Sequence record: MK295203 | Origin: Escherichia phage vB_EcoM_005 | DNA length: 64,000 nt | Reading direction: 5' to 3' (one strand) | Shown: piece by piece, positions 1 to 64,000 of the stretch | Numbering within the stretch: position 1 is the stretch's first letter | Layout: each line of letters opens with the position of its first letter | Notes under the pieces: model-generated | What the model was told of the DNA's origin: nothing | The model's input: the letters and a program-made list of their open reading frames with translations, nothing else | Databases searched by the model: none | Program-made: the position numbers and the translations under genes

Positions 1-1
1 T

Positions 2-847
2 ATGTCACAGGCAATTAATCAAATTCGTTCTGAAGTTAAAAAAGTTATTAAATTTGGTCGTATTCCACTGAATAAAGAAGTGGTTGAAAAGGTTTTGGCC
101 ATGATGTGGGAAAAGTTTGAAGTTTGTATTTCTGTAGATGAATTCACTAAAATCTTTGACAAGACTAAAGGTTTGTTTACGTTAGAAGACCGAGTCATGA
201 AATCTCTTCACAGGGCCGGTATGTTGACTCGTGCTAACGCCAGAATTATTCTTAGAAATTATAACAAAGGCTATGACCTCTACGGTCGTTTAATCCCGGC
301 GATGTCATTTGATGAAGTTGTTAAAGACCTTAATGCCAACCAACGACGTCTACTGGCTCTTGGCGCTCGCCTTGCAAAAGGTCTTGATAAACAAATGACC
401 TTTAAGACCAATGGTTCAGGCGATTGGATTATCTTTAGTATTGTTAACCACCCCAGAAATGAAAATGAGTATACTATTTCCCATTACAGTGGATGTCAAT
501 ACGACAACTGGAAGTTCCATCTGCGCTTAGCCCTGTCTGAATTAGAACAGCATGGTGTTCTTAGTTTTGGTGATGCCGAAACTGGAGTGGGTCAGCGTAT
601 TAAACTTTATAAAATTAAAGACCTGGCTGAAGAGCCTTCAGAACAAGCTCCTAAACCGGAACCTGTGCCAGTGCGCAGCAATGAGAAGCATCAATCCCAG
701 ATTGAGTATTTTAGCAATTTGCTTACTTGCTTGAATGTTACAATCCAACAACAAGATGATGAGATTTTCCGACTCTCTGGTCTGAATGCTAAAGCTAAGG
801 CTGAACGTCAAAAATATATCGATATCCTAAATCTTCTTAAGGATTAA
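2..847 (+). CDS. hypothetical protein (may be truncated at window edge)
   Basis: 281-aa ORF in the same orientation as the early gene block; no recognisable motif. Confidence 0.4.
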   Translation: MSQAINQIRSEVKKVIKFGRIPLNKEVVEKVLAMMWEKFEVCISVDEFTKIFDKTKGLFTLEDRVMKSLHRAGMLTRANARIILRNYNKGYDLYGRLIPAMSFDEVVKDLNANQRRLLALGARLAKGLDKQMTFKTNGSGDWIIFSIVNHPRNENEYTISHYSGCQYDNWKFHLRLALSELEQHGVLSFGDAETGVGQRIKLYKIKDLAEEPSEQAPKPEPVPVRSNEKHQSQIEYFSNLLTCLNVTIQQQDDEIFRLSGLNAKAKAERQKYIDILNLLKD

Positions 848-848
848 T

Positions 849-1064
849 ATGGCTACTTTAATTATTGGTTCTATTTTTGGATACCTTGTGATAGGATTCA
901 TTACTACCGTATTAATCCATAAATTCGATGGCCATTTTGAAAGAGGTGACAAGTATGATGCAGTATTCACTACCCTTGCATGGCCTATATTCTGGATTGT
1001 ATGTATTGTTTTGGTAGTAGTGTGGCCTATGGCTAAATTCTATGAAAAATTATTTGGACTTTAA
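849..1064 (+). CDS. small membrane protein
   Basis: 71 aa with two hydrophobic segments; ATG 1 nt after the upstream stop. Confidence 0.4.
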   Translation: MATLIIGSIFGYLVIGFITTVLIHKFDGHFERGDKYDAVFTTLAWPIFWIVCIVLVVVWPMAKFYEKLFGL

Positions 1065-1065
1065 T

Positions 1066-1848
1066 ATGAACATTAAAACACGTAAAGAATATTCTCGATA
1101 TGATTTTGATACCACACGTCGTATCGCTATTGACCGTCTGGCAGACTTTGGCCATATTTGTAATGGTAATTATACTTATGGTGTAGGTCGTAAAGGAACT
1201 TATATTGGTTCTTTGAACGATTATTGCCGTTGCCCGGCCCACCTGTTTGGTGCAACATTGCGAGCTAATATCAAAGACCTCTTGGCTACAGCAGGGCGTA
1301 TTTCTACGGTTCCTGTTAATATCAAAAATATTAATTTTACAGCTCGTAACCTGGTCATTAATATTTTGGCAGACGGTATTCAAGTTCGTTTCCGTCCTAC
1401 CTCAAAAGGTAATAAAGCCCTTCGTGAAGCATTTGAAACCGTTAATGTTAAACTAACTCGCGAATATCTTTTGTCTTACGCCCCTTATCAATCCCAACAA
1501 AAGGAACCACAAATGGAACGTCGTATCTCTATCTCTACATCTGCGGTATCATGTGACAGCGTAGGCCAGTATGCAGCCTATGACAAATTCAAAACCACCG
1601 CTGTGCCGAGTCCATTCAATTCCAAACCGTATCATTGGAAAATTGCACCTGATAATTCTATGGTGGTTACTAACCCTACGATGAAACCTATCGAGAAGTA
1701 TCATGAGGACTACATCCAGGAATCAATCCACCGTTTAAACGGTCAAATCGAAGATGAGAAAAAGAGTATCCAAGACGTATTGATTCGTATCAAGAACATG
1801 GAACTCCAGCGTGACAAGCTCCGCGCGGCAGTATTAGCTCTAAAATAA
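1066..1848 (+). CDS. hypothetical protein
   Basis: 260-aa ORF; ATG immediately after upstream stop (track ORF 1042 uses an earlier in-frame start). Confidence 0.45.
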   Translation: MNIKTRKEYSRYDFDTTRRIAIDRLADFGHICNGNYTYGVGRKGTYIGSLNDYCRCPAHLFGATLRANIKDLLATAGRISTVPVNIKNINFTARNLVINILADGIQVRFRPTSKGNKALREAFETVNVKLTREYLLSYAPYQSQQKEPQMERRISISTSAVSCDSVGQYAAYDKFKTTAVPSPFNSKPYHWKIAPDNSMVVTNPTMKPIEKYHEDYIQESIHRLNGQIEDEKKSIQDVLIRIKNMELQRDKLRAAVLALK

Positions 1849-1849
1849 T

Positions 1850-1879
1850 GTTTACATCCAAGGATGGATGGAGTATAAT
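1850..1879 (+). promoter_or_regulatory. T4-type early promoter (GTTTAC -35, 18-nt spacer, TATAAT -10)
   Basis: GTTTAC at 1850-1855, TATAAT at 1874-1879, followed by leader and GAGGAG RBS before ATG 1908. Confidence 0.5.
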
Positions 1880-1907
1880 CCTTTTATCAACTACTGAGGA
1901 GAATATC

Positions 1908-2819
1908 ATGACTCGTACTGAATACATCAATGCCTTTACTACGTATATCACTGCTGCCACCCCTCCATTAACCCCATACGAGGTAATAGTTTCTAATATC
2001 AATAAATGGGTAGACCAAATTGATGAAGCACTATCTGGTTGTTTCAAAGATGAAATCGAAAAGATTGCGAGTCGTTTGTTTATTTCTGATATCACGGAAA
2101 CTTTTAAAGGTTCTCGTTTGCTTTCACGCCTGGTCAATAAGGACATCCTTTCAGAGTTTGGCAAAGAGAAACATCCAGGTTCCAGCCATGTTGTTAGCTA
2201 TCAATGGTTTGGTGACGTTTTAAAAAGCTATGTCAAAATTAAAGGTGCCGATCCTAGTGGCCTATTTCCACAACGTTGGGCTGGTGAATTTAAGGCTAAC
2301 TCCGCATTAATTCTAAAAGCAGCAACCAAAACCTTTGTAAAGGGTGATTGTCGTACTATCCACCCTATGGCTAATTGCATGATTAAAACAAACAGCTATA
2401 AAGGGAAGGTACTTATTTCTATTATTTGGTCGCCTAGTCGGAAACCTAAAGAAGTTGAAGTTTCGAAATACCACGATATTTCCTACAATACCCTGAATAT
2501 GGTAGAACAGGCTTTAGCTTTGATGGATACAGTAGAGAAATATGAGATTCAAGAAATCAAACACCACTTAGGCTGGAAAGGATATGAAGTTTTAGTAACA
2601 GTTCGCGAAATCAAATGCCCTGTTCCAAAAACCGACGCTGAAATTTATCAAGAAAAATGTGAGGAAATTGTGAACACTGATAAAGAGCCTGCAACCTTAG
2701 AAGACCTGATTGATGAGCTGAATAGCCCGAGGCTATTGGCCTGTGCACAAATTACTAAATCCAAGTTACCAGAAGTCGTTGCGGACCGTCTTGAACAGGC
2801 TCTGGAGCTGCTGAAATGA
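1908..2819 (+). CDS. hypothetical protein
   Basis: 303 aa; start set at ATG preceded by GAGGAG RBS and early promoter. Confidence 0.5.
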   Translation: MTRTEYINAFTTYITAATPPLTPYEVIVSNINKWVDQIDEALSGCFKDEIEKIASRLFISDITETFKGSRLLSRLVNKDILSEFGKEKHPGSSHVVSYQWFGDVLKSYVKIKGADPSGLFPQRWAGEFKANSALILKAATKTFVKGDCRTIHPMANCMIKTNSYKGKVLISIIWSPSRKPKEVEVSKYHDISYNTLNMVEQALALMDTVEKYEIQEIKHHLGWKGYEVLVTVREIKCPVPKTDAEIYQEKCEEIVNTDKEPATLEDLIDELNSPRLLACAQITKSKLPEVVADRLEQALELLK

Positions 2820-3148
2820 AACAACGTTTAGCTGAAGATATTGCTTCAACAACCAATACAGGTTTATTGGAATTTATTAAAGCCGAGGATGTTGAAGCTG
2901 AATTGGTTGGTAAGATTCATGGTGATGAGTATAGTGATGTCGTTAATTGGGACGCTGTGATGGCCATGGTTGAACGTCGTGAAAAAGCTTCTAAGAACGT
3001 TCCGAACTGTCCTATGTGTGGAACTGAACAGGTCCAGTTGGTTCAATGGCGGCATAATCCACTTCAGTATAAATGTCGCATGTGTAAACACAAATTTGAG
3101 CGAGACGAAAATGGCAAAGCGCAAAGAATATGTAGAGGCGGCCGATAA
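2816..3148 (+). CDS. zinc-ribbon protein
   Basis: CPMCG...CRMCKHKF cysteine pairs; ATGA overlap with upstream gene. Confidence 0.45.
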
Positions 3149-3347
3149 GGCGGTCCGCGAACTTACTCTAGCTTATTATAAAGAGCACGGTAAATTTCCT
3201 GACAGTTATTCAGTTTTAAAATCTGCTTTAACTCGCTCGTATAATAATATACTATCTGATGTGTATGATTTAAAATATGAGCACATGGAAAAATATGGAA
3301 CAGAACTTGACCGTTCTGAAGCATTCAAACAAATATTAGGAATTTAA
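3111..3347 (+). CDS. hypothetical protein
   Basis: 78-aa ORF from internal ATG of track ORF 2970-3347. Confidence 0.4.
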
Positions 3348-3348
3348 A

Positions 3349-3513
3349 ATGGATGTGATGCCGGAAAAAGGTGTATTTGATGATGAGAAGATTGCTGAAC
3401 TCCTGGCTTCTCTTGGACGTGAATCTCAGGTAGGTTTGACTATGCCTCAGGTATTTGCTCCGGACGGAACTTCTATTGGTGGCTTTGACCAATTGCGAGC
3501 ATATTTCAAATGA
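3349..3513 (+). pseudogene. nrdC: thioredoxin NrdC, C-terminal remnant lacking the CxxC half
   Basis: 54-aa ORF MDVMPEKGVFDDEKIAELL...TMPQVFAPDG..IGGFDQLRAYFK matches my recollection of the C-terminal two thirds of T4 NrdC; no N-terminal CxxC segment in any frame upstream. Confidence 0.5.
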
Positions 3514-3800
3514 TTGAATTAAATGAACAGACTATTTTTCTAGGTGATGGTACCGAAGATGACCTGGAATATAAACTATACGAATATATGGTTTGGCTGG
3601 CTAAAGCAGAAGGTATTGACTTTGCTGTAGCTCACCCGTATGGCGAGAACACCGTTGTAATCGGTGGCACTGCTTATGAAGTCCAATGGCAATACGTTGG
3701 GCTTGAATCCGAAGAATTTGAAGAAGATGAACACGGTGATTGGCACCCAGTCGGCCCTTGGTACTGGGAAGATGGTGAACCCGATTTTGAAGTAGCATAA
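3510..3800 (+). CDS. hypothetical acidic protein
   Basis: 96-aa ORF, ATGA start/stop overlap. Confidence 0.45.
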   Translation: MIELNEQTIFLGDGTEDDLEYKLYEYMVWLAKAEGIDFAVAHPYGENTVVIGGTAYEVQWQYVGLESEEFEEDEHGDWHPVGPWYWEDGEPDFEVA

Positions 3801-3941
3801 AGGCCGTCTGATTGAACATTCGCTTTATGAACTTTCGGATTCAGGTTCTTTACCTGACCTAGAATCCGATTTGATTAAAGCTGCTGCTGACTATATCCAT
3901 TGGCTTGAAGCTCAACTTCGCTTTGCTGATAAGGCGTTCTG

Positions 3942-4118
3942 ATGAAAACTAAATTAGTCTATACCGAAAAGTTGGATGGCAGTAAGGTCTGGAAACTTCT
4001 TATCAAAGGAAGTCCTACCGACCAGTTTATGGCCACCTGTGTAGGATTGTATACTCGCCCTACCAAAAAGATGATTCGTCAATTTAAACGGTTGCATCGT
4101 TCGTTCTATAATGTTTAA
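3942..4118 (+). CDS. hypothetical protein
   Basis: 58-aa ORF (below track cutoff), TGATG overlap with preceding reading frame. Confidence 0.3.
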   Translation: MKTKLVYTEKLDGSKVWKLLIKGSPTDQFMATCVGLYTRPTKKMIRQFKRLHRSFYNV

Positions 4119-4156
4119 TAAATACCTATATCTAATTATTATTAAAGGTATAGGTC

Positions 4157-5131
4157 ATGCAAGATTTCGGACATTGGGCGGTATTTGAAGAAACCGATAT
4201 TAAAAACCATATTGGATTTGTATACGTAATCACTTTTGAAGATGGCAAAAAATATGTAGGTGCTAAAAAGATTTGGAAACGAATTAAAGCTGCACCTTGC
4301 ACATTTAAACGCGGCCCTAAAAAAGGATTTGAAGAATCTGATTGGAAAACCTATACCTCATCATCTAATGAACTAAACGCAATGATAGAAAAGGGTATAA
4401 GTCCTAAAGAGTACCTTATTGTAGGATGGTATCCTACTTGGGGTAAAACTCTTATGGCAGAAATGGAAATGCAATTAGCCAATGATGTTTTACGAGACCC
4501 TATGTGGCTTAACAAGCAAATTGGCGGACATTTCAACCCTAACTGCTTTGACGATTTAACCGCTGACGAAGTTGGCAAGTATATTAAATCTGGGTGGCAA
4601 TTTGGTCGTTCTAAAACAGAAAAACATTCTGTTACCTATAATTGCTCTAAATTTACTATATGGGACTATCAAGAAAATAAAGCAGTGGAAGTTCTAAATC
4701 AAAATGAGTTTGCTCGTAATAATGATTTAAGTAGCAACCATCTAACTAGACTACTTCAAGGAACTCTCGACCTTATTAAAGATCGCTGGGGACTTCCACC
4801 AGATATTGCTCGTCAGCGTTATAAATTTCAGGACGTTTCTTCAGGAACAAAATTTTTATCTAATTCTGAGTTAGAAGAATTTTACGGTATGACTCGCGGT
4901 CAGGCTAACAAAGCCGTTAAAGATGGAAGAGCCGTTAAATTGGTAGTCGAAAGCAAAGAAGACCACATTAAAAAACTTGGCTCTATCGAATTGGTAAAAA
5001 CCGAAAAGACAAAAGTTACGTCTCAAGTAATGCTTAACAGTTTTAAAGATATAGTTAATCCTATGACCACTGCCGAAAAATCAGAAATGATTGAATGGTT
5101 GGAAAGTTATATAACTTATTTGAAATCTTAA
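4157..5131 (+). CDS. GIY-YIG homing endonuclease (seg-like)
   Basis: N-terminal GFVYVITFEDGKKYVGAKK (GIY...YVG) motif; 324 aa typical of free-standing T-even seg genes. Confidence 0.6.
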   Translation: MQDFGHWAVFEETDIKNHIGFVYVITFEDGKKYVGAKKIWKRIKAAPCTFKRGPKKGFEESDWKTYTSSSNELNAMIEKGISPKEYLIVGWYPTWGKTLMAEMEMQLANDVLRDPMWLNKQIGGHFNPNCFDDLTADEVGKYIKSGWQFGRSKTEKHSVTYNCSKFTIWDYQENKAVEVLNQNEFARNNDLSSNHLTRLLQGTLDLIKDRWGLPPDIARQRYKFQDVSSGTKFLSNSELEEFYGMTRGQANKAVKDGRAVKLVVESKEDHIKKLGSIELVKTEKTKVTSQVMLNSFKDIVNPMTTAEKSEMIEWLESYITYLKS

Positions 5132-5260
5132 TGAGGAAATCGCTTAAATGATTAATTTTTATGGCTATACATTTTATGCTTTAGCCGAATCTCTGAACGA
5201 TGCGGTTCGTATTATGGGTGTTGAGTATCCTGCTCAATGGATATTTGTTGTAACTAATAC

Positions 5261-5488
5261 ATGGACTATCGTATGAACAAATTTCGTAATGCCGTTTCCG
5301 ATATCCTGGCTAATATCACATTAGTTCTGTTTATCGTATGCCTTTTAATCCTGGCTATTCCGTTTGGATTGCTGTTCATGATTATTGGTGCTCTGAGTAC
5401 TGAAAAAGGTCTTGAAGGGTCCGAGTTCGACAAACGAATCCAGGCTGTTCATAGTGTTATTTCTAAAATGATGAAGGTGAAAGAATGA
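5261..5488 (+). CDS. small membrane protein
   Basis: 75 aa with one long hydrophobic stretch. Confidence 0.4.
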   Translation: MDYRMNKFRNAVSDILANITLVLFIVCLLILAIPFGLLFMIIGALSTEKGLEGSEFDKRIQAVHSVISKMMKVKE

Positions 5489-5784
5489 AACGTTTTGAAG
5501 AATATGTAGCTACTAATTGGACCGCATGGGACAAGTTTGGTGATGATTGGTACTTCCATGACTGTGACCTGAACCCGGAATTCTTTGTCGATAAGGAAGA
5601 AGACCTTAAAGACATCTATGCTCTGTCAGAGATTCATGGTATTAAACCAACCGTTTATTTCTCTTTCGATGACACAGGTTTTCTTGTACAGGTTTACGTC
5701 CCATACAACACTAATGATGACGAAGAAGTTATCAAAACTTGGGACTACCAAGGAGTTATTTCCTATGGACCAAAAGTTAACTAA
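5485..5784 (+). CDS. hypothetical acidic protein
   Basis: 99-aa ORF with ATGA overlap. Confidence 0.45.
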   Translation: MKRFEEYVATNWTAWDKFGDDWYFHDCDLNPEFFVDKEEDLKDIYALSEIHGIKPTVYFSFDDTGFLVQVYVPYNTNDDEEVIKTWDYQGVISYGPKVN

Positions 5785-5983
5785 AATCGAAATCTACGGT
5801 ATCCCTGAGACAGTCATGGATGACAAGCCTCTTATAGTATCATTGGCCAAACGTGCCGGCTTCAAGAGCTTAGCGATACGCTATCCTGTCATATTTGTCG
5901 ATAATAAGAAAATAGAAAATATTCCTGCCTTTAAGTCACTTTTGATTGAACTTGGTTATGACCGAGATTTAATTGAAGATTAG
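5765..5983 (+). CDS. hypothetical protein
   Basis: 72-aa ORF starting MDQKLTK inside track ORF 5585-5983. Confidence 0.35.
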   Translation: MDQKLTKIEIYGIPETVMDDKPLIVSLAKRAGFKSLAIRYPVIFVDNKKIENIPAFKSLLIELGYDRDLIED

Positions 5984-5984
5984 T

Positions 5985-6013
5985 GTTTACTTCCTCTCCT
6001 CACGTGTTATAGT
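5985..6013 (+). promoter_or_regulatory. T4-type early promoter
   Basis: GTTTAC 5985-5990, 17-nt spacer, TATAGT 6008-6013, then CCTATCAAC leader and GAGGAG RBS. Confidence 0.5.
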
Positions 6014-6042
6014 CTATCCTATCAACACATGAGGAGAACATT

Positions 6043-6219
6043 ATGACTATCCAAGATAAAGAAATTAAAGTCAACCAGTATTATTCAATCAACGGCAAAG
6101 CTGTTCTAGTAACTGAAATATCTAGCCTGGATGTGTGGTATACCATAATTGACCTTAATATTAAAATGATTTGTGACCGTGGTGTATTTTGTTCGATAGC
6201 TAAGGAAATCAAATTATGA
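6043..6219 (+). CDS. hypothetical protein
   Basis: 58-aa ORF directly downstream of early promoter and RBS. Confidence 0.35.
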   Translation: MTIQDKEIKVNQYYSINGKAVLVTEISSLDVWYTIIDLNIKMICDRGVFCSIAKEIKL

Positions 6220-6470
6220 GCCTGAAATTACATTCAATGAAAAATGTCGTCACCCTTAATCTTGATGATGAACGTTTGATTTTTATCACCACCACAGATA
6301 AAAATATTGAAATCGCTAACGGCCCGAAAACTTATTGCTGTCCTGTTAAGAATTGGAAACGCGTAACATTTCTTACTCTGGCCGAACGCCTGAAAGATAT
6401 TAAGTTAGATTTGGATGTCAAAGATGTCCAATATATTAAAAATCTTATTGGATACAAACTGCTGAGGTAA
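6216..6470 (+). CDS. hypothetical protein
   Basis: 84-aa ORF, ATGA overlap. Confidence 0.45.
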   Translation: MSLKLHSMKNVVTLNLDDERLIFITTTDKNIEIANGPKTYCCPVKNWKRVTFLTLAERLKDIKLDLDVKDVQYIKNLIGYKLLR

Positions 6471-6472
6471 CT

Positions 6473-6766
6473 ATGGGTAAAACTATTCGTCGTAAAGAAT
6501 TGTCTGTAAAAGATTTTTATTATTCTGGACGCCGTAAAGCACCGGACGGCGTAAGTCAGGATTTGGTTGAAGAAAATATCTTCCGTTCTGACAAGTGGAA
6601 ACGTATGAGAGGCGTTGATTCCGAAGTTAAGAATGAAATGAACCGCCAACTTCGTAAAGAAGTGAGAAAGCTGAAAAAAGATGTTTACAACGACGATGAA
6701 CCTGATTACAATACTTCTCATCGAGTTGCAAAACGTAAATCAAACGAGTGTTATCGTTACAGCTGA
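6473..6766 (+). CDS. hypothetical basic protein
   Basis: 97 aa, Lys/Arg-rich. Confidence 0.45.
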   Translation: MGKTIRRKELSVKDFYYSGRRKAPDGVSQDLVEENIFRSDKWKRMRGVDSEVKNEMNRQLRKEVRKLKKDVYNDDEPDYNTSHRVAKRKSNECYRYS

Positions 6767-6773
6767 GGAAAAT

Positions 6774-6905
6774 ATGAATATTAAACGAATGCTTTTTAAG
6801 CAAGGGTTATATACTTTAAATTCTGCTCCAAAAGGCGATACAACCAAGGGGTCAGTAAATGACTGGGTTAAATTCATTGATGAAAATGGCAATTGGAAAA
6901 TTTAA
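6774..6905 (+). CDS. hypothetical protein
   Basis: 43-aa ORF with GAGGAA RBS. Confidence 0.3.
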   Translation: MNIKRMLFKQGLYTLNSAPKGDTTKGSVNDWVKFIDENGNWKI

Positions 6906-7106
6906 ATGAATCCTGAATCTAAATTATCACAGCGAATTGCTGAAGCTCGTCGTCAGTTCTTTGAAAATATGATGGCTCAAGGTATTGATGACGAAGTTTT
7001 TCTGAACTGGTTTTGGAATCACAAATATTCAGCTTGTTCAGGCGCTTTGTTAATTTCCGCAGCAATGATGTATGAAGGCTGGAAAGGTGCTAAAGCACAA
7101 AAATAG
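6906..7106 (+). CDS. hypothetical protein
   Basis: 66-aa ORF. Confidence 0.4.
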   Translation: MNPESKLSQRIAEARRQFFENMMAQGIDDEVFLNWFWNHKYSACSGALLISAAMMYEGWKGAKAQK

Positions 7107-7135
7107 TTTACAAACTCTTGGGACCAGAGTATAAT
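7106..7135 (+). promoter_or_regulatory. T4-type early promoter
   Basis: GTTTAC 7106-7111, TATAAT 7130-7135. Confidence 0.5.
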
Positions 7136-7174
7136 GGTCCTACGGATTATAACTTTAAAACTGAGGAAATTATT

Positions 7175-7504
7175 ATGTCACAAGCTATTAAAAACGTACT
7201 GAACTCTTTCGCTTTCGATAAAGTAAACGAACTGATGAAAACTGGTTTTGTAACTCCTCAGGTTCTTGACCAATGGGTTGCTGAACTGTTACCAATCATG
7301 CACTCTAAAGACCAGAAAATTGGTAAGAATGGTATTCGTGAAATCCTGGTTCAATATATCCTTGATGAATTCGATGTCGCAGCCTTTGGTGTCGAATCTA
7401 AAGCTTGGGCCCCTGGTGAAATCTCTGATAAAACTATCCGTCGTATGAAGAACCAGCGTAAGAAAAAATTCGTTGACCTTAAAATTGTTAAGGCGGCGAA
7501 ATGA
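7175..7504 (+). CDS. hypothetical protein
   Basis: 109 aa; start at ATG after GAGGAA RBS. Confidence 0.5.
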   Translation: MSQAIKNVLNSFAFDKVNELMKTGFVTPQVLDQWVAELLPIMHSKDQKIGKNGIREILVQYILDEFDVAAFGVESKAWAPGEISDKTIRRMKNQRKKKFVDLKIVKAAK

Positions 7505-7767
7505 TTAAAATAAAACTCTCTAATTACGATAAAAACTTGGAAATGATTGCTATGAAAGAAGAACTCCTGAATGATGTCCGCTTTACAGGTTATGCAGTTC
7601 AATTTAATGGTGATGGGGTTCTTCAAATTGAAGGCGACCACTTTATTATTGAATACGAATTTAAACAGTATTGGCTTTACGCGAAGGACGAAGTTGGCGG
7701 TGTTGATTACGTCGACGAGTTCGATAACCTAGATGATGCCTTGGAAGGAGCTCGATTCCTACAATGA
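7501..7767 (+). CDS. hypothetical protein
   Basis: 88-aa ORF, ATGA overlap. Confidence 0.45.
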   Translation: MIKIKLSNYDKNLEMIAMKEELLNDVRFTGYAVQFNGDGVLQIEGDHFIIEYEFKQYWLYAKDEVGGVDYVDEFDNLDDALEGARFLQ

Positions 7768-8027
7768 AACCCATATCCACCACCCTCGCCTACGAAGGTC
7801 TCGGATTTTTCTTAATAGATAACTGTATGGATGTTGAGTTTGTTTGTGGTGAGACTTCTTTAGTATGGAAGTCTCATATTTCCAAATACAACCATCGTGA
7901 ATATCCAGGTCTTTTTAAAGAATTTTGTGGATATATGTCTGAACACGGGTGTACTGATACAATTTCTTATTCCGAGTTCATACAAATCCTTGAAACAGTA
8001 TTTCAGGCTTATTGCTTACTCCGTTGA
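7764..8027 (+). CDS. hypothetical protein
   Basis: 87-aa ORF, ATGA overlap. Confidence 0.45.
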   Translation: MKPISTTLAYEGLGFFLIDNCMDVEFVCGETSLVWKSHISKYNHREYPGLFKEFCGYMSEHGCTDTISYSEFIQILETVFQAYCLLR

Positions 8028-8054
8028 TGCTTTAAAAGGGTCTTCAAATACTAT
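8028..8054 (+). promoter_or_regulatory. possible middle promoter (MotA-box-like TGCTTTA plus -10)
   Basis: TGCTTTA at 8028-8034, TACTAT at 8049-8054, upstream of gene 55. Confidence 0.3.
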
Positions 8055-8093
8055 GATATAATAGACCTATGATTTGAGTTATCTGAGGTAACA

Positions 8094-8651
8094 ATGACCA
8101 AAATTAAACTGACTAAAAATAATTATGTAAATAACAAGGAGCTTCTTAAAGCTATTACAAGTTGGAAGCAGGAATTATATGCTAATACCGACCCTAATAA
8201 AATCATTAGACAAAATGATACTATAGGATTGGCTATTATGCTTATAGCAGAAGGCCTCAGCAAGCGTTTCAACTTCTCAGGATATACCCAATCTTGGCGG
8301 CAGGAAATGATAGCTGATGGAATCGAAGCTTCGATTAAAGGTCTTCACAACTTCGACGAAACAAAATATGACAACCCACATGCATATATCACTATGGCTT
8401 GTTTTAATGCCTTCGTTCAGCGTATCAAAAAAGAACGTAAAGAAATGGCAAAGAAATATAGCTACTTCGTCCATAATGTCTATGACAGCAATGATGACGA
8501 CATGGTAGGTATTGCAGATGAAACCTTTATCCAAGATATCTACGACAAAATGACTCAGTATGAAACCTCTTTAACTAAAGCACCAGGGTCTGATAAGAGT
8601 GCCGAACCTAAAGTTGGTGAACTGGATTTTTTATATGGAACATCAGATTAA
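8094..8651 (+). CDS. 55: late-transcription sigma factor gp55
   Basis: 185 aa; long blocks ([51 protein letters not shown]) match my recollection of T4 gp55. Confidence 0.9.
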
Positions 8652-8865
8652 TATCACTCCACTTTTAGATGGAATGGAAGACTTCGAAGCACTCCCTTAT
8701 TTTATTAAATTGATATTACGGGATGTTAAAGGCCTTCCTATTGATATTGACCCACTTAACGTCAGGAATATTGAATTCACTTCTCCTGACAATAACGTAG
8801 ATTATCGTTATCATGTTGAGAACGCTAATTTCTACTTCACTATTGAATTGACTCCAAAGGATTAA
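8635..8865 (+). CDS. hypothetical protein
   Basis: 76-aa ORF overlapping the end of gene 55. Confidence 0.35.
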
Positions 8866-8866
8866 T

Positions 8867-9178
8867 ATGCAAAGCCATGACATTTCTCAATTGACTGATG
8901 AGCAAATTGAAGAAGCCCAGCAACGTTTAGAAGAGCACAATATTAAAGAAGCTAATTCTCAAGCGGCTAAGATTCTTAAGAAGAATGCTCGTGAAATCCG
9001 TCGTTTAAATCTCCATGCCCAAGGCGCTGTACTTGAAAACAACTTTGAAGCATATAAGTACGCTTTAATTAAATTACGTGGTATTTACCGTCAACCTGTT
9101 ACTGATGAACTTGTTCAATTGATGTGGGAATCTACCCGCAAACAAATTTGGGAAATCGTCAATGGCTCTAGTAAATAA
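8867..9178 (+). CDS. hypothetical protein
   Basis: 103-aa ORF. Confidence 0.45.
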   Translation: MQSHDISQLTDEQIEEAQQRLEEHNIKEANSQAAKILKKNAREIRRLNLHAQGAVLENNFEAYKYALIKLRGIYRQPVTDELVQLMWESTRKQIWEIVNGSSK

Positions 9179-9362
9179 ACCCTTTAAACGGCTTCTTATT
9201 GGAGCCGCCTTTAGACTTCGCTCATACGGTAATATCTGTATTAAGCAGTCCGAAACCGAATACAAAATGATGGGCCAATATTCTGATGGTATTTTTAAGA
9301 TTGAGCCTGTAGCCAAGGTTTGGGTAGATTCGCACCAACTTAAGAAATGGTGGCAACGATGA
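9162..9362 (+). CDS. hypothetical protein
   Basis: 66-aa ORF. Confidence 0.35.
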   Translation: MALVNKPFKRLLIGAAFRLRSYGNICIKQSETEYKMMGQYSDGIFKIEPVAKVWVDSHQLKKWWQR

Positions 9363-9420
9363 TAACATGGACAGGTGGCTAATGAAAGACGAATACGAAA
9401 AAGTTTAAGAGGTTGTATGA

Positions 9421-9594
9421 ATGACGAATTCGATGGATTTTGATAAGATTAAATCTGACAAAAACGAGATGATTCTTCAATTTGAAGCCGCTCGTATTAA
9501 AGCAGAAAACGAAGGTACTATTACATATAAGCCTATCAAGTTCAGGTCTTCTCATGAACCTCTGTATGGTGTATTAGTTGGTAAAGGAGCTTAG
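9421..9594 (+). CDS. hypothetical protein
   Basis: 57-aa ORF followed directly by a terminator hairpin. Confidence 0.3.
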   Translation: MTNSMDFDKIKSDKNEMILQFEAARIKAENEGTITYKPIKFRSSHEPLYGVLVGKGA

Positions 9595-9605
9595 GCTCCT
9601 TTTTT
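9586..9605 (+). terminator. rho-independent terminator
   Basis: GGAGC-TTAG-GCTCC hairpin followed by TTTTTT. Confidence 0.5.
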
Positions 9606-9634
9606 GCTTTCTGAATGGATGATAAAATAAATCT

Positions 9635-10390
9635 ATGAAATACATCACATACCTGACAATATATTCCGGGACTAAGCTTCCACCGTTTTATATAGGGTCT
9701 ACCACTTTGGAGAAGCATTTAAAAGGATACCACGGGAGTGTCCTTTCTAAAGCATATAAAGAAATCTATAAAAATGAGCTTTTAGAGCACCCAGAATTAT
9801 TTGACTCATGTATTGTAAGTGAACACCCTACAAGAGAAGAGGCTTTAGAAGCTGAAAGAATGTACCAGTTAAGAACCGATGCGGCCCAAAATCCTCTATT
9901 CTTTAATAGGGCTGTCGCAGCTCCTAAAGGATTCTTTGGGCTTTCGCTACCTAAAGAGCAACACCCTCTTTACGGCTCTCATAATGCTAAAGGGTATATT
10001 CATTCCTATAATCCTGTTACATTGGAACAAACCTTTGCACCTACAGTCCCCGAAGGATATGTAGAAGGTCGTTCACCTAATTATAAAGCATCTAGTCATA
10101 ATAAGGGCAGGAAGTGGTATAACAATGGTGTTGACAAAGGATTATTTGTAGAAGGAAAACAACCCGAATCTTGGGTTCTTGGTGGTTTTCTAACCGATGA
10201 GCATAAGAAAAACTTGAAAAGAACTGATGGGATATATGACGGCAATTATCACAATTTAGTTTATAAAATTTTTAAGCCTACCGTTACAATTGTTAGACCT
10301 AAGAAAATCTGGGTTAATGACGGCATAAAAAGCTTTATGATTTCTGAGATAGAATTTAATAGTGAAATACATTATAAAGGTAGATTATGA
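9635..10390 (+). CDS. GIY-YIG homing endonuclease
   Basis: N-terminal YITYLTIYSGTKLPPFYIGST motif; NUMOD-like H/S-rich linker repeats; sits where T4 has alpha-gt. Confidence 0.6.
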   Translation: MKYITYLTIYSGTKLPPFYIGSTTLEKHLKGYHGSVLSKAYKEIYKNELLEHPELFDSCIVSEHPTREEALEAERMYQLRTDAAQNPLFFNRAVAAPKGFFGLSLPKEQHPLYGSHNAKGYIHSYNPVTLEQTFAPTVPEGYVEGRSPNYKASSHNKGRKWYNNGVDKGLFVEGKQPESWVLGGFLTDEHKKNLKRTDGIYDGNYHNLVYKIFKPTVTIVRPKKIWVNDGIKSFMISEIEFNSEIHYKGRL

Positions 10391-11409
10391 AAATTTTGAA
10401 TATAGGCGATTTGCATATCGGAGTAAAAGCCGACGACCCCTGGATTCAAGAAATCCAGCTTAACGGTATTAAACAGGCGGTAGAATATTCTAAAGCAAAC
10501 AATATTGATACGTGGATTCAATATGGTGATTGGTTCGATGTACGCAAGGCTATCACCCATAAATGTATGGAATTTAATCGTGGTCTAGTGGAAATTATCA
10601 GTGATGCAGGTATTAAAGTCCACGTTATAATTGGCAACCACGATGCAACGTTTAAAAATAGCATAACTCCTAATGCGGTTTCTGAACTTCTTACTCAGTA
10701 TGAAAATTTTACTATTTACGAGAAACCTACTACGGTTAACTTTGATGGCACTGAAATTGATTTGATTCCATGGATGTGTGAAGAAAACACGACTGATATC
10801 ATGGACCATATCAAAAATACTACTGCAGATTTCTGTATAGGTCACTGGGAATTAAATGGTTTCTATTTCTATAAAGGAATGAAATCTCACGGTTTAGAAC
10901 CTGATTTCCTTAAGAAGTATAAGCAAGTATGGTCTGGCCACTTCCACACCATTTCCGATGCAGCAAACGTTAAGTATATTGGTACGCCATGGACCCTGAC
11001 TGCAGGTGATGAAAATGACCCTCGCGGCTTCTGGATTTTCGATACAGAAACTCATAAGATGGATTTTGTCATCAATGAAACCTGTTGGCACCGTAAGATT
11101 CATTATCCTAACGCGACTATCGATTACAAAGATTTTACAAATATCGCAGTTCGTGTTATAGTCGATAAAATCGATGACGGGCTTACTAAGTTCGAATCTG
11201 AACTTGAAAAGGTTGTCCACTCTTTACGTATTGTGTCTAAGGTAGATAACAGTGTTGATATCGATGATTCTGAAGAGGAAGATGAAGTCAAGTCCCTCTT
11301 GGACATGATGTATGATTATATCGATGCCCTTCCTGACGGCCACACTGAAGACGATGTTAAAGCCCTTAAGACTATGGCTGCACAACTTTATAATGAGGTT
11401 ACACGATGA
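10387..11409 (+). CDS. 47: recombination nuclease subunit gp47 (Mre11-like)
   Basis: 340 aa; phosphoesterase motifs DLHIG, GNHD, GHWE, GHFH; synteny with 46. Confidence 0.9.
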   Translation: MKILNIGDLHIGVKADDPWIQEIQLNGIKQAVEYSKANNIDTWIQYGDWFDVRKAITHKCMEFNRGLVEIISDAGIKVHVIIGNHDATFKNSITPNAVSELLTQYENFTIYEKPTTVNFDGTEIDLIPWMCEENTTDIMDHIKNTTADFCIGHWELNGFYFYKGMKSHGLEPDFLKKYKQVWSGHFHTISDAANVKYIGTPWTLTAGDENDPRGFWIFDTETHKMDFVINETCWHRKIHYPNATIDYKDFTNIAVRVIVDKIDDGLTKFESELEKVVHSLRIVSKVDNSVDIDDSEEEDEVKSLLDMMYDYIDALPDGHTEDDVKALKTMAAQLYNEVTR

Positions 11410-11669
11410 CTTTAGACGAATTCAAAAAATCAGGCCTCGAACTAGAACACGACTGTATCGTTATTGATGACGATGGACAGCCTAGTACAATCAAGTTCTG
11501 GTTCGAGGCCGTGAGCACCCGTGATACCAACGAGCTTATTAAAGTCTATGTTGCCACCGATTGGGCTGTGGAATTTAGCTTTAATGTAATGGTAGATGAT
11601 ACTCCAGAAACATTAATCCATATGGCTGAATCATGCATCAAGGATGCTTATAACGATGAAGACTTTTAA
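11406..11669 (+). CDS. hypothetical acidic protein
   Basis: 87-aa ORF between 47 and 46. Confidence 0.4.
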   Translation: MTLDEFKKSGLELEHDCIVIDDDGQPSTIKFWFEAVSTRDTNELIKVYVATDWAVEFSFNVMVDDTPETLIHMAESCIKDAYNDEDF

Positions 11670-13140
11670 GTTAAAGAAAGTAACGTATAAAAATATTATG
11701 TCGGTAGGCCAGCAACCTATTACAATCCAACTTGATAAGGTCCAAAAGACCTTAGTCACCGGTAAAAATGGCGCTGGGAAATCTACGTTCCTTGAAGCCG
11801 TTACATTTGCTCTGTTCGGTAAGCCTTTTCGTGATGTTAAGAAAGGGCAATTAATTAACTCAAGTAATAAGAAAGACCTTTTGGTCGAACTGTGGATGGA
11901 ATATGATGGCAAAGAATACTACATCAAACGTGGGCAAAAACCCAACGTTTTTGAAATCTCTTGTGACGGTGAACGTCTTGATGAATCTGCCAGCAGTAAA
12001 GACTTCCAAGCGGAATTTGAACAGCTTATCGGAATGTCCTACACAAGCTTCAAACAGATTGTCGTACTTGGTACAGCAGGGTATACCCCTTTCATGGGTT
12101 TGTCGACCCCTGCGCGAAGAAAGCTCGTCGAAGACCTCTTAGAGGTTTCTGTATTAGCGGATATGGATAAGCTGAACAAATCTTTGATTCGTGAGACTAA
12201 TAGCCAAATCCAAGTAATCGACGTTAAACAGGATTCTATTACCCAGCAAATTAAAATTTATAATGACAACGAAGAACGTCAGCGTAAATTATCCGGGGTC
12301 ATCGTCGATGATGACCCTAGCGACTCTATGAGTGACCTGAGTAATAAAGGATTTGCAATCAAGAATGATATGGCAACCTTTACTAAGGTCGTGAAATTAT
12401 ACGAAACCGGCGGTAGTTGTCCTACATGTATGCAAGGATTGGAAGAGCACGGAAATATCCTTACTAAAATTAAGGATAAGAATTTTGAGCTTCAAAAATC
12501 TTTGGATAAGATTAATGAGCAGTACCAAGAACTCAAGCTCATTAAGGACCAAGTAACCGAACAACGTAATAAAGCGTTGGCTATTAAATCTCAGATAGCT
12601 ACTCATAAGCAACAAGCCATTACTGCCGTAGAGAAAGCTAAAAAAGTTAAAGTATTAATCGACCAAGCAGCTGCTGAGTTCGTAAGTAATGCCGAAGAGA
12701 TTGCCGCGCTTCAAGCAGAGCTTGATAAAATCGTCTCTACCAAATCGTCCTTAGTAATGGAAAAATATCATCGTATTATGGAAGCCGACTACGTCTTTAC
12801 ACTGGACGAAGAGTTCAATGAGACGATTAAATCACGTGGACGTGAAGACTTTAGTTATGCTTCATTTTCACAGGGTGAGAAAGCACGTATTGATATCGCA
12901 CTACTTTTTACATGGCGTGATATTGCTTCTAAGGTATCAGGTGTTAATATCAGCACGTTAATTCTTGATGAGGTATTTGACAGTGCTACTGACGCTGAAG
13001 GCGTTAAGACCATTGCAACCATCTTGAATAGCCTTGAGGATACGAACGTGTTCATTATTTCTCACCGAGACCATGACCCACAAGCTTATGGCCAGCATCT
13101 TCAAATGAAGAAAGTTGGACGATTCACGGTGATGGAATGA
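11656..13140 (+). CDS. 46: recombination ATPase gp46 (Rad50-like)
   Basis: Walker A GKNGAGKST, signature SFSQGEKARI, Walker B TLILDEVFD, H-loop FIISHRDH; coiled-coil middle. Confidence 0.9.
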   Translation: MKTFKLKKVTYKNIMSVGQQPITIQLDKVQKTLVTGKNGAGKSTFLEAVTFALFGKPFRDVKKGQLINSSNKKDLLVELWMEYDGKEYYIKRGQKPNVFEISCDGERLDESASSKDFQAEFEQLIGMSYTSFKQIVVLGTAGYTPFMGLSTPARRKLVEDLLEVSVLADMDKLNKSLIRETNSQIQVIDVKQDSITQQIKIYNDNEERQRKLSGVIVDDDPSDSMSDLSNKGFAIKNDMATFTKVVKLYETGGSCPTCMQGLEEHGNILTKIKDKNFELQKSLDKINEQYQELKLIKDQVTEQRNKALAIKSQIATHKQQAITAVEKAKKVKVLIDQAAAEFVSNAEEIAALQAELDKIVSTKSSLVMEKYHRIMEADYVFTLDEEFNETIKSRGREDFSYASFSQGEKARIDIALLFTWRDIASKVSGVNISTLILDEVFDSATDAEGVKTIATILNSLEDTNVFIISHRDHDPQAYGQHLQMKKVGRFTVME

Positions 13141-13328
13141 GTGATTTTATAACAGGCCAGCATCTGTTGGCCGTTCCTGAACTAAAGCGGTATGTTTTAG
13201 TTAATAACTTCTCTGGAGACGAACATCTTGTTACTGAAGATTATCTCCGAAATGCTTTTAAGTCAGAGTATGATAGAATCATGTCGAACAGGAACCCTGC
13301 CTGGTTCGTTTATGAATACTTTGATTAA
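13137..13328 (+). CDS. hypothetical protein
   Basis: 63-aa ORF, ATGA overlap with 46. Confidence 0.4.
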   Translation: MSDFITGQHLLAVPELKRYVLVNNFSGDEHLVTEDYLRNAFKSEYDRIMSNRNPAWFVYEYFD

Positions 13329-13336
13329 ACGTTAAG

Positions 13337-13360
13337 TGCTTTAAAATATTGATTTATAAT
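13337..13360 (+). promoter_or_regulatory. middle promoter (MotA box plus -10)
   Basis: TGCTTTA at 13337-13343 about 18 nt upstream of TATAAT 13355-13360. Confidence 0.45.
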
Positions 13361-13390
13361 ACATCTACCAACCAAATGAGAGAAAATATT

Positions 13391-13804
13391 ATGTTTGCCA
13401 ACGCTATTACTGTTAAAGATATCCAAGTTAAAACCATTCGTACTGATTCCAACCCACATAATCAAAACCGTATCCGTAAATCATGGGTACTGAATATTGA
13501 TACCAACTCTGCACGTCGCCTGCAATCTCTTCCACAAGAAACTAAGTTCATGCTCTACGGTATCATTGATAACGACGTATCCGATAAGTGGGTAGAAATT
13601 ATGCGTCGCCACTATAATGATTCACTGGCCGCAGGTGCTAAACTGGTTATCGACCGTGATGGTTCTGAACGTCTCGAAGATGATTATTGCGTAGATTTTG
13701 ACGAACAACTGCTTGAAGCTGGTGCTATTGTTGCTTCCCAGATTCCAGAGTATATTGAATCTCTGCCTGAATCCATTCGTAAACAAATGATCGTTATTGC
13801 TTAA
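13391..13804 (+). CDS. hypothetical protein at the T4 rpbA position (RpbA-like by synteny only)
   Basis: 137-aa ORF between 46 and 45 downstream of a middle promoter; no sequence-level confirmation. Confidence 0.4.
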   Translation: MFANAITVKDIQVKTIRTDSNPHNQNRIRKSWVLNIDTNSARRLQSLPQETKFMLYGIIDNDVSDKWVEIMRRHYNDSLAAGAKLVIDRDGSERLEDDYCVDFDEQLLEAGAIVASQIPEYIESLPESIRKQMIVIA

Positions 13805-13832
13805 TTAATTTTTGACTTGATAAGGAAACATT

Positions 13833-14531
13833 ATGAAATTCTCTAAAGAAACTCTGAACATTCTGAAAAACTTCTCCGGTATTAACCCAGGTATCATGCT
13901 TAAACCTGGTAACACTATTCTAACTCGTTCAGTAACGGGTGCAAGTTATGGTGAAGCTACTGTAAATGACACCTTTGATATCGAAGCCGCAATTTATGAT
14001 TTGAACGGCTTCTTAAGTATTCTGTCATTGGTATCTGATAGTGCTGAAGTTTCGGTAAGTGAAGACCAAACCACTTTAATTATTAAAGACCAACGTTCAA
14101 CTATTAAGTGGCCTATTGCCGACCCAAGCACAATTGCATTCCCAAGCAAAGCTATTCCGTTCCCAGTGGCTGAAGTTATTTTTGACCTTAAAGCTGAAGA
14201 TTATCAACAGTTGATGCGGGTGTCCTCTGGACTGAGTATTGATACATTTGCTATTACTGTAGACAATGGTAAAATTGTAATCAATGGTTACAAACAAGTT
14301 GATGATAAGGACCTGGCACGCCCATTGTATTCCTTAGTGGTTGCAGACCATGATGGCCCTGAATTCAAATTCATTATTAACAAAACTAATATGAAAATGA
14401 TGCCGGCCGATTACCATGTTCTGTTATGGGCACGCGGTGAAGGTCAGGACGCTCGTTTCGCTGCTAAGTTTGAAGGTTCACAAGCTTCTTACGTATTAGC
14501 TATGGAAGCAGGCTCAAGCCACTCGTTCTAA
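13833..14531 (+). CDS. 45: sliding clamp gp45
   Basis: 232 aa; near-colinear with my recollection of T4 gp45 (SGINPGIML, AAIYDLNGFL, NKTNMKMMPADY, LLWARGEG). Confidence 0.92.
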   Translation: MKFSKETLNILKNFSGINPGIMLKPGNTILTRSVTGASYGEATVNDTFDIEAAIYDLNGFLSILSLVSDSAEVSVSEDQTTLIIKDQRSTIKWPIADPSTIAFPSKAIPFPVAEVIFDLKAEDYQQLMRVSSGLSIDTFAITVDNGKIVINGYKQVDDKDLARPLYSLVVADHDGPEFKFIINKTNMKMMPADYHVLLWARGEGQDARFAAKFEGSQASYVLAMEAGSSHSF

Positions 14532-14995
14532 TGTATATATGTTATCATAATACGATAACCAACACTAAAACCAAGTGTGTCTATCATTATTTTGGTAGAC
14601 ACCGTGTTACTGCTGAAGAATACTACGGTACAGGTAAGTTTGTTAAGAAATGCAAACGAGAAAATGCTATTACTCCAGGTCTTTGGGAGTTTTGTGTTGA
14701 AGTTATCCATACAGTGGATACGTTTAAAGAAGCCAAGATTATTGAAGAAGAGCTTGTTAAAGAAGGCATATCAAAATATGGTATCCTTTGTGTTAATAAG
14801 AATCCTGGTGGTGATGGCGGTGTGGATTACCACACCGAAGAATCTAAACGTAAAATGTCAGAAACTAGAACAGGAAAATCAAGAATATTTTCCGAAAGTC
14901 ATAAAGAAAATTTAAGTAAACGAGCCAGAAAATACTCTGATGTTTGGTCCGAACCTGTATATTCAAATCTTAAAACCATTTGGCTGGAAACAGGT
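14531..14995 (+). CDS. degenerate GIY-YIG/NUMOD endonuclease-like module, in frame with gene 44
   Basis: 155 codons with no stop before the gp44 Met; VYHYFG...YYGTGK (GIY-YIG-like) and HTEESKRKMSE / SESHKENLSK (NUMOD3-like); start overlaps gene 45 stop (TAATG). Confidence 0.45.
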
Positions 14996-15967
14996 ATGTT
15001 ATTAAATGGTTTAACTATTAATGAAAACGACTTCATGTGGGAACAGAAATATCGTCCAGGTACTTTATCTGAGTGTATTCTGCCTGCGCATGATAAAGAA
15101 ACCCTCCAAGCCATTGTTAATAAGGGCCTAATCCCTAACATTATCCTAGTCTCTGCTTCACCAGGCACAGGTAAAACTACCGTAGCTAAAGCATTGTGTG
15201 CTGATACAAATTCAGATATGCTGTTTGTTAACGGTTCTGACTGCCGTATTGATTTCGTTCGTAACGAACTTACTCGTTTTGCATCTTCTAAATCTATCGA
15301 AGGTAAGCGTAAGGTAATTGTTATCGACGAATTCGACCGCGCTGGTGTTGCTGAAGCTCAACGTCACCTTCGTTCGTTCTTAGAAGCCTATTCCTCAAAC
15401 TGTTCTGTAATTATTACAGCAAACAATATTGATGGTATTATCGGTCCACTTCAATCCCGTTGTCGTGTTATTAAATTTGGTGAAGCCACTCCAGCCGACC
15501 AAACATCCATGATGAAAGAAATGATTCATCGTGCTGTAGCAATCTGTAAAAACGAAAATATCGAAGTCGAAGACCTTAAAGTTATTGCCGCTTTAGTTAA
15601 ACAAAACTTTCCTGACTTCCGTAAAACAGTTAACCAACTGGACCGTTACTCATCCAGTGGTAAAATCGATACAGGCATTTTGAGTATTGTAATGAATACC
15701 AATTCGCCTATCGATGAAGTAGTGGCTGCACTTAAAGATAAAAACTTTAAAGAACTCCGTGCATTAGCTCCACGCCATGTCAATGACTATTCCAACTTTA
15801 TTATGTCACTGGCTAACGAACTCTATGGTAAATTGCCTGGACCAAGCATTGTTAGAATGTATGAAATTGTCGGTGAAAATAACCAATACCACGGTATTGC
15901 GGCTAACCCAGAAATTCACATGACTTATCTGTTCATCCAACTTGCTCTGGAGCTCCAATGGCTATAA
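14996..15967 (+). CDS. 44: clamp-loader large subunit gp44
   Basis: AAA+ Walker A SPGTGKTT, Walker B VIVIDEFD, sensor IITANN; high identity to my recollection of T4 gp44 from MLLNG..EQKYRPG onward. Confidence 0.9.
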   Translation: MLLNGLTINENDFMWEQKYRPGTLSECILPAHDKETLQAIVNKGLIPNIILVSASPGTGKTTVAKALCADTNSDMLFVNGSDCRIDFVRNELTRFASSKSIEGKRKVIVIDEFDRAGVAEAQRHLRSFLEAYSSNCSVIITANNIDGIIGPLQSRCRVIKFGEATPADQTSMMKEMIHRAVAICKNENIEVEDLKVIAALVKQNFPDFRKTVNQLDRYSSSGKIDTGILSIVMNTNSPIDEVVAALKDKNFKELRALAPRHVNDYSNFIMSLANELYGKLPGPSIVRMYEIVGENNQYHGIAANPEIHMTYLFIQLALELQWL

Positions 15968-16530
15968 GTCTTTTTGATGATGACGTTGAACTGAACGAAC
16001 ATGAAGTTGCTTGGAAACAACGTAACGATGCTGCTATTCAAGCCTTGGCCGATTCATTTAAAGAAAAGGCTGAAAACGAATTGTTTGCCATTATGAACGA
16101 TATCACATATGGTAAGAACCAACGTAACTTGGCTCAGTCGGAAAACTACAATCAATTTTGGCTCGATAATAGTTTGAGCCAACATGTGGATTGCATTATG
16201 CAGGCTGCAATGGTTAACTGTTTGAAACTTGATGACCAAAGTCATTTCAACTATCTTTTACATGCCGTTCCTAAGGGTAAGAGATTTGGTAAATGGGCTA
16301 AGGCCCATGATGATGAAGTTAGTGTAGTTTTTATTACTCGTTTATTGATGAAATACCATTCAATTAATAATGATGACGCTTATCGTTATCTCGAGACTTA
16401 TAAAATTAAAGGCCATCTTCCGGCAGTGCTTAAGAAGATGAAAGGGTTGGTTACTGACGAATTCCTGAAATCCGTAACCAAAAATGTTAAAGAACAAAAA
16501 GACTTGAAAAAGAAAGCATTGGAATGGTAA
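15958..16530 (+). CDS. 62: clamp-loader small subunit gp62
   Basis: 190 aa between 44 and regA; start overlaps 44 stop. Confidence 0.85.
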   Translation: MAISLFDDDVELNEHEVAWKQRNDAAIQALADSFKEKAENELFAIMNDITYGKNQRNLAQSENYNQFWLDNSLSQHVDCIMQAAMVNCLKLDDQSHFNYLLHAVPKGKRFGKWAKAHDDEVSVVFITRLLMKYHSINNDDAYRYLETYKIKGHLPAVLKKMKGLVTDEFLKSVTKNVKEQKDLKKKALEW

Positions 16531-16536
16531 ATTAAA

Positions 16537-16899
16537 ATGATTGAAATTACTCTGAAACAACCTGAAGACTTCTTGAAAGTGAAAGAGACCCTAACTCGTA
16601 TGGGTATCGCTAATAATAAAGAAAAGAAACTATATCAATCCTGCCACATTCTGCAAAAGCAAGGGCTATATTATATCGTCCACTTTAAAGAGATGTTGCG
16701 TATGGACGGCCGTCAAGTTGATATCGATGGTGAAGACTACCAACGTCGTGATTCAATTGCCCAGCTTCTTAAGGAGTGGGGACTGATTGATATTGTAGAT
16801 GAATCTGAACTGTTCGAAATCACCAATAACTTCCGTGTCATTTCCTTTAAGCAGAAAAATGACTGGGAACTACTGTCTAAGTACACCATTGGTAATTAA
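16537..16899 (+). CDS. regA: translational repressor RegA
   Basis: 120 aa; MIEITLK.PEDFLKVKETLTRMGIANNK...FRVISFKQK matches my recollection of T4 RegA. Confidence 0.92.
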   Translation: MIEITLKQPEDFLKVKETLTRMGIANNKEKKLYQSCHILQKQGLYYIVHFKEMLRMDGRQVDIDGEDYQRRDSIAQLLKEWGLIDIVDESELFEITNNFRVISFKQKNDWELLSKYTIGN

Positions 16900-17022
16900 T
16901 ATGATTCTTGAAATTTATAAGTTACTACATCCGGGACAGCAAGTCTTCCAGGCTATGATTAGAACTAAAGACGAATATGGCAATCCGTCTATTAAACGTT
17001 TTACAATAGAAATTTAAGCAAA

Positions 17023-17040
17023 GGGACTTCGGTCCCTTTT
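17023..17040 (+). terminator. rho-independent terminator
   Basis: GGGAC-TTCG-GTCCC hairpin followed by TTTT. Confidence 0.5.
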
Positions 17041-17098
17041 GGAGTATAATGATTCATCAACAAACAAAAGACAATCACTCGTCTATAAAGGAAATGAA

Positions 17099-19711
17099 AT
17101 GCAAGAATTCTATTTGACAGTCGAACAAATCGGTGATAATATTCTCGAACGTTACATCGATAAAAATGGTAACGAACGTAGTCGTGAAGTTCCTTACAAG
17201 CCTACAATGTTTATGCATGCTAATCCAGAGCAAGCCGTAAAATACATTGATATCTATGGTAAGGGTTGTGTTAAGAAAGAATTCGACTCTATGCGTGATG
17301 CATCCCAATGGATGAAACGTATGGACGATATGGGTCTCGAAGCCCTGGGTATGGACGACTATAAATTAGCCTATTTGTCTGATACCTATCGTAAAGAAAT
17401 CAAATACGATTCTTCTAAGATTCGTATTGCTAACTTCGACATCGAGGTAACATCTCCTGATGGATTCCCTGAACCAGCTCAGGCTAAACATCCTATCGAT
17501 GCCATTACCCACTACGACTCGATTGACGATAAATTCTATGTATTCGACCTTTTAGTTTCACCTTATGGTACCGTTGAAGAGTGGTCTATTAAAATCGCTG
17601 AGAAACTCCAAGAAGAAGGTGGTGACGAAGTTCCACAAGAAATCATTGACAAAATCGTTTATCTTCCGTTTAATTCCGAAGAAGAAATGATGCTTGAGTA
17701 TCTGAATTTCTGGCAGCAGAAAACTCCTGTTATTTTGACTGGTTGGAACGTTGAGTCGTTTGACGTACCATACGTTTATAACCGTCTGAAAAATCTGTTT
17801 GGTGAGAACACTGCTAAGCGATTAAGCCCACACCGTAAGACTCGTGTTAAAGTTATCGAGAACATGTATGGTGCTCGTGAAATTATTACACTGTTCGGTA
17901 TCTCTGTTCTGGATTATATCGACCTTTATAAAAAATTCAGCTTTACCAACCAGCCTTCTTATTCTTTGGATTATGTTTCTGAATATGAATTGAAAGTAGG
18001 TAAGTTGAAATATGATGGTCCAATCTCCAAGTTACGTGAGACGAACCACCAACGATATATTTCCTATAACATTATCGACGTATATCGTGTAGTGCAGATT
18101 GATATGAAACGCCAGTTCATTCTTCTGAGTTTGGACATGGGTTATTATGCTAAGATGCAGATTCAGTCGGTGTTCAGTCCAATTAAGACTTGGGACGCTA
18201 TTATCTTTAATAGCCTTAAAGAACAAGGCAAGGTCATTCCACAAGCTCGTTCACACGTGGTCCAACCTTATCCTGGTGCTTTCGTTAAGGAACCTATTCC
18301 TAACGCATACAAATATGTAATGAGTTTTGACCTTACATCTCTGTACCCGAGTATTATTCGACAAGTGAATATAAGCCCAGAGACCATCGCAGGCACATTC
18401 GCTAATGCACCGATACATGAATATATTGCCGGAACAGCTCCGCGTCCTAGCGACGTCTACAGTTGCTCTCCTAACGGCATGATGTACTATAAAGACCGTG
18501 ATGGTGTGATTCCTACAGAAATCACTAAGGTGTTCTTACAACGTAAAGAACATAAAGGTTATATGCTTGCAGCTCAACGTAATGGCGAGTTAATTAAAGA
18601 AGCATTAGAAAATCCTAATCTGTCAGTTGATAGTCCACTGGATATCGATTATCGTTTTGACTTCTCTGACGAAATCAAAGCCAAGATTAAAACGCTGTCA
18701 GCACCTTCTTTAAAAGAAATGTTGTTCAGAGCCGAACGTACTGAAGTCGCAGGTATGACTGCTCAGATTAACCGTAAGTTGCTTATCAACTCCCTTTATG
18801 GTGCACTTGGTAACGTATGGTTCCGTTACTATGACCTCAGGAACGCAACTGCAATCACACTGTTTGGTCAAATGGCCCTCCAATGGATTGAACGTAAGGT
18901 TAACGAATATCTGAACAGCGTGTGTAAGACTGAAAATCAGAAGTTCGTGCTCTATGGTGATACTGACTCCATTTATGTTAAGGCAGATGCAATCATCAAT
19001 AAAGTAGGCGAAGATAAATTCCGTGACACTAACCACTGGGTCGACTTCTTAGATAAATTTGCACGTGAACGTATGGAACCGGCTATTGATGCAGGCTTCC
19101 GTGAGATGTGCGAGTACATGAACAACAAACAACACTTGATGTTCATGGACCGAGAAGCTATCGCAGGTCCTCCACTTGGTTCTAAAGGTCTTGGTGGATT
19201 CTGGACAGGCAAGAAACGTTATGCACTTAACGTTTGGGACATGGAAGGCACTCGTTATGCCGAACCACACTTGAAAATCATGGGTCTCGAAACTCAGAAA
19301 TCAAGTACACCTAAAGCGGTTCAGAAAGCTCTGAAAGAATGTATCCGTCGTATGCTTCAGGAAGGCGAGGCATCTTTGCAAGAATATTTCAAACAGTTTA
19401 ATAAGGAATTTAACGAACTGGACTATGTAAGCATTGCAGCAGTATCCAGTGCTAACAACATCGAGAAATATAATGAAGGCGGATTGGTATATGTACTGCC
19501 ACTTAAAGAAGGCAACCCATTCGGTGAAGCCTGTATGGCATGGCCGTCAGGTATTGAACTTCCGATTCAGATTCGTGACCAAGTCCTCCGTTGGATGGAC
19601 TACAACGTACTGTTCCAAAAGACCTTTATCAAGCCTCTGACTGGTTTTACCGAGTCTGCTAAAATCGACTACGAGAAAAAAGCAACATTATTTGACATGT
19701 TTGACTTTTAA
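17099..19711 (+). CDS. 43: DNA polymerase gp43 (family B)
   Basis: 870 aa from MQEFYLTVEQIG; exonuclease FDIEV, pol motifs SLYPSII, NSLYG, YGDTDS; closest in my recollection to the RB69 polymerase. Confidence 0.95.
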   Translation: MQEFYLTVEQIGDNILERYIDKNGNERSREVPYKPTMFMHANPEQAVKYIDIYGKGCVKKEFDSMRDASQWMKRMDDMGLEALGMDDYKLAYLSDTYRKEIKYDSSKIRIANFDIEVTSPDGFPEPAQAKHPIDAITHYDSIDDKFYVFDLLVSPYGTVEEWSIKIAEKLQEEGGDEVPQEIIDKIVYLPFNSEEEMMLEYLNFWQQKTPVILTGWNVESFDVPYVYNRLKNLFGENTAKRLSPHRKTRVKVIENMYGAREIITLFGISVLDYIDLYKKFSFTNQPSYSLDYVSEYELKVGKLKYDGPISKLRETNHQRYISYNIIDVYRVVQIDMKRQFILLSLDMGYYAKMQIQSVFSPIKTWDAIIFNSLKEQGKVIPQARSHVVQPYPGAFVKEPIPNAYKYVMSFDLTSLYPSIIRQVNISPETIAGTFANAPIHEYIAGTAPRPSDVYSCSPNGMMYYKDRDGVIPTEITKVFLQRKEHKGYMLAAQRNGELIKEALENPNLSVDSPLDIDYRFDFSDEIKAKIKTLSAPSLKEMLFRAERTEVAGMTAQINRKLLINSLYGALGNVWFRYYDLRNATAITLFGQMALQWIERKVNEYLNSVCKTENQKFVLYGDTDSIYVKADAIINKVGEDKFRDTNHWVDFLDKFARERMEPAIDAGFREMCEYMNNKQHLMFMDREAIAGPPLGSKGLGGFWTGKKRYALNVWDMEGTRYAEPHLKIMGLETQKSSTPKAVQKALKECIRRMLQEGEASLQEYFKQFNKEFNELDYVSIAAVSSANNIEKYNEGGLVYVLPLKEGNPFGEACMAWPSGIELPIQIRDQVLRWMDYNVLFQKTFIKPLTGFTESAKIDYEKKATLFDMFDF

Positions 19712-19713
19712 GT

Positions 19714-19743
19714 GTTTACATACCACATGGAACGTGGTAGTAT
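19714..19743 (+). promoter_or_regulatory. T4-type early promoter
   Basis: GTTTAC 19714-19719, TAGTAT 19738-19743, CCTATCAAC leader. Confidence 0.5.
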
Positions 19744-19774
19744 CCTTCCTATCAACTACTTAGAGGAAATTACA

Positions 19775-20011
19775 ATGGAAGCTTTAATCGTTAGTGCTGG
19801 TGTTTTAGGATTCGGTTCTCTGGCTATTATGTTCATTGGTTACTTTTTACCATGGATTTTAGCTCTTCTGCGAGGCACTCGTAGTAATGTAGGAATTTTC
19901 TTCCTTAATCTCCTGTTAGGTTGGACGATGATTGGTTGGGTAGTGGCTTTAATCTGGGCTATCGCTGCTGAACGTAAATCAAATGCACAAATCATTATTG
20001 TTAAACAGTAA
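19775..20011 (+). CDS. small two-TM membrane protein at the T4 imm position (Imm-like by synteny)
   Basis: 78 aa, two hydrophobic helices, directly downstream of gene 43. Confidence 0.5.
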   Translation: MEALIVSAGVLGFGSLAIMFIGYFLPWILALLRGTRSNVGIFFLNLLLGWTMIGWVVALIWAIAAERKSNAQIIIVKQ

Positions 20012-20020
20012 GGGAATCCA

Positions 20021-20521
20021 ATGAAAAAGTTAATTATCGCAATGAGTATGCTCCTATCAGGTTGCGCAGTCCAATATGGTGATGCAGTTTCGGCCGATGA
20101 AGTTGGTAAAGCTCGTATCGCAGCTGAACAGAAACAATTCGATGGCGAAATGAAATTCCGTGCAGGTTCAGGACTTGTGTATACCCGAGCTAATAATCAA
20201 TGTGGTAATAACTGTGCAAAATATGCTCAACATGAAATCGAATTCCAACGTGAACAAGAGTCCAAGCGTGAAGCGGTACTAGCCAAACACCAGGCAGAAA
20301 TGAAGCGCCAAGATGATTTGTATAAAAAGCAGAAATTGTATGCGATGTGCGTAAACCATATCAATCTACAGATTTCTATCCATGAGGCCCGTTATTACGA
20401 AATGCTCGAAACCGAGAGCTTTGATAAGGCCCGTGATTATAAGAAACAAATCAATAAGCTCAAGACCAAAGTGCCGGCAGCAATAGAACAGTGTATCGAA
20501 ATCGGTAAAGATAAGATTTAA
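20021..20521 (+). CDS. predicted lipoprotein
   Basis: signal peptide with lipobox LLSGC; 166 aa. Confidence 0.5.
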   Translation: MKKLIIAMSMLLSGCAVQYGDAVSADEVGKARIAAEQKQFDGEMKFRAGSGLVYTRANNQCGNNCAKYAQHEIEFQREQESKREAVLAKHQAEMKRQDDLYKKQKLYAMCVNHINLQISIHEARYYEMLETESFDKARDYKKQINKLKTKVPAAIEQCIEIGKDKI

Positions 20522-20581
20522 GCAGTATCAATTTATTAAAAATAGTGTATAATGTACCTACATTCACTTGAGGAACAGATA

Positions 20582-22255
20582 ATGAAAAAGGTTGTTATTT
20601 TAGGCGCAGGTCTTGGCTCACGGTTGTATCCAATTACTAACGAAATCCCGAAGGTATTGGTTAACTACAAACAACATACAGTACTAAAACATTTATATGA
20701 TTTGTATAGTAACCAATCAGATGAAATTATTCTGGTTATTCACAGCAAATTTAACGACCTCGTTAAAGGCTATATTAAATCCATTAACATGATTAATAGT
20801 GATAAGCCTAAATTCACTATTCGTAACGTAGATGTGGCCAATGGTTCAGCTCATGCTATCGATTGCATTGCTGAAGATATCATTGGCCATAACGTCCTGT
20901 TTAACTGGTGTGACATCATTCCTGAGGGTCATAAAGTTGAGTGGGATAACGACTACTGTTATACCTACGGGACTGACTGTCGTTTTACATTTGAAGAACC
21001 GTACTTGCGTGAAATTGGTACTGGCGGTGGCGTGGTTGGTTTGTATCAGGTGGCTAATTGGACAGGTTTCGACCGTTCTAATTATGGTGAAGACCTTGCC
21101 GATAACCTAGATTCAATGGTCTATTTGACTGAACGTAAGCTAGACTTTGTAGTTGATGTCGGTGACAAATTGAAACTGGCTAAGGCCCATGAAGAATCCG
21201 AAATTAACCGTGAATTTAATAAATTAGAGTTCACTGAGAATCTGGCTATTAAAGTACCAACTAACGAATTAGGTAAAGAAATCCAATCTAAAGAAATCAA
21301 TTGGTATAATTCTATTGATTCTGAATTTGTTCCGAGCATTGTAGACTTTGCTCCAGGCGAATTCATTAAAATGGAACGTATCTTTGGTCGCACCATGGCA
21401 GATGCCTACCGGTTTATGTCTAAAGAAACTAAAGTCCTCATGGTTTATAAGGTCATTAGTGCATTACGTTCATTCGGTGGAACTATCGATAACCCATCTG
21501 ATGAGCAATGGTATTCCGATGTTAAGAAAGAAGTATTGGACAAGGTCCTGATTCGTAATGCTTCTATTGCCGGATTGATTGAAGGCTTTGCTCCACAGGG
21601 TATTACCCATGTCAATGACTTTAAGGTAGGCGACCCTGAAAAACTTCTTCGTCATGCACTAGAAATTCTGTCTGAACATAAAGAACCGTACCAACTTATT
21701 CATGGCGACCCGCACTACAGTAATATTATGTTGTCTGACGAAGGTGATATTAAAATCATCGACCCACGTGGTTATTTTGGTAATAGTTCTAAAGGCCCTG
21801 CGATTTATGATGAAGCTAAGGTGCTTTATTCTATCGATGGTTATGACAAATTTAACTCTGACCCTCTATGGGGTGGCTTAACCCGTAACGGAACTCGTGT
21901 ATTCGTTGATATTGAAAAGGTCATGCCTTTAGACGATATTCCGATGTGTACATTTAAGCACAAGCTCTGGATTGCTGTTATCTGGATGGCATTGGCAGGT
22001 TACTTTAAAAATAACCCTCTGAAAGCTCTGGGTGCTTATTACAATGGGCTATATCAACTGAGCGTGCTGCTGAAGCGGCATCCTCGTAAGCGTAAGCTTA
22101 TCACAGGTGAATTTGTCGATGAAGTTCGTGACCCTATTACGGCTCAAATTATCACTCGTTGTCCTGATAAGTGGGTTTTGCTTGACCAAGAAACTGGTGT
22201 AAAATATAAACCTACAGGTTCTACTGAACTCCACAAACAATGGAAGAAAATTTAA
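20582..22255 (+). CDS. bifunctional sugar-1-phosphate nucleotidyltransferase / APH-family kinase
   Basis: N-terminal ILGAGLGSRLYPIT...PK (sugar nucleotidyltransferase signature); C-terminal HGDPHYSNIML...IIDPRGYFG (aminoglycoside/choline-kinase-like catalytic loop). Confidence 0.6.
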   Translation: MKKVVILGAGLGSRLYPITNEIPKVLVNYKQHTVLKHLYDLYSNQSDEIILVIHSKFNDLVKGYIKSINMINSDKPKFTIRNVDVANGSAHAIDCIAEDIIGHNVLFNWCDIIPEGHKVEWDNDYCYTYGTDCRFTFEEPYLREIGTGGGVVGLYQVANWTGFDRSNYGEDLADNLDSMVYLTERKLDFVVDVGDKLKLAKAHEESEINREFNKLEFTENLAIKVPTNELGKEIQSKEINWYNSIDSEFVPSIVDFAPGEFIKMERIFGRTMADAYRFMSKETKVLMVYKVISALRSFGGTIDNPSDEQWYSDVKKEVLDKVLIRNASIAGLIEGFAPQGITHVNDFKVGDPEKLLRHALEILSEHKEPYQLIHGDPHYSNIMLSDEGDIKIIDPRGYFGNSSKGPAIYDEAKVLYSIDGYDKFNSDPLWGGLTRNGTRVFVDIEKVMPLDDIPMCTFKHKLWIAVIWMALAGYFKNNPLKALGAYYNGLYQLSVLLKRHPRKRKLITGEFVDEVRDPITAQIITRCPDKWVLLDQETGVKYKPTGSTELHKQWKKI

Positions 22256-22638
22256 TGTCGCATCGAGTAGAAAATAAGCCCCATTTATGTTTTGACATCG
22301 ATAATACAATCACGGTTTGGAACCATGACCGTGATTACGAAAACTTTAAACCGGACACCGAAATGGTGTCCATGATTAATAAGCTTTATGATGAAGGGTA
22401 CGAGATTACATTGTTCACTGCTCGTGGTATGACTTCATGTGGCCCTGGTCGAATCTTGGTTGAAGTAGTTCCTGCATTGGTTAAGAACCTTGAAAAGATT
22501 GGATTGAAATATCATAATCTGCTTACACATAAGCCGAGTTATACTTTTATCATCGATGACCGAGCAATCCGTCCTGACCACTTTAAAGAAATGGTTCGTG
22601 AAGGAACTCTTGAAACCTATAAGGCATATCATCCATGA
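22255..22638 (+). CDS. small HAD-superfamily phosphatase
   Basis: motif I FDIDNTIT (DxDxT), motif II TLFTARG, C-terminal IIDDR; 127 aa. Confidence 0.5.
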   Translation: MSHRVENKPHLCFDIDNTITVWNHDRDYENFKPDTEMVSMINKLYDEGYEITLFTARGMTSCGPGRILVEVVPALVKNLEKIGLKYHNLLTHKPSYTFIIDDRAIRPDHFKEMVREGTLETYKAYHP

Positions 22639-23171
22639 AACCAAAAATCATTGTTATCGACGGCCCGGATAATTCCGGGAAGTCCACTTTAATTGAATCA
22701 CTTTTATCTGATAAGAAATATCGTCTTATTGATTTTCCTAAAAAGATTAACGGTAAATGCATTTCATTAGGGACCGATAATGACAAGGCTTTAGTCGAGA
22801 CGTTGTATAAGTTTTTAGACCCTAATTTTGTCTACATCTTAGACCGTGGGTATCCTAGTAATATTGTTTACTCGGGATTCCTTCGTGGTGAAATGGACCC
22901 TTATGTAGAACTGGAAGATTGGAAAGGGTTTAAATCTGAATTCAATATTATTGAGGTTATTTTAACCCGTAACCCATTAGATGAAGACTTCGAAGATGAC
23001 CTTATTAAATTAACCAAAGATGAGTTCAACCTAACTATCCGGCAGTATGAAACATGTTTTGAAAACGTGTTTAAAATCTTAAATCACGACGGCCATAATA
23101 ATTTGCTTAATGTTGATATGGTAGAATTAAAACGTCTGAATGAATATATTGAAAATAAGGTGAATAAATGA
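22635..23171 (+). CDS. P-loop kinase (dNMP/thymidylate-kinase-like)
   Basis: N-terminal Walker A IVIDGPDNSGKST; 178 aa. Confidence 0.5.
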   Translation: MKPKIIVIDGPDNSGKSTLIESLLSDKKYRLIDFPKKINGKCISLGTDNDKALVETLYKFLDPNFVYILDRGYPSNIVYSGFLRGEMDPYVELEDWKGFKSEFNIIEVILTRNPLDEDFEDDLIKLTKDEFNLTIRQYETCFENVFKILNHDGHNNLLNVDMVELKRLNEYIENKVNK

Positions 23172-23866
23172 AACACATTACCGCTGTTAGTTTTGAAAAC
23201 GCGTTTAAGCAAATGAACGAAGAAATCCTGGAAGCTCCACAGTTTGCAGTTGATTCTCGTATCGGCCGTTGTTATGAAATTGGTTCTGCTTCGGTAGAAG
23301 TACTGGATGCAAGCACCTATAAATTCACCGACCCTCGTATTAATCGTATCAACTATGATTATGCCGAATCTTTCTGGAAATTTATGATTTCTGGTGGTAC
23401 TGATGCCGCCGAAGCATTTAAGGAATACCCTAATGTTGCTAAGTTCATTGATAAGCCGAAAAGTGACGTATTGCCTGCAAACTTCAACACTTTCTATGGA
23501 CCTCGAATTGTGGCCCAACTCCCAGCCCTACTTAAAGAGCTTAAAGAAAAGCCTAACTCGAGACGAGTTGTGTTCCAAATTCTCCAAGAACAAGACCAAG
23601 CTCTCCTTGATTCTGACGAATCCTTAGAATATCCGTGTACCGATTCGGTAACATATTATATTCGTGATGGACGTCTGTATGCACACACTCATATGCGTTC
23701 ACAGAACTGTGCTATCGTTATGCAGCTGGATTTCTATCTGCAGGGTAAACTGATGGCCTTTATTGCTGAACAGTGTGGTGTTGGTCTGGGTACGTATTCC
23801 CATACTATGGTTAGTGCACACGTGTTTGAACGTGATTTTGACTACGTTCGAGGATTCCTGAAATGA
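23168..23866 (+). CDS. thymidylate-synthase-fold pyrimidine hydroxymethylase (gp42-like)
   Basis: catalytic Cys context EYPCTDSVTYYIRD and MRSQN..D align with my recollection of T4 gp42 (FMCTNTVQYLIRD / MRSND); much more divergent from T4 than neighbouring core genes. Confidence 0.6.
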   Translation: MKHITAVSFENAFKQMNEEILEAPQFAVDSRIGRCYEIGSASVEVLDASTYKFTDPRINRINYDYAESFWKFMISGGTDAAEAFKEYPNVAKFIDKPKSDVLPANFNTFYGPRIVAQLPALLKELKEKPNSRRVVFQILQEQDQALLDSDESLEYPCTDSVTYYIRDGRLYAHTHMRSQNCAIVMQLDFYLQGKLMAFIAEQCGVGLGTYSHTMVSAHVFERDFDYVRGFLK

Positions 23867-24657
23867 GTCTGTTTATCGTTCCTATTTTCAGTATGCGTAG
23901 TTACGAAACAGGTGAATATGCCGTCCTTAAGGACGGTAATTTTCAACTCCATTTAAACCGTGCTCGCCCAGGTGATTATCTGGCTTATCCTAGAAATTCG
24001 AGCGATATCAAAGAATGTATTGAATTGTTTCCTGAACTGAATTTTGTGCCACTTTGGTATAAAGAAAATGCTTATGAAACTCGTAAACATTTTTGGTCTG
24101 AAAATGAGTTCGTCGTTGATTCATTAATTGAATACTATGACTGTTCAGGCTTAGTAACCGATATCACAGGTTATGATGGCACTCAGACTGTACAATTCAA
24201 CTTTAACATTACAATGGACCCTGAAGTTCCTCGTTATTATATCGATGAGTTTATTGATATCGACGTGTCTTCAGTTGAACGTTCGATTTATACTACAGTC
24301 CTGAATCAATGCCAGAAAGACGTCCTGGTGTCACGAGGTGCGTCCTCTGATAAGATTTTTGTAGACCAAAAGGTAATTAATCCCGCAGTAATTGAGCGTT
24401 ACTCTGAAGGTCTAGCGCCTATTAAAATTGATGGTATTTTCCATCCATTCCGTATCTCAGATAAATGCTACCAATTCGAAAGAGTTGTAGACCAAGCTGC
24501 GGCCGTATATTATCAGATTCTGAAATCAAGACCTCATATCATTTATCATGAGAATCCTGGTTTAGTATTCCATCCTGGTCTGGCTGAATTCATTTATTTC
24601 GGTGCCCACATCCATTCTGAGCACGAAATGCCAAGTTATGAGGACGTAGTATGCTAG
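23863..24657 (+). CDS. hypothetical protein at the T4 beta-gt position (candidate DNA glycosyltransferase)
   Basis: 264-aa ORF between gp42-like gene and uvsX; contains a DxD-like FIDIDVSS motif; no confident fold assignment. Confidence 0.45.
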   Translation: MSLFIVPIFSMRSYETGEYAVLKDGNFQLHLNRARPGDYLAYPRNSSDIKECIELFPELNFVPLWYKENAYETRKHFWSENEFVVDSLIEYYDCSGLVTDITGYDGTQTVQFNFNITMDPEVPRYYIDEFIDIDVSSVERSIYTTVLNQCQKDVLVSRGASSDKIFVDQKVINPAVIERYSEGLAPIKIDGIFHPFRISDKCYQFERVVDQAAAVYYQILKSRPHIIYHENPGLVFHPGLAEFIYFGAHIHSEHEMPSYEDVVC

Positions 24658-24782
24658 GTCCTTTATTGCTTTTTATAATTTTGTTATTATTCTCTTTCGG
24701 AGCCTTGTTATTATTATGCTGGCTCGAGAAACGAGAAGTCCGGAAGATAGTCGATAAGGCTATCAACCGAGGAATAAAATAA
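24651..24782 (+). CDS. small membrane peptide
   Basis: 43-aa hydrophobic ORF below track cutoff. Confidence 0.3.
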   Translation: MLGPLLLFIILLLFSFGALLLLCWLEKREVRKIVDKAINRGIK

Positions 24783-24859
24783 CGCTGTAAATGTGAAGTG
24801 ATATAATTACCCTATCTTAAAACGTGAGTAAAATATAATGGTGCCTATGGAAAAATATA

Positions 24860-26032
24860 ATGTCCGATTTAAAATCCCGTTTGATTAAAGCTTCTACTTC
24901 TAAAATGACTGCCGACCTGACCAAATCTAAATTGTTTAATGGTCGTGACGAAGTTCCTACTCGTATCCCTATGCTGAATATTGCATTAGGTGGTGCGTTG
25001 AATGCAGGCTTACAATCAGGTTTGACAATCTTTGCTGCTCCATCTAAACACTTTAAAACGTTGTTTGGACTTACCATGGTTGCGGCATATATGAAGAAAT
25101 ATCCAGACGCAATTTGTTTGTTCTATGACTCTGAGTTCGGTGCTTCAGAATCTTATTTCCGTTCGATGGGTGTTGATTTGGAACGTGTGGTTCATACACC
25201 AATCCAGTCGGTCGAACAGCTTAAAGTTGATATGACTAACCAGTTAGAAGAAATTACTCGTGGCGAAAAGGTTATTATCTTTATCGACTCCATTGGTAAT
25301 ACTGCTTCTAAGAAAGAAACCGAAGATGCTTTGAACGAGAAAGTTGTAGGTGATATGACTCGTGCTAAGTCACTGAAATCTCTGTTCCGTATCGTAACAC
25401 CTTATCTGACCATCAAGGATATCCCTTGTGTAGCAATTAACCACACTGCTATGGAAATTGGTGGAATGTATCCTAAAGAGATTATGGGTGGCGGTACTGG
25501 TATTCTGTACTCTGCTTCTACCGTGTTCTTTATCTCTAAACGTCAGGTTAAAGATGGTACTGAGCTCACTGGTTATGACTTCACACTGAAGGCTGAGAAA
25601 TCTCGTACGGTTAAAGAGAAGTCAACGTTCCCTATCACCGTTAACTTCGAAGGTGGCATTGACCCGTTTAGTGGATTGCTTGAAATGGCTACTGATATCG
25701 GCTTTGTCGTGAAACCTAAAGCAGGTTGGTATAATCGTGCATTCCTTGACGAAACCACGGGTGAAATGGTTCAAGAAGAAAAAGCATGGCGTGCTAAAGC
25801 TACCGATTGTGTTGAGTTCTGGGGACCGCTGTTTAAACATGCTCCGTTCCGTGAAGCAATCGAGAATAAGTATAAGCTTGGTGCAATTAATTCTATTAAA
25901 GAAGTTGACGATGCAGTGAACGACCTTATTAACTCTCGTGTCTCTAAGAACGTTGCTGTTAAATTAGGTGGAAATACCCAAAGCGCCGCTGATATCGAAA
26001 ACGATTTAGAAGAGATGGATTTAGATGACTGA
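24860..26032 (+). CDS. uvsX: recombinase UvsX (RecA-like)
   Basis: 390 aa; MSDLKSRLIKASTSK, Walker A AAPSKHFKT, near-colinear with my recollection of T4 UvsX. Confidence 0.95.
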   Translation: MSDLKSRLIKASTSKMTADLTKSKLFNGRDEVPTRIPMLNIALGGALNAGLQSGLTIFAAPSKHFKTLFGLTMVAAYMKKYPDAICLFYDSEFGASESYFRSMGVDLERVVHTPIQSVEQLKVDMTNQLEEITRGEKVIIFIDSIGNTASKKETEDALNEKVVGDMTRAKSLKSLFRIVTPYLTIKDIPCVAINHTAMEIGGMYPKEIMGGGTGILYSASTVFFISKRQVKDGTELTGYDFTLKAEKSRTVKEKSTFPITVNFEGGIDPFSGLLEMATDIGFVVKPKAGWYNRAFLDETTGEMVQEEKAWRAKATDCVEFWGPLFKHAPFREAIENKYKLGAINSIKEVDDAVNDLINSRVSKNVAVKLGGNTQSAADIENDLEEMDLDD

Positions 26033-26354
26033 TTTATCTGATTTAGATAATTTCGTTAAAGATACCGAAGAGGGTCCTAGTGACCCTCGGTATTATGAGA
26101 AATCATTAGATATAATCCGTAAGTCAATGGGTTCTGTTAAGCAGGAAATTATGCTTACTTTACCCGATGGCACTGCTCACATCGTTTATGTGATGAATAT
26201 TGTTATTGAGAAAGATGGAAAAGTGTCGGTTGATTTCGGAACACCTTCCGAAGACCGAAAAGAAGAGCTAGCGCTTCATGTAGAAAAATGTGTTACAATG
26301 CAAATACAAGAAGAACTGGATAAAATTAAATCTAAGAGGTGGTGGAAATGGTAG
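26025..26354 (+). CDS. hypothetical protein at the T4 gene 40 position
   Basis: 109-aa ORF between uvsX and 41; synteny only. Confidence 0.4.
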   Translation: MTDLSDLDNFVKDTEEGPSDPRYYEKSLDIIRKSMGSVKQEIMLTLPDGTAHIVYVMNIVIEKDGKVSVDFGTPSEDRKEELALHVEKCVTMQIQEELDKIKSKRWWKW

Positions 26355-27780
26355 AAACTATTTTGGCTCAACTGCTAGGCAATAGTGATTATTTCACTAA
26401 GGTCTGGCCTTATATGAATGATTCTTATTTTGACCAGGGTCCTGCAAAGACCCTTTTCAAAGAAATTAAAAAACACGTCAATGAATATAATGCAGTGCCT
26501 TCTAAGAACGCATTGAGCATTGCATTAGATAACAGTACGCTTTCAGAAGTTGAACATCAGGGCGCTAAAGAGCTTTTAAGTTCACTGAATGCCGGACCTG
26601 AAGACCAAGAATGGTTGGTTAAAGAGACGGAGAAATACGTTCAGAAAGCAGCGATGTATAATGCAACTTCAAAAATCATTGAAATCCAAACTAATGCCGA
26701 CCTTCCGGTTGAGCAACAAAATAGAAAACTTCCAGGTATTGGTGCTATTCCTGGATATCATGCGTGATGCATTATCGATTTGTTTCGATTCTGAATTAGG
26801 TCATGACTGGATGGATGACTATGAAGAACGATTCAAAAGTTATTCCGATAAAGCACGTAAGGTTCCGTTCCGTCTTAATATTCTGAATAAGATTACCAAG
26901 GGTGGTGCCGAGTTTGGTTACTGAAAACGTATTGTTGGCAGGAACAAACGTAGGTAAGTCTCTTGGCCTGTGTTCATTGGCTGCTGATTACCTTCAATCA
27001 GGTTACGATGTTCTTTATATCTCCATGGAGATGGCAGAGGAAGTATGTGCTAAGCGTATAGATGCCAACCTTCTGGATGTATCGCTGGATGATATCGATG
27101 ATGGTCATGTCTCTTGGCCTGAATATAAAGCTAAGATGGATAAATGGCGTTCAACTGCTACCTTAGGTCGTTTAAAGATTAAACAGTATCCTACTGGTGG
27201 TGCTAATGCCGATACCTTCCGTGCATTATTAAACGAATACAAGCTCAAACAAAACTTTGTGCCGCAGGTCGTTATCGTCGACTACTTGGCCATTTGTGCA
27301 TCGTCTCGTACTAAAGTTTTCTCTGAAAACAGTTACGGATTGATTAAGATGGTAGCCGAAGAACTACGTGGACTGGCAGTAGAGAAGAAATTATTGTTGT
27401 GGACAGCAGCCCAGACTACTCGTGGTGCGAACGTTGCGGCCGAAATCGATATGGCTGATATTGCTGAATCATTTGGTATTGCACATACTGCAGACTTCAT
27501 GTTAGGTGTGGTCGAGACAGAAGAGTTTGCTCAGATGGGTATGCAAATGGTTAAGCAGCTTAAATCTCGTTACGGCGATAAGAGCTACTACAACAAATTT
27601 AAGATTGGCGTTAAGAAAGGAAACCAACGTTGGTATGAAGTTGAAGACGATTCCAACCCAGGCCCGGTGAACACTGTTCGTGAGGCTACAGGTGAGATGA
27701 ATCGTCAAGCCGAGGTCAATCGTCAGACGCGTGTTAATAGAAGTGATTTAGACGATTTAGCAGCATCTATCAAATTTTAA
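26348..27780 (+). CDS. 41: replicative DNA helicase gp41 (DnaB-like), interrupted by two apparent +1 indels
   Basis: three consecutive ORFs in three frames (to 26767, 26589-26924, 26902-27780) together colinear with my recollection of T4 gp41; Walker A GTNVGKS; frame changes near 26754 and 26918. Confidence 0.85.
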
Positions 27781-27800
27781 GGAGCTTCGGCTCCTTTTTT
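27781..27800 (+). terminator. rho-independent terminator
   Basis: GGAGC-TTCG-GCTCC hairpin followed by TTTTTT. Confidence 0.6.
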
Positions 27801-27809
27801 GTTTTAAGG

Positions 27810-27838
27810 GTTTACATCTCCTATAGGCATGATACTAT
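27810..27838 (+). promoter_or_regulatory. T4-type early promoter
   Basis: GTTTAC 27810-27815, 17-nt spacer, TACTAT 27833-27838, AGACCTATCAAC leader. Confidence 0.55.
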
Positions 27839-27862
27839 AGACCTATCAACTTGGAGAACAAA

Positions 27863-28180
27863 ATGAAAACCATCGATTGCAAAGCAGAACATAAAGTGTA
27901 TTACCATGGAAGTTGTAGTGTTGCTAATATCGGTAATATGCTTTGTCCTCCTGAGGAAACAGGAGTTCTGTCTGAAACCGGTCGTAAGAAAAACCTAAAT
28001 CGTGTGTTCTTTACTGAAGATATCGGTTTGGCTAAGATTTATGCAGGACGCGCAGCTCGTTCAGTGGGAGGAGAACCTCGTCTTTATCGTGTAATTGCTC
28101 CGGTAGATGTGGTTTGTTTAAATGATACTAAAGGCGCCACAGTTTATCATGCTGAATGGGCCTTCTGTGAGGAAATCTAA
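27863..28180 (+). CDS. hypothetical protein
   Basis: 105-aa ORF downstream of early promoter. Confidence 0.45.
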   Translation: MKTIDCKAEHKVYYHGSCSVANIGNMLCPPEETGVLSETGRKKNLNRVFFTEDIGLAKIYAGRAARSVGGEPRLYRVIAPVDVVCLNDTKGATVYHAEWAFCEEI

Positions 28181-28375
28181 ATGCCCGAATCAATTAAAGT
28201 AAAATTTGTCGGCCATTTCGCCAACGGTGATACTGCTACCAAAGAAGTTTCAGTACGTGAAAATGATATTGTGTGGGTGGCCACTCAATTCGCTGAAGTC
28301 AATGGCATTCTAGTCAAGGCCTACGTCGACGACGTAGAAGTTTATGAACACGATGCTCGCATTGAGGAAATCTAA
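28181..28375 (+). CDS. hypothetical protein
   Basis: 64-aa ORF. Confidence 0.4.
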   Translation: MPESIKVKFVGHFANGDTATKEVSVRENDIVWVATQFAEVNGILVKAYVDDVEVYEHDARIEEI

Positions 28376-28516
28376 ATGGAAGAATTTGAATGTGTAGTAT
28401 GTGGCTGTTCAGTCTATGAAGACCAAGCGGTATTTGATGCTTGGGATAACGCAACCTGTTTAGACTGTGACGGCGAATTCGAAGAAATTGCCCATAAACA
28501 TGAAGGTGAGGAATAA
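28376..28516 (+). CDS. small zinc-ribbon protein
   Basis: 46 aa with CVVCGC...CLDCDG cysteine pairs. Confidence 0.35.
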   Translation: MEEFECVVCGCSVYEDQAVFDAWDNATCLDCDGEFEEIAHKHEGEE

Positions 28517-28756
28517 ATGAATATTACCTTAATGAAACCAACTCCCAGTTCTTTTTGGAACAAATCTTTTGGTAAGCATAATATGTTTATCCAACGTACT
28601 GTAAGCAACTGGGAACTGGTTCTTTCAGTCGGTCACAACGATTATGAACAAGAATACGTAGAGTTCTTCGAATTTCCTGTGAAGCCTACTAAGCGTCAGA
28701 TTCGTCAGACAAAACGTAAATTCCGTAAAATTTATTTGGAAGATTCGTTAAAATAA
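28517..28756 (+). CDS. hypothetical basic protein
   Basis: 79-aa ORF, ATGA overlap. Confidence 0.4.
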   Translation: MNITLMKPTPSSFWNKSFGKHNMFIQRTVSNWELVLSVGHNDYEQEYVEFFEFPVKPTKRQIRQTKRKFRKIYLEDSLK

Positions 28757-28757
28757 A

Positions 28758-28787
28758 GTTTACAACGGTCTATGGTAGTGATACTAT
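28758..28787 (+). promoter_or_regulatory. T4-type early promoter
   Basis: GTTTAC 28758-28763, TACTAT 28782-28787, AGACCTATCAAC leader, GAGGAG RBS. Confidence 0.55.
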
Positions 28788-28815
28788 AGACCTATCAACT
28801 AACGAGGAGTTAAAA

Positions 28816-29109
28816 ATGAAAAAGTTATTAATCGCAGCAATCCTTACAGTAGCATCATGTGGCACGGCTCCAGTAACTGCCGGATTGGATAAAGACCTTT
28901 GTGAATGGTCTATGACTGCAGACCAAGAATCGGTTGAACATCAGATTTATGCCGATATCATGAACATCACTAAACGCGACCGCCCTGATATGGCTAAAGA
29001 AGTGTCAGACCAATTAGCTTCAGGTGGTGTTATGCAATATAACTATGTTTTGTATTGCGATGCCAATTTCGATAACAAAAATATCGTTAAAGAGGTGACA
29101 GATGAATAA
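28816..29109 (+). CDS. predicted lipoprotein
   Basis: signal peptide with lipobox VASC; 97 aa. Confidence 0.5.
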   Translation: MKKLLIAAILTVASCGTAPVTAGLDKDLCEWSMTADQESVEHQIYADIMNITKRDRPDMAKEVSDQLASGGVMQYNYVLYCDANFDNKNIVKEVTDE

Positions 29110-29542
29110 GATTAACAGAAATTTAGTTATCAAAAAACTTTGTTGTAAAAATCCAAATGCACAAGCATACAGGATGTTTTGGAGCGACGACCACCAATAC
29201 CTGGGTTATTTTCTTGTTGATAGTGATGATAGAATTACAATGGCCCATAAACTTCTTAACAGAGAATTAAACCATTGGCAAGAACTTATTGCGGTGAGGT
29301 CTAAATTATTTTCATGTAATGCAATGCATCAATTGGTTTATTTTTTCGCTGAAGGTATTCCTGACAAGGTTGAGTTTGATGGATTCGAATTTAAAGATAT
29401 CTTCCCGGACAACGAATTGAACGACTGCGTTAATATGGATATCCCTAGCAAGTACATCAAAAATAGTCTGTTGAAAATTCTGGAAGCCCCGGTTTATTCA
29501 ATTGATGACCAAATTTTTAATGCTTTTATGAATCGAGGTTAA
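29102..29542 (+). CDS. hypothetical protein
   Basis: 146-aa ORF. Confidence 0.45.
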   Translation: MNKINRNLVIKKLCCKNPNAQAYRMFWSDDHQYLGYFLVDSDDRITMAHKLLNRELNHWQELIAVRSKLFSCNAMHQLVYFFAEGIPDKVEFDGFEFKDIFPDNELNDCVNMDIPSKYIKNSLLKILEAPVYSIDDQIFNAFMNRG

Positions 29543-29543
29543 T

Positions 29544-29765
29544 ATGTTTGTCTTAACTCAATTCTCTAAAGCAGTGTATAGTTACTCTTGTCAATGGGAA
29601 GTCTTTATCGATTCTCCTTCACCTAAGTACGGTGTTTTTGGACGAGTAACTACTCAAGCTTATGTTGCACGGCCTACTAAGCGTCAGATTCGTAAACTTA
29701 AAAAGGCTCATCGCCAACTGATTAAAAGAAGGGAACAATATGAGTGCAATGTGTACGGGCTCTAA
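29544..29765 (+). CDS. hypothetical protein
   Basis: 73-aa ORF. Confidence 0.4.
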   Translation: MFVLTQFSKAVYSYSCQWEVFIDSPSPKYGVFGRVTTQAYVARPTKRQIRKLKKAHRQLIKRREQYECNVYGL

Positions 29766-29931
29766 GATTTCTGTATTCGAGTTATTCGAAGAATATGAAA
29801 TCGTATCAAAAGACCAAGAAGCTATCCATATTATTGCTGGTGATGGTGTGACTTGGATTATTCCACTGTACCACGAAGATACCTATGAAGTCACTGATGC
29901 AAATGGTGATAAAGCTATTTTCGTAATATAA
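29740..29931 (+). CDS. hypothetical protein
   Basis: 63-aa ORF. Confidence 0.4.
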   Translation: MSAMCTGSKISVFELFEEYEIVSKDQEAIHIIAGDGVTWIIPLYHEDTYEVTDANGDKAIFVI

Positions 29932-29947
29932 ATAAGGCCAGGAGCCT

Positions 29948-30109
29948 ATGAAATCTTTTAAAGAAGTTATGAACGAAGATATGGTCGCAGGCGATGCAGG
30001 TGGTAATCCTACTGCTATTGCCTCCGGAACTACCTCAGGCGCAGTCGTCAACAAAGGGCCTGAACAAATCCCATCTAAAAAGCGTAAAGAAAAATCCGAA
30101 AACGAATGA
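29948..30109 (+). CDS. hypothetical protein
   Basis: 53-aa ORF; same frame as the downstream endonuclease remnant, separated by a TGA. Confidence 0.3.
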   Translation: MKSFKEVMNEDMVAGDAGGNPTAIASGTTSGAVVNKGPEQIPSKKRKEKSENE

Positions 30110-30145
30110 TATAATGGCTCTATTAATTTAGAGTATGATAAGTAC

Positions 30146-30676
30146 ATGGGTTCAGGAGGGCCTTTAAGTAGGGCAAAGGAAAAATACGGGCTGGAAAATT
30201 TCGAAAGAGAAATTCTAGAGTTTTTCCCTAATGAAGACCTAATGAACGAAGCTGAGGCAGCTATAGTAACTAAAGAATTTATTAAAAGACCCGATGTTTA
30301 TAATGCTGTGCCGGGCGGCAGAAGTTTTAGAGTAGGCCCGACGGAAAATTATGATTCTAAACGGCATTCAGAAGTCCAGATAAAAAGCTGGGATAATCCT
30401 GAAAAAAGGGCCAAGCAAGCCAAAACTATAAAAGCTATCGCATGGAAAGAATGGGATAATTTAGAGGAAGTAAAAATCCGACATAAAGAATCCTGCAGTA
30501 AAGCACAAAGAAAACATAAAGCCTGGAAAGATTATAATGTATTAAAAGAGATTTGGGTTAAATTAGGAAAACCTGGATACGGTAGGTTTAATAATGAATT
30601 AATTAAGCTTGGTTACGAAAAAAGAAATTACCAAAGAATGGTAGATGCTTTTAATAAAGAGGAAGAACTAGTATGA
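30146..30676 (+). pseudogene. GIY-YIG homing endonuclease remnant (N-terminally truncated)
   Basis: begins inside the catalytic domain (KYMGSGG...KEKYGLENFEREILE); NUMOD-like linker; C-terminal module shared with the two HNH ORFs downstream. Confidence 0.5.
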
Positions 30677-30927
30677 GTTTTGTAGACAGAGAATTTGCTT
30701 TAAGAGCTTTTCAAACACTGCCAAAATTTAGACAAGTTACCGGAAGCGATTTTAAGCTTAACGCAAGGTGCCCTATTTGTGGTGACTCACAGAAAGACGA
30801 ACATAAAGCTCGTTTTTGGGCTTATCCTGTGAATGATGGTGGCATTATGTTGCACTGCTTCAATTGCGATGCTAGTTTAGGAATTAAGAAGTATCTATAC
30901 GAATACGAGCCTGATTTATATCGTTAA
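30673..30927 (+). CDS. 61: DNA primase gp61, N-terminal zinc-binding domain as a separate ORF
   Basis: FKLNARCPICGDSQKDEHKARFW...HCFNC matches my recollection of the T4 gp61 zinc ribbon; ORF stops after EPDLYR. Confidence 0.8.
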   Translation: MSFVDREFALRAFQTLPKFRQVTGSDFKLNARCPICGDSQKDEHKARFWAYPVNDGGIMLHCFNCDASLGIKKYLYEYEPDLYR

Positions 30928-30940
30928 GATGCCTGTCATC

Positions 30941-31144
30941 GAAAAGCTTAATTTCTGTGAACGATTAGATAGAATGCCAAACGACCATCCTATTATCAAA
31001 TATGTGACACTACGTTGCATTCCTGAAAACAAATGGAATCGTGAAAAGCTTAATTTCTGTGAACGATTAGATAGAATGCCAAAGGACCATCCTATTATCA
31101 AATATGTAACACTACGTTGCATTCCTGAAAACAAATGGAATCGC
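30941..31144. repeat. tandem duplication, 2 x 102 bp (in frame) within primase
   Basis: two copies differing at 3 positions. Confidence 0.8.
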
Positions 31145-31496
31145 TTATGGTTTACTAAAGAATGGCCGGCATTGGTGAACTCTGTCAATCCAGGGACCTA
31201 TTCTAAATTGAAATGCCTGAGCCTCGTTTGGTTATTCCAATTTTCAATAAGAATAAACAAATTGAAAGTTTTCAGGGTCGAGCCTTACGTAAAGATGCTC
31301 CACAAAAATATATTACAATACGTTGTGGTTTACTAAAGAATGGCCGGCATTAGTTAACTCTGTGAATCCAGGGACCTATTCTAAAGAAATGCCTGAACCT
31401 CGTTTGGTTATTCCAATTTTCAATAAGAATAAACAAATTGAAAGTTTTCAGGGTCGAGCCTTACGTAAAGATGCTCCACAAAAATATATTACAATA
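31145..31496. repeat. tandem duplication, 2 x about 178 bp within primase
   Basis: copies nearly identical; copy 1 carries a small indel and the period is not a multiple of 3. Confidence 0.8.
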
Positions 31497-31592
31497 AGTT
31501 GGTGTGGGTAATGGAAGGCCCTATTGACTCTTTGTTTGTTCCGAATGCAATAGCAATTACTGGCGGGTCGTTGGACTTGGCTATGGTTCCAT

Positions 31593-31690
31593 GTAAAGAA
31601 ACTCGTGCCTGGGTAATGGACAATGAACCCCGCCATCCGTTGTAAAGAAACACGTGCCTGGGTAATGGACAATGAACCCCGCCATCCTGA
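31593..31690. repeat. tandem duplication, 2 x 49 bp within primase
   Basis: GTAAAGAAAC(T/A)CGTGCCTGGGTAATGGACAATGAACCCCGCCATCC repeated. Confidence 0.8.
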
Positions 31691-31719
31691 CACAATTAAG
31701 CGTATGCAACGATTAGTTG

Positions 31720-32370
31720 ATGCTGGCGAAAGGGTTCTATTCTGGGACAAGAGGAAAATTAAGAGGTTCTAAGCGGTCTTTATCATATTATACGGAAGAA
31801 CACCATGTTATACCTAGATGTATGAATGGTTCTGATGATAAAAACAATTTAGTTGCTTTATTGCCAAGAGAACACTTTGTAGCTCATAGGCTTTTAACAA
31901 AAATATATCCCGAAGTAAAAGGTCTACATTATGCTGTTAATTTAATGAGATATAATAAAGGAGTTAAATTAACTAGTAGAACTATAGCCACGTTAAGAGA
32001 AAATAACGCTAAAGCATTTTCAGGAAAAAATAACCCGATGTTTGGTAAACCTTCCTGGATTAGAGGGATGAAAACTCCTGAAGAAACTAAAGCCAAAATG
32101 CGCCTGGCTCATAAAGATAAAATTATATCTGATGAAGCCAAGGCCAATATGAGTAAAGCTAGAAAAGGAAGATTTAGTGGTAAAGATTCCCCTAGATATG
32201 GTTTGCCAAATCCTAGGCGTGGAGAAATATGGAATAGTTACGATATGCTTTATGAATTATGGGTTTACAATAATAAACCTAAACGCACCAAATTTAATAA
32301 AATAGCTGTTGATAATGGATATCCTGATATTTGTTATCGACGAATGATAGAAAACTTTAATAGGAAATAA
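31720..32370 (+). CDS. HNH homing endonuclease
   Basis: EEHHVIPRCMNGSDDKNNLVALLPREHFVAH (HNH motif); NUMOD-like repeats; first ATG lies inside the last codons of the primase fragment in another frame. Confidence 0.65.
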   Translation: MLAKGFYSGTRGKLRGSKRSLSYYTEEHHVIPRCMNGSDDKNNLVALLPREHFVAHRLLTKIYPEVKGLHYAVNLMRYNKGVKLTSRTIATLRENNAKAFSGKNNPMFGKPSWIRGMKTPEETKAKMRLAHKDKIISDEAKANMSKARKGRFSGKDSPRYGLPNPRRGEIWNSYDMLYELWVYNNKPKRTKFNKIAVDNGYPDICYRRMIENFNRK

Positions 32371-32374
32371 TATA

Positions 32375-32512
32375 ATGGCATTTTTTAACGAATGTAGTGG
32401 TTTGATTTCTGGTGTTGATAAAGCTGAGGAAGCTTATTTTAATGCTCTGATTCACGAAGATAATTTATTTATTCGCTTTAATCTAACAGTTTATAATTAT
32501 CTAACTTATTAA
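32375..32512 (+). pseudogene. dCTPase gp56 N-terminal fragment (diverged partial duplicate)
   Basis: MAFFNECSGLISGVDKAEEAYFNALIHED then out-of-family tail; 52 bp identical to the start of the next copy. Confidence 0.5.
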
Positions 32513-32535
32513 TGAATTGAAAAAGGAAAAATATA

Positions 32536-32955
32536 ATGGCACACTTTAACGAATGCGCAAACCTGATTGCTGGTGTTGATAAAGCTGAGGAAGCTTATTT
32601 TAATGCTCTGATTCACGAAGATAAGGACCCTCTGCAGGTTATGTTGCGTGAACAGAAAGATTGTATTGACGATGAATTCCGTGAACTTCTGACTTCCCTC
32701 GGTGAAATGTCTAAAGGTGAGAAAGATGCATCTGCTGTATGGAAAAAATGGAAAGCCCGTTACCCGGAAGCACAAGCCAAACCTATTTCAGAAATGTCTC
32801 CTGAAGACCAGCTTGAAATTAAATTTGAACTCATTGATATTATGCACTTCGTATTCAATATGGCTATTGGCTTGAATATGTCGGCTGAAGAAATGTTTAA
32901 ACTTTATTACCTGAAAAATAAACACAACTTTGAACGCCAGGACAATGGATATTAA
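32536..32955 (+). CDS. 56: dCTP pyrophosphatase gp56 (MazG-like), copy 1
   Basis: 139 aa; MAHFNECA..., KDCIDDEFRELLTSLGEMS, EDQLEIKFELIDIMHF, KLYYLKNKHNF match my recollection of T4 gp56; lacks about 32 internal residues relative to T4. Confidence 0.8.
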   Translation: MAHFNECANLIAGVDKAEEAYFNALIHEDKDPLQVMLREQKDCIDDEFRELLTSLGEMSKGEKDASAVWKKWKARYPEAQAKPISEMSPEDQLEIKFELIDIMHFVFNMAIGLNMSAEEMFKLYYLKNKHNFERQDNGY

Positions 32956-33379
32956 TTTCAAATCCGTTCTTAAAGAAAAGTTCCCGCAATGGGAACTTTT
33001 AGAAGATAAACCTGAATATAACCGTCATCCTGATGACTTGGCTACTGCAGGTGAAGTTGTTGATTGGTTGCGCAATCAGAAAGATTATATTGATGATGAA
33101 TTCCGCGAACTTCTGACTTCTCTTGGTGGCATGAGCAATGGCGAAAAAGATGCGAGCGCTGTATGGAAGCCTTGGAAAGCTCAACATGCTGAACGTCGTG
33201 AAACCCTGATTAACGATTTGTCTCCTGAAGACCAGCTCGAAATTAAATTCGAAATGATTGATATTCTGCACTTTGTTCTGAATATGTTCCAAGGTCTTGG
33301 ACTGACTGCTGAAGAAATCTTTAAACTGTATTACCTGAAAAATAAACACAACTTTGAACGCCAGGACAATGGATATTAA
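32945..33379 (+). CDS. 56: dCTP pyrophosphatase gp56 (MazG-like), copy 2 with a different N-terminus
   Basis: 144 aa; carries the HPDDLATAGEVVDWLRNQKDYIDDEF segment missing from copy 1 but lacks the MAHFNEC N-terminus; last 90 nt identical to copy 1. Confidence 0.7.
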   Translation: MDINFKSVLKEKFPQWELLEDKPEYNRHPDDLATAGEVVDWLRNQKDYIDDEFRELLTSLGGMSNGEKDASAVWKPWKAQHAERRETLINDLSPEDQLEIKFEMIDILHFVLNMFQGLGLTAEEIFKLYYLKNKHNFERQDNGY

Positions 33380-33412
33380 TTTCAAATCCGTTCTTAAAGA
33401 AAAGTTCCCGCA

Positions 33413-34210
33413 ATGGGAACTTTTAGAGGTCATGATTACTTAAAAATTATAGATAAGTATAAACTAAACGTCCATACCAAATCTAAAACTGAAGCTCATC
33501 ATATACTTCCGAAGTGTGCATTTCCAGAATACAGCGATTTTAAAATCTCTCCTTGGAATAGGGTGTATCTTCCTATATACCAACACATATATGTTCATTA
33601 TCTTTTGTGCTCAACTAAGGTGTCGGGTTTGCTTAATGCATTCCAGAGAATGACACTAACAAATAGTGCCCAGTTTAAGAAGCTTTCTGATTTAGAGAAA
33701 GACCTTACTATTAAGTTATGGGCCGATAAACGTGGGGAGTGGATAGAGCAAGACATTCTCCGTAAAAGAAAATCCTTTATGTATTCTAATTTTGATTTCT
33801 GGTATAATGACTGGATTTCGCGGGATATGCCTCGCTATCGAAGATATTGGGGAGTTTTGGTTGAAGAAAATAATCCGGAAGTTTTAGGTACCCACAAAAA
33901 TAGTTTATTGACAGTGGTAAAAGATTTTTGTTTGAGATACGCAGAAGAACATAATTTATCTGAAGAAGAAGTTTTGAGTCTTCAAAAATTAAAACAGTCT
34001 TCAGAAAAAGCTTTAAAAGATAAAGGAAAAACTTTAAGTAAAACTGCTAGAGGCAATCAACTCAAATGGAATTATGAAACTGAGCTTAGGAATTTATGGA
34101 TTGCTAATAACAAACCAAAATATGTGAATTTCAGAAAGCTAGTGGTTAGCTTAGGCTACCCGGATGAAAATTATATAAACATGATAAAGAGGTTTGAAAA
34201 TGGGTTCTGA
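33413..34210 (+). CDS. HNH homing endonuclease
   Basis: TEAHHILPKCAFPEYSD...NRVYLP...HIYVH (HNH motif); start codon lies within a 92-bp repeat derived from gene 56. Confidence 0.65.
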   Translation: MGTFRGHDYLKIIDKYKLNVHTKSKTEAHHILPKCAFPEYSDFKISPWNRVYLPIYQHIYVHYLLCSTKVSGLLNAFQRMTLTNSAQFKKLSDLEKDLTIKLWADKRGEWIEQDILRKRKSFMYSNFDFWYNDWISRDMPRYRRYWGVLVEENNPEVLGTHKNSLLTVVKDFCLRYAEEHNLSEEEVLSLQKLKQSSEKALKDKGKTLSKTARGNQLKWNYETELRNLWIANNKPKYVNFRKLVVSLGYPDENYINMIKRFENGF

Positions 34211-34316
34211 GATGTTGCTTTGGGCCATAGTCTTCCTTTTATTCTTAATTGGGTTGGGGATTTATAGAATTACTGGCCTATTAGAACGACAGTTTAAAGA
34301 TGGCCAGTAATTAAGT

Positions 34317-34324
34317 TATAAATA
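34317..34324 (+). promoter_or_regulatory. T4 late promoter (TATAAATA)
   Basis: exact TATAAATA 32 nt upstream of the soc start. Confidence 0.55.
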
Positions 34325-34355
34325 CACCTGTAATTAAACAACAAAGGAGTTAATT

Positions 34356-34589
34356 ATGGGTGGTTTCGTTAATATCAAAACCTTTACGCATCCGGCCGGT
34401 GAAGGTAAAGAAGTTAAAGGTACCGAGGTTTCTGTCCCGTTTGAGATTTATTCAAACGAGCACCGTATTGCAGACTCTCATTATCAGACTTTCCCTTCAG
34501 CCGTTGCAGCCTACTCAACCGTAGTGACTGATGCTGCTGACTGGAAGACCAAAAACGCGGCGATGTTTACGCCAACTGATATTGTTTAA
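34356..34589 (+). CDS. soc: small outer capsid protein Soc
   Basis: 77 aa; GFVNIKTF, HYQTFPSAVAAYSTV match my recollection of T4 Soc. Confidence 0.8.
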   Translation: MGGFVNIKTFTHPAGEGKEVKGTEVSVPFEIYSNEHRIADSHYQTFPSAVAAYSTVVTDAADWKTKNAAMFTPTDIV

Positions 34590-34595
34590 TTATAA

Positions 34596-34618
34596 GGAAC
34601 CTTCGGGTTCCTTTTTTT
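34596..34618 (+). terminator. rho-independent terminator
   Basis: GGAACC-TTCG-GGTTCC hairpin followed by TTTTTTT. Confidence 0.6.
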
Positions 34619-34628
34619 GGTTTTAAGG

Positions 34629-34660
34629 GTTTACTTTTTAGGAAGGTTGTGTTAAGATGG
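34629..34660 (+). promoter_or_regulatory. possible early promoter
   Basis: GTTTAC 34629-34634 with a weak -10 candidate downstream. Confidence 0.35.
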
Positions 34661-34684
34661 TATTATCTTATAGAGGAGAACACT

Positions 34685-34894
34685 ATGTTAAATCGTTGGA
34701 TTAAACCAAATAAAACTTTGGATGAAATTATCGCTAATCATGTATTGAAAAAGTACTTTTATACTCCTTGGTATACCGAAGTTATTGTCCATTCATTTAT
34801 GATGCATGAAGACGGTTCTATCGAATTTAATGCCGAAATCCGTCACGAGACTGATGATATTGATAAGGTTGAATTTAAACGAGGTTTCTTATGA
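34685..34894 (+). CDS. hypothetical protein
   Basis: 69 aa; ATG after AGAGGAG RBS. Confidence 0.4.
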   Translation: MLNRWIKPNKTLDEIIANHVLKKYFYTPWYTEVIVHSFMMHEDGSIEFNAEIRHETDDIDKVEFKRGFL

Positions 34895-35220
34895 TTCGTT
34901 GGCTTAAGAATTTTTTCAAGATTACCCCTGGCGAAGGGCCGGTTCCTATTAGTCCATCAGACGTTAAGTTAAGGGAATATGTTTATGTGGGCGATGGTAT
35001 GATGGAAGAAGTTATCCGTCAACCTGAAAAAGCCGGTAATGTAGGCCCGGGTGCCCTTCCTTTGAATTCTAAAAAGTTTAAAGAGCATCTAGAAGCTCGT
35101 CGCACAAGCCATATTGATACTACTCCTATTATGGTTGCGGCTGCTGTCAGTTCTTGGACCGGTGATTCGTCTTATTCTGACTCAGGAAGCTGTGGCTCAT
35201 CGTCCGGCTCGTGTGATTAA
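34891..35220 (+). CDS. hypothetical protein with Ser/Gly/Cys-rich tail
   Basis: 109-aa ORF. Confidence 0.45.
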   Translation: MIRWLKNFFKITPGEGPVPISPSDVKLREYVYVGDGMMEEVIRQPEKAGNVGPGALPLNSKKFKEHLEARRTSHIDTTPIMVAAAVSSWTGDSSYSDSGSCGSSSGSCD

Positions 35221-35420
35221 TGAAACCTTTATCATGGCTTAAAGATTGGCTAGACCGTCCTGGCGATTATCTTGATGACGGGTGGTTAGACCAAGCCAAT
35301 GCAGAAATGAAACGTGACTCCGAAGAATGGATTCTTAAAGGTATCCGTGAAGAACGTGAAAAGAAATTAGAACGCGAAGCCCTTAGGATTATGCGTGATA
35401 TCTATGGGGATAAATCATGA
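35220..35420 (+). CDS. hypothetical protein
   Basis: 66-aa ORF. Confidence 0.4.
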
Positions 35421-35584
35421 CTATTAAAGAGGCTGAAGAACGTGCTAAAGAGGCATTGGATTTGCTTCTTAAAATCGGTAGTAAAATGATGGAAGAAAAC
35501 GAGAAATACATCCAAGAAAATAAAATTCCGGATGGCCCTTTAGTAGGTAAACTAAGAAGAGGAAAACATAATGAAAGTCTATGA
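35417..35584 (+). CDS. hypothetical protein
   Basis: 55-aa ORF below track cutoff. Confidence 0.3.
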
Positions 35585-35963
35585 ACTAGAATTCTTTGTT
35601 CGTGATTCTGCCAGACAAACACGTCCTTATGATGCTACGCCGTGTCTTATCCTTGTCGATAATGGTACGAATTCTATAACCCAGTTAGAAACACGATTAA
35701 AAGATATTTGTTATCGTTATCCGGCAGACCCATATACCGAAGGAACAATGGACCTTTTCTATAAAGATACCGATAGAATGTCCAATGAACGTCTTAAAGG
35801 CCGTACTTATCTGATTTCCGCTACCGAAGACCTTACTGAAGTCGAACGTCAGATTTGGAAACACTTTGATATTGGATTGCGCTTTACCATGACTGAAGAC
35901 GCTATTTTTGATGCTAAGGTACGAGCTCGTATGTACGAATACGGTCCTATCGGTGGTTACTAA
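35571..35963 (+). CDS. hypothetical protein
   Basis: 130-aa ORF. Confidence 0.45.
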
Positions 35964-36151
35964 TGGACTTATTTGATATGTTTGTCATTCCGGACCCTGA
36001 GCCTGAAACAACTCAGGAGCCGCCTGTTGACCTTGTCAACGAACTTGATATTATTATACAGAAGCATGGTTTTAAGTTGCCTAAAGATGCTCTTAGCGAC
36101 CTAGCTTCTTATTACTTAGACCCTCCACCCTGGGCCCCTTGGGTAAAATAA
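35963..36151 (+). CDS. hypothetical acidic protein
   Basis: 62-aa ORF. Confidence 0.4.
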   Translation: MDLFDMFVIPDPEPETTQEPPVDLVNELDIIIQKHGFKLPKDALSDLASYYLDPPPWAPWVK

Positions 36152-36152
36152 A

Positions 36153-36182
36153 GTTTTACACCTCCTCCCTTCATGTTATAAT
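36153..36182 (+). promoter_or_regulatory. early promoter (GTTTTAC variant)
   Basis: GTTTTAC 36153-36159, TATAAT 36177-36182. Confidence 0.45.
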
Positions 36183-36206
36183 GACCTCTAAATCACTGGA
36201 GGTCAT

Positions 36207-36776
36207 ATGAACATCGAACAAAAATGTCTTTATCAAGACCGAATCAATTCCAAATTCTCAAAACACGAACAGAATCTTTTAGAAAAATGTCTGGATGCTA
36301 AAAAGGACCCTAACTTCCATTACGACCTTGATAAGCTAGTTCGTAAGCATGTTACTTCAGCGGTTCCGGTAGAGCTTTATCGTGGGATTACCCCTATGGA
36401 ACTTGAGCAACTTGAAGTTCTTTCTGTTGGGTGTCAGTGGTCTCCTGGCCGGGTTACTTCTTTTAGTACACAATACTCTCAGGCTCGTCAGTTCGCAGGG
36501 GCATGGGAATATGGAACCAGAACCATTTTAAGTCTCAGGAATGCTCCATTCATTTTTGACTACTATAACCATGCTATCGACCTTGTTCTTGCAGGGAATG
36601 TGGATGAGCTTGAAATAGATGAAACCCGTATCGACCTCTACGATATGGTAGAAACTGAATGTGAGTTCATGGTCTCTAGCCTATCACGATTTGAGATTGT
36701 TGAAATCGAAACCATCAAAAGAGACCCGTACGAAATCGAGTACAAAACAATTCATTTAAAAATGTTGAATTTTTAG
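36207..36776 (+). CDS. ADP-ribosyltransferase (ModA/ModB family), paralogue 1
   Basis: R-S-ExE pattern: LYRGI, SFSTQYSQA, ETECEF; 189 aa; sits at the T4 modB/modA position. Confidence 0.5.
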   Translation: MNIEQKCLYQDRINSKFSKHEQNLLEKCLDAKKDPNFHYDLDKLVRKHVTSAVPVELYRGITPMELEQLEVLSVGCQWSPGRVTSFSTQYSQARQFAGAWEYGTRTILSLRNAPFIFDYYNHAIDLVLAGNVDELEIDETRIDLYDMVETECEFMVSSLSRFEIVEIETIKRDPYEIEYKTIHLKMLNF

Positions 36777-36805
36777 TTTACAGGCAAGGAAGCTTGTGGT
36801 ACTAT
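36776..36805 (+). promoter_or_regulatory. T4-type early promoter
   Basis: GTTTAC 36776-36781, TACTAT 36800-36805, CTATCAAC leader, GAGGAG RBS. Confidence 0.5.
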
Positions 36806-36830
36806 CTTTCTATCAACTGAGGAGAATAAT

Positions 36831-37445
36831 ATGTTATATCCAAGCCATAAATTAGCAGAATTTATCAACAACGCCAAATGCGACGATTTCCGTGAGAATA
36901 CTCAGATAGAAATTGATGAGGTGTATTCTGATTTAGAACAGAGCACTCTCTGGCAGTGTATGGAAAATAAACCGGATACTATCCAGGAAACTCTGAACAA
37001 AATTATTCGTAAGAACCTGACTTCTGTAGTGCCCGACAAATTGTACCGTGGGATTTCTAAGAAGACTATGGCATATCTTGAATCTACGATGTGCGTAGGC
37101 GCCGTAATTGAATTCGACCGAGTAATGAGCTTCTCAAAAGATTTCAATGTGGCTCGTAACTTCGCATCTTATAACTTCTACGGCACATTTAATATCTTTT
37201 GTATTAATGATGCACCGTTTGTGTACAATTATCAGGAAGAAATCTTTAAAATGTTATGTGCCGCGCCCCCTGAAGAGTTCCCGGGAGCATTTCCTGAATC
37301 TACCCGTGTAGCAAACTTACAATTAATAAATGATGAAGATGAGATGATGTTCCCTGCGGGAACTACGCTGCGCGTAGACTCTATTGAGAGAAATCCTAAA
37401 TGGAATAATTACACCATTTGGAATCTTTCCGTTCTTTCTTACTGA
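36831..37445 (+). CDS. ADP-ribosyltransferase (ModA/ModB family), paralogue 2
   Basis: LYRGIS, SFSKDFNVA, DEDEMMF; 204 aa. Confidence 0.5.
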   Translation: MLYPSHKLAEFINNAKCDDFRENTQIEIDEVYSDLEQSTLWQCMENKPDTIQETLNKIIRKNLTSVVPDKLYRGISKKTMAYLESTMCVGAVIEFDRVMSFSKDFNVARNFASYNFYGTFNIFCINDAPFVYNYQEEIFKMLCAAPPEEFPGAFPESTRVANLQLINDEDEMMFPAGTTLRVDSIERNPKWNNYTIWNLSVLSY

Positions 37446-37514
37446 ACCACCCGGTTTAATTGAAAGGCAAAGTCCTTGATTCATTATACCGTCGAAAATT
37501 TAAAGCAAAAAAGT

Positions 37515-37543
37515 GTTTACTTTATCAAGCAACGTGATACTAT
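37515..37543 (+). promoter_or_regulatory. T4-type early promoter
   Basis: GTTTAC 37515-37520, TACTAT 37538-37543, AGACCTATCAAC leader. Confidence 0.55.
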
Positions 37544-37582
37544 AGACCTATCAACTAATCGTCCGTAAGATGAGAAAAAATT

Positions 37583-38317
37583 ATGACTACTGAATTTGAT
37601 TTAAAAGTTTACAAACGTCGCGAACATACTAAAGCCTCTGCCAAGAAACGCGGTAAGGACTTTAACCTATCTAGCAAGTACATTCGTAGACTTCTTGAAC
37701 AAAAAGTGTGTGCATATTCAGGCGAGCGCTTTGATGAGAATTCGGATAGTGATAAGATTTCGTTTGAACGCTTTAACAACGATATAGGTTATATCGAAGG
37801 TAATGTAATCCCAGTTAAAGTTAAGTACAACTGGTTGCGCGCTGATTTGTCTTTAGATGAATTGAAACGTGCACAGACTCGTTTAGCGTCCCGTATTTCA
37901 GGTAGTTCTAAAATGCCTAATAGTTTTAAAGTTACCCCCGATAATTATTATAAAATTCGTAAAATCGTTAAAAATATTAAAGATACCCAAAGAGGCCTTA
38001 AAAAGCGTGAAAAACGTCTTAAGGACCTTATTAAATCAGGAGCCACTGATAATACCCCTTCTGTCATCGCGGTTAAGGCTCGTATCCATGGTTCTAACGC
38101 TTCAATCGGTACTATGGAAAAAGGCCTTAAATCTTTAATTGGTGGACCTGATTGGCGTGTCAAGTTTAAATTGTCTGAAGCAGAAACGCGTTACGATATG
38201 TATGATAAAATTATTCAAGGTCTGGAGCGTTTAGAACACCTTTCTTTTATTGACAAAATGAAGTTGAAAAAAGGTCTTCCGCTGAATGCTTCAATTTTTT
38301 CACTGATTAGAGGTTAA
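37583..38317 (+). CDS. hypothetical basic protein at the T4 srd position
   Basis: 244-aa ORF between the ADP-ribosyltransferases and dda; synteny only. Confidence 0.35.
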   Translation: MTTEFDLKVYKRREHTKASAKKRGKDFNLSSKYIRRLLEQKVCAYSGERFDENSDSDKISFERFNNDIGYIEGNVIPVKVKYNWLRADLSLDELKRAQTRLASRISGSSKMPNSFKVTPDNYYKIRKIVKNIKDTQRGLKKREKRLKDLIKSGATDNTPSVIAVKARIHGSNASIGTMEKGLKSLIGGPDWRVKFKLSEAETRYDMYDKIIQGLERLEHLSFIDKMKLKKGLPLNASIFSLIRG

Positions 38318-38318
38318 C

Positions 38319-38618
38319 GTGATGTACTATGCATACGTATTAGTTCACAAGGACAAAGATGGGTATGAAATTCCATTGGAATATGAAGGAAAGGTGACCT
38401 TATATTCCACAAAAGCCGCTGCTGATTTCGAATGTGCTGGGTATTCATACACTACAAAACAATATTTAAGTAAGGGACGCATTGAAACAGTGTACACACC
38501 TAGAAAATGGTGGTTTGATAAGCGGGAAACAAAAACCGTATATCCTACTGAAGAACGGGCCCGAGAACTTAAATTAGTTTTAGACACTTTATATGTTAAG
38601 CGAGTAAAATTGGCATGA
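38319..38618 (+). CDS. hypothetical protein
   Basis: 99-aa ORF. Confidence 0.45.
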   Translation: MMYYAYVLVHKDKDGYEIPLEYEGKVTLYSTKAAADFECAGYSYTTKQYLSKGRIETVYTPRKWWFDKRETKTVYPTEERARELKLVLDTLYVKRVKLA

Positions 38619-39819
38619 TTACATTTGAAGACTTGAACATCGGCCAGAGGACGGCTTTTAAAGAAATCATTGAAGCTATTAAACGACGTAAGGGTGAATG
38701 GATTACATTGAACGGCCCTGCTGGTACGGGTAAAACAACCCTTACCAAATTTATTCTTGACCATCTAGTCAAGAATGGTGAACTCGGTAACAACGCGAAG
38801 CTCCTGACTTGAGCAAATGTAATGTGCTGGTTGTTGATGAAGGCTCGATGATTGACGGTAAGCTGTTTAAGATTATCGAATCTTCCGTGCCTCCATGGTG
38901 TACTGTATTAGGGATTGGCGACAGAGCTCAGCTACAGCCAGTGGAACCGGGAAGTGATGGTAGTCCACAGTTGTCTCCGTTCTTTACTCATCCAAAAATC
39001 AAGCAATTGCATTTGACCGAAGTAATGCGTAGTAATGCTCCTATTATTGAGGTGGCTACGGAAATCCGTAATGGTGGATGGTTTAGAGATTGTGTATTCG
39101 AAGGACACGGTGTCCATGGCTTTAAATCTCAAACTGCTTTAAAAGATTTTATGATGAATTATTTTTCCATCGTAAAAGACGCGGATGCCTTATTTGAAAA
39201 TAGGATGTTTGCTTATACAAATAAATCGGTTGAAAAGCTGAATAGCATTATTCGTAAAAAGCTTTATGAAACCGATGCACCTTATATCAAGGGTGAAATC
39301 CTAGTGATGCAAGAGCCTTTTATTAAGGAACTTGAATACGACGGTAAGAAATTCTCTGAAACCATTTTTAATAACGGCCAAATGGTTCGTATTCTGGATG
39401 TGAACCACACCTCATTGTTCTTGTCTGCCAAGGATGTAGGCACCCGTCAAATGATTAATTACTGGGACCTGCAAGTAGAATCCGTTGATGAAGACGACGA
39501 GTACTACGTAGAGCATTTAAAGGTTATCGATGAGGCTTCGGTTGAGAAGTTCCATTATTTCTTGGCTAAGGTTGCTACTGAGTACAAAGCCATGCGTGGT
39601 AGTGGTAAGAAACCTAAGTGGGCCGATTTTTGGAAAGCTAAGAGAATGTTCACTAAGGTTCGAGCTCTTCCTGTGAGCACTGTTCATAAATCGCAGGGCC
39701 TCACAGTCCAGAACAGTTTCATCTATACACCGTGTATGCATATGGCTGATGTGAGTTTAGCTTCACAGCTAGCTTATGTTAGTATTACTCGTGCTCGTAC
39801 TGATGCTTATTACGTTTGA
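38615..39819 (+). pseudogene. dda: DNA helicase Dda, split by internal deletion and frame change
   Basis: N-terminal ORF with Walker A NGPAGTGKTTLTKFI stops at 38812; second ORF from 38809 resumes at APDLSKCNVLVVDEGSM (Walker B); about 43 residues including motif Ia are missing. Confidence 0.75.
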
Positions 39820-39826
39820 GGAAAAT

Positions 39827-40066
39827 ATGATTAAAGTAACTAAAGACCAATTTTATAAGTTGAAATTTGAAACTGAATATATTATTAAGGTCAACCAAGA
39901 CGATACCAATATCAGTGGCAAGGCTCATAAGGTCTTGCATTCTCTTAAAGAGATTGAAAGTGATTTTATTGCAATACAAAAACTGATGGACGACAATATC
40001 TCTTCGGTTTATATTGAAGACTACACCGTCGGCCAAATCCGAGACCTTATGAGGTATGTTAAATGA
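39827..40066 (+). CDS. hypothetical protein
   Basis: 79-aa ORF from internal ATG with RBS. Confidence 0.4.
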   Translation: MIKVTKDQFYKLKFETEYIIKVNQDDTNISGKAHKVLHSLKEIESDFIAIQKLMDDNISSVYIEDYTVGQIRDLMRYVK

Positions 40067-40482
40067 AAGATATAATTATTGACTTTGAAACCTTTGCCAC
40101 TACCCAAAATGCAGCGGTTATCGACCTCGCCGTAATTGCTTACGACCCTAATCCAGCCTTTGACTTTCCTATCTTAGTCGACCTAATCCGTGATGCTTAT
40201 CGTTCTGAAGGTGTTCCTGAGAATGAAATTGATACCAGTAAATTAGAACCGGTTAAATTCTGGAACCAACGCGATATCCGTACAGCCATTGAAGCATATT
40301 CACTAACTCGTGGATTGAGCATGTGTCCTCTGCCTAACGGAACATTGAAGGGCTTTGTTGCTCATGACTCCATCCATGACTGTGCTAAGGATATCTTGAT
40401 GCTGAAATATGCCCAACGATACGCCTTGAGCCTGGAAGATGTCCCTGAGAATCCAGACCCATTAAGTATAAAAAATCGATAA
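40063..40482 (+). CDS. dexA: exonuclease A DexA (DEDDh), with large internal in-frame deletion
   Basis: IIIDFET (motif I) and HDSIHDCAKDILML (motif III) match my recollection of T4 DexA; 139 aa versus about 227 aa in T4. Confidence 0.7.
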   Translation: MKDIIIDFETFATTQNAAVIDLAVIAYDPNPAFDFPILVDLIRDAYRSEGVPENEIDTSKLEPVKFWNQRDIRTAIEAYSLTRGLSMCPLPNGTLKGFVAHDSIHDCAKDILMLKYAQRYALSLEDVPENPDPLSIKNR

Positions 40483-40486
40483 AAGT

Positions 40487-40515
40487 GTTTACTTCTCCTC
40501 ATGACATGATATTAT
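40487..40515 (+). promoter_or_regulatory. T4-type early promoter
   Basis: GTTTAC 40487-40492, 17-nt spacer, TATTAT 40510-40515, CCTATCAAC leader, GAGGAG RBS. Confidence 0.55.
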
Positions 40516-40542
40516 CTACCCTATCAACATGAGGAGAACAAA

Positions 40543-41052
40543 ATGAAAATTTATCGAGTGGAGTCATCGTTCAGTATCTTAGATAACAGCGATGTTATAG
40601 CAATCACTCACCAACAGTGCCGCCAATTAACACCGTATAGAGGCTCGTTTGATGAATGGAGCGAAGGTTGGTTATTAGAAGTAGGTTTCGACAAACCTAA
40701 TTTTAGACACCACCATACCAATAATAAAAATATTCCGCTACCAGGTCAAGACAAGTTGTTGGTGGAAAATTCTAATAAAACCATTCGAACTAAGTGGAAC
40801 CAGCCTGATTATGAAGGCTGTGATGATTATATTCCAGGTTGGTTTGTTAATCTCTACCATTTTGCTTTTGCCAGTGAGTATGATATGATGCGCTGGTTCA
40901 CTCGTGAAGAGCGTGAAGAATTATCTTCTAAAGGATTCTATCTTGCTGTTTACGAAATACCTGAAGATGAGGTTGTCATTGGTGGCCGTCAAGTAATGTT
41001 CCGCAAATCCTATGCCGAACTCGTAGATTTTATTGAAATGAGAAAATTATGA
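40543..41052 (+). CDS. hypothetical protein
   Basis: 169-aa ORF. Confidence 0.45.
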   Translation: MKIYRVESSFSILDNSDVIAITHQQCRQLTPYRGSFDEWSEGWLLEVGFDKPNFRHHHTNNKNIPLPGQDKLLVENSNKTIRTKWNQPDYEGCDDYIPGWFVNLYHFAFASEYDMMRWFTREEREELSSKGFYLAVYEIPEDEVVIGGRQVMFRKSYAELVDFIEMRKL

Positions 41053-41594
41053 AATTTAATTACAACCCTAAATATACCTCAAATCCAGCAGCTAAGCTGA
41101 TTGATTTTGATGTTTTAAGCACATATGTATGCCCTGTTAAACCACTGGAAATTAAGGAAACCGCTATGACTACCACTATTGAAATCGGCAAAACCTACAA
41201 ACTGGTTGAACCTGAAATTAAAACTAAGGCCATGATTTCCGGCCATAAAACTCTGACTGATGTTTTTGGCGAAGGCGAATTTATTGTTGAAGAATTTGCC
41301 AAAAGTGAGTGGTTCTCTAAAGCCTATATTCTCCACGGCCGTCGATTAGATAATAACAAAATAGAGAAAATCTTGGTTTATGAAGCAGAGTTCATCCTGT
41401 TCCAAGAAGTTGAAGAACAAGGCCCTACCGACCTGCTGTGTGCTGCTGTGTCTATCCGTCGTCCTTTTGATAATCCTATCTGTGGTTGGGTAACAGACCA
41501 GTGGGTTGAAGACGGTGTTGAGCTGCTGAACGTTGTACATGCTGGTGATTTTAGCGTAGTACCTCGTAGTGCAGTGGTTAATGTATTGAATTAA
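41049..41594 (+). CDS. hypothetical protein (paralogue of 41667-42233)
   Basis: C-terminal GWVTDQWVEDGVELLNVVHAGDFSVVP shared with the next gene. Confidence 0.45.
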   Translation: MKFNYNPKYTSNPAAKLIDFDVLSTYVCPVKPLEIKETAMTTTIEIGKTYKLVEPEIKTKAMISGHKTLTDVFGEGEFIVEEFAKSEWFSKAYILHGRRLDNNKIEKILVYEAEFILFQEVEEQGPTDLLCAAVSIRRPFDNPICGWVTDQWVEDGVELLNVVHAGDFSVVPRSAVVNVLN

Positions 41595-41596
41595 TA

Positions 41597-41625
41597 GTTT
41601 ACTTTATCGAGAGCCATGTTATAAT
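41597..41625 (+). promoter_or_regulatory. T4-type early promoter
   Basis: GTTTAC 41597-41602, 17-nt spacer, TATAAT 41620-41625. Confidence 0.55.
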
Positions 41626-41666
41626 GGCTCTCATGGAGAATAAACCTTTAACCAAGAGAGAAAATT

Positions 41667-42233
41667 ATGATTACTATTTCCGATATCGGCGGTATTGTTC
41701 GTGTATCCAAAAAGTCTCGTTCAAAAGCCGCGGGCTGTTTAGTTGAAGTTGTTAGCATCCAACTTAAAGAAGGTGTCAGTGAAGAAAATTCTGAAGTAAA
41801 AGTGCGTATCATTCCTAAAAATGGCCAGACTGAAACTCAATTCGCTTATGTGCGTGCTAAATTCTTGGAATCGACTGAATTTACCGGATACATCGCTCCT
41901 GTTGTTGAAGAAGTTGAATCTCACGATGGGTATGTATGTGAAAGCAATGATATCCGTGGCGTAGTAGCTCAAGACGTTGAAACTATTGACCAATCTCATG
42001 TGGGTGTAGATTTCAAATGGAAATTAGGCTCGGGTGTCTTTTTCGTTTCTCCTAAGCCGTTTAAATATTATGACGAACCTTTCGGTACTTACGAAACTAC
42101 TAGCATGTCCGGTTATATCACAGACCAATGGGTTGAAGAAGGTGTTAAACTCTATAACATCGTATTCCTTGGAACCTTTAAGGTTGTCCCTGAAAGCTTT
42201 ATTGTTGAATATGCCAATATTCATCGTGCATAA
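41667..42233 (+). CDS. hypothetical protein (paralogue of 41049-41594)
   Basis: C-terminal GYITDQWVEEGVKLYNIVFLGTFKVVP. Confidence 0.45.
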   Translation: MITISDIGGIVRVSKKSRSKAAGCLVEVVSIQLKEGVSEENSEVKVRIIPKNGQTETQFAYVRAKFLESTEFTGYIAPVVEEVESHDGYVCESNDIRGVVAQDVETIDQSHVGVDFKWKLGSGVFFVSPKPFKYYDEPFGTYETTSMSGYITDQWVEEGVKLYNIVFLGTFKVVPESFIVEYANIHRA

Positions 42234-42309
42234 AGTTTTAAAAAAACAGTATACAATATGGTAGGGTAGTGATAAGATTACCCTATCAACAAATGAGAGG
42301 AAAATAAAA

Positions 42310-42429
42310 TGGCTAAAGCTACTGTGAACTCGACTCGTGAAGAATTTGAAGATGTTCTGTTCAACCCTGATTTAATTGAAATCACTGCTGAAGGCACCGA
42401 CTTCTGGAAGGAAACTTATAATGTCTAAT
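42310..42429 (+). CDS. hypothetical small protein
   Basis: 39-aa ORF with RBS. Confidence 0.25.
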
Positions 42430-42630
42430 GAAGCTAAATTTGAACCAAGCGATTTCCCTTTGACTAAAATCACTATGGAAATGGGTTTAGTTGGCAGTGA
42501 AGACGAAGACCAGTCTGAAGATGCCGCCCCATCTGAACCTAGTGATTTCCCTTTGACTAAAATCACTATCTCTAATAATTCTGAAGCCTGGACTGTTTAC
42601 CAGATGTTGAAAGCTCACTTTAAGGAATAA
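42421..42630 (+). CDS. acidic protein with internal EPSDFPLTKIT repeat
   Basis: 69 aa; 11-residue motif occurs twice. Confidence 0.4.
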   Translation: MSNEAKFEPSDFPLTKITMEMGLVGSEDEDQSEDAAPSEPSDFPLTKITISNNSEAWTVYQMLKAHFKE

Positions 42631-42631
42631 T

Positions 42632-42808
42632 ATGCCACTTTATGATTATAAATGCCAATCTGAAGACTGTGCAAAAGAATACGAAAAAATCAAGAAAATC
42701 TCTGAAAGAGATAATGATGTTTGTCCTGATTGCCATCGGCTGGCTGTTCGGTTAGTCTCGGCTCCTAAACATGTTAATGGCGGTTTTTACGACCTGCTGA
42801 CTAAGTGA
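42632..42808 (+). CDS. zinc-ribbon protein
   Basis: 58 aa; YKCQSEDC...CPDC cysteine pairs. Confidence 0.4.
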   Translation: MPLYDYKCQSEDCAKEYEKIKKISERDNDVCPDCHRLAVRLVSAPKHVNGGFYDLLTK

Positions 42809-42814
42809 GAAATT

Positions 42815-43075
42815 ATGAAATATATTAATCGTTCTATTGCAGCTCTCGTATTAGCAGTTTCGTTGGTTGGATGTACTGATGCTGATAATGCTACCCGTGT
42901 ATTGGATGCAAATGGCTACGAACAAATCCAAATCACAGGATACAACCTATTCGGCTGTTCTGAAGATGATTTCCAACGTACAGGCTTTATTGCTGTGGGT
43001 CCGACAGGTAAAAGGGTTGAAGGAACTGTTTGTTCTGGATTATTCTTTAAAAAGTCGACCATTCGATTTGATTAA
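42815..43075 (+). CDS. predicted lipoprotein
   Basis: signal peptide with lipobox LVGC; 86 aa. Confidence 0.5.
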   Translation: MKYINRSIAALVLAVSLVGCTDADNATRVLDANGYEQIQITGYNLFGCSEDDFQRTGFIAVGPTGKRVEGTVCSGLFFKKSTIRFD

Positions 43076-43091
43076 GGGCTTCGGCCCTTTT
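43076..43091 (+). terminator. rho-independent terminator
   Basis: GGGC-TTCG-GCCC hairpin followed by TTTT. Confidence 0.5.
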
Positions 43092-43141
43092 ATGCTTTAA
43101 GTGAAATGGGATAATATTCTCCTACTACATGAGGAAATAAC

Positions 43142-44989
43142 ATGATTAAGAATGAAATTAAAGTACTGTCCGACATTGAACATATCAAAAAACGTAGTGG
43201 GATGTATATTGGCTCCAGTGCTAATGAAGCTCACGGTCGATTCCTGTTTGGTAATTTTACACAGGTAAACTATGTTCCTGGACTGGTTAAATTAATTGAC
43301 GAAATCATTGATAACTCTGTCGATGAAGCTATTCGTACCAATTTTAAATTCGCAAACAAAATTGATGTTCAAATTAAGAATAACCAGGTTTCGGTTTCTG
43401 ATAATGGTCGTGGTATTCCACAAGCAATGGTTACCGACCAAAACGGTGAACAGATTCCAGGTCCTGTAGCCGCATGGACTATTCCAAAGGCAGGTGGTAA
43501 CTTTGGAGATGACGCTGAGCGTAAGACAGGTGGCATGAATGGTGTCGGTAGTAGTTTAACTAATATCTTCTCTGTTTTGTTCACAGGCATCACCTCTGAT
43601 GGTGAGAATGAGATTACTGTCAACTGTTCCAATGGAATGGAAAACAAAGGTTGGTCTACTAAGAAATCTAAAGGTAAGGGTACTTCGGTTATATTCACTC
43701 CGGACTTTAATCATTTCGAAGAAAATAGCCTGTCACAAATTTATCTGGATATTACATTAGACCGATTGCAAACTCTGGCCGTAATTTATCCTGATATTCA
43801 ATTTACTTTTAATGGTAAAAAAGTAGATGGCAACTTTAAAAAGTATGCTAAGCAATTTGGTGAAGACTTTGTAATCCAAGAAACTGATAACGTTTCGATG
43901 GCATTTACTCCTTCTCCGGATGGGTTCCGTCAACTGACTTATGTAAACAATATCCACACCAAGAATGGCGGTCACCACGTTGAATGCGTATTCGATGATA
44001 TCTGTGAGCACCTTCTGCCAGGTATTAAAAAGAAATACCGTGGAATTGAAGTGACTAAAGCTCGTGTTAAAGAATGCCTTACGATGGTGATGTTCATTCG
44101 TGATATGAGCAACATGCGTTTTGATTCACAGACTAAAGAGCGCTTAACATCTCCTTTTGGTGAGATTCGTAATCATATCCAAATTGATGCTAAGAAAATT
44201 GCCACAGCTATTCTTAAGGTCGATGGGTTGATTATGCCTATCGTTGAAGCCGCTTTAGCACGTAAATTAGCAGCTGAAAAGGCCGCCGAAACTAAAGCCG
44301 CTAAGAAAGCTTCTAAAGCCAAGGTCCATAAGCATATTAAAGCTAACTTATATGGCAAAGATGCTGATACAACCCTGTTCCTAACCGAAGGTGATTCCGC
44401 TATGGGTCCTTTCATTGAAGTTCGTAATAAAGACCTTCAAGGCGGTTACCCATTACGTGGTAAGGTTATGAATACCTGGGGAATGACAGCAACAGATATC
44501 ATGAAGAACAAGGAACTATTTGATATCTGTGCAATCACTGGATTGGTTATTGGTGAACCTGCAGAGAAAACCAACTATCGTAATATCGCCATCATGACCG
44601 ATGCCGATGTGGATGGTACTGGTTCGATTTATCCATCATTGCTAGCCTTCTTTAGTCAATGGCCTGAATTGTTCGAACAAGGCCGAGTACGATTCTGTAA
44701 AACTCCGGTGATTATTGCTCAGGTTGGTAAAGAACAAGAATGGTTCTATGATGTGCCTAGTTATACCAAAGCTAAGGACTCTCTACCAAAACACTCCATT
44801 CGTTATATCAAAGGACTAGGTTCTCTTGAGAAGGCTGAATACCGTCGAATGATTCAAGACCCTAAATTTGATGTTGTTCAATTACCTGAAGATTGGAAAG
44901 AACAGTTTGAAATGCTCCTTGGTAATGACCCTCAACTCCGCACGGTTATATCTGGACTGATACTAGACCTCAGTTTGCAGAATACGTGA
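43142..44989 (+). CDS. 39: topoisomerase II ATPase subunit gp39 (GyrB-like), continuous ORF
   Basis: 615 aa; ATPase and TOPRIM-region motifs; covers the region split into 39 and 60 in T4. Confidence 0.9.
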   Translation: MIKNEIKVLSDIEHIKKRSGMYIGSSANEAHGRFLFGNFTQVNYVPGLVKLIDEIIDNSVDEAIRTNFKFANKIDVQIKNNQVSVSDNGRGIPQAMVTDQNGEQIPGPVAAWTIPKAGGNFGDDAERKTGGMNGVGSSLTNIFSVLFTGITSDGENEITVNCSNGMENKGWSTKKSKGKGTSVIFTPDFNHFEENSLSQIYLDITLDRLQTLAVIYPDIQFTFNGKKVDGNFKKYAKQFGEDFVIQETDNVSMAFTPSPDGFRQLTYVNNIHTKNGGHHVECVFDDICEHLLPGIKKKYRGIEVTKARVKECLTMVMFIRDMSNMRFDSQTKERLTSPFGEIRNHIQIDAKKIATAILKVDGLIMPIVEAALARKLAAEKAAETKAAKKASKAKVHKHIKANLYGKDADTTLFLTEGDSAMGPFIEVRNKDLQGGYPLRGKVMNTWGMTATDIMKNKELFDICAITGLVIGEPAEKTNYRNIAIMTDADVDGTGSIYPSLLAFFSQWPELFEQGRVRFCKTPVIIAQVGKEQEWFYDVPSYTKAKDSLPKHSIRYIKGLGSLEKAEYRRMIQDPKFDVVQLPEDWKEQFEMLLGNDPQLRTVISGLILDLSLQNT

Positions 44990-45074
44990 CTATTACAGTC
45001 GAAACATGGGACGGCGAAGTTTACCAAACCCGCGGACAAGTCTATAAGGTCGATTCAAGTAACTAAACTAATAA

Positions 45075-45092
45075 GGGCCTTCGGGCCCTTTT
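45075..45092 (+). terminator. rho-independent terminator
   Basis: GGGCC-TTCG-GGCCC hairpin followed by TTTT. Confidence 0.5.
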
Positions 45093-45096
45093 CGGG

Positions 45097-45126
45097 GTTT
45101 ACAAAGACCTGTGGTTATGATAGGAT
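45097..45126 (+). promoter_or_regulatory. possible early promoter
   Basis: GTTTAC 45097-45102 with TATGAT/TAGGAT -10 candidates. Confidence 0.35.
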
Positions 45127-45143
45127 TATCTAGAGGTGAGAAT

Positions 45144-45467
45144 ATGATTATGCAAGATAACAGTATAGTAAACACGGACAACCTGGCTTTATCCTTTATG
45201 GAAACTGCCATACGAAATTGTAAGGATGAAGGAATAGTGACTACAAGCGGTAAGGGACTTGAATACCTTAAGGCTGTAAAATCTATTGCCTTAAAGATTA
45301 AAGATAACCAGGCGCTCTCTCCTGTGGTCCAGGAAAAGGTTTTAGAGATAATGTATCGCCATCGGGAGCACAAGAGTACAATGGGTGCTATGAGAAGAAT
45401 TCTGGCTGAACTGGGTTCTACCAGAGAATATGTTCAACATGAGATAGTTAAAAATGACAAACTTTAA
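45144..45467 (+). CDS. hypothetical protein
   Basis: 107 aa; ATG after AGAGGTGAG RBS. Confidence 0.4.
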   Translation: MIMQDNSIVNTDNLALSFMETAIRNCKDEGIVTTSGKGLEYLKAVKSIALKIKDNQALSPVVQEKVLEIMYRHREHKSTMGAMRRILAELGSTREYVQHEIVKNDKL

Positions 45468-45657
45468 AGTCAATATCGATTTGTTCGATAAAGCTGTTCA
45501 TAAAGAATTCCGGCTAATCCAGCGATTTTTTGATATCAATGCGGCTGAGGATTTTAAAGAACGCTTTAAAGAAATTAGATATAAAATACTCAACGACATC
45601 GCTACTAAGGACGAGCTCCTTGAAGTGGCAGATATTTTTAAACGTAACCTGAATTGA
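45454..45657 (+). CDS. hypothetical protein
   Basis: 67-aa ORF. Confidence 0.4.
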   Translation: MTNFKVNIDLFDKAVHKEFRLIQRFFDINAAEDFKERFKEIRYKILNDIATKDELLEVADIFKRNLN

Positions 45658-45664
45658 GAAAAAT

Positions 45665-47677
45665 ATGATTATTGAAACCGAAAAAGAACAAATCATTGGT
45701 AATGGCGCTAAGTCCACAGGCTTTACTATCCAGGCATCGCCTAAGGTCTTTAAAATTCTGTCATCAGACCTTTATAGTAATAAAGTACGTGCTGTAGTAC
45801 GCGAACTGATTACTAACATGATTGATGCTCATATTCTGAATGGTAATAAAGAACGTTGGAAAGTACAGGTTCCTGGTAAACTGGACCCACGTTTCGTATG
45901 CCGTGATTTCGGTCCGGGCATGAGTGATTTCCAGATTCGTGGTAATGATGAAGAACCGGGGCTGTATAATTCTTATTTTGCTTCTTCTAAAACCTCTTCT
46001 AACGATTTCATCGGTGGATTTGGACTTGGTTCAAAATCTCCATTCAGTTATACGGAAACGTTTAATATCACGTCATGGCATAACGGTGACACAGTTCCTG
46101 TAGATGAGTCAGATTTCCGTAAGTTTGAAACCGAAATTCGTTATATCATGCGCCCATTTGTTGGTCTTGGGGATGTTGACGGTGTTGAAGTTAATTATTT
46201 CCCTGAATTCGAAGACTACTACCCAGTAACTGATACAGGTTATGGCGATTTCGAACGTTCAGGTCTTTATGCTGTTTATGGTGGTATTGTCTACCCATTA
46301 GATTCAGCTTATAATAAAGGCACATGGATGCGTACTCGTCACGATGTAGTTTATATTAAGTTCCCTATGGGTTCACTGGATATTGCTCCGTCTCGTGAAG
46401 TGCTGTCTCTTGATAAACGCACGATGGAAAATATTGCAACCCGTATCGAAGCACTGGATGCAGTGGTCTTTAAAAATGATACTAAGGAATGGGTTGAATC
46501 CGATAATCCACGTCATGTTTATCGTGACCTCTCTAACCTTGGTTATAGTGCTCGTGATTATCTTTCTAAAAGAGGTATTACTAAACAGTTCACAACTGAA
46601 AAATTAACATACGAGAAATTATACCAGCGTTATACACTTCAAAACGACCTTCTTAATTTAGGCGTTGTTTACGAAGTTTGTATGGACCCACGTTTGAAAC
46701 GAATTAAGTCGAGTGGTAATACTTCTTCAGTAGCAGGACTTAGTAATTCTGCTTCAGCCAAGAAAATTGTTAAAGAGCACAATATTCCTAAATACGGAAC
46801 TGACCTTATTTTCGTCGACCCTAATTCAATGTTGCAAATGCAGCAGCTTGAAAAGGTTAAAGAACTTTTTAAAGGTGATACAATTCATTTTTATAAAGTC
46901 TCTGAACTGAATAAAATTGTTAAGCCATGGATTCCGGTTACTGTTCGTTCATCAGAACCTCGGCCTAAAACACCAAGTGCTTATCGTTGGTTCATTAAAG
47001 ATGGGCGCTGGCAAACCGAGACCATGTATTTGACCGCTGCAGAAGCAGAAGAAATTACAGGTTATGTGCTGTTCGGCAGCCGTTCTGATATCATGGGAAT
47101 GGATGAAGCTTATGGTATCTTTGACATCAATACCACTACCATGTGCCGTATGGCCAATTTGATTGGTGCTACCGAATTCCATATCATTCGCCCTCAGATT
47201 GCCAAAAAGATTAAAAAGTTAGGCCAGTGCGAATGCTTGATGGAAACCACGTTAGAAGCTTATGCCGAAGCATTAGATGCTGTAGATATTGATGATTATA
47301 TTGGCAGTAATACCCGTGCAAGGTATTATCTTGAAATCATCGCTAAGTTCCCTGAGCTTGGTTTCATGACTAAGTATTTCAGTGACAAGCCAGTGTCTGA
47401 AACATATACTCGTCTGAGCAATTTCTATGATATATTCCGTTATATGAATTTCCATGGTTATATCACTGATGATAAATTGAATATCACCAAGAGAATTTGT
47501 AACAATACGTTTAATACGTTAACCAATAATGCTTCAAGCAACAATGATAAAATGACTGTACAGTTTGAATCCGATTACCATTTAGTTTCGGACTACATGT
47601 ATCGTCGTGGAACATCCATTACCGAGGCTTCTGTAGCTCAAATCGTTAAATTCATGAAAGCCGTGGAAGCGGCTTAA
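45665..47677 (+). CDS. rIIA: RIIA protein
   Basis: 670 aa; N-terminal IGNGAKSTGF, LYSNKVRA..RELITN, RFVCRDFGPGMS, IGGFGLGSKSPFSY match my recollection of T4 rIIA. Confidence 0.9.
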   Translation: MIIETEKEQIIGNGAKSTGFTIQASPKVFKILSSDLYSNKVRAVVRELITNMIDAHILNGNKERWKVQVPGKLDPRFVCRDFGPGMSDFQIRGNDEEPGLYNSYFASSKTSSNDFIGGFGLGSKSPFSYTETFNITSWHNGDTVPVDESDFRKFETEIRYIMRPFVGLGDVDGVEVNYFPEFEDYYPVTDTGYGDFERSGLYAVYGGIVYPLDSAYNKGTWMRTRHDVVYIKFPMGSLDIAPSREVLSLDKRTMENIATRIEALDAVVFKNDTKEWVESDNPRHVYRDLSNLGYSARDYLSKRGITKQFTTEKLTYEKLYQRYTLQNDLLNLGVVYEVCMDPRLKRIKSSGNTSSVAGLSNSASAKKIVKEHNIPKYGTDLIFVDPNSMLQMQQLEKVKELFKGDTIHFYKVSELNKIVKPWIPVTVRSSEPRPKTPSAYRWFIKDGRWQTETMYLTAAEAEEITGYVLFGSRSDIMGMDEAYGIFDINTTTMCRMANLIGATEFHIIRPQIAKKIKKLGQCECLMETTLEAYAEALDAVDIDDYIGSNTRARYYLEIIAKFPELGFMTKYFSDKPVSETYTRLSNFYDIFRYMNFHGYITDDKLNITKRICNNTFNTLTNNASSNNDKMTVQFESDYHLVSDYMYRRGTSITEASVAQIVKFMKAVEAA

Positions 47678-47691
47678 TCTAAGGAAATATT

Positions 47692-48660
47692 ATGTACAAT
47701 ATTAAATGTCTGGCTAAATCTGAACAAGAGAAAGTAGTTTCCCTCTATAAATCCGGTAATTATACCCAGCAAGAACTAGCTGACTGGTATAGTGTTTCGG
47801 TTGATACCATTCGTAAAGTCCTGAAAAATGCTAATGGAGCTGGACAGGCCCAGGTAGTTATTACCGGAAATATCAAAGTAACGGTTCCTAACGAGCCTCG
47901 TGTAGTTCCTGTTGAAGTTACTATTGGCGGCTCTCGCCCTGAAATTATTTGGAATGCTAGTTCTAAATTCGTGTCCATCACTGAAGGTCGTACAGTATGG
48001 AACACCACTAATAAGAACAAACATTTTGATGCCATCGTACAGGCTCTTAAAGAATCCCGTTTTGATGACGCGATTAAACTGATTTCTATTAAAGAAGCCG
48101 TTAAGGCATTTGTTAAAGGCAACGTTCGTATTGAAGGTGGACGTCTGGTTTACCAAGGCGTTGAATTGCGTTCAGGGTTGATTGACCGTATTATTGCTTC
48201 AATGGAAAATGGCGAAGACTTTGAATTCTACCTGCCTTTCCTTGAAAACCTGTTAGAAAACCCAAGCGAAAAAGCTGTACAACGTTTGTTCGACTTCCTG
48301 GTTGCAAACGACATCAAAATTACTGAAGATGGTCACTTTATTGCGTGGAAGGTGGTTAACTCTGATTACACCGACTGCCGTACCGGTACGTTTGATAACT
48401 CACCAGGCAAACCGGTTAAAATGCCTCGTTCACGTGTAAATAACGACGACACAGTAACTTGTTCAAGCGGTCTGCACGTTTGCTCTCGTAGCTATATCGG
48501 TCATTTTGGTAACTCAAGCTGTAAAGTAGTATCATGTAAAGTTAACCCACGTGATGTTGTTAGTATTCCGGTCGATTACGGTGATGCTAAAATGCGTGTA
48601 TGTTATTATGAAGTTCTGGAAGACGTCACTGAACAGTTCGCAAACGAATACAAATACTAA
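47692..48660 (+). CDS. rIIB: RIIB protein
   Basis: 322 aa; MYNIKCL, SGNYTQQELADW, FEFY.PFLENLLENPS.KAV, CSSGLHVCS match my recollection of T4 rIIB. Confidence 0.9.
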   Translation: MYNIKCLAKSEQEKVVSLYKSGNYTQQELADWYSVSVDTIRKVLKNANGAGQAQVVITGNIKVTVPNEPRVVPVEVTIGGSRPEIIWNASSKFVSITEGRTVWNTTNKNKHFDAIVQALKESRFDDAIKLISIKEAVKAFVKGNVRIEGGRLVYQGVELRSGLIDRIIASMENGEDFEFYLPFLENLLENPSEKAVQRLFDFLVANDIKITEDGHFIAWKVVNSDYTDCRTGTFDNSPGKPVKMPRSRVNNDDTVTCSSGLHVCSRSYIGHFGNSSCKVVSCKVNPRDVVSIPVDYGDAKMRVCYYEVLEDVTEQFANEYKY

Positions 48661-48670
48661 ATCAATAAAC

Positions 48671-48686
48671 GGAGGCTTCGGCCTCC
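48671..48686 (+). other. stable RNA hairpin without U-tract
   Basis: perfect GGAGGC-TTCG-GCCTCC stem-loop just after rIIB. Confidence 0.35.
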
Positions 48687-48698
48687 TAAGAGGAAATT

Positions 48699-48896
48699 AT
48701 GTTAGATTACCAAGCACGTGTAATTGATGAATACGCCCAACTGGTTTTGAAAATTAATGCTCTCGAAGAGTTTATTAAAGGCAGTGTTTTTGAAACTCTT
48801 GATATCCGTCAACAAGGGTTACTGATTGCGCAACTGGACGCGATGGGTGCTTATGCTCATTGTTTAGAAGTTCGTATTTCTTATTTCGGTGAGTAA
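48699..48896 (+). CDS. hypothetical protein
   Basis: 65-aa ORF. Confidence 0.4.
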   Translation: MLDYQARVIDEYAQLVLKINALEEFIKGSVFETLDIRQQGLLIAQLDAMGAYAHCLEVRISYFGE

Positions 48897-48897
48897 A

Positions 48898-49197
48898 ATG
48901 ATTAATTACCTGAATGTCGGTGAACGTGATATCAAGATTTCTAATTTGCGTGGGTTCCATAAAGCAGGTACTGTTTATTGTGCTAAGCTCGTTAAACATC
49001 CTGGTGATGTTCATTACGCTTTTTTAGAATGCGATGAGGTGGTCGAAGGTGAATTTCCTTTAGCAGATTCTGATACTTTAGAACCCGACGACCGAATTTA
49101 TTACGGTGAACTTCATATTCGAGGCATTTATGGTGAAGACGAACCCGGGACTACTCCGATTGGCAGCGATGCCGACATTTACCCTGAAGACATCTGA
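48898..49197 (+). CDS. hypothetical acidic protein
   Basis: 99 aa from ATG (track ORF starts at upstream GTG). Confidence 0.4.
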   Translation: MINYLNVGERDIKISNLRGFHKAGTVYCAKLVKHPGDVHYAFLECDEVVEGEFPLADSDTLEPDDRIYYGELHIRGIYGEDEPGTTPIGSDADIYPEDI

Positions 49198-49210
49198 TTT
49201 AACAGGTGAA

Positions 49211-49687
49211 ATGAAGGTCAAGATTAAGGATACCGTATTGTATTCCTTAAGCCAAGACCCGTCCCAAGATAAGAAAGAAGTATTGACTCGGTGTGTAATT
49301 GCAACGTATGCCGAGTACATGGTTGCTGATTGGTTGAAAGGATACGTTAACAGTGGTCTGGAAGACCATGACGACCCTTATACCTATGCATGGGATGTTT
49401 TAGCTCATCCTATGTATTGTGGACTTCGTGTAGAGGTCAAGACCCATCAATCAGATTCTAAGTGGATTTCCTGCACCACAGGATACTCGGGTGACTTCCC
49501 TTATGGAACAGGGATTAACCTGGGTCCGCTCTTGAATCATAAAGTTGCAGACTGTATAATCATATTCGACACTTCAGTAAATGAGGCAGGCGATGTCCTG
49601 TTCACTCCTAAGTTCTCTGGTGACAGAGAAGCCATCAAAAAGCTAGTCCGTAAGAGCAATTACAACGGCTGGTATCTCGCCTTATAA
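49211..49687 (+). CDS. possible PD-(D/E)xK nuclease at the T4 denB position
   Basis: 158 aa; D...EVK-like signature (WDVLAHP...LRVEVKTHQ); position after rIIB corresponds to denB in T4; weak. Confidence 0.35.
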   Translation: MKVKIKDTVLYSLSQDPSQDKKEVLTRCVIATYAEYMVADWLKGYVNSGLEDHDDPYTYAWDVLAHPMYCGLRVEVKTHQSDSKWISCTTGYSGDFPYGTGINLGPLLNHKVADCIIIFDTSVNEAGDVLFTPKFSGDREAIKKLVRKSNYNGWYLAL

Positions 49688-49699
49688 TTTAAAATAAGT

Positions 49700-49729
49700 G
49701 TTTACATACGCCATGGATGGTGTTACTAT
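49700..49729 (+). promoter_or_regulatory. T4-type early promoter
   Basis: GTTTAC 49700-49705, TACTAT 49724-49729, CCTATCAAC leader. Confidence 0.55.
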
Positions 49730-49757
49730 CTTCCTATCAACTAATGAGGAAAACAAA

Positions 49758-50024
49758 ATGGATATCAAATTATATTACGCTAAACACAAAGTTACAGGTA
49801 TGGTTGTTGCCGCTATGTATGACGCGTCAGGTGAAGGTGATGATGTTACTACAGAGTTATCTCTTTCTGAATGTAAATTTCTCCGTCCCTTAATCGCATC
49901 AAAGGAAGATTTACAAAAACTTATCGACGGTAAACTAGATAATGTTGACGGCATAGATATTCTTTATGACCTCCGCACTGCATTGTACAGGGGATTGATT
50001 GAGATAAAAGAGGTGGTGTTTTGA
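49758..50024 (+). CDS. hypothetical protein
   Basis: 88-aa ORF. Confidence 0.45.
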   Translation: MDIKLYYAKHKVTGMVVAAMYDASGEGDDVTTELSLSECKFLRPLIASKEDLQKLIDGKLDNVDGIDILYDLRTALYRGLIEIKEVVF

Positions 50025-50114
50025 GTAGCAAAACGTGGTGCCTTATTTGGATGGCCTGTATCCCAGTGATCTGTGTATGTTTTAGTTTATTGTTGTGGAA
50101 ATTGGCATAAATCA

Positions 50115-50143
50115 GTGTACATCTCCATTAATCATGATACTAT
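50115..50143 (+). promoter_or_regulatory. early promoter (GTGTAC -35 variant)
   Basis: GTGTAC 50115-50120, 17-nt spacer, TACTAT 50138-50143, AGACCTATCAAC leader. Confidence 0.45.
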
Positions 50144-50169
50144 AGACCTATCAACTAATGGAGATGATT

Positions 50170-50280
50170 ATGAAAAACTTACTTAAAGCAATTTGGAACA
50201 TGTTTGTGTTGTTAATGGTATTGAGCATTTTCCCAATCGTTTTTATGATTGACCATGTACGTGTATTCTTTAACTTCTGA
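50170..50280 (+). CDS. small membrane peptide
   Basis: 36-aa hydrophobic ORF after the promoter. Confidence 0.3.
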   Translation: MKNLLKAIWNMFVLLMVLSIFPIVFMIDHVRVFFNF

Positions 50281-50290
50281 GGAAAATATT

Positions 50291-50503
50291 ATGAAACTTT
50301 TTAAAGATGTTGCAGTTGGTGAGAGCTTTGTATTGCATAACGGCCAACAACTGATTCGCATTTCTCCTTTGCAAGTTGGGACCGAATTACAACCTGTTAA
50401 TGCTACAGACCTTTATGATTCGACTAAGCGTTTTTGTGTAGGTCCTAGTGTACAGTGCCTTACTGTTGATGAGTTGATGGCTATTTCTGTTGACGCTGAA
50501 TAA
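50291..50503 (+). CDS. hypothetical protein
   Basis: 70-aa ORF with RBS. Confidence 0.4.
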   Translation: MKLFKDVAVGESFVLHNGQQLIRISPLQVGTELQPVNATDLYDSTKRFCVGPSVQCLTVDELMAISVDAE

Positions 50504-50513
50504 GGAAATTATC

Positions 50514-50858
50514 ATGTCTAAAATCTTTTTTGGTAATGCTAAGGTAATGTTCTTTAAACAACTCAGCCTTCAGGATGCATCGCTGGCATTCAATCAAAGT
50601 ATGATTCCTGGTGTAGATTCAAAAATTATGATGGGCGCCGATTTCGTTTTCGTTCAAGACCCGGAAACAGGCTTTTATCGGTTCATTAAATTTCGTATGA
50701 GTATGGACCCGTATTATCATAGCGGCTATTATGTAAGCTATGAAAATGTTATCAAAGAACTACGTGATACTTATGGACAGGCTTTGAATCCACTGAACAA
50801 GGTTTATAATGCTACCTTTTATACGAGCGGATTTATTTTAGAACAGCTACAAAAATAG
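50514..50858 (+). CDS. hypothetical protein
   Basis: 114-aa ORF with RBS. Confidence 0.4.
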   Translation: MSKIFFGNAKVMFFKQLSLQDASLAFNQSMIPGVDSKIMMGADFVFVQDPETGFYRFIKFRMSMDPYYHSGYYVSYENVIKELRDTYGQALNPLNKVYNATFYTSGFILEQLQK

Positions 50859-50886
50859 TTTACAACCTCGAGAATCATGTTATAAT
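50858..50886 (+). promoter_or_regulatory. T4-type early promoter
   Basis: GTTTAC 50858-50863, 17-nt spacer, TATAAT 50881-50886. Confidence 0.55.
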
Positions 50887-50935
50887 GGTTCTCGTTGACT
50901 GGATAACAAAACATTAATCTACTGAGGAAATTGAT

Positions 50936-51385
50936 ATGAATACTTATATGACTCGCCGTAACGTTCTGTCTGCTGGTGCTACTACTGTTGCTTATGTTAA
51001 GAACGGTGAATACCAAAATGGTAAACCTTCTAAAGAAATCTCTGCTCAGCCAGGCTTCTACTTCTTTGTTAAAGGTGGAGCTGATTCTCGTGTCGTAGCG
51101 GCTCGTTTTTATGTCGGTAATCAACGTTCTGCTCAAGGCCTCGATGGTATCGTGGCTAACATTCGTAAGAAACGTTCTCAATCAGCTCGCACTATGGCAG
51201 TGAACGGTGTGGTGTATGAAGTTCTTTATGTACCGGCTTCTAAAATGAAACCTCTGACTACCGGTTTTGGTAAGGGTCAAATTGCAATGGCTTTCACTCG
51301 CAATCATAGTTCCGATCTCCAGACACTGGAAGAAATGAACCGTATGTTGGCTGATAACTTTAAATTCATTCTGCAGGCGTACTAA
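50936..51385 (+). CDS. hypothetical protein (T4 ndd region)
   Basis: 149-aa ORF between rIIB and 52; synteny only. Confidence 0.35.
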
Positions 51386-51472
51386 TGAGCAATTTCCATA
51401 ACGAACATGTGATGCAGTTCTATCGTAACAATCTTAAAACTAAAGGCGTCTTCGGACGCTAATGAGGAAAAT

Positions 51473-51685
51473 ATGATTATCCTAGTTTTTATTGAACTTA
51501 TTATGGCTATTGTCTGTTCAGTTTGCTTCTTTTTAGGTGTGTGGACCCCTGGTCCGGTATTCTTAAGTTTTCTGTTTATTGGCTGGATTCTTTCTACTTC
51601 TGCCGGTTTACTTAAGATGATTAAAAATCTCCGATGTTATTATGGCTATTCATTCACTAGTATGGTAAAATTATGGCTGATGTAA
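51473..51685 (+). CDS. small membrane protein
   Basis: 70 aa, two hydrophobic segments, immediately upstream of 52. Confidence 0.4.
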   Translation: MIILVFIELIMAIVCSVCFFLGVWTPGPVFLSFLFIGWILSTSAGLLKMIKNLRCYYGYSFTSMVKLWLM

Positions 51686-52860
51686 TTGATACCCTTTTTA
51701 AACAGGCTTTAGATGTTTACGATGATTCTTTCACTCGTCGTGACTTAAAAAGTATTATCGACAATGAAGCATTGGCTTATGCAATGTATACTGTCGAAAA
51801 CCGAGCCATTCCAAATATGATTGATGGCTTTAAACCTGTACAACGTTTTGTGGTTGCTCGTTGTCTTGATATGGCTCGTGGTAATAAAGAAAAATTCCAC
51901 AAACTCGCTTCTATTGCTGGTGGCGTAGCCGACCTTGGATATCACCATGGTGAAGGTTCTGCTCAGGAAGCAGGGGCTTTGATGGCTAACACATGGAACA
52001 ACAACTATCCATTGTTAGATGGTCAGGGTAACTTTGGTTCCCGATTGGTTCAAAAAGCTGCAGCCTCTCGTTATATTTTTGCTCGTATCGGAAGTAACTT
52101 TGCAAAAGTTTATAAGGACACAGAATATGCTCCGGTTCATGCGGATGTCGAACATAAGCCACCGGCTTTTTATCTGCCTATTATTCCTACTGTTCTTCTT
52201 AATGGCGTTTCCGGTATTGCAACTGGTTATGCAACTAATATTCTTCCTCATAGTTTTGATTCTGTTAAGAAAGCTGTATTGCAAGTTCTTCAGGAAAAAC
52301 GAGTAACCAAACCCAAAGTGGCTTATCCGGAATTCCGCGGTGAAGTTGTTGAAATTGAACCGGGTAGTTATGAGATTCGTGGAACGTATAAGTTCACATC
52401 TCGAACCCAAATGCATATCACGGAAATCCCGTACAAATATGACCGTGAAACATATGTGGCCAAGATATTAGACCCTCTGGAAGACAAAGGGTATATCACA
52501 TACGATGATGATTGTGATGAGAATGGTTTCGGCTTCAAGGTTAAGATTCGTAAAGAATATGAATTGCCTACTGATGAAGATAAGAAACACGAAAAACTCA
52601 TGAAGGACTTCGGGTTAATCGAACGTCGTTCACAAAACCTGACCGTCATTAATGAAAAAGGTAAACTTAAGGTTTACGAAGATGCAGTTGAACTGATTCG
52701 TGATTTCGTTGAGGTCCGTAAGACCTTTGTACAAAAACGTATTGATGGTAAAATCATCGAAACCGAAGAAGCTTTTAAACTGGCATTGGCTAAAGCCACA
52801 TTCATCAAAGATGTTATTGATGGCGTAGTGGTTATCCAAGGTAAGACCGAAAACCACTGA
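51673..52860 (+). CDS. 52: topoisomerase II medium subunit gp52 (GyrA-like)
   Basis: 395 aa; DGFKPVQRFV, LDGQGNFGS, active-site region AASRYIFAR; shorter than the roughly 440 aa I recall for T4, and a +1 frame continues briefly past the stop. Confidence 0.85.
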   Translation: MADVIDTLFKQALDVYDDSFTRRDLKSIIDNEALAYAMYTVENRAIPNMIDGFKPVQRFVVARCLDMARGNKEKFHKLASIAGGVADLGYHHGEGSAQEAGALMANTWNNNYPLLDGQGNFGSRLVQKAAASRYIFARIGSNFAKVYKDTEYAPVHADVEHKPPAFYLPIIPTVLLNGVSGIATGYATNILPHSFDSVKKAVLQVLQEKRVTKPKVAYPEFRGEVVEIEPGSYEIRGTYKFTSRTQMHITEIPYKYDRETYVAKILDPLEDKGYITYDDDCDENGFGFKVKIRKEYELPTDEDKKHEKLMKDFGLIERRSQNLTVINEKGKLKVYEDAVELIRDFVEVRKTFVQKRIDGKIIETEEAFKLALAKATFIKDVIDGVVVIQGKTENH

Positions 52861-53001
52861 TGTTGTAACTGAGTATGTTAAAGATTTGGAGGCTCTATGA
52901 GCCTTGGAGTCGAGTTCTTGTTACTCTGTATCTTTGCTGTTATCCTAGGCCTGGCGACAGGCTTAGCTATAGGTTTAATAGCAGCCCACTTTAAAAAGTA
53001 A

Positions 53002-53024
53002 GGAACCTTCGGGTTCCTTTTTTT
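53002..53024 (+). terminator. rho-independent terminator
   Basis: GGAACC-TTCG-GGTTCC hairpin followed by TTTTTTT. Confidence 0.6.
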
Positions 53025-53043
53025 GGGTTTAGTGCAAAAAAGT

Positions 53044-53072
53044 GTTTACATCTGCTTTAAACATGATACTAT
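53044..53072 (+). promoter_or_regulatory. T4-type early promoter
   Basis: GTTTAC 53044-53049, 17-nt spacer, TACTAT 53067-53072, AGACCTATCAA leader. Confidence 0.55.
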
Positions 53073-53110
53073 AGACCTATCAAATAAATGAACTGAAACG
53101 GAGATACAAA

Positions 53111-53743
53111 ATGTCTAAAATTACTTATATCATCAAAGCTTCTGAAGACGTCCTGAATGAAAAAACTGCTTCGATCTTAGTACATATCATCAAGCATAAC
53201 TTCATCACTTCAGGCGAAGTCCGTGAAGCCCTGAGTGAGCAATTTAGTGCAGCAGTGGTTAACTCTAACATCGGTGTATTGATTAAGAAAGGATTCATCG
53301 AAAAATCTGGTGACGGTTTAGTGGCTACAGGTGAAGCAATGGACCTGGTTCAAAAAGCTGCTGACCTGTTCGCTTCTGAAAATGCTCCAGAGATGTTGGA
53401 AAAACGTAAAACGCGTAGTTCACGTGGTGTTACTCCTGAAATGGTAACACTGGCTGATGAAGTTAAAGCTTTATTAGAAGACCGTATCGAGATTCGTGAA
53501 ATTGCTGAAAACCGTAGCAACCTTGAAGTTCGATTCGCTAAACGTACCAATGGTATTCGTCAAATTGAAGTCCGTCGTGATGGCATGATGCGCATCTTCG
53601 GTTATAATATGACCGATAAAGAAAAACAAGTGTTTACTTCCTTGAATCTTGATGTTAAGATTAAGACCGGTGGTAAGAATACTTATATCGACTTCCAAAA
53701 CGTATCATCTGAAGTTATCAAAATCGTAACCAACGCAATTTAA
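53111..53743 (+). CDS. motA: middle-transcription activator MotA
   Basis: 210 aa; MSK.TYIIKAS.DVLNEKTA, VVNSNIGVLIKKG..EKSGDGL, KRTNGIR, MRIFGY match my recollection of T4 MotA. Confidence 0.9.
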   Translation: MSKITYIIKASEDVLNEKTASILVHIIKHNFITSGEVREALSEQFSAAVVNSNIGVLIKKGFIEKSGDGLVATGEAMDLVQKAADLFASENAPEMLEKRKTRSSRGVTPEMVTLADEVKALLEDRIEIREIAENRSNLEVRFAKRTNGIRQIEVRRDGMMRIFGYNMTDKEKQVFTSLNLDVKIKTGGKNTYIDFQNVSSEVIKIVTNAI

Positions 53744-53761
53744 CTGACTGAGGAAATTATT

Positions 53762-53977
53762 ATGAACAAGCTGAATATTGTTAATGAACTTCGTCGTTGT
53801 GCAGAACCTACTCAAGAAGGTTGGGACATTTGGTACCATGGCGCTTATCTCGGCACTATTGTTAAGATTAAAGCAGGTAAATACTTAATCATCCGTGGTG
53901 GTTCTGAAGCTTCTATGGGAATTCGCAAGAACTTCATGGCGGCAATCAGCACCTTTGTCTTTATGGCAGCGTATTAA
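53762..53977 (+). CDS. hypothetical protein
   Basis: 71-aa ORF. Confidence 0.4.
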   Translation: MNKLNIVNELRRCAEPTQEGWDIWYHGAYLGTIVKIKAGKYLIIRGGSEASMGIRKNFMAAISTFVFMAAY

Positions 53978-53989
53978 AGGATGGTTCAA

Positions 53990-54328
53990 ATGATTCCGAT
54001 GGAACTTAACTGGGACGGTGAAGGTCATTCCCTTAAATTGATTGAAGAACAACGTAATGATTGGGACGAGCGTGTAGCTTTGGTAAGCGGTATTAAGAAA
54101 ATTTACCAACTCGATCTCCAGATTGATAACGTTTATCTTGAATTTGGTATGCAGTTATTACGATTTCTTGAGATTATTTTTATTGAAAAGGTAAATATAA
54201 CTTCGTATGGCGAGGGCCAAACAGTTAATATTAAATTATCATCCTATTATAAAGGCGAGTTAATTGAAACTGCCACCAAAATTCAAGAATTTGCTAAAGA
54301 TAACGGCCATAAGGTGATTTTCAAATGA
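53990..54328 (+). CDS. hypothetical protein
   Basis: 112-aa ORF with AAGGA RBS. Confidence 0.4.
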
Positions 54329-54813
54329 ATCCATTAAAAGGTAAAGCATTATCCTTTAAAGACCGTATGGCTTTATTAGATAAAGCTCTTTCTCGTGAGA
54401 CGCCTGAAAGTCTAGCAGCTAAATTACGGGCATATGGTGATTACACCGAATATACAGAAGAGGATGTTTTAGAAGAGGTTCCTGAAATCTGTTGGCAAAT
54501 CGCTCATTGGAACAATAATGAAAAATATCAGCGCAGGATTGTGTGCGCAGCCAACCGCTTTAAGTTAAAAGACGGTGGGACTCTGGTTATTCCTGGCGCT
54601 CGTCATTATTCTAAAGATATGGCTGAAGTTCTCGACCAGGTAAGTGATAAACTTGTATCAGACCATGTTTGTGGTGATGACCAAGGATTTATTGACCAAT
54701 ATTCAAACTATTGGACTCGCGAAGAAGCAATGATTATTGCGACTTATGCTAATCAAGTTCGTATTGAACGTGGTGGCAGTGAAAAAGAACTTTACTCTGA
54801 GGACCTTTACTAA
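54325..54813 (+). CDS. hypothetical protein, tandem paralogue A
   Basis: 162 aa; [31 protein letters not shown]...[20 protein letters not shown]. Confidence 0.5.
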
Positions 54814-54907
54814 TGAATCTTAAACAACTCCAGATTGATGCAATCGAAGCCCATATTAATCATGTTAAACGTCTTACCCTCTGGCAACGTGTTAAAGGAT
54901 GGTTCAA

Positions 54908-55396
54908 ATGAATCCATTAAAAGGTAAAGAATTATCCTTTAAACACCGTTTGGCTTTATTAGATAAAGCTCTTTCTCGTGAGACGCCTGAAAGTCTAGCA
55001 GCTAAATTACAGGCCTATGGTGATTACACCGAATATACGGAAGAGGATGTTCTAAAAGAAGTCCCTGAAATCTGTTGGCAAGTGGCCCATTGGTGTGAAG
55101 ACCAAAAATTCCAGCGTCGAATTGTATGTGCTGCAAACCGTTTTAAGTTAAAAGATGGTGGAACTCTGGTTATTCCTGCGACACGTCATTACTCTAAAGA
55201 TATGGGTGCGGTTATCAAGGCAGTTGAAGATAAATTGGTAACACGATTTGTCTGTGATGATGACCAAGGCTTTGTCGACCAATATGGTAATTATTGGACT
55301 CGTGAAGAAGCAATGATAATTGCAACATATGCTAATCAGGTTCGTATTGAACGTGGTGGTAGTGAAAAAGAACTTTACTCTGAGGACCTTTACTAA
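54908..55396 (+). CDS. hypothetical protein, tandem paralogue B
   Basis: 163 aa; same domain as 54325-54813, mosaic of identical and diverged blocks. Confidence 0.5.
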
Positions 55397-55417
55397 TGAA
55401 TCTTAAACAACTCCAGA

Positions 55418-55678
55418 TTGATGCAATCGAAGCCCATATTAATCATGTTAAACGCACTGAATGCCACGGTGGAAGATAATTGGGGAACTTATGTAAACCA
55501 ACCGGCTTGGGATGCTTTAGACCACGAATATATAAAGAATATTAGTTCTAAGACAATCCACGGGAATATGGAAGGGTTGAAGCCATTCCTACGTGATATG
55601 TATATTGCAACTAATAAAGAAATTATCAGCTCTCTTGAATATCAATTAAGGAAATTACGTGAACAATCTGGTAGCTAA
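55418..55678 (+). CDS. hypothetical protein (second copy at 56899-57111)
   Basis: 86-aa ORF; C-terminal 70 residues repeated nearly identically 1.4 kb downstream. Confidence 0.4.
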   Translation: MMQSKPILIMLNALNATVEDNWGTYVNQPAWDALDHEYIKNISSKTIHGNMEGLKPFLRDMYIATNKEIISSLEYQLRKLREQSGS

Positions 55679-55800
55679 GCACGACTCATAAGGACAAGAA
55701 GAAAAACTTTAAAGAGTCTAAACGTAAACAGAAACATAAGGGTAAAGGCTATGAGTCATAACTTAGAGAATACCGTAACAGGCATGCGTACACGGGACAT

Positions 55801-55829
55801 GTTTACAATCCCTAAGGATATGTTAGTAT
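55801..55829 (+). promoter_or_regulatory. T4-type early promoter (copy 1)
   Basis: GTTTAC 55801-55806, 17-nt spacer, TAGTAT 55824-55829. Confidence 0.5.
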
Positions 55830-55870
55830 AGCCCTATCAGATAATGACGTACTGAATTGAAGAGAATATT

Positions 55871-56005
55871 ATGACTAAAATTGAAATCGTTTCCGAAATT
55901 GCCACTATTGTTTCCATTTTGATTAAAACGGATTGTGAAGACATCATGCAACGTCGTGATGAGTTTATGAACATGTTTACAATCCCTAAGGATATGTTAG
56001 TATAG
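55871..56005 (+). pseudogene. asiA 5' duplicate, truncated at the repeat junction
   Basis: MTKIEIVSEIATIVSILIKTDCEDIMQRRDEF then reads into the repeated promoter sequence and stops. Confidence 0.5.
55975..56003 (+). promoter_or_regulatory. T4-type early promoter (copy 2)
   Basis: identical to the 55801-55829 promoter. Confidence 0.5.
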
Positions 56006-56044
56006 CCCTATCAGATAATGACGTACTGAATTGAAGAGAATATT

Positions 56045-56320
56045 ATGACTAAAATTGAAATTGTTTCCGAAATTGCTACTATTGTTTCCATTTTGATTAA
56101 AACGGATTGTGAAGACATCATGCAACGTCGTGATGAGTTTATTGCCTTTTTGAATGAGTTGGGTATTCGTAATGAACATGGAAAGGAACTTAATGGTTTG
56201 TCTTATAACAAATTATTTAAGTCTTTAACTGAAGATGAACGTGACACTCTTATTGAGCAATTTAATGAAGGATATGAAGATATACACCGTTATTTAATGA
56301 TGTATACCTCCAATTTCTAA
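56045..56320 (+). CDS. asiA: anti-sigma-70 factor AsiA
   Basis: 91 aa; TIVSILIK...FIAFLNE.G..HEG..LN..S..K....LTE...TLIEQFNEGYE..HRYL.MYT matches my recollection of T4 AsiA. Confidence 0.85.
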   Translation: MTKIEIVSEIATIVSILIKTDCEDIMQRRDEFIAFLNELGIRNEHGKELNGLSYNKLFKSLTEDERDTLIEQFNEGYEDIHRYLMMYTSNF

Positions 56321-56643
56321 CGTGTTCGACCTAATGTCCTTCCGGCTTGACCGCACATAGACGAAAGTCTAGGAAATCCTAAATCCGGTTTGGCGCCTTT
56401 TTGAATGAGTTAGGTATTCGTAATGAACATGGAAAGGAACTTAATGGTTTGTCTTATAACAAATTATTTAAGTCTTTATCTGAAGATGAGCGTGAAACTC
56501 TTATTGAGCAATTTAATGAAGGATATGAAGATATACACCGTTACTTAATGATGTATACCTCCAATTTCTAACGTGTTCGACCTAATGTCCTGCCCGGCTT
56601 GACCACACATAGACGAAAGTCTAGGAAATCCTAAATCCGGTTT
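56144..56643. repeat. tandem duplication, 2 x about 250 bp (asiA 3' half plus the convergent holin 3' end)
   Basis: copy 1 56144-56392, copy 2 56395-56643, about 97% identical. Confidence 0.8.
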
Positions 56644-56907
56644 GATATCATACCAGTACAACGATATCGAGCCGGCGTAGACGTTATCCAAATTAAAAAA
56701 CGGGCATGAAAACATATACGTGAATTGTGTTTTCTTCTTTGTAGGAAGGAATACAGTTTCAGTACTTGATTCAAAGATATCATACCAGTACAACGATATC
56801 GAGCCGGAGTAGACGTTATCCAAATTAAAAAACGGGCATGAAAACATATACGTGAATTGTGTTTTCTTCTTTGTAGGAAGGAATACAGTTTCGATGTCAT
56901 GGTGGAA
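56644..56907. repeat. tandem duplication, 2 x 132 bp (in frame, 44 codons of holin)
   Basis: copies differ at one position. Confidence 0.8.
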
Positions 56908-57111
56908 GACAACTGGGGAACTTATGTCAACCAACCGGCTTGGGATGCCTTAGACCACGAATATATAAAGAATATTAGTTCTAAGACAATCCATGGTAAT
57001 ATGGAAGGGTTGAAGCCGTTCCTACGTGATATGTATATTGCAACTAATAAAGAAATTATCAGCTCTCTTGAATATCAATTAAGGAAATTACGTGAACAAT
57101 CTGGTAGCTAA
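56899..57111 (+). CDS. duplicate copy of the 55418-55678 ORF, embedded within the holin region
   Basis: 70-aa ORF about 93% identical at DNA level to 55469-55678. Confidence 0.35.
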   Translation: MVEDNWGTYVNQPAWDALDHEYIKNISSKTIHGNMEGLKPFLRDMYIATNKEIISSLEYQLRKLREQSGS

Positions 57112-57133
57112 GCACGAGGGTACTTGATTCAAA

Positions 57134-57339
57134 ATAGTTCCCGTTAACTCCCGCCATATATTCTACTGACGTTTTGTCAATTGGAAACCCTCCCGTATTT
57201 TTTGCGTCTACCGTTTCCGGTAATTTACCCTCGTAGATAGTTCCCGTTAACTCCCGCCATATATTCTATTGACGTTTTGTCAATTGGAAACCCTCCCGTG
57301 TTTTTTGCGTCTACCGTTTCCGGTAATTTACCCTCGTAG
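57134..57339. repeat. tandem duplication, 2 x 103 bp within holin
   Basis: copies differ at 2-3 positions; period not a multiple of 3. Confidence 0.8.
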
Positions 57340-57343
57340 GCCA

Positions 57344-57461
57344 CCATATCCACAAAATAATTCATGTTGGTTGGTCTAAAAGAATATATTGCTGTGAAGG
57401 AGCAACCATATCCACAAAATAATTCATGTTGGTTGGTCTAAAAGAATATATTGCTGTGAAG
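57344..57461. repeat. tandem duplication, 2 x about 62 bp within holin
   Basis: 56 bp identical in both copies; creates the stop ending the N-terminal holin ORF. Confidence 0.8.
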
Positions 57462-57763
57462 TCTGCGCCTGAAGAAGAATGCACTATTCGGAGCTGCTCG
57501 ATAGCCGCAATTTTAAATCTATTGTCCTGGTCTTGTCTAATCATTTCAGTATAAGAGGCATAAGTTGTCTCTTTATAAAAGTTTAGAATATACTCGCCTT
57601 TATACCAAACCAATGCCATAAAGAACAATAATATCACGACTAGGACCCGGGAAAAAACTACTTTCCCGGAAGAAGTATCTTTAAAAATTCTATCAAGAAG
57701 TCCAAAAAGTAGGTCTGATAATGATATTCCTACTTTTGGTTCCATACTTTTCTCCTTTAAAGA

Positions 57764-57771
57764 TATTTATA
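57764..57771 (-). promoter_or_regulatory. T4 late promoter (TATAAATA) for holin
   Basis: minus-strand TATAAATA followed by AAGGAG RBS and the holin ATG. Confidence 0.55.
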
Positions 57772-57787
57772 ATTTAATACTTTCGTA

Positions 57788-58561
57788 TTATAACCAAGAG
57801 CCGTAGATAGTGCCTGTAGCGCCCCATGAAGGAGAACTTCCGAATACCGCTCTACCAGGAGCACCACCACCCGACCTGGATAAGTTATTACCCCATCCAT
57901 TGCCACCAGCGCCTCCAGCATCACCGCCATTGCCACCGCCAAATTGGCTTGTATTACCACCGCCACCTGGACCATCATAACTAGCATTGCCGCCTGGCCA
58001 ATTAACACCACCGCCGCCGAGACCAAATGGTCGACCGCCTCCACCACCTGCTGTAGAATTTGCAGGCCAACTATTCTGTAATGATACGGCACCACCGCCA
58101 CCACCACCGGAGGCTATCACACCATAATTCCAAATGCGAAGTCGTCCACCAATATCATTTTGGATTACGTCACCACCATTAGTGCCTGGGCTTCCATTTA
58201 CTGTACCGTTGCCACCTCGGCCCCACATATGAACACCACCATGAATATTCAAAGTAACATATTCGTTAGGGGTATCACCGTACATAAAGAACAATGGAAC
58301 ATCTTTAGTATATGATACTAAGTTGCCTGTGATATTAAACACTATAGGAGCACCACCGGCTTCAAAACAACGGTCACGAAACCATTGACCGTTAAAGTTA
58401 TGGTCTGCGCCAAGGGTATGAATAACCTCAACAGAACGGCCTATCATATTACTCATCCAAAACGGAGCGCCCATTCTCAATCGCTGGGCGGCGCCGCCCA
58501 TCCAATTTTGTCCTGTATTAACTACTGCAGACCATCCTACCCACGGTCCTTCAACTGCCAT
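57788..58561 (-). CDS. 38: tail-fibre adhesin gp38 (T2-type, glycine-rich)
   Basis: 257 aa with multiple polyglycine stretches (GGGGGG, GGGGG) typical of T2-like gp38 receptor-recognition adhesins; directly downstream of 37. Confidence 0.8.
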
Positions 58562-58573
58562 ATAAACCTCCAA

Positions 58574-58587
58574 GGGGCCGAAGCCCC
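58574..58587 (-). other. GC-rich hairpin between 37 and 38
   Basis: GGGGC-TTCG-GCCCC on the minus strand, no U-tract, immediately before the gp38 RBS. Confidence 0.3.
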
Positions 58588-58592
58588 TCTTA

Positions 58593-61316
58593 TTATTTTA
58601 ACAATGATTTAATTAATGCTTTAAGTTCTTCAATCTCTGATTTCAATTCTGCTATTTCTGCAGTGTGCTCATTGATTGCAGCCGTATTTAAACCAATTAC
58701 ACCGTTATAGTTTAAACGAAGTAAAGCTTCACCATTGGGGTCGCCTTCAACCAATTCAGGTAAAATAGCTTGAACTTCTTGAGCAATTAAACCAGCGTTA
58801 GGTTCCCATTTCTGATTACCTTCTTCGTCAGTTCCAGCGTTTCTGCATATAAGTGTAACCGTTAATTTTAGAAAGCTTCTGGGAAGCATTTTCAAATTTA
58901 ACAAGGTCTTTTTTAACACGAATATCAGAACGGACATAAACATCTCGAACATACGTAGAATAGGCATCGCTTTGTTGGACTAAATGGCCAAAAGAAATAA
59001 TAGCCCTTCCTGTTTCAGTCCACAAAGCACCATGGGTATCCCAAAGACCTTCTATTGAACATCGCAACACCTTGTGGAGATAAAATTAACCTCGCCATTA
59101 GGGTTAATATTAATACCGCCTTGGGATTGGAAGCTCCAGAAGGCTAAACCGTTATCAGCACCACCATTACCTACATACCAGTTATCAACGCCACCTTTTT
59201 TACCCTTAACATAACCTGCTTCATCTGCTGGATAATCAATAACAACAGCATCCGAGTTGGTTTTAAGAGTTAAGCGGCCGGTCATCGTGTCGCCTTCTTT
59301 AGAAACACGAGTAGCAATGGCATCGCGAATATTAGTTACGTCGCCTGCTGAAGTAAATGTTTTCCAGATATCAGAGAAAATATTACCATTTCGGGCAATA
59401 GTAGCTTCACCACCACCGATCTGTACGTTATCCGGGAAGTTAACTGTACCATCAGCATTAAATCTTGAGGTATGACCTCCGGTCCCGTCTTCTTTAAGAT
59501 GGTGTAAAACAAAAGTACCAGATTCTATTTCAGTACCTAAAGACCAAACAGCTTTTCCTTGTAAGAATTTTTGCTTAACGATAGGATAATATTTACTTAC
59601 AGCGTCATCATCAATTTCTTGGAAAACAGGAGCGGCTTGTGCATATTGAATATCATAACCACCTGCACCTGCACCATGTCCACTGAATTTAATATAACCG
59701 TTTGCCGCAAAAGAAGCATAACTCAAATCTAGGTCAGGGCTTTCTTCTGAACGGCGGAAAATAGCACCGTAGTCATCGTTCCAAATTCTAAGGGCATTGA
59801 CAGCATTACCAGCAATAGTGCCAGAGGCGTTAACTTCTTTACCGACGTTGATGCTTTCGTTTACATTCATGCCACCATTTAAATGGGCTTCGACGTTATT
59901 ATCAGTCTTACGCTGAATATAATGCATCCAACCAACGTCATCAGATATTTCCATTACGTTTTTGCGGTCACCGGCGACATTAGTAAAGGTGTTACCCCAA
60001 ACGTTGATAGTCATGTTATCAACTGAACTATTTCCTGTAGTATTTCCTCTGAACATCAGAGTAGATGCATTGTTGCGGCCGTCAATATTAACCGAACCAC
60101 CAACAACATCAATATTACCAGGAGTAACTAACAAACCACCGTGAGTATTAACGTTTGTCGTGCCCTTACCACGGAAATAGTGATGATAATTTCCACCTTG
60201 ATAATAACCTAAAAGAGTTTGACCGTCGCCATACGCGTTATTATCATGATAAGTGACAACCGTCGCCAAAGCATAGTTTTCCGACGGAGGAGTGGTTAAA
60301 TCGGTACCGTTTACAGAATAACCCATAACCATTTTTCTAAGACTGGTGGTTTCTGCCGGGCCGTTCAGGAAAGTTCTTGTTCCGTTGTTTACATTAAAGA
60401 AATATCCGTCTTGGTACCATTGTAAGCCGGTATCATTATCGCCAAGAGCAATTGAAGCTGTTCCTAATTCAGAATATCCTTTAGAACCGTTCGGAAGACC
60501 GACCGACATGGAATGACCAGCTTTCAATCCACCAGACCATGTAAATGACCAAAGGTAGGCGTCTAATCCATCGCCTGCATACCAGGTTATCCCATCATTG
60601 TCTTTAACTTCATGGAATATACCTGCTCCTACAGCATTTCGCATAACACGAAGGTGGTTAATAGCCGTTTCACTTTCTGCCAATGGGCTATTATCGGCCA
60701 TTGAATAGATATCATAATCGCCAGCCTTCTTCCCGTTTGTAATAACTTTATCGGTCAGAATTTGTGGAGACGAAATAGATTTCCATGCTGATACTTCGGG
60801 CGAAGTAAATAGGCCGCTGCCTGAAAATGCATAAGTGCTTTCGCTACCAGCGGCGTAGTCTTGAACCCTGATATTAACTACCTGAGTTGTCAAACCTGCA
60901 TTATTAGGAGAAAAGATAATACCACGTTCACGTGATGCACCGTCAAAGAATCTCAAATGAGAAGTTGAAGCACTCTTAGAAATAAGTTCTCCGCCTTCAG
61001 TCATTATCTGACCTGCAGCAATAATATCACGAGTTACACGAGCAATACCGGTTAAATTAAAATCACCTGTTTGGGTAAAGGTACCATTTAGGGTATAATC
61101 ACCGGTTTGATTGTAGTTACCGTTATGAATAACGTTTCCGTCGATATTACCACCTTTAGCAAAGCCAAGGTCGATGATGGCACCGGTATCGTCTTTAGTA
61201 AAAAGTAATCGGTCCTTTAAGTTAATAGCCAGTTCGCCTTCAGCCAACTGGGCCGGTGTTGGACGTACACCGGCCACTTTACTTCTTTTAAATTGGATTT
61301 GCTTTAAAGTAGCCAT
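58593..61316 (-). CDS. 37: long tail fibre distal subunit gp37 with C-terminal S74-type intramolecular chaperone domain, two apparent frameshifts near the C-terminus
   Basis: N-terminus [17 protein letters not shown]...[13 protein letters not shown] matches my recollection of T4 gp37; main ORF 59052-61316; chaperone domain (RSDIRVKKD autocleavage-type motif, [17 protein letters not shown]) continues in two other frames (58828-59070, 58593-58967). Confidence 0.8.
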
Positions 61317-61324
61317 AATGCCTC

Positions 61325-61972
61325 TTAATAATAACCAAAATCTTGAATAGAATCTTTAATAACAATCTGGTCAAAACGAGGAACGTGTCCTGCGTCAGAG
61401 GCCGGATTCAGCGAAATAAAGTTAGGAGCAGCAAGTACTCCGGTCATTGTTTGCATGTTAGTATTATTTATTTGGACCTGTTTTGCGTTATCTACTAACG
61501 ATAATCCTACTTGAGCTTTAGTAGGGGTGTTCCCTGGGCTGAATACGCGACCTGATTCGTCATATACTTGGCGGAATAATGAATCACCCATTACTATAAG
61601 GCGTTTAGCACCTACTGCCGTATTTGGGTCGAATATCACGAACGGCGTACCATCTTCCGTTTCATATCCAAAAGCACCTTTAATACGGAAAGAAGCTGTG
61701 AACGGGGCTCCGCCAGTTCTTGCTCCTAATTTAATACCGTATCCATTAGTATCATTAAAGGTCAAACCTTTTTCAAAATACACGTTATTCTGGTAATTGC
61801 CACCATTTGCTTTTGAAACAAAGTCGTTATCAGCAGCTTGTGGTTTATTATATTCGGTGTAAACTTTATATGTTTTGTAAAGAAGGTCGTTTGATACAGG
61901 CGTTAAGGGAAAATTACCTTGGTGCCATAATACTGAACCTCCTGCTGTAGAACCTAATTTTAAATCTGCCAT
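61325..61972 (-). CDS. 36: tail fibre subunit gp36
   Basis: 215 aa; MADLK.GST.GGSV.WHQGNFPL, YNKPQAADNDFVSKANGG, HVPRFDQIVIKDS.QDFGYY match my recollection of T4 gp36. Confidence 0.85.
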   Translation of the reverse strand: MADLKLGSTAGGSVLWHQGNFPLTPVSNDLLYKTYKVYTEYNKPQAADNDFVSKANGGNYQNNVYFEKGLTFNDTNGYGIKLGARTGGAPFTASFRIKGAFGYETEDGTPFVIFDPNTAVGAKRLIVMGDSLFRQVYDESGRVFSPGNTPTKAQVGLSLVDNAKQVQINNTNMQTMTGVLAAPNFISLNPASDAGHVPRFDQIVIKDSIQDFGYY

Positions 61973-62003
61973 TTGAGTTTCCTTTGGGAGTTATAGCCTT
62001 TTA

Positions 62004-62013
62004 TATATTTATG
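62004..62013 (-). promoter_or_regulatory. possible late promoter (CATAAATATA)
   Basis: near-consensus late box about 40 nt upstream of gene 36. Confidence 0.3.
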
Positions 62014-62020
62014 GTCGTAG

Positions 62021-62047
62021 AAAACGAAAAAGGAACCCGAAGGTTCC
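62021..62047 (-). terminator. rho-independent terminator after gene 35
   Basis: minus-strand GGAACC-TTCG-GGTTCC hairpin followed by a T-rich run. Confidence 0.5.
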
Positions 62048-63169
62048 TTAATATTTTTCTCTAAATTCAGCGACCCAAACCTGGCCAGGTTTAGTGCCTG
62101 TTTTATCATATAGCTGGGCTATGGTAGTACCCATATTTTTAGTTTCCGTACCAAAGTTCATACGAATACCATTAACACCAAATTCAGCAGGTTTTGGCTG
62201 AGGTTCTGATTCAGATATCTCACCGAACATAACATTTCGAACTCCGCCTTGGCCAGCCGAAGCTGTTTTTCTGGCATAAATGGTAAAGTCTGTAGTACCT
62301 TCAGGGACCATTACTACCCGTTCAAATGTCATCCATGCACCAGCAGGAACGTTGGAAGGAACTTCCATATTAACTGTCCCGGTTAAAGCACCTGAGGCAT
62401 TAAAAAATCTAACAGACATCTGAGAGGTCCCGACGTCTTTTAAAGCTTGGTCACACATTAATTGAAACTTAAGGTAAAAGAATTCGCCTGGTTTCATATT
62501 ATAATCTGTTAATGGGGTAGTAGGAGATTCTGTAGGAAATCGCTTAATTTCATCTCCCTCATTGCTTAGATAAGTGTTTTCATCTTCAACAATTCTGACA
62601 GGATATCCTGTACCGCCAACATCACTGATATCGTCAAATACCACTTCTAATGGAGTAGAAACATCTTCGACAAGCACCCCATCATTATAAAGCACATGTT
62701 CCATTACTATAGCATTCCTTCCTGAAACATAAAATGCTGAATAAGACGGCTCAAAACGGTCTATTAGCCATTTAGTCGGGAATGCAGTGCTTCCTGCTGC
62801 ACGGAACCAATCAATAAGTTTTTGTGAAGCATTTAATCTACCTGAGGATATTAAACAAACTATTCTATTGGCTGGTATAGAATTTATATACGTTATAAAA
62901 GCTTCAGATATAACATCAAAATCTTTTGTAAAACTATAAGTTTTGTTAGCAACTATTTTAGGTTCGGTGCTAACATCGATTTCTATAAGGTTTAATCCAT
63001 TTTGAAAATTCTGGGAACCGAAGTTCCCATCTTGAAATTTAACATATGCTTTTGTGGTAGACTTAGTACAACTACCCGCTATACTAAGTTTATACCTTAC
63101 AGCATTGTTTTCAGATAATGTAGGAACCTGGACATATCCTTGTCCAAATTCTGCCATAAATCTTTCCAT
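62048..63169 (-). CDS. 35: tail fibre hinge protein gp35
   Basis: 373 aa, same size as T4 gp35, between 34 and 36; assignment mainly by synteny. Confidence 0.7.
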   Translation of the reverse strand: MERFMAEFGQGYVQVPTLSENNAVRYKLSIAGSCTKSTTKAYVKFQDGNFGSQNFQNGLNLIEIDVSTEPKIVANKTYSFTKDFDVISEAFITYINSIPANRIVCLISSGRLNASQKLIDWFRAAGSTAFPTKWLIDRFEPSYSAFYVSGRNAIVMEHVLYNDGVLVEDVSTPLEVVFDDISDVGGTGYPVRIVEDENTYLSNEGDEIKRFPTESPTTPLTDYNMKPGEFFYLKFQLMCDQALKDVGTSQMSVRFFNASGALTGTVNMEVPSNVPAGAWMTFERVVMVPEGTTDFTIYARKTASAGQGGVRNVMFGEISESEPQPKPAEFGVNGIRMNFGTETKNMGTTIAQLYDKTGTKPGQVWVAEFREKY

Positions 63170-63177
63170 AATACCTC

Positions 63178-64000
63178 TTATTCAATCCACTCAAACTTAA
63201 CGGATTTAGTGACCGGGTCAGGAATAATACGAACGTTACCAATACGTAACCAATCAAGGATTGTAATGTTACCCATTGTAGCGTTATCGGCAGGCAATGC
63301 ACCAACATCTTCAGCGGAAGGAGGGTTATCCGCTGTATAGACCATAGAGAACGTAGTCCACGCGTTTTTATTCTTCTGCCAGGTACGTGTATAACGAATA
63401 GTACCGCCATTCAGTCCTGTAGGATAGCACACCCAATCCTGATAACATGAATCCAATGTATTACCAAACTGGGTTAACGTACCAGGATATTTAACTTCCT
63501 TATCACGAACAGAATAATCAAACCAAGTACCACGTAATTTCTGACCTGACGTACCGAGAACCTCGTCACCAAAACTACCGTCTTCGTTACGATAACGAAT
63601 AGCCGGAGAACTAAATGCACCAGTTTCTGTTAACCAACCAGAAGCATTCCATACCTCATCAGAAACACCGGCAGGTTTAGATTGGGCCGTATCAATATTA
63701 ACCTGACGTTTAGTTTTCATCGTCCAATAACCCGGGAACAGGTTAAATGTGGCTGAATCATTGATATCGACAGACCAGAAGCCAACTGTTTCTGCAGTAG
63801 GAACCTGCGATGCTAATGTAGGCTTCGTACCAAATGCACGAACTGGAGCATTAACACGGAGAACACCTGTCATTGTGTCGCCGGCCTGGTTAACGAAGTT
63901 TCTATCTACAATTTCTACAGCGTTTTTCTCGGTCAGAACTTTATAAGCACCACCGCCATTAGCTATGATATTTCCTGCGTCTAATGTTTTGAGCACTAAA
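63178..64000 (-). CDS. 34: long tail fibre proximal subunit gp34, C-terminal part (continues beyond window)
   Basis: open frame runs to the window edge; position upstream of 35. Confidence 0.7.
   Translation of the reverse strand, partial: LVLKTLDAGNIIANGGGAYKVLTEKNAVEIVDRNFVNQAGDTMTGVLRVNAPVRAFGTKPTLASQVPTAETVGFWSVDINDSATFNLFPGYWTMKTKRQVNIDTAQSKPAGVSDEVWNASGWLTETGAFSSPAIRYRNEDGSFGDEVLGTSGQKLRGTWFDYSVRDKEVKYPGTLTQFGNTLDSCYQDWVCYPTGLNGGTIRYTRTWQKNKNAWTTFSMVYTADNPPSAEDVGALPADNATMGNITILDWLRIGNVRIIPDPVTKSVKFEWIE

What the first reader, a model, noticed from the sequence alone, without database searches (positions are those of the whole stretch)
20582..24657. Five-gene nucleotide/sugar cassette at the T4 gene 42 / beta-gt position: candidate DNA hypermodification pathway
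Between the Imm-like gene after polymerase 43 and uvsX, where T4 carries only gene 42 and beta-gt, this genome has: a fused sugar-1-phosphate nucleotidyltransferase / APH-type kinase (20582-22255), a small HAD phosphatase (22255-22638), a P-loop kinase (22635-23171), a thymidylate-synthase-fold hydroxymethylase that is far more diverged from T4 gp42 than neighbouring core genes (23168-23866), and a 264-aa unknown (23863-24657). The genes are tightly packed with 4-nt overlaps, consistent with one operon. The logic (phosphatase releases a free sugar, anomeric kinase makes sugar-1-P, nucleotidyltransferase makes NDP-sugar, a transferase adds it to hydroxymethyl-pyrimidine DNA) would give a non-glucose sugar modification. 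An arabinosyl-hmC modification has been reported for RB69-like phages, but the sugar cannot be deduced from sequence and, as far as I can tell, this biosynthetic route has not been characterised.
Basis: partly seen in the sequence, partly recalled or inferred. Interest (0 to 1): 0.85.

Follow-up and report, generated by a model that had tools for sequence, protein, structure and literature searches.

The report
Known arabinosyl-5-hydroxycytosine DNA modification cassette
The five genes are real and are this phage's copy of a DNA-sugar-coating pathway (arabinose on 5-hydroxycytosine) that was worked out in related phages in 2025-2026, so it is a correct catch but no longer new.

Summary
The five ORFs exist as described. 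The window is Escherichia phage vB_EcoM_005, a JS98/IME08-type Dhakavirus. The cassette is orthologous to the RB69 gp45-gp53 / HY126 Afh cluster, which makes arabinosylated 5-hydroxycytosine (not hydroxymethylcytosine).

- The thymidylate-synthase-fold protein is 79% identical to RB69 gp48, a validated flavin- and O2-dependent 5-hydroxy-dCMP synthase. It carries the diagnostic D169N signature.
- The HAD protein matches PDB 9IQW.
- The fused nucleotidyltransferase/kinase is AfhE-like.
- The "264-aa unknown" is a GT-B glycosyltransferase, the proposed first arabinosyltransferase.

Lee et al. (NAR 2026) already list Dhakaviruses as carrying this syntenic cluster.

Three points go beyond the finding:
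1. Dhakaviruses have a minimal version: no arabinose-5-P isomerase, no second transferase, no U32-like gene.
2. Their AfhE is a divergent subtype shared only with Marfa- and Bragaviruses, which also show no isomerase next to the cassette.
3. The 264-aa ORF is 33 aa short because of one of about 13 gaps of 98-99 nt in this deposited assembly. One of those gaps lies in DNA polymerase, so this is an artefact, not biology.

The parts
20582..22255 (+). AfhE-like bifunctional enzyme. The N-terminal domain is a sugar-1-phosphate nucleotidyltransferase (GAGLGSRL, aa 8-15). The C-terminal domain is an APH/choline-kinase-type sugar kinase (HGDPHYSN, aa 374-381). Predicted functions: D-arabinose-5-P 1-kinase plus UDP-arabinofuranose pyrophosphorylase. 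It belongs to a divergent 'type B' subtype.
   Evidence: Pfam PF00483 and PF01636. It is 44% identical to RB69 gp53 and 41% to gp52. It belongs to phrog_4098. It is 71-80% identical to Marfa/Braga homologs but only 41-48% to all others. Bacterial homologs occur fused to HAD and SIS (A5P isomerase) domains. The biochemical function is taken from the HY126 AfhE work as cited in PMC13326640.
22255..22638 (+). AfhF-like small HAD phosphatase (DIDNT, aa 14-18; IIDD, aa 99-102). Predicted to remove the 5-phosphate of arabinose-1,5-bisphosphate.
   Evidence: It is 63% identical to RB69 gp51. It matches PDB 9IQW at E=5e-55 and TIGR01689 at 1.4e-14. The function is taken from PMC13326640.
22635..23171 (+). 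Thymidylate-kinase-like P-loop nucleotide kinase (Walker A GPDNSGKS, aa 10-17; LDRG, aa 69-72). The substrate is unknown. The inferred role is phosphorylation of 5hodCMP or a glycosylated derivative.
   Evidence: It is 37% identical to RB69 gp45 and belongs to phrog_761. It gives a weak PDB hit to YorR, 2axp. It is co-conserved with the TS homolog and the transferase in most of the 50 loci examined, including about 14 that show no sugar-activation genes in the DNA held.
23168..23866 (+). 5-hydroxy-dCMP synthase: a thymidylate-synthase-fold, flavin- and O2-dependent dCMP C5-hydroxylase. In E. coli ThyA numbering it has the catalytic Cys (YPCT, aa 155-158), L143E, D169N (MRSQN, aa 176-180), N177D (QLDF) and E58F.
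   Evidence: It is 78.8% identical to RB69 gp48. It matches PDB 9IQU/9IQC/9IR2 at E about 1e-125, against E=5e-6 for T4 gp42. The signature residues come from the L-INS-i alignment. D169N was validated as diagnostic in PMC13326640.
23863..24657 (+). GT-B fold glycosyltransferase, ortholog of RB69 gp46:47, the proposed first (base-proximal) DNA arabinosyltransferase. In this deposit it is shortened from 297 to 264 aa.
24503..24506 (+). Junction of a 99-nt (33-codon) gap inside the transferase gene. The gap removes the near-invariant TDPN motif, K246 and two beta-strands. It is judged to be an assembly or deposit artefact.
   Evidence: Alignments to IME08, ABTNLsp5 and SHP1. The 264-aa form is unique to this deposit, where all relatives listed are 297-300 aa. 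The lost motifs are shown. The AF2 model of the 264-aa form loses confidence at residues 197-203. Eleven gaps of exactly 99 nt and two of 98 nt lie across the window, including one in gene 43.
20548..20574 (+). Putative -10 element (TATAAT, 20548-20553) and Shine-Dalgarno sequence (GAGGA, 20570-20574) ahead of the first cassette gene.
   Evidence: Read directly from the sequence. The consensus scan gave no enrichment over shuffled sequence, so this is only a suggestion.
32375..33379 (+). Gene 56 (dCTPase/dUTPase) region. It supplies dCMP and excludes dC from DNA, so it is the upstream step of the same pathway. Here it appears in an odd fragmented and duplicated arrangement.
   Evidence: tblastn with RB69 gp56 gives three pieces. 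ORFs are listed. Comparison with the single gene 56 of IME08 is.

Best explanation
The cassette is the Dhakavirus version of the phage pathway that replaces cytosine in virion DNA by O-arabinosylated 5-hydroxycytosine. The proposed steps follow; what is shown and what is inferred is stated after them.

1. The phage dCTPase (gene 56, elsewhere in the window) supplies dCMP.
2. The TS-fold enzyme (23168-23866) hydroxylates C5 of dCMP with O2 and a flavin, giving 5-hydroxy-dCMP.
3. The product is phosphorylated. A T4-type gp1 dNMP kinase is present in the relative IME08; its position falls outside this window. The cassette's own thymidylate-kinase-like kinase (22635-23171) probably contributes. 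DNA polymerase then incorporates the nucleotide.
4. In parallel, the C-terminal kinase domain of the AfhE-like protein (20582-22255) phosphorylates D-arabinose-5-phosphate at C1. The substrate must be host-derived, because no isomerase gene was found in the window or in the complete genome of the close relative IME08. The HAD phosphatase (22255-22638) removes the 5-phosphate. The N-terminal nucleotidyltransferase domain then makes UDP-arabinofuranose.
5. The GT-B transferase (23863-24657) puts one arabinose on the 5-OH. With only one transferase in the genome, the predicted product is mono-arabinosyl-5hoC.

Shown experimentally, but in orthologs: step 2 (RB69 gp48, DLP3 gp80 and nine other D169N enzymes) and step 4 (HY126 AfhE and AfhF).

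Inferred by orthology: that these activities apply to this phage, the identity of the sugar, the role of the transferase, and the role of the cassette kinase.
For: - The window is a JS98/IME08-type Dhakavirus.
- Every cassette protein has its best characterised relative in the RB69 arabinosylation cluster: TS 79%, HAD 63%, transferase 69% and 49%, AfhE 44% and 41%, kinase 37%.
- The TS homolog hits PDB 9IQU/9IQC/9IR2 at E=1e-125, and the HAD protein hits 9IQW at 5e-55.
- The TS homolog carries C146, L143E, D169N, N177D and E58F. T4 gp42, phage td and E. coli ThyA all keep D169 and E58. D169N is the experimentally validated diagnostic residue (PMC13326640).
- The transferase family is GT-B.
- Catalytic motifs are intact in the four upstream proteins, and there are no gaps against IME08 across 19486-24503.
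- TS, transferase and kinase are co-located in most of the 50 loci examined. AfhE and HAD accompany them in 25 of those loci, mostly T4-like genomes.
- Bacterial fusions of AfhE-like, HAD and SIS domains link the family to arabinose-5-P.
- Lee et al. list Dhakaviruses among the genera with the syntenic cluster.
- No RB69 gp3, gp50 or gp55 homolog exists in the window or in the whole IME08 genome.
Against: - I found no direct chemical analysis of any Dhakavirus DNA, so arabose identity is by orthology only; that is, the identity of the sugar as arabinose rests on orthology.
- The AfhE here is a divergent subtype, 41-48% identical to every AfhE from phages with proven arabinosyl-5hoC. It occurs only in lineages where I saw no phage arabinose-5-P isomerase.
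- The first-transferase activity has not been reconstituted in vitro for any homolog. Lee et al. saw no activity of single transferases on 5hoC DNA and could not say whether the first sugar goes on the nucleotide or on DNA.
- The transferase ORF as deposited lacks 33 conserved residues.
- The two primary papers, Mahler 2025 and He 2026, could not be read. Their content is used second-hand.
Confidence: 0.8

Rival explanations
1. Same architecture, different sugar. The divergent 'type B' AfhE of Dhaka-, Marfa- and Bragaviruses would use another sugar phosphate than arabinose-5-P, for example ribose-5-P or a xylulose- or ribulose-derived pentose. That would explain why these phages need no arabinose-5-P isomerase. 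The DNA would then carry a non-arabinose pentosyl-5hoC.
For: - Type B AfhE proteins are 71-80% identical to each other but only 41-48% to all others. The others, including those of Acinetobacter and Pseudomonas phages, are 48-78% identical among themselves.
- None of the three type B lineages shows the isomerase next to the cassette. L031, whose polymerase is 95% identical to that of Bragavirus Pm5461, has the isomerase and a type A AfhE.
- No Dhakavirus DNA chemistry was found in the literature searched.
Against: - The HAD phosphatase and the transferase are not outliers. HAD is 58-71% identical to type A lineages. The transferases of Pm5461 and L031 are 87% identical despite their different AfhE types. 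A change of donor sugar would be expected to show up in both proteins.
- E. coli, Klebsiella and Proteus make arabinose-5-P for Kdo synthesis (established knowledge), so a phage isomerase is dispensable.
- The nearest non-type-B AfhE is that of Serratia phage 92A1 (47%). According to PMC13326640, that phage carries arabinosylated 5hoC.
Confidence: 0.12
2. One reading: a gp42-like dCMP hydroxymethylase makes hmC, and the sugar is attached to the hydroxymethyl group, as was originally reported for RB69.
For: - The protein has the TS fold and the dCMP-specifying N177D, as T4 gp42 does.
- The 2018 RB69 paper (PMC6024577) reported arabinosyl-hmC.
Against: - The protein has D169N and E58F where all folate-dependent members keep Asp and Glu.
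- It is 79% identical to RB69 gp48, which was shown to make 5hodCMP with 18O from O2.
- It is only 25% identical to T4 gp42.
- The 2018 assignment has been explicitly corrected (PMC13326640; PMC13390438).
Confidence: 0.03
3. The 33-aa deletion in the transferase is real. This isolate would then carry unglycosylated 5-hydroxycytosine, or rely on another transferase.
For: - The deletion is in frame.
- It is flanked by imperfect 7-mers, GGCTGAA and GGTTGAA.
- The 264-aa protein is what the public record encodes.
Against: - Eleven gaps of exactly 99 nt and two of 98 nt lie in the same 64 kb. Most have an odd base at the junction. One removes 33 residues from the essential DNA polymerase.
- The deposit is 155 kb, against about 170 kb for relatives.
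- The missing segment holds residues conserved in at least 90% of 33 homologs.
Confidence: 0.04
4. The cassette serves something other than DNA modification, such as host envelope sugar metabolism, capsule mimicry, or nucleotide or NAD salvage.
For: Database names such as 'phosphoheptose isomerase', 'capsule biosynthesis phosphatase', 'thymidylate kinase' and 'RNA polymerase binding protein'.
Against: - These names are transferred annotations, not tested functions.
- The genes sit at the gene 42 / beta-gt locus, fused in one operon with a dCMP-modifying enzyme.
- Their orthologs are experimentally tied to DNA arabinosylation.
Confidence: 0.01

Closest known systems
RB69 gp45-gp55 / phage HY126 Afh cluster (arabinosyl-5-hydroxycytosine; Mosigvirus; Lee et al. 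NAR 2026, He et al. Nat Chem Biol 2026, Mahler et al. Cell Host Microbe 2025)
   Same: - Same locus, between gene 43/imm and uvsX.
- Orthologs of the 5hodCMP synthase (79%), the HAD phosphatase (63%), the NTase/kinase fusion (41-44%), the TMPK-like kinase (37%) and the first GT-B transferase (49-69%).
- Same active-site signature in the TS homolog.
   Different: - No arabinose-5-P isomerase (gp55), no U32-peptidase-like gp50, no gp49, and no second transferase (gp3) anywhere in the window or in the IME08 genome.
- The kinase sits upstream of the TS gene instead of downstream of the transferase.
- AfhE is a divergent subtype.
- The predicted product is mono-arabinosyl, not the mono/di mixture of RB69.
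Shewanella phage Thanatos cluster (TH1_060 to TH1_063)
   Same: - A single GT-B transferase of about 300 aa next to a D169N-type TS homolog and a 561-aa NTase/kinase fusion.
- Reported as mono-pentosylated (mono-arabinosylated according to PMC13326640). It is therefore the best model for a one-transferase cassette.
   Different: - Thanatos AfhE is only 44% identical to the window's and groups with type A.
- The host and the phage lineage are different.
- The original paper assigned TH1_063 a UDP-xylose pyrophosphorylase activity.
T4 gene 42 / alpha-gt / beta-gt glucosyl-hydroxymethylcytosine system
   Same: - Same genomic position and same logic: dCTPase, then a TS-fold enzyme modifying dCMP, then a kinase, then polymerase incorporation, then a GT-B transferase using a UDP-sugar.
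   Different: - The chemistry at C5 is flavin- and O2-dependent hydroxylation, not folate-dependent hydroxymethylation (D169N and E58F; 25% identity).
- The sugar is a phage-made UDP-pentose rather than host UDP-glucose.
- The linkage is an aryl ether rather than a hydroxymethyl glycoside.
Rhizobium phage RL38J1 (Pootjesviridae) hexosyl-5-hydroxycytosine cluster
   Same: It has the kinase / GT / D169N TS-homolog triad, gp214-216. The same triad is what I find conserved in about 14 metagenomic viral contigs that show no AfhE or HAD in the DNA held.
   Different: - It uses galactose and glucose, with a UDP-galactopyranose mutase, rather than arabinose.
- It has no AfhE or AfhF.
- It is not a T4-like phage.

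Membership tests
[quoted passage not shown] | Thymidylate synthase fold with the catalytic Cys (E. coli ThyA C146) | tested here: met
   PF00303 at 4.8e-14. Cys is conserved in YPCT, aa 155-158.
[quoted passage not shown] | Asn in place of Asp169, the diagnostic D169N residue validated on 11 enzymes in PMC13326640 | tested here: met
   The L-INS-i alignment gives N in the window protein and in all six cassette homologs, and D in T4 gp42, IME08 td and E. coli ThyA. The pairwise phmmer alignment to ThyA was ambiguous by a 2-residue offset. The multiple alignment and the HMMER alignment to MilA agree with each other.
[quoted passage not shown] | dCMP specificity (N177D) and an acidic residue at L143 | tested here: met
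   D at position 177 and E at position 143.
[quoted passage not shown] | Close sequence relationship to an enzyme of demonstrated activity or solved structure | tested here: met
   78.8% identity to RB69 gp48. E=1.5e-125 to PDB 9IQU/9IQC/9IR2.
[quoted passage not shown] | Flavin cofactor and O2-derived oxygen in the product | not testable with these tools
   This needs biochemistry. It has been shown for RB69 gp48 and the HY126 enzyme only.
T4 gp42-type dCMP hydroxymethylase | Retention of the folate-chemistry residues Asp169 and Glu58 (T4 E60), and close similarity to gp42 | tested here: not met
   Position 169 is N and position 58 is F. Identity to T4 gp42 is 25% over 159 aa. PDB 1B49 scores E=4.7e-6, against 1e-125 for the hydroxylase.
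AfhE (bifunctional arabinose-5-P 1-kinase / UDP-arabinose pyrophosphorylase) | N-terminal sugar-1-P nucleotidyltransferase domain fused to a C-terminal APH-type kinase domain with catalytic motifs | tested here: met
   PF00483 covers residues 3-100 and PF01636 covers residues 346-417. GAGLGSRL and HGDPHYSN are present.
AfhE (bifunctional arabinose-5-P 1-kinase / UDP-arabinose pyrophosphorylase) | Orthology to the characterised enzymes over full length | tested here: inconclusive
   There is a full-length match to RB69 gp53 plus gp52, but at only 44% and 41% identity. The protein forms a separate subtype with the Marfa and Braga homologs. No HY126 AfhE sequence was available for comparison.
AfhE (bifunctional arabinose-5-P 1-kinase / UDP-arabinose pyrophosphorylase) | Substrates: arabinose-5-P, ATP and UTP | not testable with these tools
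   Only indirect evidence exists: bacterial homologs are fused to SIS (A5P isomerase) and HAD domains.
AfhF (HAD phosphatase of arabinose-1,5-bisphosphate) | HAD motifs (DxDxT nucleophile, downstream DD) and close similarity to the solved or characterised protein | tested here: met
   DIDNT at aa 14-18 and IIDD at aa 99-102. PDB 9IQW at E=5.1e-55. 63% identity to RB69 gp51.
First DNA arabinosyltransferase (RB69 gp46:47 / DLP3 gp79 family) | GT-B fold | tested here: met
First DNA arabinosyltransferase (RB69 gp46:47 / DLP3 gp79 family) | Family-invariant residues, including FxPFR and the TDPN loop | tested here: not met
   FHPFR is present. TDPN and K246 lie in the 33 residues missing from the ORF as deposited. 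I attribute this to an assembly artefact, so the failure concerns the record and probably not the phage.
First DNA arabinosyltransferase (RB69 gp46:47 / DLP3 gp79 family) | Transfer of arabinofuranose from UDP-Araf to 5hoC | not testable with these tools
   This has not yet been reconstituted for any member.
Cassette nucleotide kinase (RB69 gp45 family, thymidylate-kinase-like) | Walker A P-loop, the DR(Y/G) NMP-binding motif, and synteny with the TS homolog and transferase | tested here: met
   GPDNSGKS and LDRG are present. phrog_761 at 1.4e-39. 37% identity to gp45. It is co-located with the TS homolog and transferase in most of the 50 loci examined.

The most novel reading that the evidence does not exclude
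Dhaka-, Marfa- and some Bragaviruses carry a distinct 'type B' sugar-activation module: a divergent AfhE with no phage arabinose-5-P isomerase nearby. This module either draws on a different sugar phosphate, and so decorates 5-hydroxycytosine with a pentose other than arabinose, or it is a higher-affinity variant specialised to tap the host's small Kdo-pathway arabinose-5-P pool. In addition, the strictly co-conserved thymidylate-kinase-like kinase could mean that the first sugar is added at the nucleotide level, with this kinase then handling the bulky glycosylated dNMP.
Probability: 0.12. Interest if true: 0.55.

Novelty: already known. Interest (0 to 1): 0.22.

Why it matters
Hypermodified cytosines determine which restriction, CRISPR and type IV defence systems a therapeutic or laboratory phage can evade. 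Knowing that JS98/IME08-type coliphages are predicted to carry arabosyl-5-hydroxycytosine, that is arabinosyl-5-hydroxycytosine rather than hmC, therefore matters for host-range prediction, for cloning and sequencing, and for phage engineering.

For this particular finding the value is mostly corrective. It links a poorly annotated cassette ("phosphoheptose isomerase", "RNA polymerase binding protein") to a pathway published in 2025-2026. It also warns that the public vB_EcoM_005 record contains systematic gaps of about 99 nt that truncate genes.

The residual open questions are modest but testable. They are the substrate of the divergent AfhE, the role of the kinase, and whether the first sugar is added to the nucleotide or to DNA.

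Tried and rejected
1. I first treated the 33-aa deletion in the transferase as a possibly real, isolate-specific loss of glycosylation. I rejected this after a window-wide comparison with IME08 showed eleven gaps of exactly 99 nt and two of 98 nt, most with one odd base at the junction, including one inside DNA polymerase.
2. I tested whether the missing 99-mers are GC-rich, which would suggest sequencing drop-out on modified C. They are not: 0.41 against a genome value of 0.40.
3. I looked for remnants of a second arabinosyltransferase, an arabinose-5-P isomerase or the U32-like gene, in the window and in the whole IME08 genome. Nothing scored better than E about 1.
4. Pairwise MAFFT and phmmer alignments of the TS homolog to E. 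coli ThyA disagreed by two residues around position 169. A 10-sequence L-INS-i alignment resolved this.
5. The consensus promoter and terminator scan gave counts no higher than shuffled sequence, so it provides no support for or against a single operon.
6. The primary papers by Mahler et al. 2025 and He et al. 2026 are not held in the library.
7. The text search for 'ara-hC' returned only unrelated hepatocellular-carcinoma papers. No paper mentions vB_EcoM_005.
8. No close PDB relative was found for the transferase, the AfhE-like protein or the kinase.

Full report
**Observation**

The first gene starts at the ATG at 20582, which is preceded by GAGGA and, further upstream, by a TATAAT. The junctions are a 1-nt TAATG overlap at 22255 and 4-nt ATGA overlaps at 22635, 23168 and 23863.

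Profile searches confirm the domain calls:
- ORF1 has NTP_transferase and APH kinase domains.
- ORF2 is a HAD-type "capsule biosynthesis phosphatase" relative.
- ORF3 is a thymidylate-kinase-like P-loop protein.
- ORF4 has the thymidylate synthase fold.
- The 264-aa ORF gives no Pfam hit.

T4 carries 42, beta-gt and segA at this position. The TS-fold protein is 25% identical to T4 gp42, whereas the flanking polymerase, UvsX and Imm are 59%, 67% and 47% identical to their T4 counterparts.

**Source of the window**

All five proteins match entries of Escherichia phage vB_EcoM_005 exactly. The DNA is 94-97% identical to JS98/JS10/IME08/Bp7-type phages of the genus Dhakavirus.

**What the cassette is**

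tblastn with RB69 proteins shows that each ORF is the ortholog of a gene in the RB69 gp45-gp53 cluster:
- The TS homolog matches gp48 at 78.8%.
- The HAD protein matches gp51 at 63%.
- The fusion protein matches gp53 plus gp52 at 44% and 41%. These two are a single gene in RB69, split in the record by a sequencing error (PMC6024577).
- The kinase matches gp45 at 37%.
- The 264-aa ORF matches gp47 plus gp46 at 69% and 49%. This too is a single gene in RB69.

That cluster was characterised in 2025-2026. RB69 and Acinetobacter phage DLP3 DNA contain mono- to tri-arabinosylated 5-hydroxycytosine, with the sugar ether-linked directly to C5. The TS homolog is a 5-hydroxy-dCMP synthase that uses O2 and a flavin. 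HY126 AfhE is a bifunctional arabinose-5-P kinase and UDP-arabinose pyrophosphorylase. AfhF is the Mg-dependent phosphatase acting between those two steps (PMC13326640; this paper cites He et al. 2026 and Mahler et al. 2025). The same paper lists Dhakaviruses among the genera that carry the syntenic cluster.

**Tests on the window's own sequences**

The TS homolog hits PDB 9IQU/9IQC/9IR2 at E about 1e-125, but T4 dCMP hydroxymethylase only at 5e-6. The HAD protein hits 9IQW at 5e-55.

I made a 10-sequence alignment with E. coli ThyA, phage td, T4 gp42 and six cassette homologs. The window protein keeps the catalytic Cys146. It has L143E and N177D, which indicate a dCMP substrate. It has Asn at position 169 and Phe at position 58, where all folate-dependent members keep Asp and Glu. 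D169N was experimentally validated as diagnostic for hydroxylases.

The catalytic motifs of the nucleotidyltransferase, the APH-type kinase, the HAD protein and the P-loop kinase are intact.

**The shortened transferase is an artefact of the record**

The window's transferase gene lacks 99 nt that are present in IME08, SHP1, ABTNLsp5 and every other relative. The loss removes the near-invariant TDPN loop, K246 and two beta-strands. The model of the 264-aa form loses confidence around the invariant FxPFR segment.

This looked at first like an isolate-specific loss of glycosylation. A comparison of the whole window with IME08 changed that view. It shows eleven gaps of exactly 99 nt, two of 98 nt and four longer ones, most with one odd base at the junction. 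One of them removes 33 residues from the essential DNA polymerase, which is 870 aa here against 903 aa in relatives. The deposit is 155 kb, against about 170 kb for relatives. The missing pieces are not compositionally unusual.

I conclude that the truncation is an assembly or deposit artefact. The four upstream cassette genes align to IME08 without any gap.

**How the Dhakavirus version differs**

Neither the window nor the complete IME08 genome encodes a homolog of the RB69 arabinose-5-P isomerase (gp55), the U32-like gp50 or the second arabinosyltransferase gp3. The phage should therefore depend on host arabinose-5-P. KdsD and GutQ supply it in Enterobacterales; this is established knowledge. 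With a single transferase, the phage should make mono-arabinosyl-5hoC, as reported for Shewanella phage Thanatos.

I examined 50 related loci from viral contigs:
- The triad of TS homolog, transferase and kinase is the conserved core. It is present even in about 14 metagenomic contigs that show no AfhE or HAD in the DNA held. This parallels the hexosylating Rhizobium phage RL38J1.
- AfhE and HAD form the arabinose-specific module.

The AfhE proteins of Dhakavirus, Marfavirus and Bragavirus Pm5461 form a distinct subtype (L016 is Klebsiella phage Marfa and its megablast also finds Pm5461). They are 71-80% identical to each other but only 41-48% to all other AfhE proteins. The other AfhE proteins are 48-78% identical among themselves, leaving aside two distant metagenomic loci.

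These are also the lineages in which I saw no phage isomerase. L031, a relative of Pm5461 with a 95% identical polymerase, has the isomerase together with a conventional AfhE. The HAD protein and the transferase do not follow this split. For that reason I favour the view that the sugar is the same and the sugar-activation module was exchanged. A different sugar is the less likely alternative.

**Verdict**

- The route has now been characterised and has already been extended to Dhakaviruses by comparative genomics.
- I found no direct chemistry on Dhakavirus DNA, so the identity of the sugar and the mono-arabosyl (mono-arabinosyl) prediction remain inferences.

I file this as already known, with low interest. 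A small residual chance remains that the divergent sugar-activation module hides a different pentose.

Noticed in passing
window, junctions at about 1440, 2782, 5818, 12296, 12774, 16915, 19485, 24503, 35708, 46748 and 51626 (99 nt each); 44940 and 53958 (98 nt); 3794, 38787, 40156 and 52847 (127-255 nt): The deposited vB_EcoM_005 sequence lacks blocks of about 99 nt relative to IME08 at many sites, most with one odd base at the junction, as if 100 nt had been replaced by 1 nt. The missing blocks are not GC-biased. Any ORF in this record that looks 33 aa short should be distrusted.
   Followed up: yes
window 17099-19711 (gene 43), junction at 19485: The DNA polymerase is 870 aa here, against 903 aa in RB69 and all relatives. 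One of the 99-nt gaps removes a C-terminal (thumb-region) segment. The same artefact affects the transferase gene.
   Followed up: partly
window 31717-34210: The gene 56 (dCTPase) region is abnormal. It holds a 29-codon N-terminal fragment (32375-32461), then a complete but diverged and shorter copy (32536-32955, 139 aa), then a copy covering residues 40-173 (32975-33376). These lie between a mobE-like HNH gene (31717-32370) and a second HNH gene (33413-34210) that IME08 lacks at this site. A repeated 'MNARTMDINFKSVLKEKFPQWELLE' ORF start occurs at 32930 and 33354. This could be homing-endonuclease-driven duplication, or a co-assembly of two alleles.
   Followed up: partly
L010-L017, L029 and L031, compared with L018-L033: Dhaka-, Marfa- and Bragavirus Pm5461 share a divergent AfhE subtype and show no arabinose-5-P isomerase next to the cassette. 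L031, whose polymerase is 95% identical to that of Pm5461, has the isomerase and a conventional AfhE. The sugar-activation module therefore seems to be exchanged horizontally, independently of the TS/transferase core.
   Followed up: partly
L035-L050 (IMG/VR metagenomic viral contigs): About 14 contigs carry the triad of TS homolog, GT-B transferase and P-loop kinase but show no AfhE, HAD, isomerase, T4-type polymerase or UvsX in the DNA held (several of these contigs are short). They are probably non-T4-like phages that glycosylate 5-hydroxycytosine with a host-made or different NDP-sugar.
   Followed up: no
proteins P0240, P0251 and P0266: These are bacterial or metagenomic proteins of 922-946 aa. 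They fuse an AfhE-like nucleotidyltransferase/kinase to HAD and SIS (arabinose-5-P isomerase) domains. This is a Rosetta-stone link between the three activities outside phages, and it suggests a cellular UDP-arabinofuranose pathway.
   Followed up: no
window 44941-45665; IME08 2436-3016: In RB69 the interval between gene 39 and rIIA.1 holds the second arabinosyltransferase, gp3. In Dhakaviruses the same interval is about 0.5 kb, is unannotated in IME08, and has no detectable similarity to gp3.
   Followed up: partly
window 20021-20521: A 166-aa ORF with a lipoprotein-like N-terminus (MKKLIIAMSMLLSGC) lies between imm and the cassette, at the position of T4/RB69 imm.1. It belongs to phrog_1754, of unknown function.
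   Followed up: no

What the first reader, a model, noticed from the sequence alone, without database searches (positions are those of the whole stretch)
23863..24657. Unassigned 264-aa ORF occupying the beta-glucosyltransferase slot
This ORF lies exactly where T4 encodes beta-gt (between gene 42 and uvsX) and is translationally coupled to the gp42-like gene (ATGA overlap). It has no similarity I can recognise to T4 alpha-gt or beta-gt, is too small for their two-domain fold, and contains a DxD-like motif (FIDIDVSS) of the kind found in single-domain GT-A glycosyltransferases. It is the best candidate in the window for a novel DNA sugar transferase.
Basis: inference. Interest (0 to 1): 0.7.

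Follow-up and report, generated by a model that had tools for sequence, protein, structure and literature searches.

The report
Phage DNA arabinosyltransferase gene, assembly-truncated
This gene is the Dhakavirus copy of an already-published candidate enzyme that most likely attaches the first arabinose sugar to 5-hydroxycytosine in phage DNA, and its odd 264-aa length comes from a 99-base assembly gap in the deposited genome, not from biology.

Summary
The ORF (23863-24657, +) is real. It overlaps the upstream gene by ATGA and sits between the ThyA-like gene and uvsX. The window is Escherichia phage vB_EcoM_005 (Dhakavirus).

**What it is.** It is the orthologue of RB69 gp46:47, DLP3 gp79 and Thanatos TH1_063. 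Lee et al. (NAR 2026) proposed this family as "arabinosyltransferase 1".

**Substrate.** The upstream "gp42-like" gene carries the Asn signature of 5-hydroxy-dCMP synthases and is 78% identical to RB69 gp48. The acceptor is therefore 5-hydroxycytosine, not hmC, and the sugar is arabinose.

**Length.** The window lacks 33 residues, including the family-invariant TDPN and K246. Exactly 99 nt are also missing at eight or so other sites, including genes 43 and 46, and gene 41 has two frameshifts. This is an assembly artefact.

**Still open.** No one has shown transfer activity for this family. Dhakaviruses lack the second (gp3-type) transferase, so mono-arabinosylation is predicted.

The parts
23863..24657 (+). 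Target ORF. As deposited it encodes 264 aa (YP_010100624.1, labelled 'RNA polymerase binding protein'). It is the orthologue of the 297-aa GT-B-fold protein of other Dhakaviruses and of RB69 gp46:47, DLP3 gp79 and Thanatos TH1_063, the putative 5-hydroxycytosine arabinosyltransferase 1.
24503..24507 (+). Junction of the 99-nt gap. Window bases 24504-24506 (CGT) replace 102 nt present in relatives. At protein level A214|V215, with 33 residues lost: the end of a helix, two core beta-strands of the C-terminal Rossmann domain, and the invariant T222-D-P-N225 and K246.
23850..23866 (+). Translational coupling signal: GAGGA Shine-Dalgarno (23850-23854) and the ATGA start/stop overlap (23863-23866) with the upstream gene.
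   Evidence: (sequence read directly)
23168..23866 (+). ThyA-superfamily gene, 232 aa. Predicted FMN-dependent 5-hydroxy-dCMP synthase that makes the acceptor base, not a dCMP hydroxymethylase. It is 78% identical to RB69 gp48, 79% to the HY126 enzyme and 27% to T4 gp42. It carries the diagnostic Asn (MRSQN) where T4 gp42 has Asp (MRSND).
22635..23171 (+). P-loop, thymidylate-kinase-like nucleotide kinase, 178 aa (RB69 gp45 type, 37% identical). Presumed kinase for the modified dCMP.
22240..22638 (+). HAD-family phosphatase, 132 aa (RB69 gp51 / HY126 AfhF type, 63% identical). Proposed to convert arabinofuranose-1,5-bisphosphate to arabinofuranose-1-phosphate.
20552..22255 (+). Bifunctional protein, 567 aa: N-terminal sugar-1-P nucleotidyltransferase and C-terminal APH-like kinase (RB69 gp52:53 / HY126 AfhE type). 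Proposed arabinose-5-P kinase plus UDP-arabinose pyrophosphorylase.
24651..24782 (+). 43-aa hydrophobic ORF that overlaps the target's stop codon by 7 nt. Present in IME08 and IME341, absent from ABTNLsp5. Its membership in the system is doubtful.

Best explanation
The ORF is the Dhakavirus orthologue of the RB69 gp46:47 / DLP3 gp79 / Thanatos TH1_063 family. This is a compact (about 297 aa) sequence-orphan protein with a GT-B glycosyltransferase fold, always encoded directly after the phage's 5-hydroxy-dCMP synthase.

Most likely pathway:
1. The ThyA-like enzyme hydroxylates dCMP at C5. The upstream kinase and the normal dNTP route make 5-hydroxy-dCTP, which replaces dCTP in replication.
2. 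The AfhE-type and AfhF-type enzymes convert arabinose-5-phosphate to UDP-arabinofuranose.
3. This protein binds UDP-arabinofuranose in its C-terminal Rossmann domain. Candidate binding residues are the invariant F-x-P-F-R-I-S-D-x-x-Y loop after the first strand, T-D-P-N, K246 and H-P-G.
4. It transfers the first, base-proximal arabinose to the 5-hydroxyl of 5-hydroxycytosine. Its closest structural neighbours are retaining GT4 enzymes, which fits the alpha linkage reported for that sugar.

Dhakaviruses lack the second (RB69 gp3-type) transferase, so their DNA is predicted to carry mono-arabinosylated 5-hydroxycytosine.

The 264-aa form in this window is not the real protein. The 33 missing residues reflect a 99-nt contig-joining artefact in the deposited vB_EcoM_005 genome.

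Shown here: orthology, fold, gene linkage, the hydroxylase signature, and the artefact pattern. Taken from the literature: 5-hydroxycytosine chemistry, hydroxylase activity, and AfhE/AfhF activities. Inferred: donor, acceptor, order of action, stereochemistry, and residue roles.
For: Orthology:
- 69% identity to RB69 ORF047c over aa 1-179 and 63% to ORF046c over aa 184-297 (tblastn).
- 66% to the HY126 orthologue and 51% to Thanatos TH1_063.

Fold:
- AlphaFold2 model of the 297-aa homologue: pLDDT 95.6, pTM 0.90, two beta/alpha/beta domains.
- Foldseek returns only GT-B structures, including MshA 3c4q. These are the same top hits Lee et al. report for RB69 gp46:47.

Linkage:
- The gene lies immediately after a ThyA homologue with the Asn signature in the window, RB69, HY126, Thanatos and two jumbo-phage contigs at about 36% identity.
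- A thymidylate-kinase-like gene and AfhE/AfhF/SIS genes sit alongside.

Sole candidate transferase:
- No gp3-type enzyme is found in the window or in any Dhakavirus record.
- The T4 alpha-gt slot holds no alpha-gt homologue.

Literature:
- RB69 and DLP3 DNA carry alpha-linked arabinose on 5-hydroxycytosine, and gp46:47 and gp79 are proposed as the first transferase. Mono-arabinosylated Thanatos encodes only this type.

Artefact:
- Exactly 99 nt are missing versus two relatives after window positions 5818, 12296, 12774, 16915, 19485, 24503, 35708 and 42376, plus 98 nt after 44940. 127 nt are missing after 38787 and 255 nt after 40156.
- The gene 43 gap removes 33 residues conserved even in RB69.
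- Gene 41 has two +1 frameshifts.
- The record is 155 kb, against about 170 kb for relatives.
Against: - No member of this family has been shown to transfer arabinose. Purified DLP3 gp79 alone gave no activity on 5-hydroxycytosine DNA with UDP-Araf or UDP-Arap (Lee et al., data not shown).
- Lee et al. state they cannot tell whether the first sugar goes on the nucleotide or on DNA.
- The only positive biochemistry is different. Thanatos TH1_063 made UDP-xylose from UTP and xylose-1-P.
- No Pfam or NCBIfam glycosyltransferase model matches any of the 68 members, and no conserved E-x7-E motif is present.
- The family is acidic (median pI 5.2, against 9.05 for T4 beta-gt), which is unusual for a DNA-binding enzyme.
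- No analysis of Dhakavirus DNA chemistry was found.
- I could not read He et al. 2026 or Mahler et al. 2025, which may assign the first step differently.
- The artefact reading rests on comparison with relatives, not on the raw reads.
Confidence: 0.6

Rival explanations
1. Same enzyme family and same sugar, but it acts before replication. It arabinosylates the free nucleotide (5-hydroxy-dCMP), and the adjacent thymidylate-kinase-like kinase then phosphorylates the glycosylated nucleotide for incorporation by the polymerase.
For: - The order hydroxylase, then this protein, then a TMK-like kinase is conserved even in jumbo-phage contigs at about 36% identity. The three genes are translationally coupled here.
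- The family is acidic, median pI 5.2.
- DLP3 gp79 was inactive on 5-hydroxycytosine DNA, and Lee et al. explicitly leave nucleotide versus DNA open.
Against: - Every characterised phage DNA glycosylation is post-replicative, including DLP3 gp76/77 acting on DNA.
- A bulky arabinosyl-dCTP would have to be accepted by the polymerase.
- T4 alpha-gt and RB69 gp3 are also mildly acidic (pI 6.1 and 6.3), so charge is weak evidence.
- The extra kinase is equally explained by a need to phosphorylate 5-hydroxy-dCMP.
Confidence: 0.15
2. The family is a UDP-pentose-forming enzyme (a sugar-1-phosphate uridylyltransferase), as claimed for Thanatos TH1_063. It is not the transferase that modifies the base.
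For: - Brandt et al. detected UDP-xylose from UTP plus xylose-1-P with purified TH1_063, and saw no transfer from UDP-xylose to DNA, dCMP, dCTP or cytosine.
- TH1_063 is a true orthologue (51% identity, E 2e-96).
Against: - The fold is GT-B, not the nucleotidyltransferase fold. There is no NTP_transferase match, and all structural neighbours are glycosyltransferases, epimerases or phosphorylases.
- The cluster already encodes a bona fide nucleotidyltransferase domain (PF00483), whose HY126 homologue AfhE is reported as the UDP-arabinose pyrophosphorylase.
- The negative transfer assays used unhydroxylated acceptors and xylose, which are now known to be the wrong substrates.
- UDP-xylose formation could reflect reverse or phosphorolytic GT-B chemistry with UDP present in the UTP (my inference).
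- Without this protein, Dhakaviruses and Thanatos would have no transferase at all.
Confidence: 0.08
3. The 99-nt deletion is real. Phage vB_EcoM_005 carries an internally deleted, probably inactive transferase and packages unglycosylated or differently modified 5-hydroxycytosine DNA.
For: - The deletion is in frame, and the exact 264-aa product is in the GenBank/RefSeq record.
- Citing papers say a Bas46 arabinosyltransferase (Aat) deletion mutant is viable.
Against: - The same exact length (99 nt) is missing at about eight other sites, including two in essential gene 46 and one in the DNA polymerase thumb. The gaps have mismatched junction bases of the same style.
- Gene 41 has two frameshifts.
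- None of 50 Dhakavirus records shares the deletion.
- The record is 15 kb shorter than its relatives.
- The deleted segment holds five residues invariant in 68 of 68 homologues, and the model collapses around the junction.
Confidence: 0.07
4. A GT-B-fold enzyme that is not a transferase, for example a UDP-sugar 2-epimerase-like or hydrolysing enzyme that remodels the nucleotide sugar.
For: The top Foldseek hits by E-value are UDP-GlcNAc 2-epimerases (7vza, 2e-6).
Against: - The proposed route from arabinose-5-P to UDP-Araf needs no epimerase.
- This reading would leave phages that lack a gp3-type enzyme with no transferase.
Confidence: 0.05
5. One reading: a novel single-domain GT-A, DxD-dependent transferase that acts on hmC-DNA.
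For: The sequence FIDIDVSS exists, and the ORF occupies the beta-gt slot.
Against: - Two-domain GT-B model at pLDDT 95.6, with only GT-B hits.
- D132 is not conserved (15 of 68).
- The neighbouring enzyme makes 5-hydroxy-dCMP, not hm-dCMP.
Confidence: 0.01
6. The database label is correct: it is an RNA polymerase binding protein (RpbA-like).
For: RefSeq and UniRef names for this cluster.
Against: - No similarity to the window's true RpbA at 13349-13804 (E = 37).
- The genuine rpbA sits next to gene 45 in IME08 and T4.
- The fold is GT-B.
Confidence: 0.01

Closest known systems
RB69 gp46:47 (ORF047c + ORF046c, one gene split by a sequencing error) and DLP3 gp79: putative '(alpha-)arabinosyltransferase 1' of Lee et al., Nucleic Acids Res 2026 (PMC13326640)
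   Different: In Dhakavirus the kinase gene lies upstream of the hydroxylase rather than downstream of the transferase. The cluster here lacks the arabinose-5-P isomerase, gp49, gp50 and the second transferase gp3. The window copy lacks 33 residues, which is an artefact. Activity is unproven for all members.
Shewanella phage Thanatos TH1_063 (Brandt et al., AEM 2025, PMC12838424)
   Same: Orthologue: 51% identity over the full length, with the same synteny. It is the sole GT-B protein of a phage with a single pentose on cytosine.
   Different: It was reported as a UDP-xylose pyrophosphorylase in vitro. That activity fits neither the fold nor the role proposed here.
RB69 gp3 / HY126 glycosyltransferase (PDB 9iqz, 9ir0) / Bas46-type 'hmC-arabinosyltransferase'
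   Different: No detectable sequence relationship (profile search of the PDB). It is 366 aa with recognisable GT4 character. It is encoded between rIIA and gene 39, is absent from Dhakaviruses, and is proposed to add the second arabinose.
T4 alpha-glucosyltransferase (1y6f) and beta-glucosyltransferase
   Different: No sequence similarity. The donor is UDP-arabinofuranose rather than UDP-glucose. The acceptor is a 5-hydroxyl directly on the ring (ether-linked) rather than a hydroxymethyl group. The protein is smaller and acidic.
Bacterial GT4 retaining glycosyltransferases (sucrose-phosphate synthase 6kih, BshA 6n1x, PimA 2gej, MshA 3c4q, WaaG 8b5s)
   Different: 8-11% identity. No Pfam Glycos_transf_1 match in any of 68 members. 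No conserved E-x7-E. About 70-100 residues shorter, with a minimal five-strand C-terminal domain.

Membership tests
RB69 gp46:47 / DLP3 gp79 / TH1_063 family (putative arabinosyltransferase 1) | Full-length sequence homology to RB69 gp46:47 | tested here: met
   69% identity over aa 1-179 (E 5e-94) and 63% over aa 184-297 (E 2e-48). The window itself gave tblastn hits at 23863-24399 and 24412-24651. It matches PHROG 3891 at E 1.8e-136.
RB69 gp46:47 / DLP3 gp79 / TH1_063 family (putative arabinosyltransferase 1) | Encoded directly downstream of a ThyA homologue with the Asp169-to-Asn signature (5-hydroxy-dCMP synthase) | tested here: met
   The window has an ATGA overlap. MRSQN is present in the window, RB69 and HY126, MRSEN in Thanatos, and MRSQN / MRSNN in the jumbo-phage contigs L010 / L011. 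T4 gp42 has MRSND. Synteny.
RB69 gp46:47 / DLP3 gp79 / TH1_063 family (putative arabinosyltransferase 1) | Complete set of family-invariant residues (M11-R-S, D24-G-N, Y66, R74, F193-x-P-F-R197, D200, Y203, T222-D-P-N225, K246, H270) | tested here: not met
   T222, D223, P224, N225 and K246 (each 68 of 68) fall inside the 33 residues absent from the window. All the others are present. The absence is attributed to a 99-nt assembly gap, so the deposited sequence fails this feature but the real gene very probably does not.
RB69 gp46:47 / DLP3 gp79 / TH1_063 family (putative arabinosyltransferase 1) | Transfers arabinofuranose from UDP-Araf to 5-hydroxycytosine | not testable with these tools
   Not demonstrated for any member in the papers I could read.
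GT-B fold glycosyltransferases | Two Rossmann-like beta/alpha/beta domains with an inter-domain cleft | tested here: met
CAZy GT4-type retaining transferases (Pfam Glycos_transf_1 and related) | Sequence match to GT4 profile models and a conserved E-x7-E motif in the C-terminal domain | tested here: not met
   No Pfam glycosyltransferase hit in 68 of 68 members at E <= 1. NCBIfam gives none. The PDB profile search finds nothing. No E-x7-E at a conserved position: only 26 of 68 members have any such spacing, and the reference has none in its C-terminal domain.
   D132 is Asp in 15 of 68 (Glu in 25, others in the rest), and I133 is variable. D128 and D134 are conserved but are spaced D-x5-D.
T4 beta-glucosyltransferase / alpha-glucosyltransferase families | Sequence homology to T4 b-gt or a-gt | tested here: not met
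T4 beta-glucosyltransferase / alpha-glucosyltransferase families | Acceptor is 5-hydroxymethylcytosine made by a gp42-type dCMP hydroxymethylase | tested here: not met
   The neighbouring ThyA homologue is the hydroxylase type (78% identical to RB69 gp48, 27% to T4 gp42, Asn signature). No other gp42 homologue was seen in the window.
RpbA RNA-polymerase-binding protein (current database label) | Homology to T4-type RpbA | tested here: not met
   BLASTP against the window's RpbA (13349-13801) gives E = 37. The true rpbA lies beside gene 45.
Sugar-1-phosphate nucleotidyltransferases (activity claimed for TH1_063) | Nucleotidyltransferase fold / PF00483-type signature | tested here: not met
   No NTP_transferase match for the ORF or for any of the 68 homologues. 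That domain is present instead in the 567-aa upstream protein. The activity itself is not testable here.

The most novel reading that the evidence does not exclude
This compact, acidic GT-B family may glycosylate the free nucleotide (5-hydroxy-dCMP) rather than DNA. It would work as a hydroxylase, glycosyltransferase and dedicated-kinase module that feeds arabinosyl-5-hydroxy-dCTP to the polymerase. That would be the first pre-replicative sugar modification of a DNA precursor. It could also explain why DLP3 gp79 was inactive on 5-hydroxycytosine DNA, and why TH1_063 shows odd sugar-nucleotide chemistry in vitro.
Probability: 0.15. Interest if true: 0.7.

Novelty: new member of a known kind. 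Interest (0 to 1): 0.3.

Why it matters
The enzyme that puts the first arabinose on 5-hydroxycytosine has not been shown biochemically, nor has the stage at which it acts. Dhakaviruses appear to be the minimal natural system for that question. They have one hydroxylase, one kinase, two sugar-activation genes and this single GT-B protein, with no second transferase and no phage isomerase. A defined assay or knockout in that system would be unambiguous.

There are also practical points:
- The gene is widely mislabelled as "RNA polymerase binding protein", and its neighbour as "dCMP hydroxymethylase" or "thymidylate synthase".
- The vB_EcoM_005 RefSeq record carries systematic 99-nt gaps that create false protein variants, and these have already propagated into RefSeq and UniRef.

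Tried and rejected
- **Family libraries.** Pfam, NCBIfam and PHROG gave no functional name for the ORF.
- **PDB sequence search.** A profile search found nothing real. The solved HY126 transferase 9iqz looked promising but is the gp3-type enzyme.
- **Unread papers.** He et al. 2026 (Nat Chem Biol) and Mahler et al. 2025 (Cell Host Microbe) are not held. A search on Afh gene names returned only unrelated papers. I therefore cannot say which Afh or Aat name, if any, this family carries, or whether those papers assign the first transfer differently.
- **Source contig.** The look-up of encoding contigs found no contig for the exact 264-aa product. The source was identified through the cluster look-up instead.
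- **Promoters and terminators.** Scans of 19600-25000 were at chance level: 19 promoter-like sites against 16.5 +/- 4.7 expected, and 4 terminator-like sites against 3.2 +/- 1.9. One "terminator" is simply the artefact junction.
- **Engineered deletion.** I considered this because the junction creates CGGCCG. I rejected it once the same 99-nt gap appeared at many unrelated sites.
- **Natural microhomology deletion.** TGAA flanks both ends in relatives. I rejected this for the same reason, and because the junction bases do not match either flank.
- **Protein charge.** pI as evidence against DNA binding is weak, because T4 alpha-gt and RB69 gp3 are also below pI 7.
- **Residue mapping.** Conserved residues could not be mapped onto GT4 catalytic positions, because model coordinates and structural alignments were not available to me.
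Full report
**1. The observation**

An ATG-initiated ORF runs 23863-24657 on the + strand and encodes 264 aa. Its start codon overlaps the stop of the upstream ORF 23168-23866 as ATGA, and a GAGGA Shine-Dalgarno sits 8 nt upstream. Downstream lie a 43-aa hydrophobic ORF (24651-24782) and uvsX (24860-26032). The slot corresponds to b-gt in T4, whose order is 43, imm, 42, b-gt, uvsX.

**2. Source and the length problem**

Megablast places the window in the genus Dhakavirus: IME08 at 97.6% identity, with Bp7, JS98 and others also matching. An exact-sequence look-up identifies the product as YP_010100624.1 of Escherichia phage vB_EcoM_005. That genome is 155,101 bp, and the protein is labelled "RNA polymerase binding protein".

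Every relative matched in two pieces. Alignment shows that relatives encode 297 aa and that the window lacks 33 residues after A214. At DNA level, 102 nt are replaced by CGT at 24504-24506. All 50 other Dhakavirus records carry the segment. In an alignment of 68 homologues, the segment contains T222-D223-P224-N225 and K246, each invariant in 68 of 68.

**3. The deletion is an assembly artefact**

I compared about 40 kb of the window with two relatives, IME08 and ABTNLsp5.
- The window lacks exactly 99 nt after positions 5818 (nrdH), 12296 and 12774 (both in gene 46), 16915, 19485 (gene 43, DNA polymerase), 24503 (this ORF), 35708 (modA.3) and 42376.
- It lacks 98 nt near 44940, 127 nt after 38787 (dda) and 255 nt after 40156 (dexA) (gene names).
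- The gene 43 gap removes 33 residues that are conserved even in RB69 gp43, and it has a mismatched junction residue of the same style as in the target ORF.
- The essential helicase gene 41 carries two separate +1 insertions that split it across three frames.

Independent natural deletions would not share one exact length, and they would not be tolerated in essential replication genes. From my own knowledge, 99 and 127 are standard de Bruijn k-mer sizes. That points to overlaps having been trimmed from both contigs when they were joined. This last step is an inference.

I conclude, with about 0.9 confidence, that the real gene encodes the 297-aa protein. The "264 aa, too small for two domains" premise is not biological.

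**4. What the protein is**

Sequence libraries give no name. Pfam has no match, NCBIfam has none, and PHROG 3891 is "unknown function". None of the 68 homologues hits any Pfam glycosyltransferase model. A profile search of PDB sequences finds nothing real.

Structure prediction is decisive.
- The 297-aa homologue models at pLDDT 95.6 and pTM 0.90 as two beta/alpha/beta domains.
- Foldseek returns only GT-B structures, including MshA 3c4q and UDP-GlcNAc 2-epimerases.
- The window's own truncated model still hits GT-B, but Z falls to 13.3. Residues 198-211 drop below pLDDT 50, and the first three strands of the C-terminal domain are lost.

The GT-A/DxD idea fails. D132 is Asp in only 15 of 68 homologues. 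The database label also fails, because there is no similarity to the true RpbA encoded at 13349-13804.

**5. Context and pathway**

The five upstream-to-target genes are packed with overlapping stop and start codons.
- A 567-aa protein with a sugar-1-P nucleotidyltransferase domain and an APH-like kinase domain.
- A 132-aa HAD phosphatase.
- A 178-aa thymidylate-kinase-like P-loop kinase.
- The ThyA homologue.
- The target ORF.

All are homologous to RB69 genes. The identities are gp53 44% and gp52 41%, gp51 63%, gp45 37%, gp48 79% (tblastn; 78% in the alignment), and gp47 69% and gp46 49%.

Lee et al. (NAR 2026, PMC13326640) report the following.
- RB69 and DLP3 DNA contain arabinose ether-linked to 5-hydroxycytosine, not hmC.
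- The ThyA homologues gp48 and gp80 are flavin-dependent 5-hydroxy-dCMP synthases, marked by Asn in place of ThyA Asp169.
- gp52:53 and gp51 correspond to HY126 AfhE and AfhF, which make UDP-arabinofuranose.
- gp46:47, a single gene split by a sequencing error, is the putative first arabinosyltransferase, and gp3 the second.
- Dhakaviruses are among the genera that share the cluster.

I verified several of these points here.
- The window's ThyA homologue has the Asn signature (MRSQN, against MRSND in T4 gp42). It is 78-79% identical to the RB69 and HY126 enzymes and 27% identical to gp42.
- The 297-aa protein is 69% and 63% identical to RB69 ORF047c and ORF046c.
- The solved HY126 structure 9iqz is the gp3 type (E 5e-249), so it is not this family.

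**6. Evidence beyond the papers**

- The gp3-type transferase occurs in 212 phage records, all either Mosigvirus-like or Acinetobacter/Tegunavirus phages. It is in no Dhakavirus, and the window has no hit to it.
- The window also has no hit to RB69 gp55 (arabinose-5-P isomerase), gp50 or gp49.
- The target family occurs in 349 records.
- The target is therefore the only glycosyltransferase-fold candidate in this genus. That predicts mono-arabinosylation and reliance on host arabinose-5-P. Both are inferences.
- In the most distant homologues (about 36% identity, on 355-383 kb phage contigs), the order ThyA-like, then this protein, then a kinase-like gene persists. SIS, APH-kinase and Flavodoxin_2 genes lie nearby, and those ThyA homologues also carry the Asn.

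**7. Mechanism**

The best-supported mechanism is this. The protein binds UDP-arabinofuranose in its C-terminal domain and transfers the base-proximal arabinose to the 5-hydroxyl of 5-hydroxycytosine.

Candidate donor-binding residues are the invariant F193-x-P-F-R197-I-S-D200-x-x-Y203 loop after the first C-domain strand, T222-D-P-N225, K246, H270-P-G and E/D275. These assignments rest on analogy to GT-B enzymes and are not structurally mapped.

The closest neighbours are retaining GT4 enzymes. That agrees with the alpha linkage Lee et al. report for the base-proximal sugar, and it is an inference.

**8. Caveats and rivals**

- No member of the family has shown transfer activity. DLP3 gp79 alone was inactive on 5-hydroxycytosine DNA, and the authors cannot say whether the first sugar is added to the nucleotide or to DNA.
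- The orthologue in Thanatos, TH1_063 (51% identity), was reported to form UDP-xylose from UTP and xylose-1-P. It did not transfer to unmodified DNA, dCMP or dCTP.
- I read those negative results as assays with the wrong acceptor. I read the positive result as possible reverse or phosphorolytic GT-B chemistry, because the fold is not a nucleotidyltransferase fold and the cluster already has a dedicated pyrophosphorylase domain.
- The conserved hydroxylase-transferase-kinase module and the family's acidity (median pI 5.2) keep a pre-replicative, nucleotide-level reaction alive as the most novel reading. I put it at about 0.15.
- I could not read He et al. 2026 or Mahler et al. 2025.

**9. Verdict**

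The fold class, motif, substrate, sugar, size and novelty claims do not hold. The gene is a new member of a published, still biochemically unproven, family of phage DNA arabinosyltransferase candidates. Its unusual length is a database artefact.

Interest is modest at 0.3. What remains valuable is that Dhakaviruses offer the simplest system for settling how the first arabinose is installed.

Noticed in passing
window, after positions 5818, 12296, 12774, 16915, 19485, 24503, 35708, 42376, ~44940 (99 or 98 nt each); 38787 (127 nt); 40156 (255 nt): The deposited vB_EcoM_005 sequence lacks fixed-length blocks relative to two relatives. The gaps fall in nrdH, gene 46 (twice), gene 43, modA.3, dda, dexA and other genes. 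This looks like systematic contig-joining loss, with k-mer-like lengths. The record is about 15 kb shorter than its relatives, so many of its proteins in RefSeq and UniRef are probably false variants.
   Followed up: yes
window 26339-27780 (gene 41 helicase); extra bases near 26752-26754 and 26918-26919: The essential replicative helicase gene is split into three overlapping ORFs by two +1 insertions that are absent from IME08, IME341 and ABTNLsp5. These are most likely sequencing errors.
   Followed up: yes
window 23168-23866: The 'gp42-like' gene is a 5-hydroxy-dCMP synthase type (Asn signature MRSQN, 78% identical to RB69 gp48). Across database records it is annotated variously as dCMP hydroxymethylase, thymidylate synthase or hypothetical protein.
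   Followed up: yes
window 24651-24782: A 43-aa strongly hydrophobic ORF overlaps the target's stop codon by 7 nt. It is nearly identical in IME08 and IME341, but the about 125-nt segment is absent from Salmonella phage ABTNLsp5. It is unannotated in IME08. It may be a small variable membrane peptide gene.
   Followed up: partly
window 20021-20521: A 166-aa ORF with a lipoprotein-like N-terminus (MKKLIIAMSMLLSGC) lies between imm and the arabinose-activation gene. It is conserved in IME08 (orf44) and has no Pfam assignment.
   Followed up: partly
L010 6426-6932 and L011 1-523 (jumbo-phage contigs carrying distant homologues): A Flavodoxin_2-family gene lies next to the ThyA-like hydroxylase and transferase cluster in both distant contigs. 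It could be a flavin reductase partner for the FMN-dependent 5-hydroxy-dCMP synthase. No equivalent was seen in the window's cluster.
   Followed up: no
window 9635-10390 (251-aa ORF), 14531-15967 (gene 44 with an extra ~160-aa N-terminal stretch), 30146-30676, 33413-34210: The window carries insertions of about 0.5-1.4 kb relative to IME08 and ABTNLsp5, including one in the T4 alpha-gt/mobB slot between a-gt.2 and gene 47. None of the inserted ORFs has a Pfam match. The gene 44 extension could be a fusion caused by another record error.
   Followed up: partly
window as a whole versus RB69 locus L005: The Dhakavirus cluster is a reduced version of the RB69 one. It has no arabinose-5-P isomerase (gp55), no gp49 or gp50, and no gp3. 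The kinase gene sits upstream of the hydroxylase instead of downstream of the transferase.
   Followed up: yes

What the first reader, a model, noticed from the sequence alone, without database searches (positions are those of the whole stretch)
26348..27780. Replicative helicase gene 41 is split by two single-base insertions about 165 bp apart
The gp41 sequence is readable continuously only by switching frame twice: an extra G near 26754 (CCTGGATATC where the conserved reading needs CCTGATATC) and an extra T near 26918 (GGTTACT versus GGTACT). Both are 1-to-2 homopolymer changes and the net +2 leaves a short middle segment in a third frame. gp41 is essential in T4, so this is most likely sequencing error, but a compensating double frameshift cannot be excluded from sequence alone.
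Basis: partly seen in the sequence, partly recalled or inferred. Interest (0 to 1): 0.5.

Follow-up and report, generated by a model that had tools for sequence, protein, structure and literature searches.

The report
Helicase gene broken by sequence artefacts
The replicative helicase gene of this T4-like phage is interrupted by two extra bases, but they belong to about forty non-biological splice-like defects in this sequence, so the break is almost certainly an artefact of how the sequence was produced.

Summary
The gp41 homologue (26348-27780, + strand) reads in three frames because of one extra base at 26752-26754 and one extra T at 26918/26919. Deleting both gives a 476-aa ORF that matches T4 gp41 end to end. 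Its protein is identical, apart from the start codon, to gp41 of its Dhakavirus relatives ABTNLsp5 and Bp7. The DNA differs from them at 41-49 positions, and all other differences are synonymous.

Neither insertion occurs elsewhere. They are absent from 21 inspected relatives and from 40 GenBank records judged by length. Ten contigs with an identical UvsX all have an intact gp41. Exact-pattern scans of IMG/VR, JGI metagenomes and GTDB genomes found nothing. No recoding signal is present.

The decisive context is that the window holds about 40 other private junction defects:
- 14 deletions of exactly 99 nt, in genes such as gp43, gp46, rIIA and gp39.
- Other deletions in gp61, dda, dexA and gp52.
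- A series of abutting "back-up" duplications in gp61 and in asiA/t, whose two copies carry alleles of two different natural haplotypes.

Many junctions carry a 1-nt filler. The gp41 insertions look like the same signature with no displacement.

Verdict: an artefact of assembly or processing, not a real disrupted or recoded gene. Interest is low.

The parts
26348..26752 (+). gp41 segment 1 (aa 1-139, N-terminal domain), window frame 2. The ATG at 26348 is GTG in all relatives.
   Evidence: tblastn HSP at 99.3% identity; translation; alignment to T4 gp41, PDB 8dtp.
26752..26754 (+). First extra base. Window has CCTGGAT where relatives have CC[A/G]GAT. Most simply this is T26752 inserted into a CCG GAT allele.
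   Evidence: Zero of 21 relatives carry it. Exact-pattern scans found nothing.
26765..26767 (+). Premature TGA that ends segment 1's frame, 4 codons after the first insertion.
26754..26918 (+). gp41 segment 2 (aa 140-194: linker region and start of the DnaB_C/RecA-like domain), window frame 0.
   Evidence: tblastn HSP at 100% identity; Pfam DnaB_C starts at aa 178.
26918..26919 (+). Second extra base. Window has GGTTACT where 21 of 21 relatives have GGTACT.
   Evidence: Exact-pattern scans found nothing. The un-inserted control pattern found 4 IMG/VR contigs.
26922..26924 (+). Premature TGA that ends segment 2's frame, immediately after the second insertion.
26920..27780 (+). gp41 segment 3 (aa 195-476, Walker A GTNVGKS and the rest of the helicase domain, with the natural stop), window frame 1.
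   Evidence: tblastn HSP at 100% identity; translation.

Best explanation
The two extra bases are artefacts of whatever produced this sequence (assembly, contig or graph-path joining, or later processing). They are not mutations in the phage. The phage's real gene 41 is an intact 476-codon DnaB-like replicative helicase gene. The window is a Dhakavirus (JS98/IME08-like) genome segment that has been pasted together from pieces with faulty joins. Where the next piece starts too far ahead there is a deletion, fourteen times of exactly 99 nt. Where it starts too far back there is a tandem 'back-up' duplication, often with the second copy from another haplotype. Many joins carry a spurious 1-nt filler. 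The two gp41 insertions are read here as such joins with no displacement, leaving only the filler base. What is shown: the insertions exist, they are private to this window, the gene is otherwise under perfect purifying selection, and the window is full of non-biological junction defects. What is inferred: the gp41 insertions come from the same process. The process itself was not identified.
For: (1) Removing T26752 and one T of 26918/9 gives a 476-aa ORF. Apart from the start codon, its protein is identical to ABTNLsp5 and Bp7 gp41 despite 41-49 nt differences, so all other differences are synonymous. It aligns 1-476 to T4 gp41 8dtp at E=7.6e-208.
(2) Relatives lack the insertions. The 40 best GenBank records span 1499 nt where the window has 1501. 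All 21 inspected loci lack both bases. Ten contigs from NCBI, Logan and ENA that encode the identical UvsX all have a 476-aa gp41. Exact patterns containing either insertion give 0 hits in IMG/VR, JGI metagenomes and GTDB genomes. The un-inserted control gives 4 hits.
(3) Other frameshifting small insertions private to the window occur only inside obviously scrambled zones, at 31208-9, 55455 and 56592. The isolated 1-2 nt indels examined elsewhere are intergenic and, in nearly every case, shared with a relative.
(4) Fourteen window-private deletions of exactly 99 nt exist against all three full-length relatives, several as 100 nt replaced by one mismatched base. They lie at 1440, 3351, 5818, 12296, 12774, 19485, 24503, 32643, 35708, 42376, 44940, 46089, 46748 and 51628, inside genes including gp46 (twice), gp43 and rIIA (twice).
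(5) Further private deletions lie in dda (127 nt), dexA (255 nt) and gp52 (about 152 nt plus a filler), and in gp61.
(6) There are 8 or more abutting back-up duplications in gp61 (30941-31689) and asiA/t (55797-57461), plus a transplanted 224-nt fragment at 56894-57117.
(7) The two copies differ mostly at sites that are polymorphic among natural relatives. Copy 1 carries S3-like alleles and copy 2 carries sp5- or Bp7-like alleles. So two haplotypes were joined in series.
(8) Junctions carry 0-5 nt fillers, most often 1 nt. The lesions together hit gp41, gp61, gp43, gp46, gp52, gp39, dCTPase and t. By established T4 genetics no such phage could propagate (own knowledge).
Against: The producing process was not identified and no reads are available, so the link between the gp41 insertions and the other junction defects is by analogy. 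Site 1 lies in a 300-nt stretch that matches the closest relative perfectly, so no haplotype switch marks it as a join. The exact 99-nt size is not explained by any assembler behaviour I could reconstruct; a k=99 graph model does not fit the duplication lengths. The source record was not found in any collection searched.
Confidence: 0.85

Rival explanations
1. Ordinary read-level base-calling errors, such as homopolymer miscalls of a 454, Ion Torrent or Nanopore type platform. These would have struck gp41 twice, independently of the other defects in the window.
For: Site 2 is a T to TT change. Single-base insertions are the classic error of such platforms (own knowledge).
Against: Such errors concentrate in long homopolymers and scatter over the whole genome. 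Here the aligned coding sequence outside the scrambled zones has no other private frameshift. Substitution noise is nil, with only synonymous differences in gp41 and an identical UvsX protein. Site 1 is best read as a T inserted between C and G, not a run extension. Two hits 166 nt apart are very unlikely if errors were spread evenly along the window (inference).
Confidence: 0.07
2. The insertions are genuine, and the sequence is that of a defective, non-propagating or helper-dependent Dhakavirus genome with a very recently inactivated gene 41.
For: The lesions hit several replication genes (41, 61, dda, 52, dexA), which could suggest a defective genome carried along in a mixed infection. Two haplotypes are evidently present in the source material.
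Against: Fourteen deletions of exactly 99 nt in unrelated genes have no natural mechanism. Serial abutting duplications with fillers are not what recombination in T4-like phages is known to produce (own knowledge). There is no relaxation of selection in gp41, with no nonsynonymous change among 41-49 differences from ABTNLsp5 and Bp7 apart from the start codon. One frameshift is enough to kill the gene, so a second one 166 nt away needs a separate event. The insertions are never seen in any other assembly.
Confidence: 0.05
3. The insertions are genuine and tolerated. Either two programmed +1 ribosomal frameshifts restore full-length gp41, or termination-reinitiation makes a three-piece helicase. 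ATG 26760 lies 5 nt before the frame-1 stop at 26765-7, and TTG 26914 or GTG 26902 lies just before the frame-2 stop at 26922-4.
For: Start codons do overlap both premature stops. T4-like phages do have split replication genes and one famous recoding event, in gene 60 (own knowledge).
Against: There is no P-site codon able to re-pair in the +1 frame: CCU-G and GGU-U/UAC-U, read directly. There is no prfB-like Shine-Dalgarno stimulator and no homopolymer run for transcriptional slippage. Rfam gives no match at E<=1. The flanking sequence is the same as in relatives whose gene is intact, so nothing has evolved around the sites. The insertions are not conserved in any relative. Two sequential low-efficiency events would give negligible product. 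The cuts fall at aa 139/140 and aa 194/195, the second just before Walker A inside the DnaB_C domain.
Confidence: 0.02

Closest known systems
gp41 of Dhakavirus phages (e.g. ABTNLsp5 QPI13456.1, Bp7 AEN93815.1, IME08 ADI55365.1, JS98 AAU29226.2)
   Same: Same locus (uvsX-40-41) and 95-97% DNA identity. After removing the two bases, the 476-aa protein is identical to ABTNLsp5 and Bp7 apart from the start codon.
   Different: The window has two private 1-nt insertions and an ATG instead of GTG at the start.
Bacteriophage T4 gp41 DnaB-like replicative helicase (PDB 8dtp, 8duo, 8g0z)
   Same: The repaired protein aligns over its full length (1-476 to 1-475, E=7.6e-208). Both insertion sites lie in motifs conserved with T4: GAIPDIMR, and GGAExGT just before Walker A.
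   Different: As given, the window cannot encode it in one frame.
Programmed +1 frameshifting (E. coli prfB type) and T4 gene 60 translational bypass
   Same: Only a formal similarity: a +1 shift, or a skip of one base, would be needed at each site, and a stop codon follows each site closely.
   Different: No slippery or re-pairing codon, no upstream Shine-Dalgarno stimulator, no take-off and landing codon pair, no conservation in relatives, and no Rfam match.
Mis-joined draft or mixed-strain assemblies (haplotype duplication, concatenated contigs)
   Same: Abutting back-up duplications whose copies carry alleles of two natural haplotypes, dropped stretches, and filler bases at joins.
   Different: The fixed 99-nt deletion size is not explained by any standard pipeline I could reconstruct.

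Membership tests
T4-type gp41 / DnaB-like replicative helicase gene | Full-length sequence similarity to T4 gp41 | tested here: met
   The repaired ORF matches 8dtp_A over 1-476/1-475, E=7.6e-208.
T4-type gp41 / DnaB-like replicative helicase gene | DnaB_C (RecA-like) domain with Walker A | tested here: met
   Pfam PF03796 at aa 178-394, E=1.1e-11. GTNVGKS is read directly in segment 3.
T4-type gp41 / DnaB-like replicative helicase gene | Conserved position downstream of uvsX and gene 40 | tested here: met
   ORFs at 24860-26032 (UvsX) and 26025-26354 (gp40) precede it. The order is the same in the annotated relatives.
T4-type gp41 / DnaB-like replicative helicase gene | One uninterrupted reading frame | tested here: not met
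   Three frames, with premature TGA at 26765 and 26922. This is judged to be an artefact of the sequence.
Programmed +1 ribosomal frameshift | Shift-prone P-site codon able to re-pair in +1, next to a slow A-site codon | tested here: not met
   The sites read CCU GGA and GGU UAC UGA. tRNA re-pairing on CUG, GUU or ACU is not supported (sequence; rule from own knowledge of prfB-type sites).
Programmed +1 ribosomal frameshift | Frameshift conserved in related genomes | tested here: not met
   Zero of 21 loci and zero of 40 records by length. No pattern hits in three collections.
Programmed +1 ribosomal frameshift | Known stimulatory RNA element | tested here: not met
   No Rfam match at E<=1 in 26300-27900.
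Transcriptional slippage recoding | Long A or T homopolymer run at the site | tested here: not met
   The runs are 2 nt long.
Genuine pseudogene (decaying gene) | Relaxed selection: nonsynonymous changes and further lesions accumulating | tested here: not met
   Against ABTNLsp5 and Bp7, none of the 41-49 differences is nonsynonymous apart from the start codon; IME08 and JS98 each differ by one further amino acid. All three segments are 99-100% identical in protein to relatives. A very recent event cannot be excluded by this test.
Assembly or processing artefact | Other non-biological defects in the same sequence | tested here: met
   14 deletions of exactly 99 nt, serial two-haplotype back-up duplications, and filler bases.
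Assembly or processing artefact | Raw reads contradict the consensus at the two sites | not testable with these tools
   No reads are available and no source record was found.

The most novel reading that the evidence does not exclude
Both insertions are real in a circulating Dhakavirus genome. That genome would either be a helper-dependent defective phage lacking its own primosome (genes 41, 61 and dda all broken), or it would express the helicase in three pieces by termination-reinitiation at the overlapping ATG 26760 / TGA 26765 and TTG 26914 / TGA 26922.
Probability: 0.03. Interest if true: 0.6.

Novelty: not a real feature. Interest (0 to 1): 0.06.

Why it matters
As biology it does not matter: gene 41 of this phage is almost certainly intact and ordinary. 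The practical value is as a warning. This window contains about forty junction-type defects, so any other finding from it that rests on a frameshift, a truncated or shortened gene, a tandem repeat or a duplicated gene should be treated as suspect until checked against relatives or reads.

Tried and rejected
- **Looking for the source or an independent copy of the same strain.** megablast against phage records gave a best match of 97%. Plasmid and E. coli genome collections gave no match. Exact-pattern scans of IMG/VR, JGI metagenomes and GTDB found nothing. An exact-protein look-up of the truncated N-terminal product found nothing on record. The source was not found.
- **Mixed-allele consensus idea for site 1** (two alleles of one SNP both kept). 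Rejected as the sole cause, because the relatives' alleles are A and G while the extra base is T. It also cannot explain site 2, which is invariant.
- **Haplotype switch at the insertion sites.** Divergence from relatives rises from about 1% to about 4% near site 2. This fits a join there but equally fits natural mosaicism. There is no switch at site 1. Inconclusive.
- **de Bruijn graph (k=99) overlap-trimming model** for the 99-nt deletions and the duplications. The duplication lengths (49-251 nt) and the positions of differences inside the copies do not fit. Not adopted.
- **Restriction sites at junctions.** An EcoRV site lies next to site 1, an RsaI site at site 2, and EcoRI, SmaI, HindIII and StuI sites lie at the start of some deleted blocks. 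The junctions do not coincide with the cut positions. Treated as coincidence and not tested statistically.
- **Literature search** for a Dhakavirus with a disrupted gp41. Nothing relevant was found.
- **Random-mutation simulator as the origin of the duplications.** Disfavoured, because the copy differences sit at natural polymorphic sites with natural alleles.

Full report
**What is there.** The window is a segment of a T4-like phage of the genus Dhakavirus (the JS98, IME08, Bp7 group). The best GenBank matches are 95-97% identical and the gene order is the same. Downstream of uvsX (24860-26032) and gene 40 (26025-26354) lies the homologue of T4 gene 41.
- 26348-26767, ending at TGA 26765.
- A middle piece ending at TGA 26922.
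- 26902/26920-27780.

tblastn of the intact gp41 of three relatives gives three abutting matches, each shifted +1 from the one before:
- aa 1-139 at 99.3% identity.
- aa 140-194 at 100% identity.
- aa 195-480 of the stop-to-stop ORF at 100% identity.

A DNA alignment shows exactly two window-private single-base insertions. The window has ATTCCTGGATATC where relatives have ATTCC[A/G]GATATC, and TTTGGTTACTG where they have TTTGGTACTG.

Among 21 relatives the proline codon at site 1 is CCA (15) or CCG (6), never CCT. The closest relatives with CCG match perfectly once T26752 is removed. Site 1 is therefore most simply a T inserted between C and G, not an extra G.

**The gene underneath is intact and under strong selection.** Removing one base at each site gives a 1431-nt ORF of 476 codons.
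- Apart from the start codon (ATG here, GTG in relatives), its protein is identical to gp41 of ABTNLsp5 and Bp7.
- The DNA differs from them at 41 and 49 positions, so every other difference is synonymous. This includes the differences in the 55-codon middle piece.
- The protein aligns end to end with T4 gp41 (PDB 8dtp, E=7.6e-208) and has the DnaB_C domain.
- The first insertion falls in the conserved GAIPDIMR motif. The second falls three codons before the Walker A segment.

A gene that had really lost its function would not stay free of amino-acid changes over 3-4% nucleotide divergence. The breaks are therefore either extremely recent or not real.

**Nobody else has these bases.**
- The 40 best GenBank records all span 1499 nt where the window has 1501.
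- Ten contigs from NCBI, Logan and ENA that encode exactly the same UvsX protein all carry a 476-aa gp41.
- All 21 loci inspected base by base lack both insertions.
- Exact patterns spanning either insertion give no hit in IMG/VR, the JGI metagenomes or the GTDB genomes. The un-inserted version of site 2 finds four IMG/VR contigs, a positive control.
- The source of the window itself was not found in any collection.

**No recoding signal.** Restoring the frame would need a +1 shift at each site.
- The local codons (CCU GGA; GGU UAC UGA) offer no P-site re-pairing in the +1 frame.
- There is no upstream Shine-Dalgarno-like stimulator and no homopolymer run for transcriptional slippage (sequence; rules from established knowledge of prfB-type sites).
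- Rfam finds nothing in 26300-27900 at E<=1.
- The surrounding sequence is the same as in relatives whose gene is uninterrupted, so nothing has evolved around the sites.
- Start codons do overlap both premature stops (ATG 26760; GTG 26902 or TTG 26914), so a three-piece product is formally possible. However, the second cut lies inside the DnaB_C domain just before Walker A. I consider a functional split very unlikely.

**The context decides the case.** I compared the whole window with three full-length relatives (ABTNLS3, ABTNLsp5, Bp7).

*Small indels.* The isolated 1-2 nt indels examined outside the scrambled zones are intergenic, and nearly all are shared with at least one relative. They are natural polymorphisms. 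Base-level accuracy is high.

*Private junction-type defects.* The window nevertheless contains about forty of these.
- Fourteen deletions of exactly 99 nt relative to all three relatives. Several are really 100 nt replaced by one mismatched base. They lie at 1440, 3351, 5818, 12296, 12774, 19485, 24503, 32643, 35708, 42376, 44940, 46089, 46748 and 51628. The genes hit include gp46 (twice), the DNA polymerase gp43, the dCTPase, rIIA (twice) and the end of gp39.
- Other private deletions: 127 nt in dda, 255 nt in dexA and about 152 nt plus a filler in gp52, and about 85, 54 and 438 nt in gp61.
- Two zones where the sequence repeatedly backs up and repeats itself.
  - In gp61 (30941-31689) it backs up by 101, 173 and 47 nt.
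  - In arn/asiA/t (54876-57461) it backs up by about 560, 174, 249, 132, 102 and 61 nt.
  - A 224-nt fragment of the arn.2 gene is transplanted into gene t at 56894-57117.
- The two copies of each duplication differ mainly at sites that are polymorphic among natural relatives. The first copy carries ABTNLS3-like alleles and the second carries ABTNLsp5- or Bp7-like alleles. Pieces of two natural haplotypes have therefore been joined in series.
- The joins carry 0-5 nt of filler, most often a single base.
- The only other private frameshifting insertions (31208-9, 55455, 56592) sit inside these scrambled zones.

**Interpretation.** No natural process makes fourteen 99-nt deletions in unrelated genes. 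Several of those genes are essential according to T4 genetics (my own knowledge), and a phage with gp41, gp61, gp43, gp46, gp52, dCTPase and the holin gene all damaged could not propagate. The window has therefore been corrupted by a non-biological process that joins pieces imprecisely.

The two gp41 insertions fit that process as joins with no displacement, where only the 1-nt filler remains. This last step is inference by analogy. I could not identify the process. A k=99 graph-trimming model does not fit the duplication sizes, and I have no reads. Divergence from relatives rises from about 1% to about 4% close to site 2. That is compatible with a join of two haplotypes there, but also with natural mosaicism.

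**Rivals.**
- Independent read-level homopolymer errors are possible but fit poorly. The rest of the aligned coding sequence is free of such errors, and site 1 is not a run extension.
- A genuinely defective genome would need the 99-nt deletions to be real as well, which I consider implausible.
- Recoding or a split helicase has no supporting signal.

**Verdict.** The finding is real as an observation. It is not a new biological feature. The most useful outcome is the warning that this window carries many similar defects.

Noticed in passing
window 1440, 3351, 5818, 12296, 12774, 19485, 24503, 32643, 35708, 42376, 44940, 46089, 46748, 51628: Fourteen window-private deletions of exactly 99 nt against all three full-length relatives. 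Several are 100 nt replaced by one mismatched base. They sit inside genes including gp46 (twice), gp43 polymerase, dCTPase and rIIA (twice), and one removes the end of gp39. There are no flanking repeats and no regular spacing. This is a non-biological pattern of unknown origin.
   Followed up: yes
window 30673-31752 (gene 61 primase): The primase gene is scrambled. About 85 nt are missing at 30924. Tandem back-ups of 101, 173 and 47 nt lie at 30941-31143, 31145-31501 and 31592-31689. There is a private TT at 31208-9, 54 nt are missing at 31497, and the C-terminal ~438 nt are lost at 31751/2. The copies carry alleles of different natural haplotypes.
   Followed up: yes
window 30134-30680 and 31717-32370: Two homing-endonuclease-like ORFs flank gene 61. 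ORF 30146-30676 matches PHROG 314 'homing endonuclease' over part of the profile and is absent at this place in the three relatives. ORF 31717-32370 has HNH/NUMOD3 hits and lies in a stretch (31752-32463) that is 99.7% identical to the DNA carrying the ABTNLS3 homing endonuclease gene. The N-terminal 243 nt of gene 61 next to the first ORF are only 74% identical to relatives.
   Followed up: partly
window 32356-32644 (start of gene 56 dCTPase): The dCTPase start region is present twice. The first copy is in an ABTNLS3-like context (99.7%) and the second in an ABTNLsp5-like context (98.3%). A 99-nt deletion follows inside the gene at 32643.
   Followed up: partly
window 38788 (dda), 40155/6 (dexA), 52848-52850 (gene 52): Private deletions: 127 nt in dda with a frameshift, 255 nt in frame in dexA, and about 152 nt plus a 1-nt filler in the topoisomerase medium subunit with a frameshift.
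   Followed up: yes
window 54876-57461 (arn.3/arn.2, asiA, t): A chain of back-up duplications of about 560, 174, 249, 132, 102 and 61 nt. It also contains a +1 insertion at 55455, a 17-nt deletion at 55686, a +1 insertion at 56592, and a 224-nt copy of the arn.2 region transplanted into gene t at 56894-57117. The second arn.3 copy is only 88% identical to known relatives.
   Followed up: yes
window 26348: The gp41 start codon is ATG here but GTG in all 13 relatives compared at this position. This is the only non-synonymous-looking difference from ABTNLsp5 and Bp7 in the gene.
   Followed up: no
window 26900-26970: Divergence from the nearest relatives jumps from about 1% upstream (98.9% to KIT01) to about 4% downstream (96.3% at best), close to the second insertion. 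It could be a natural mosaic boundary or a join of two haplotypes.
   Followed up: partly
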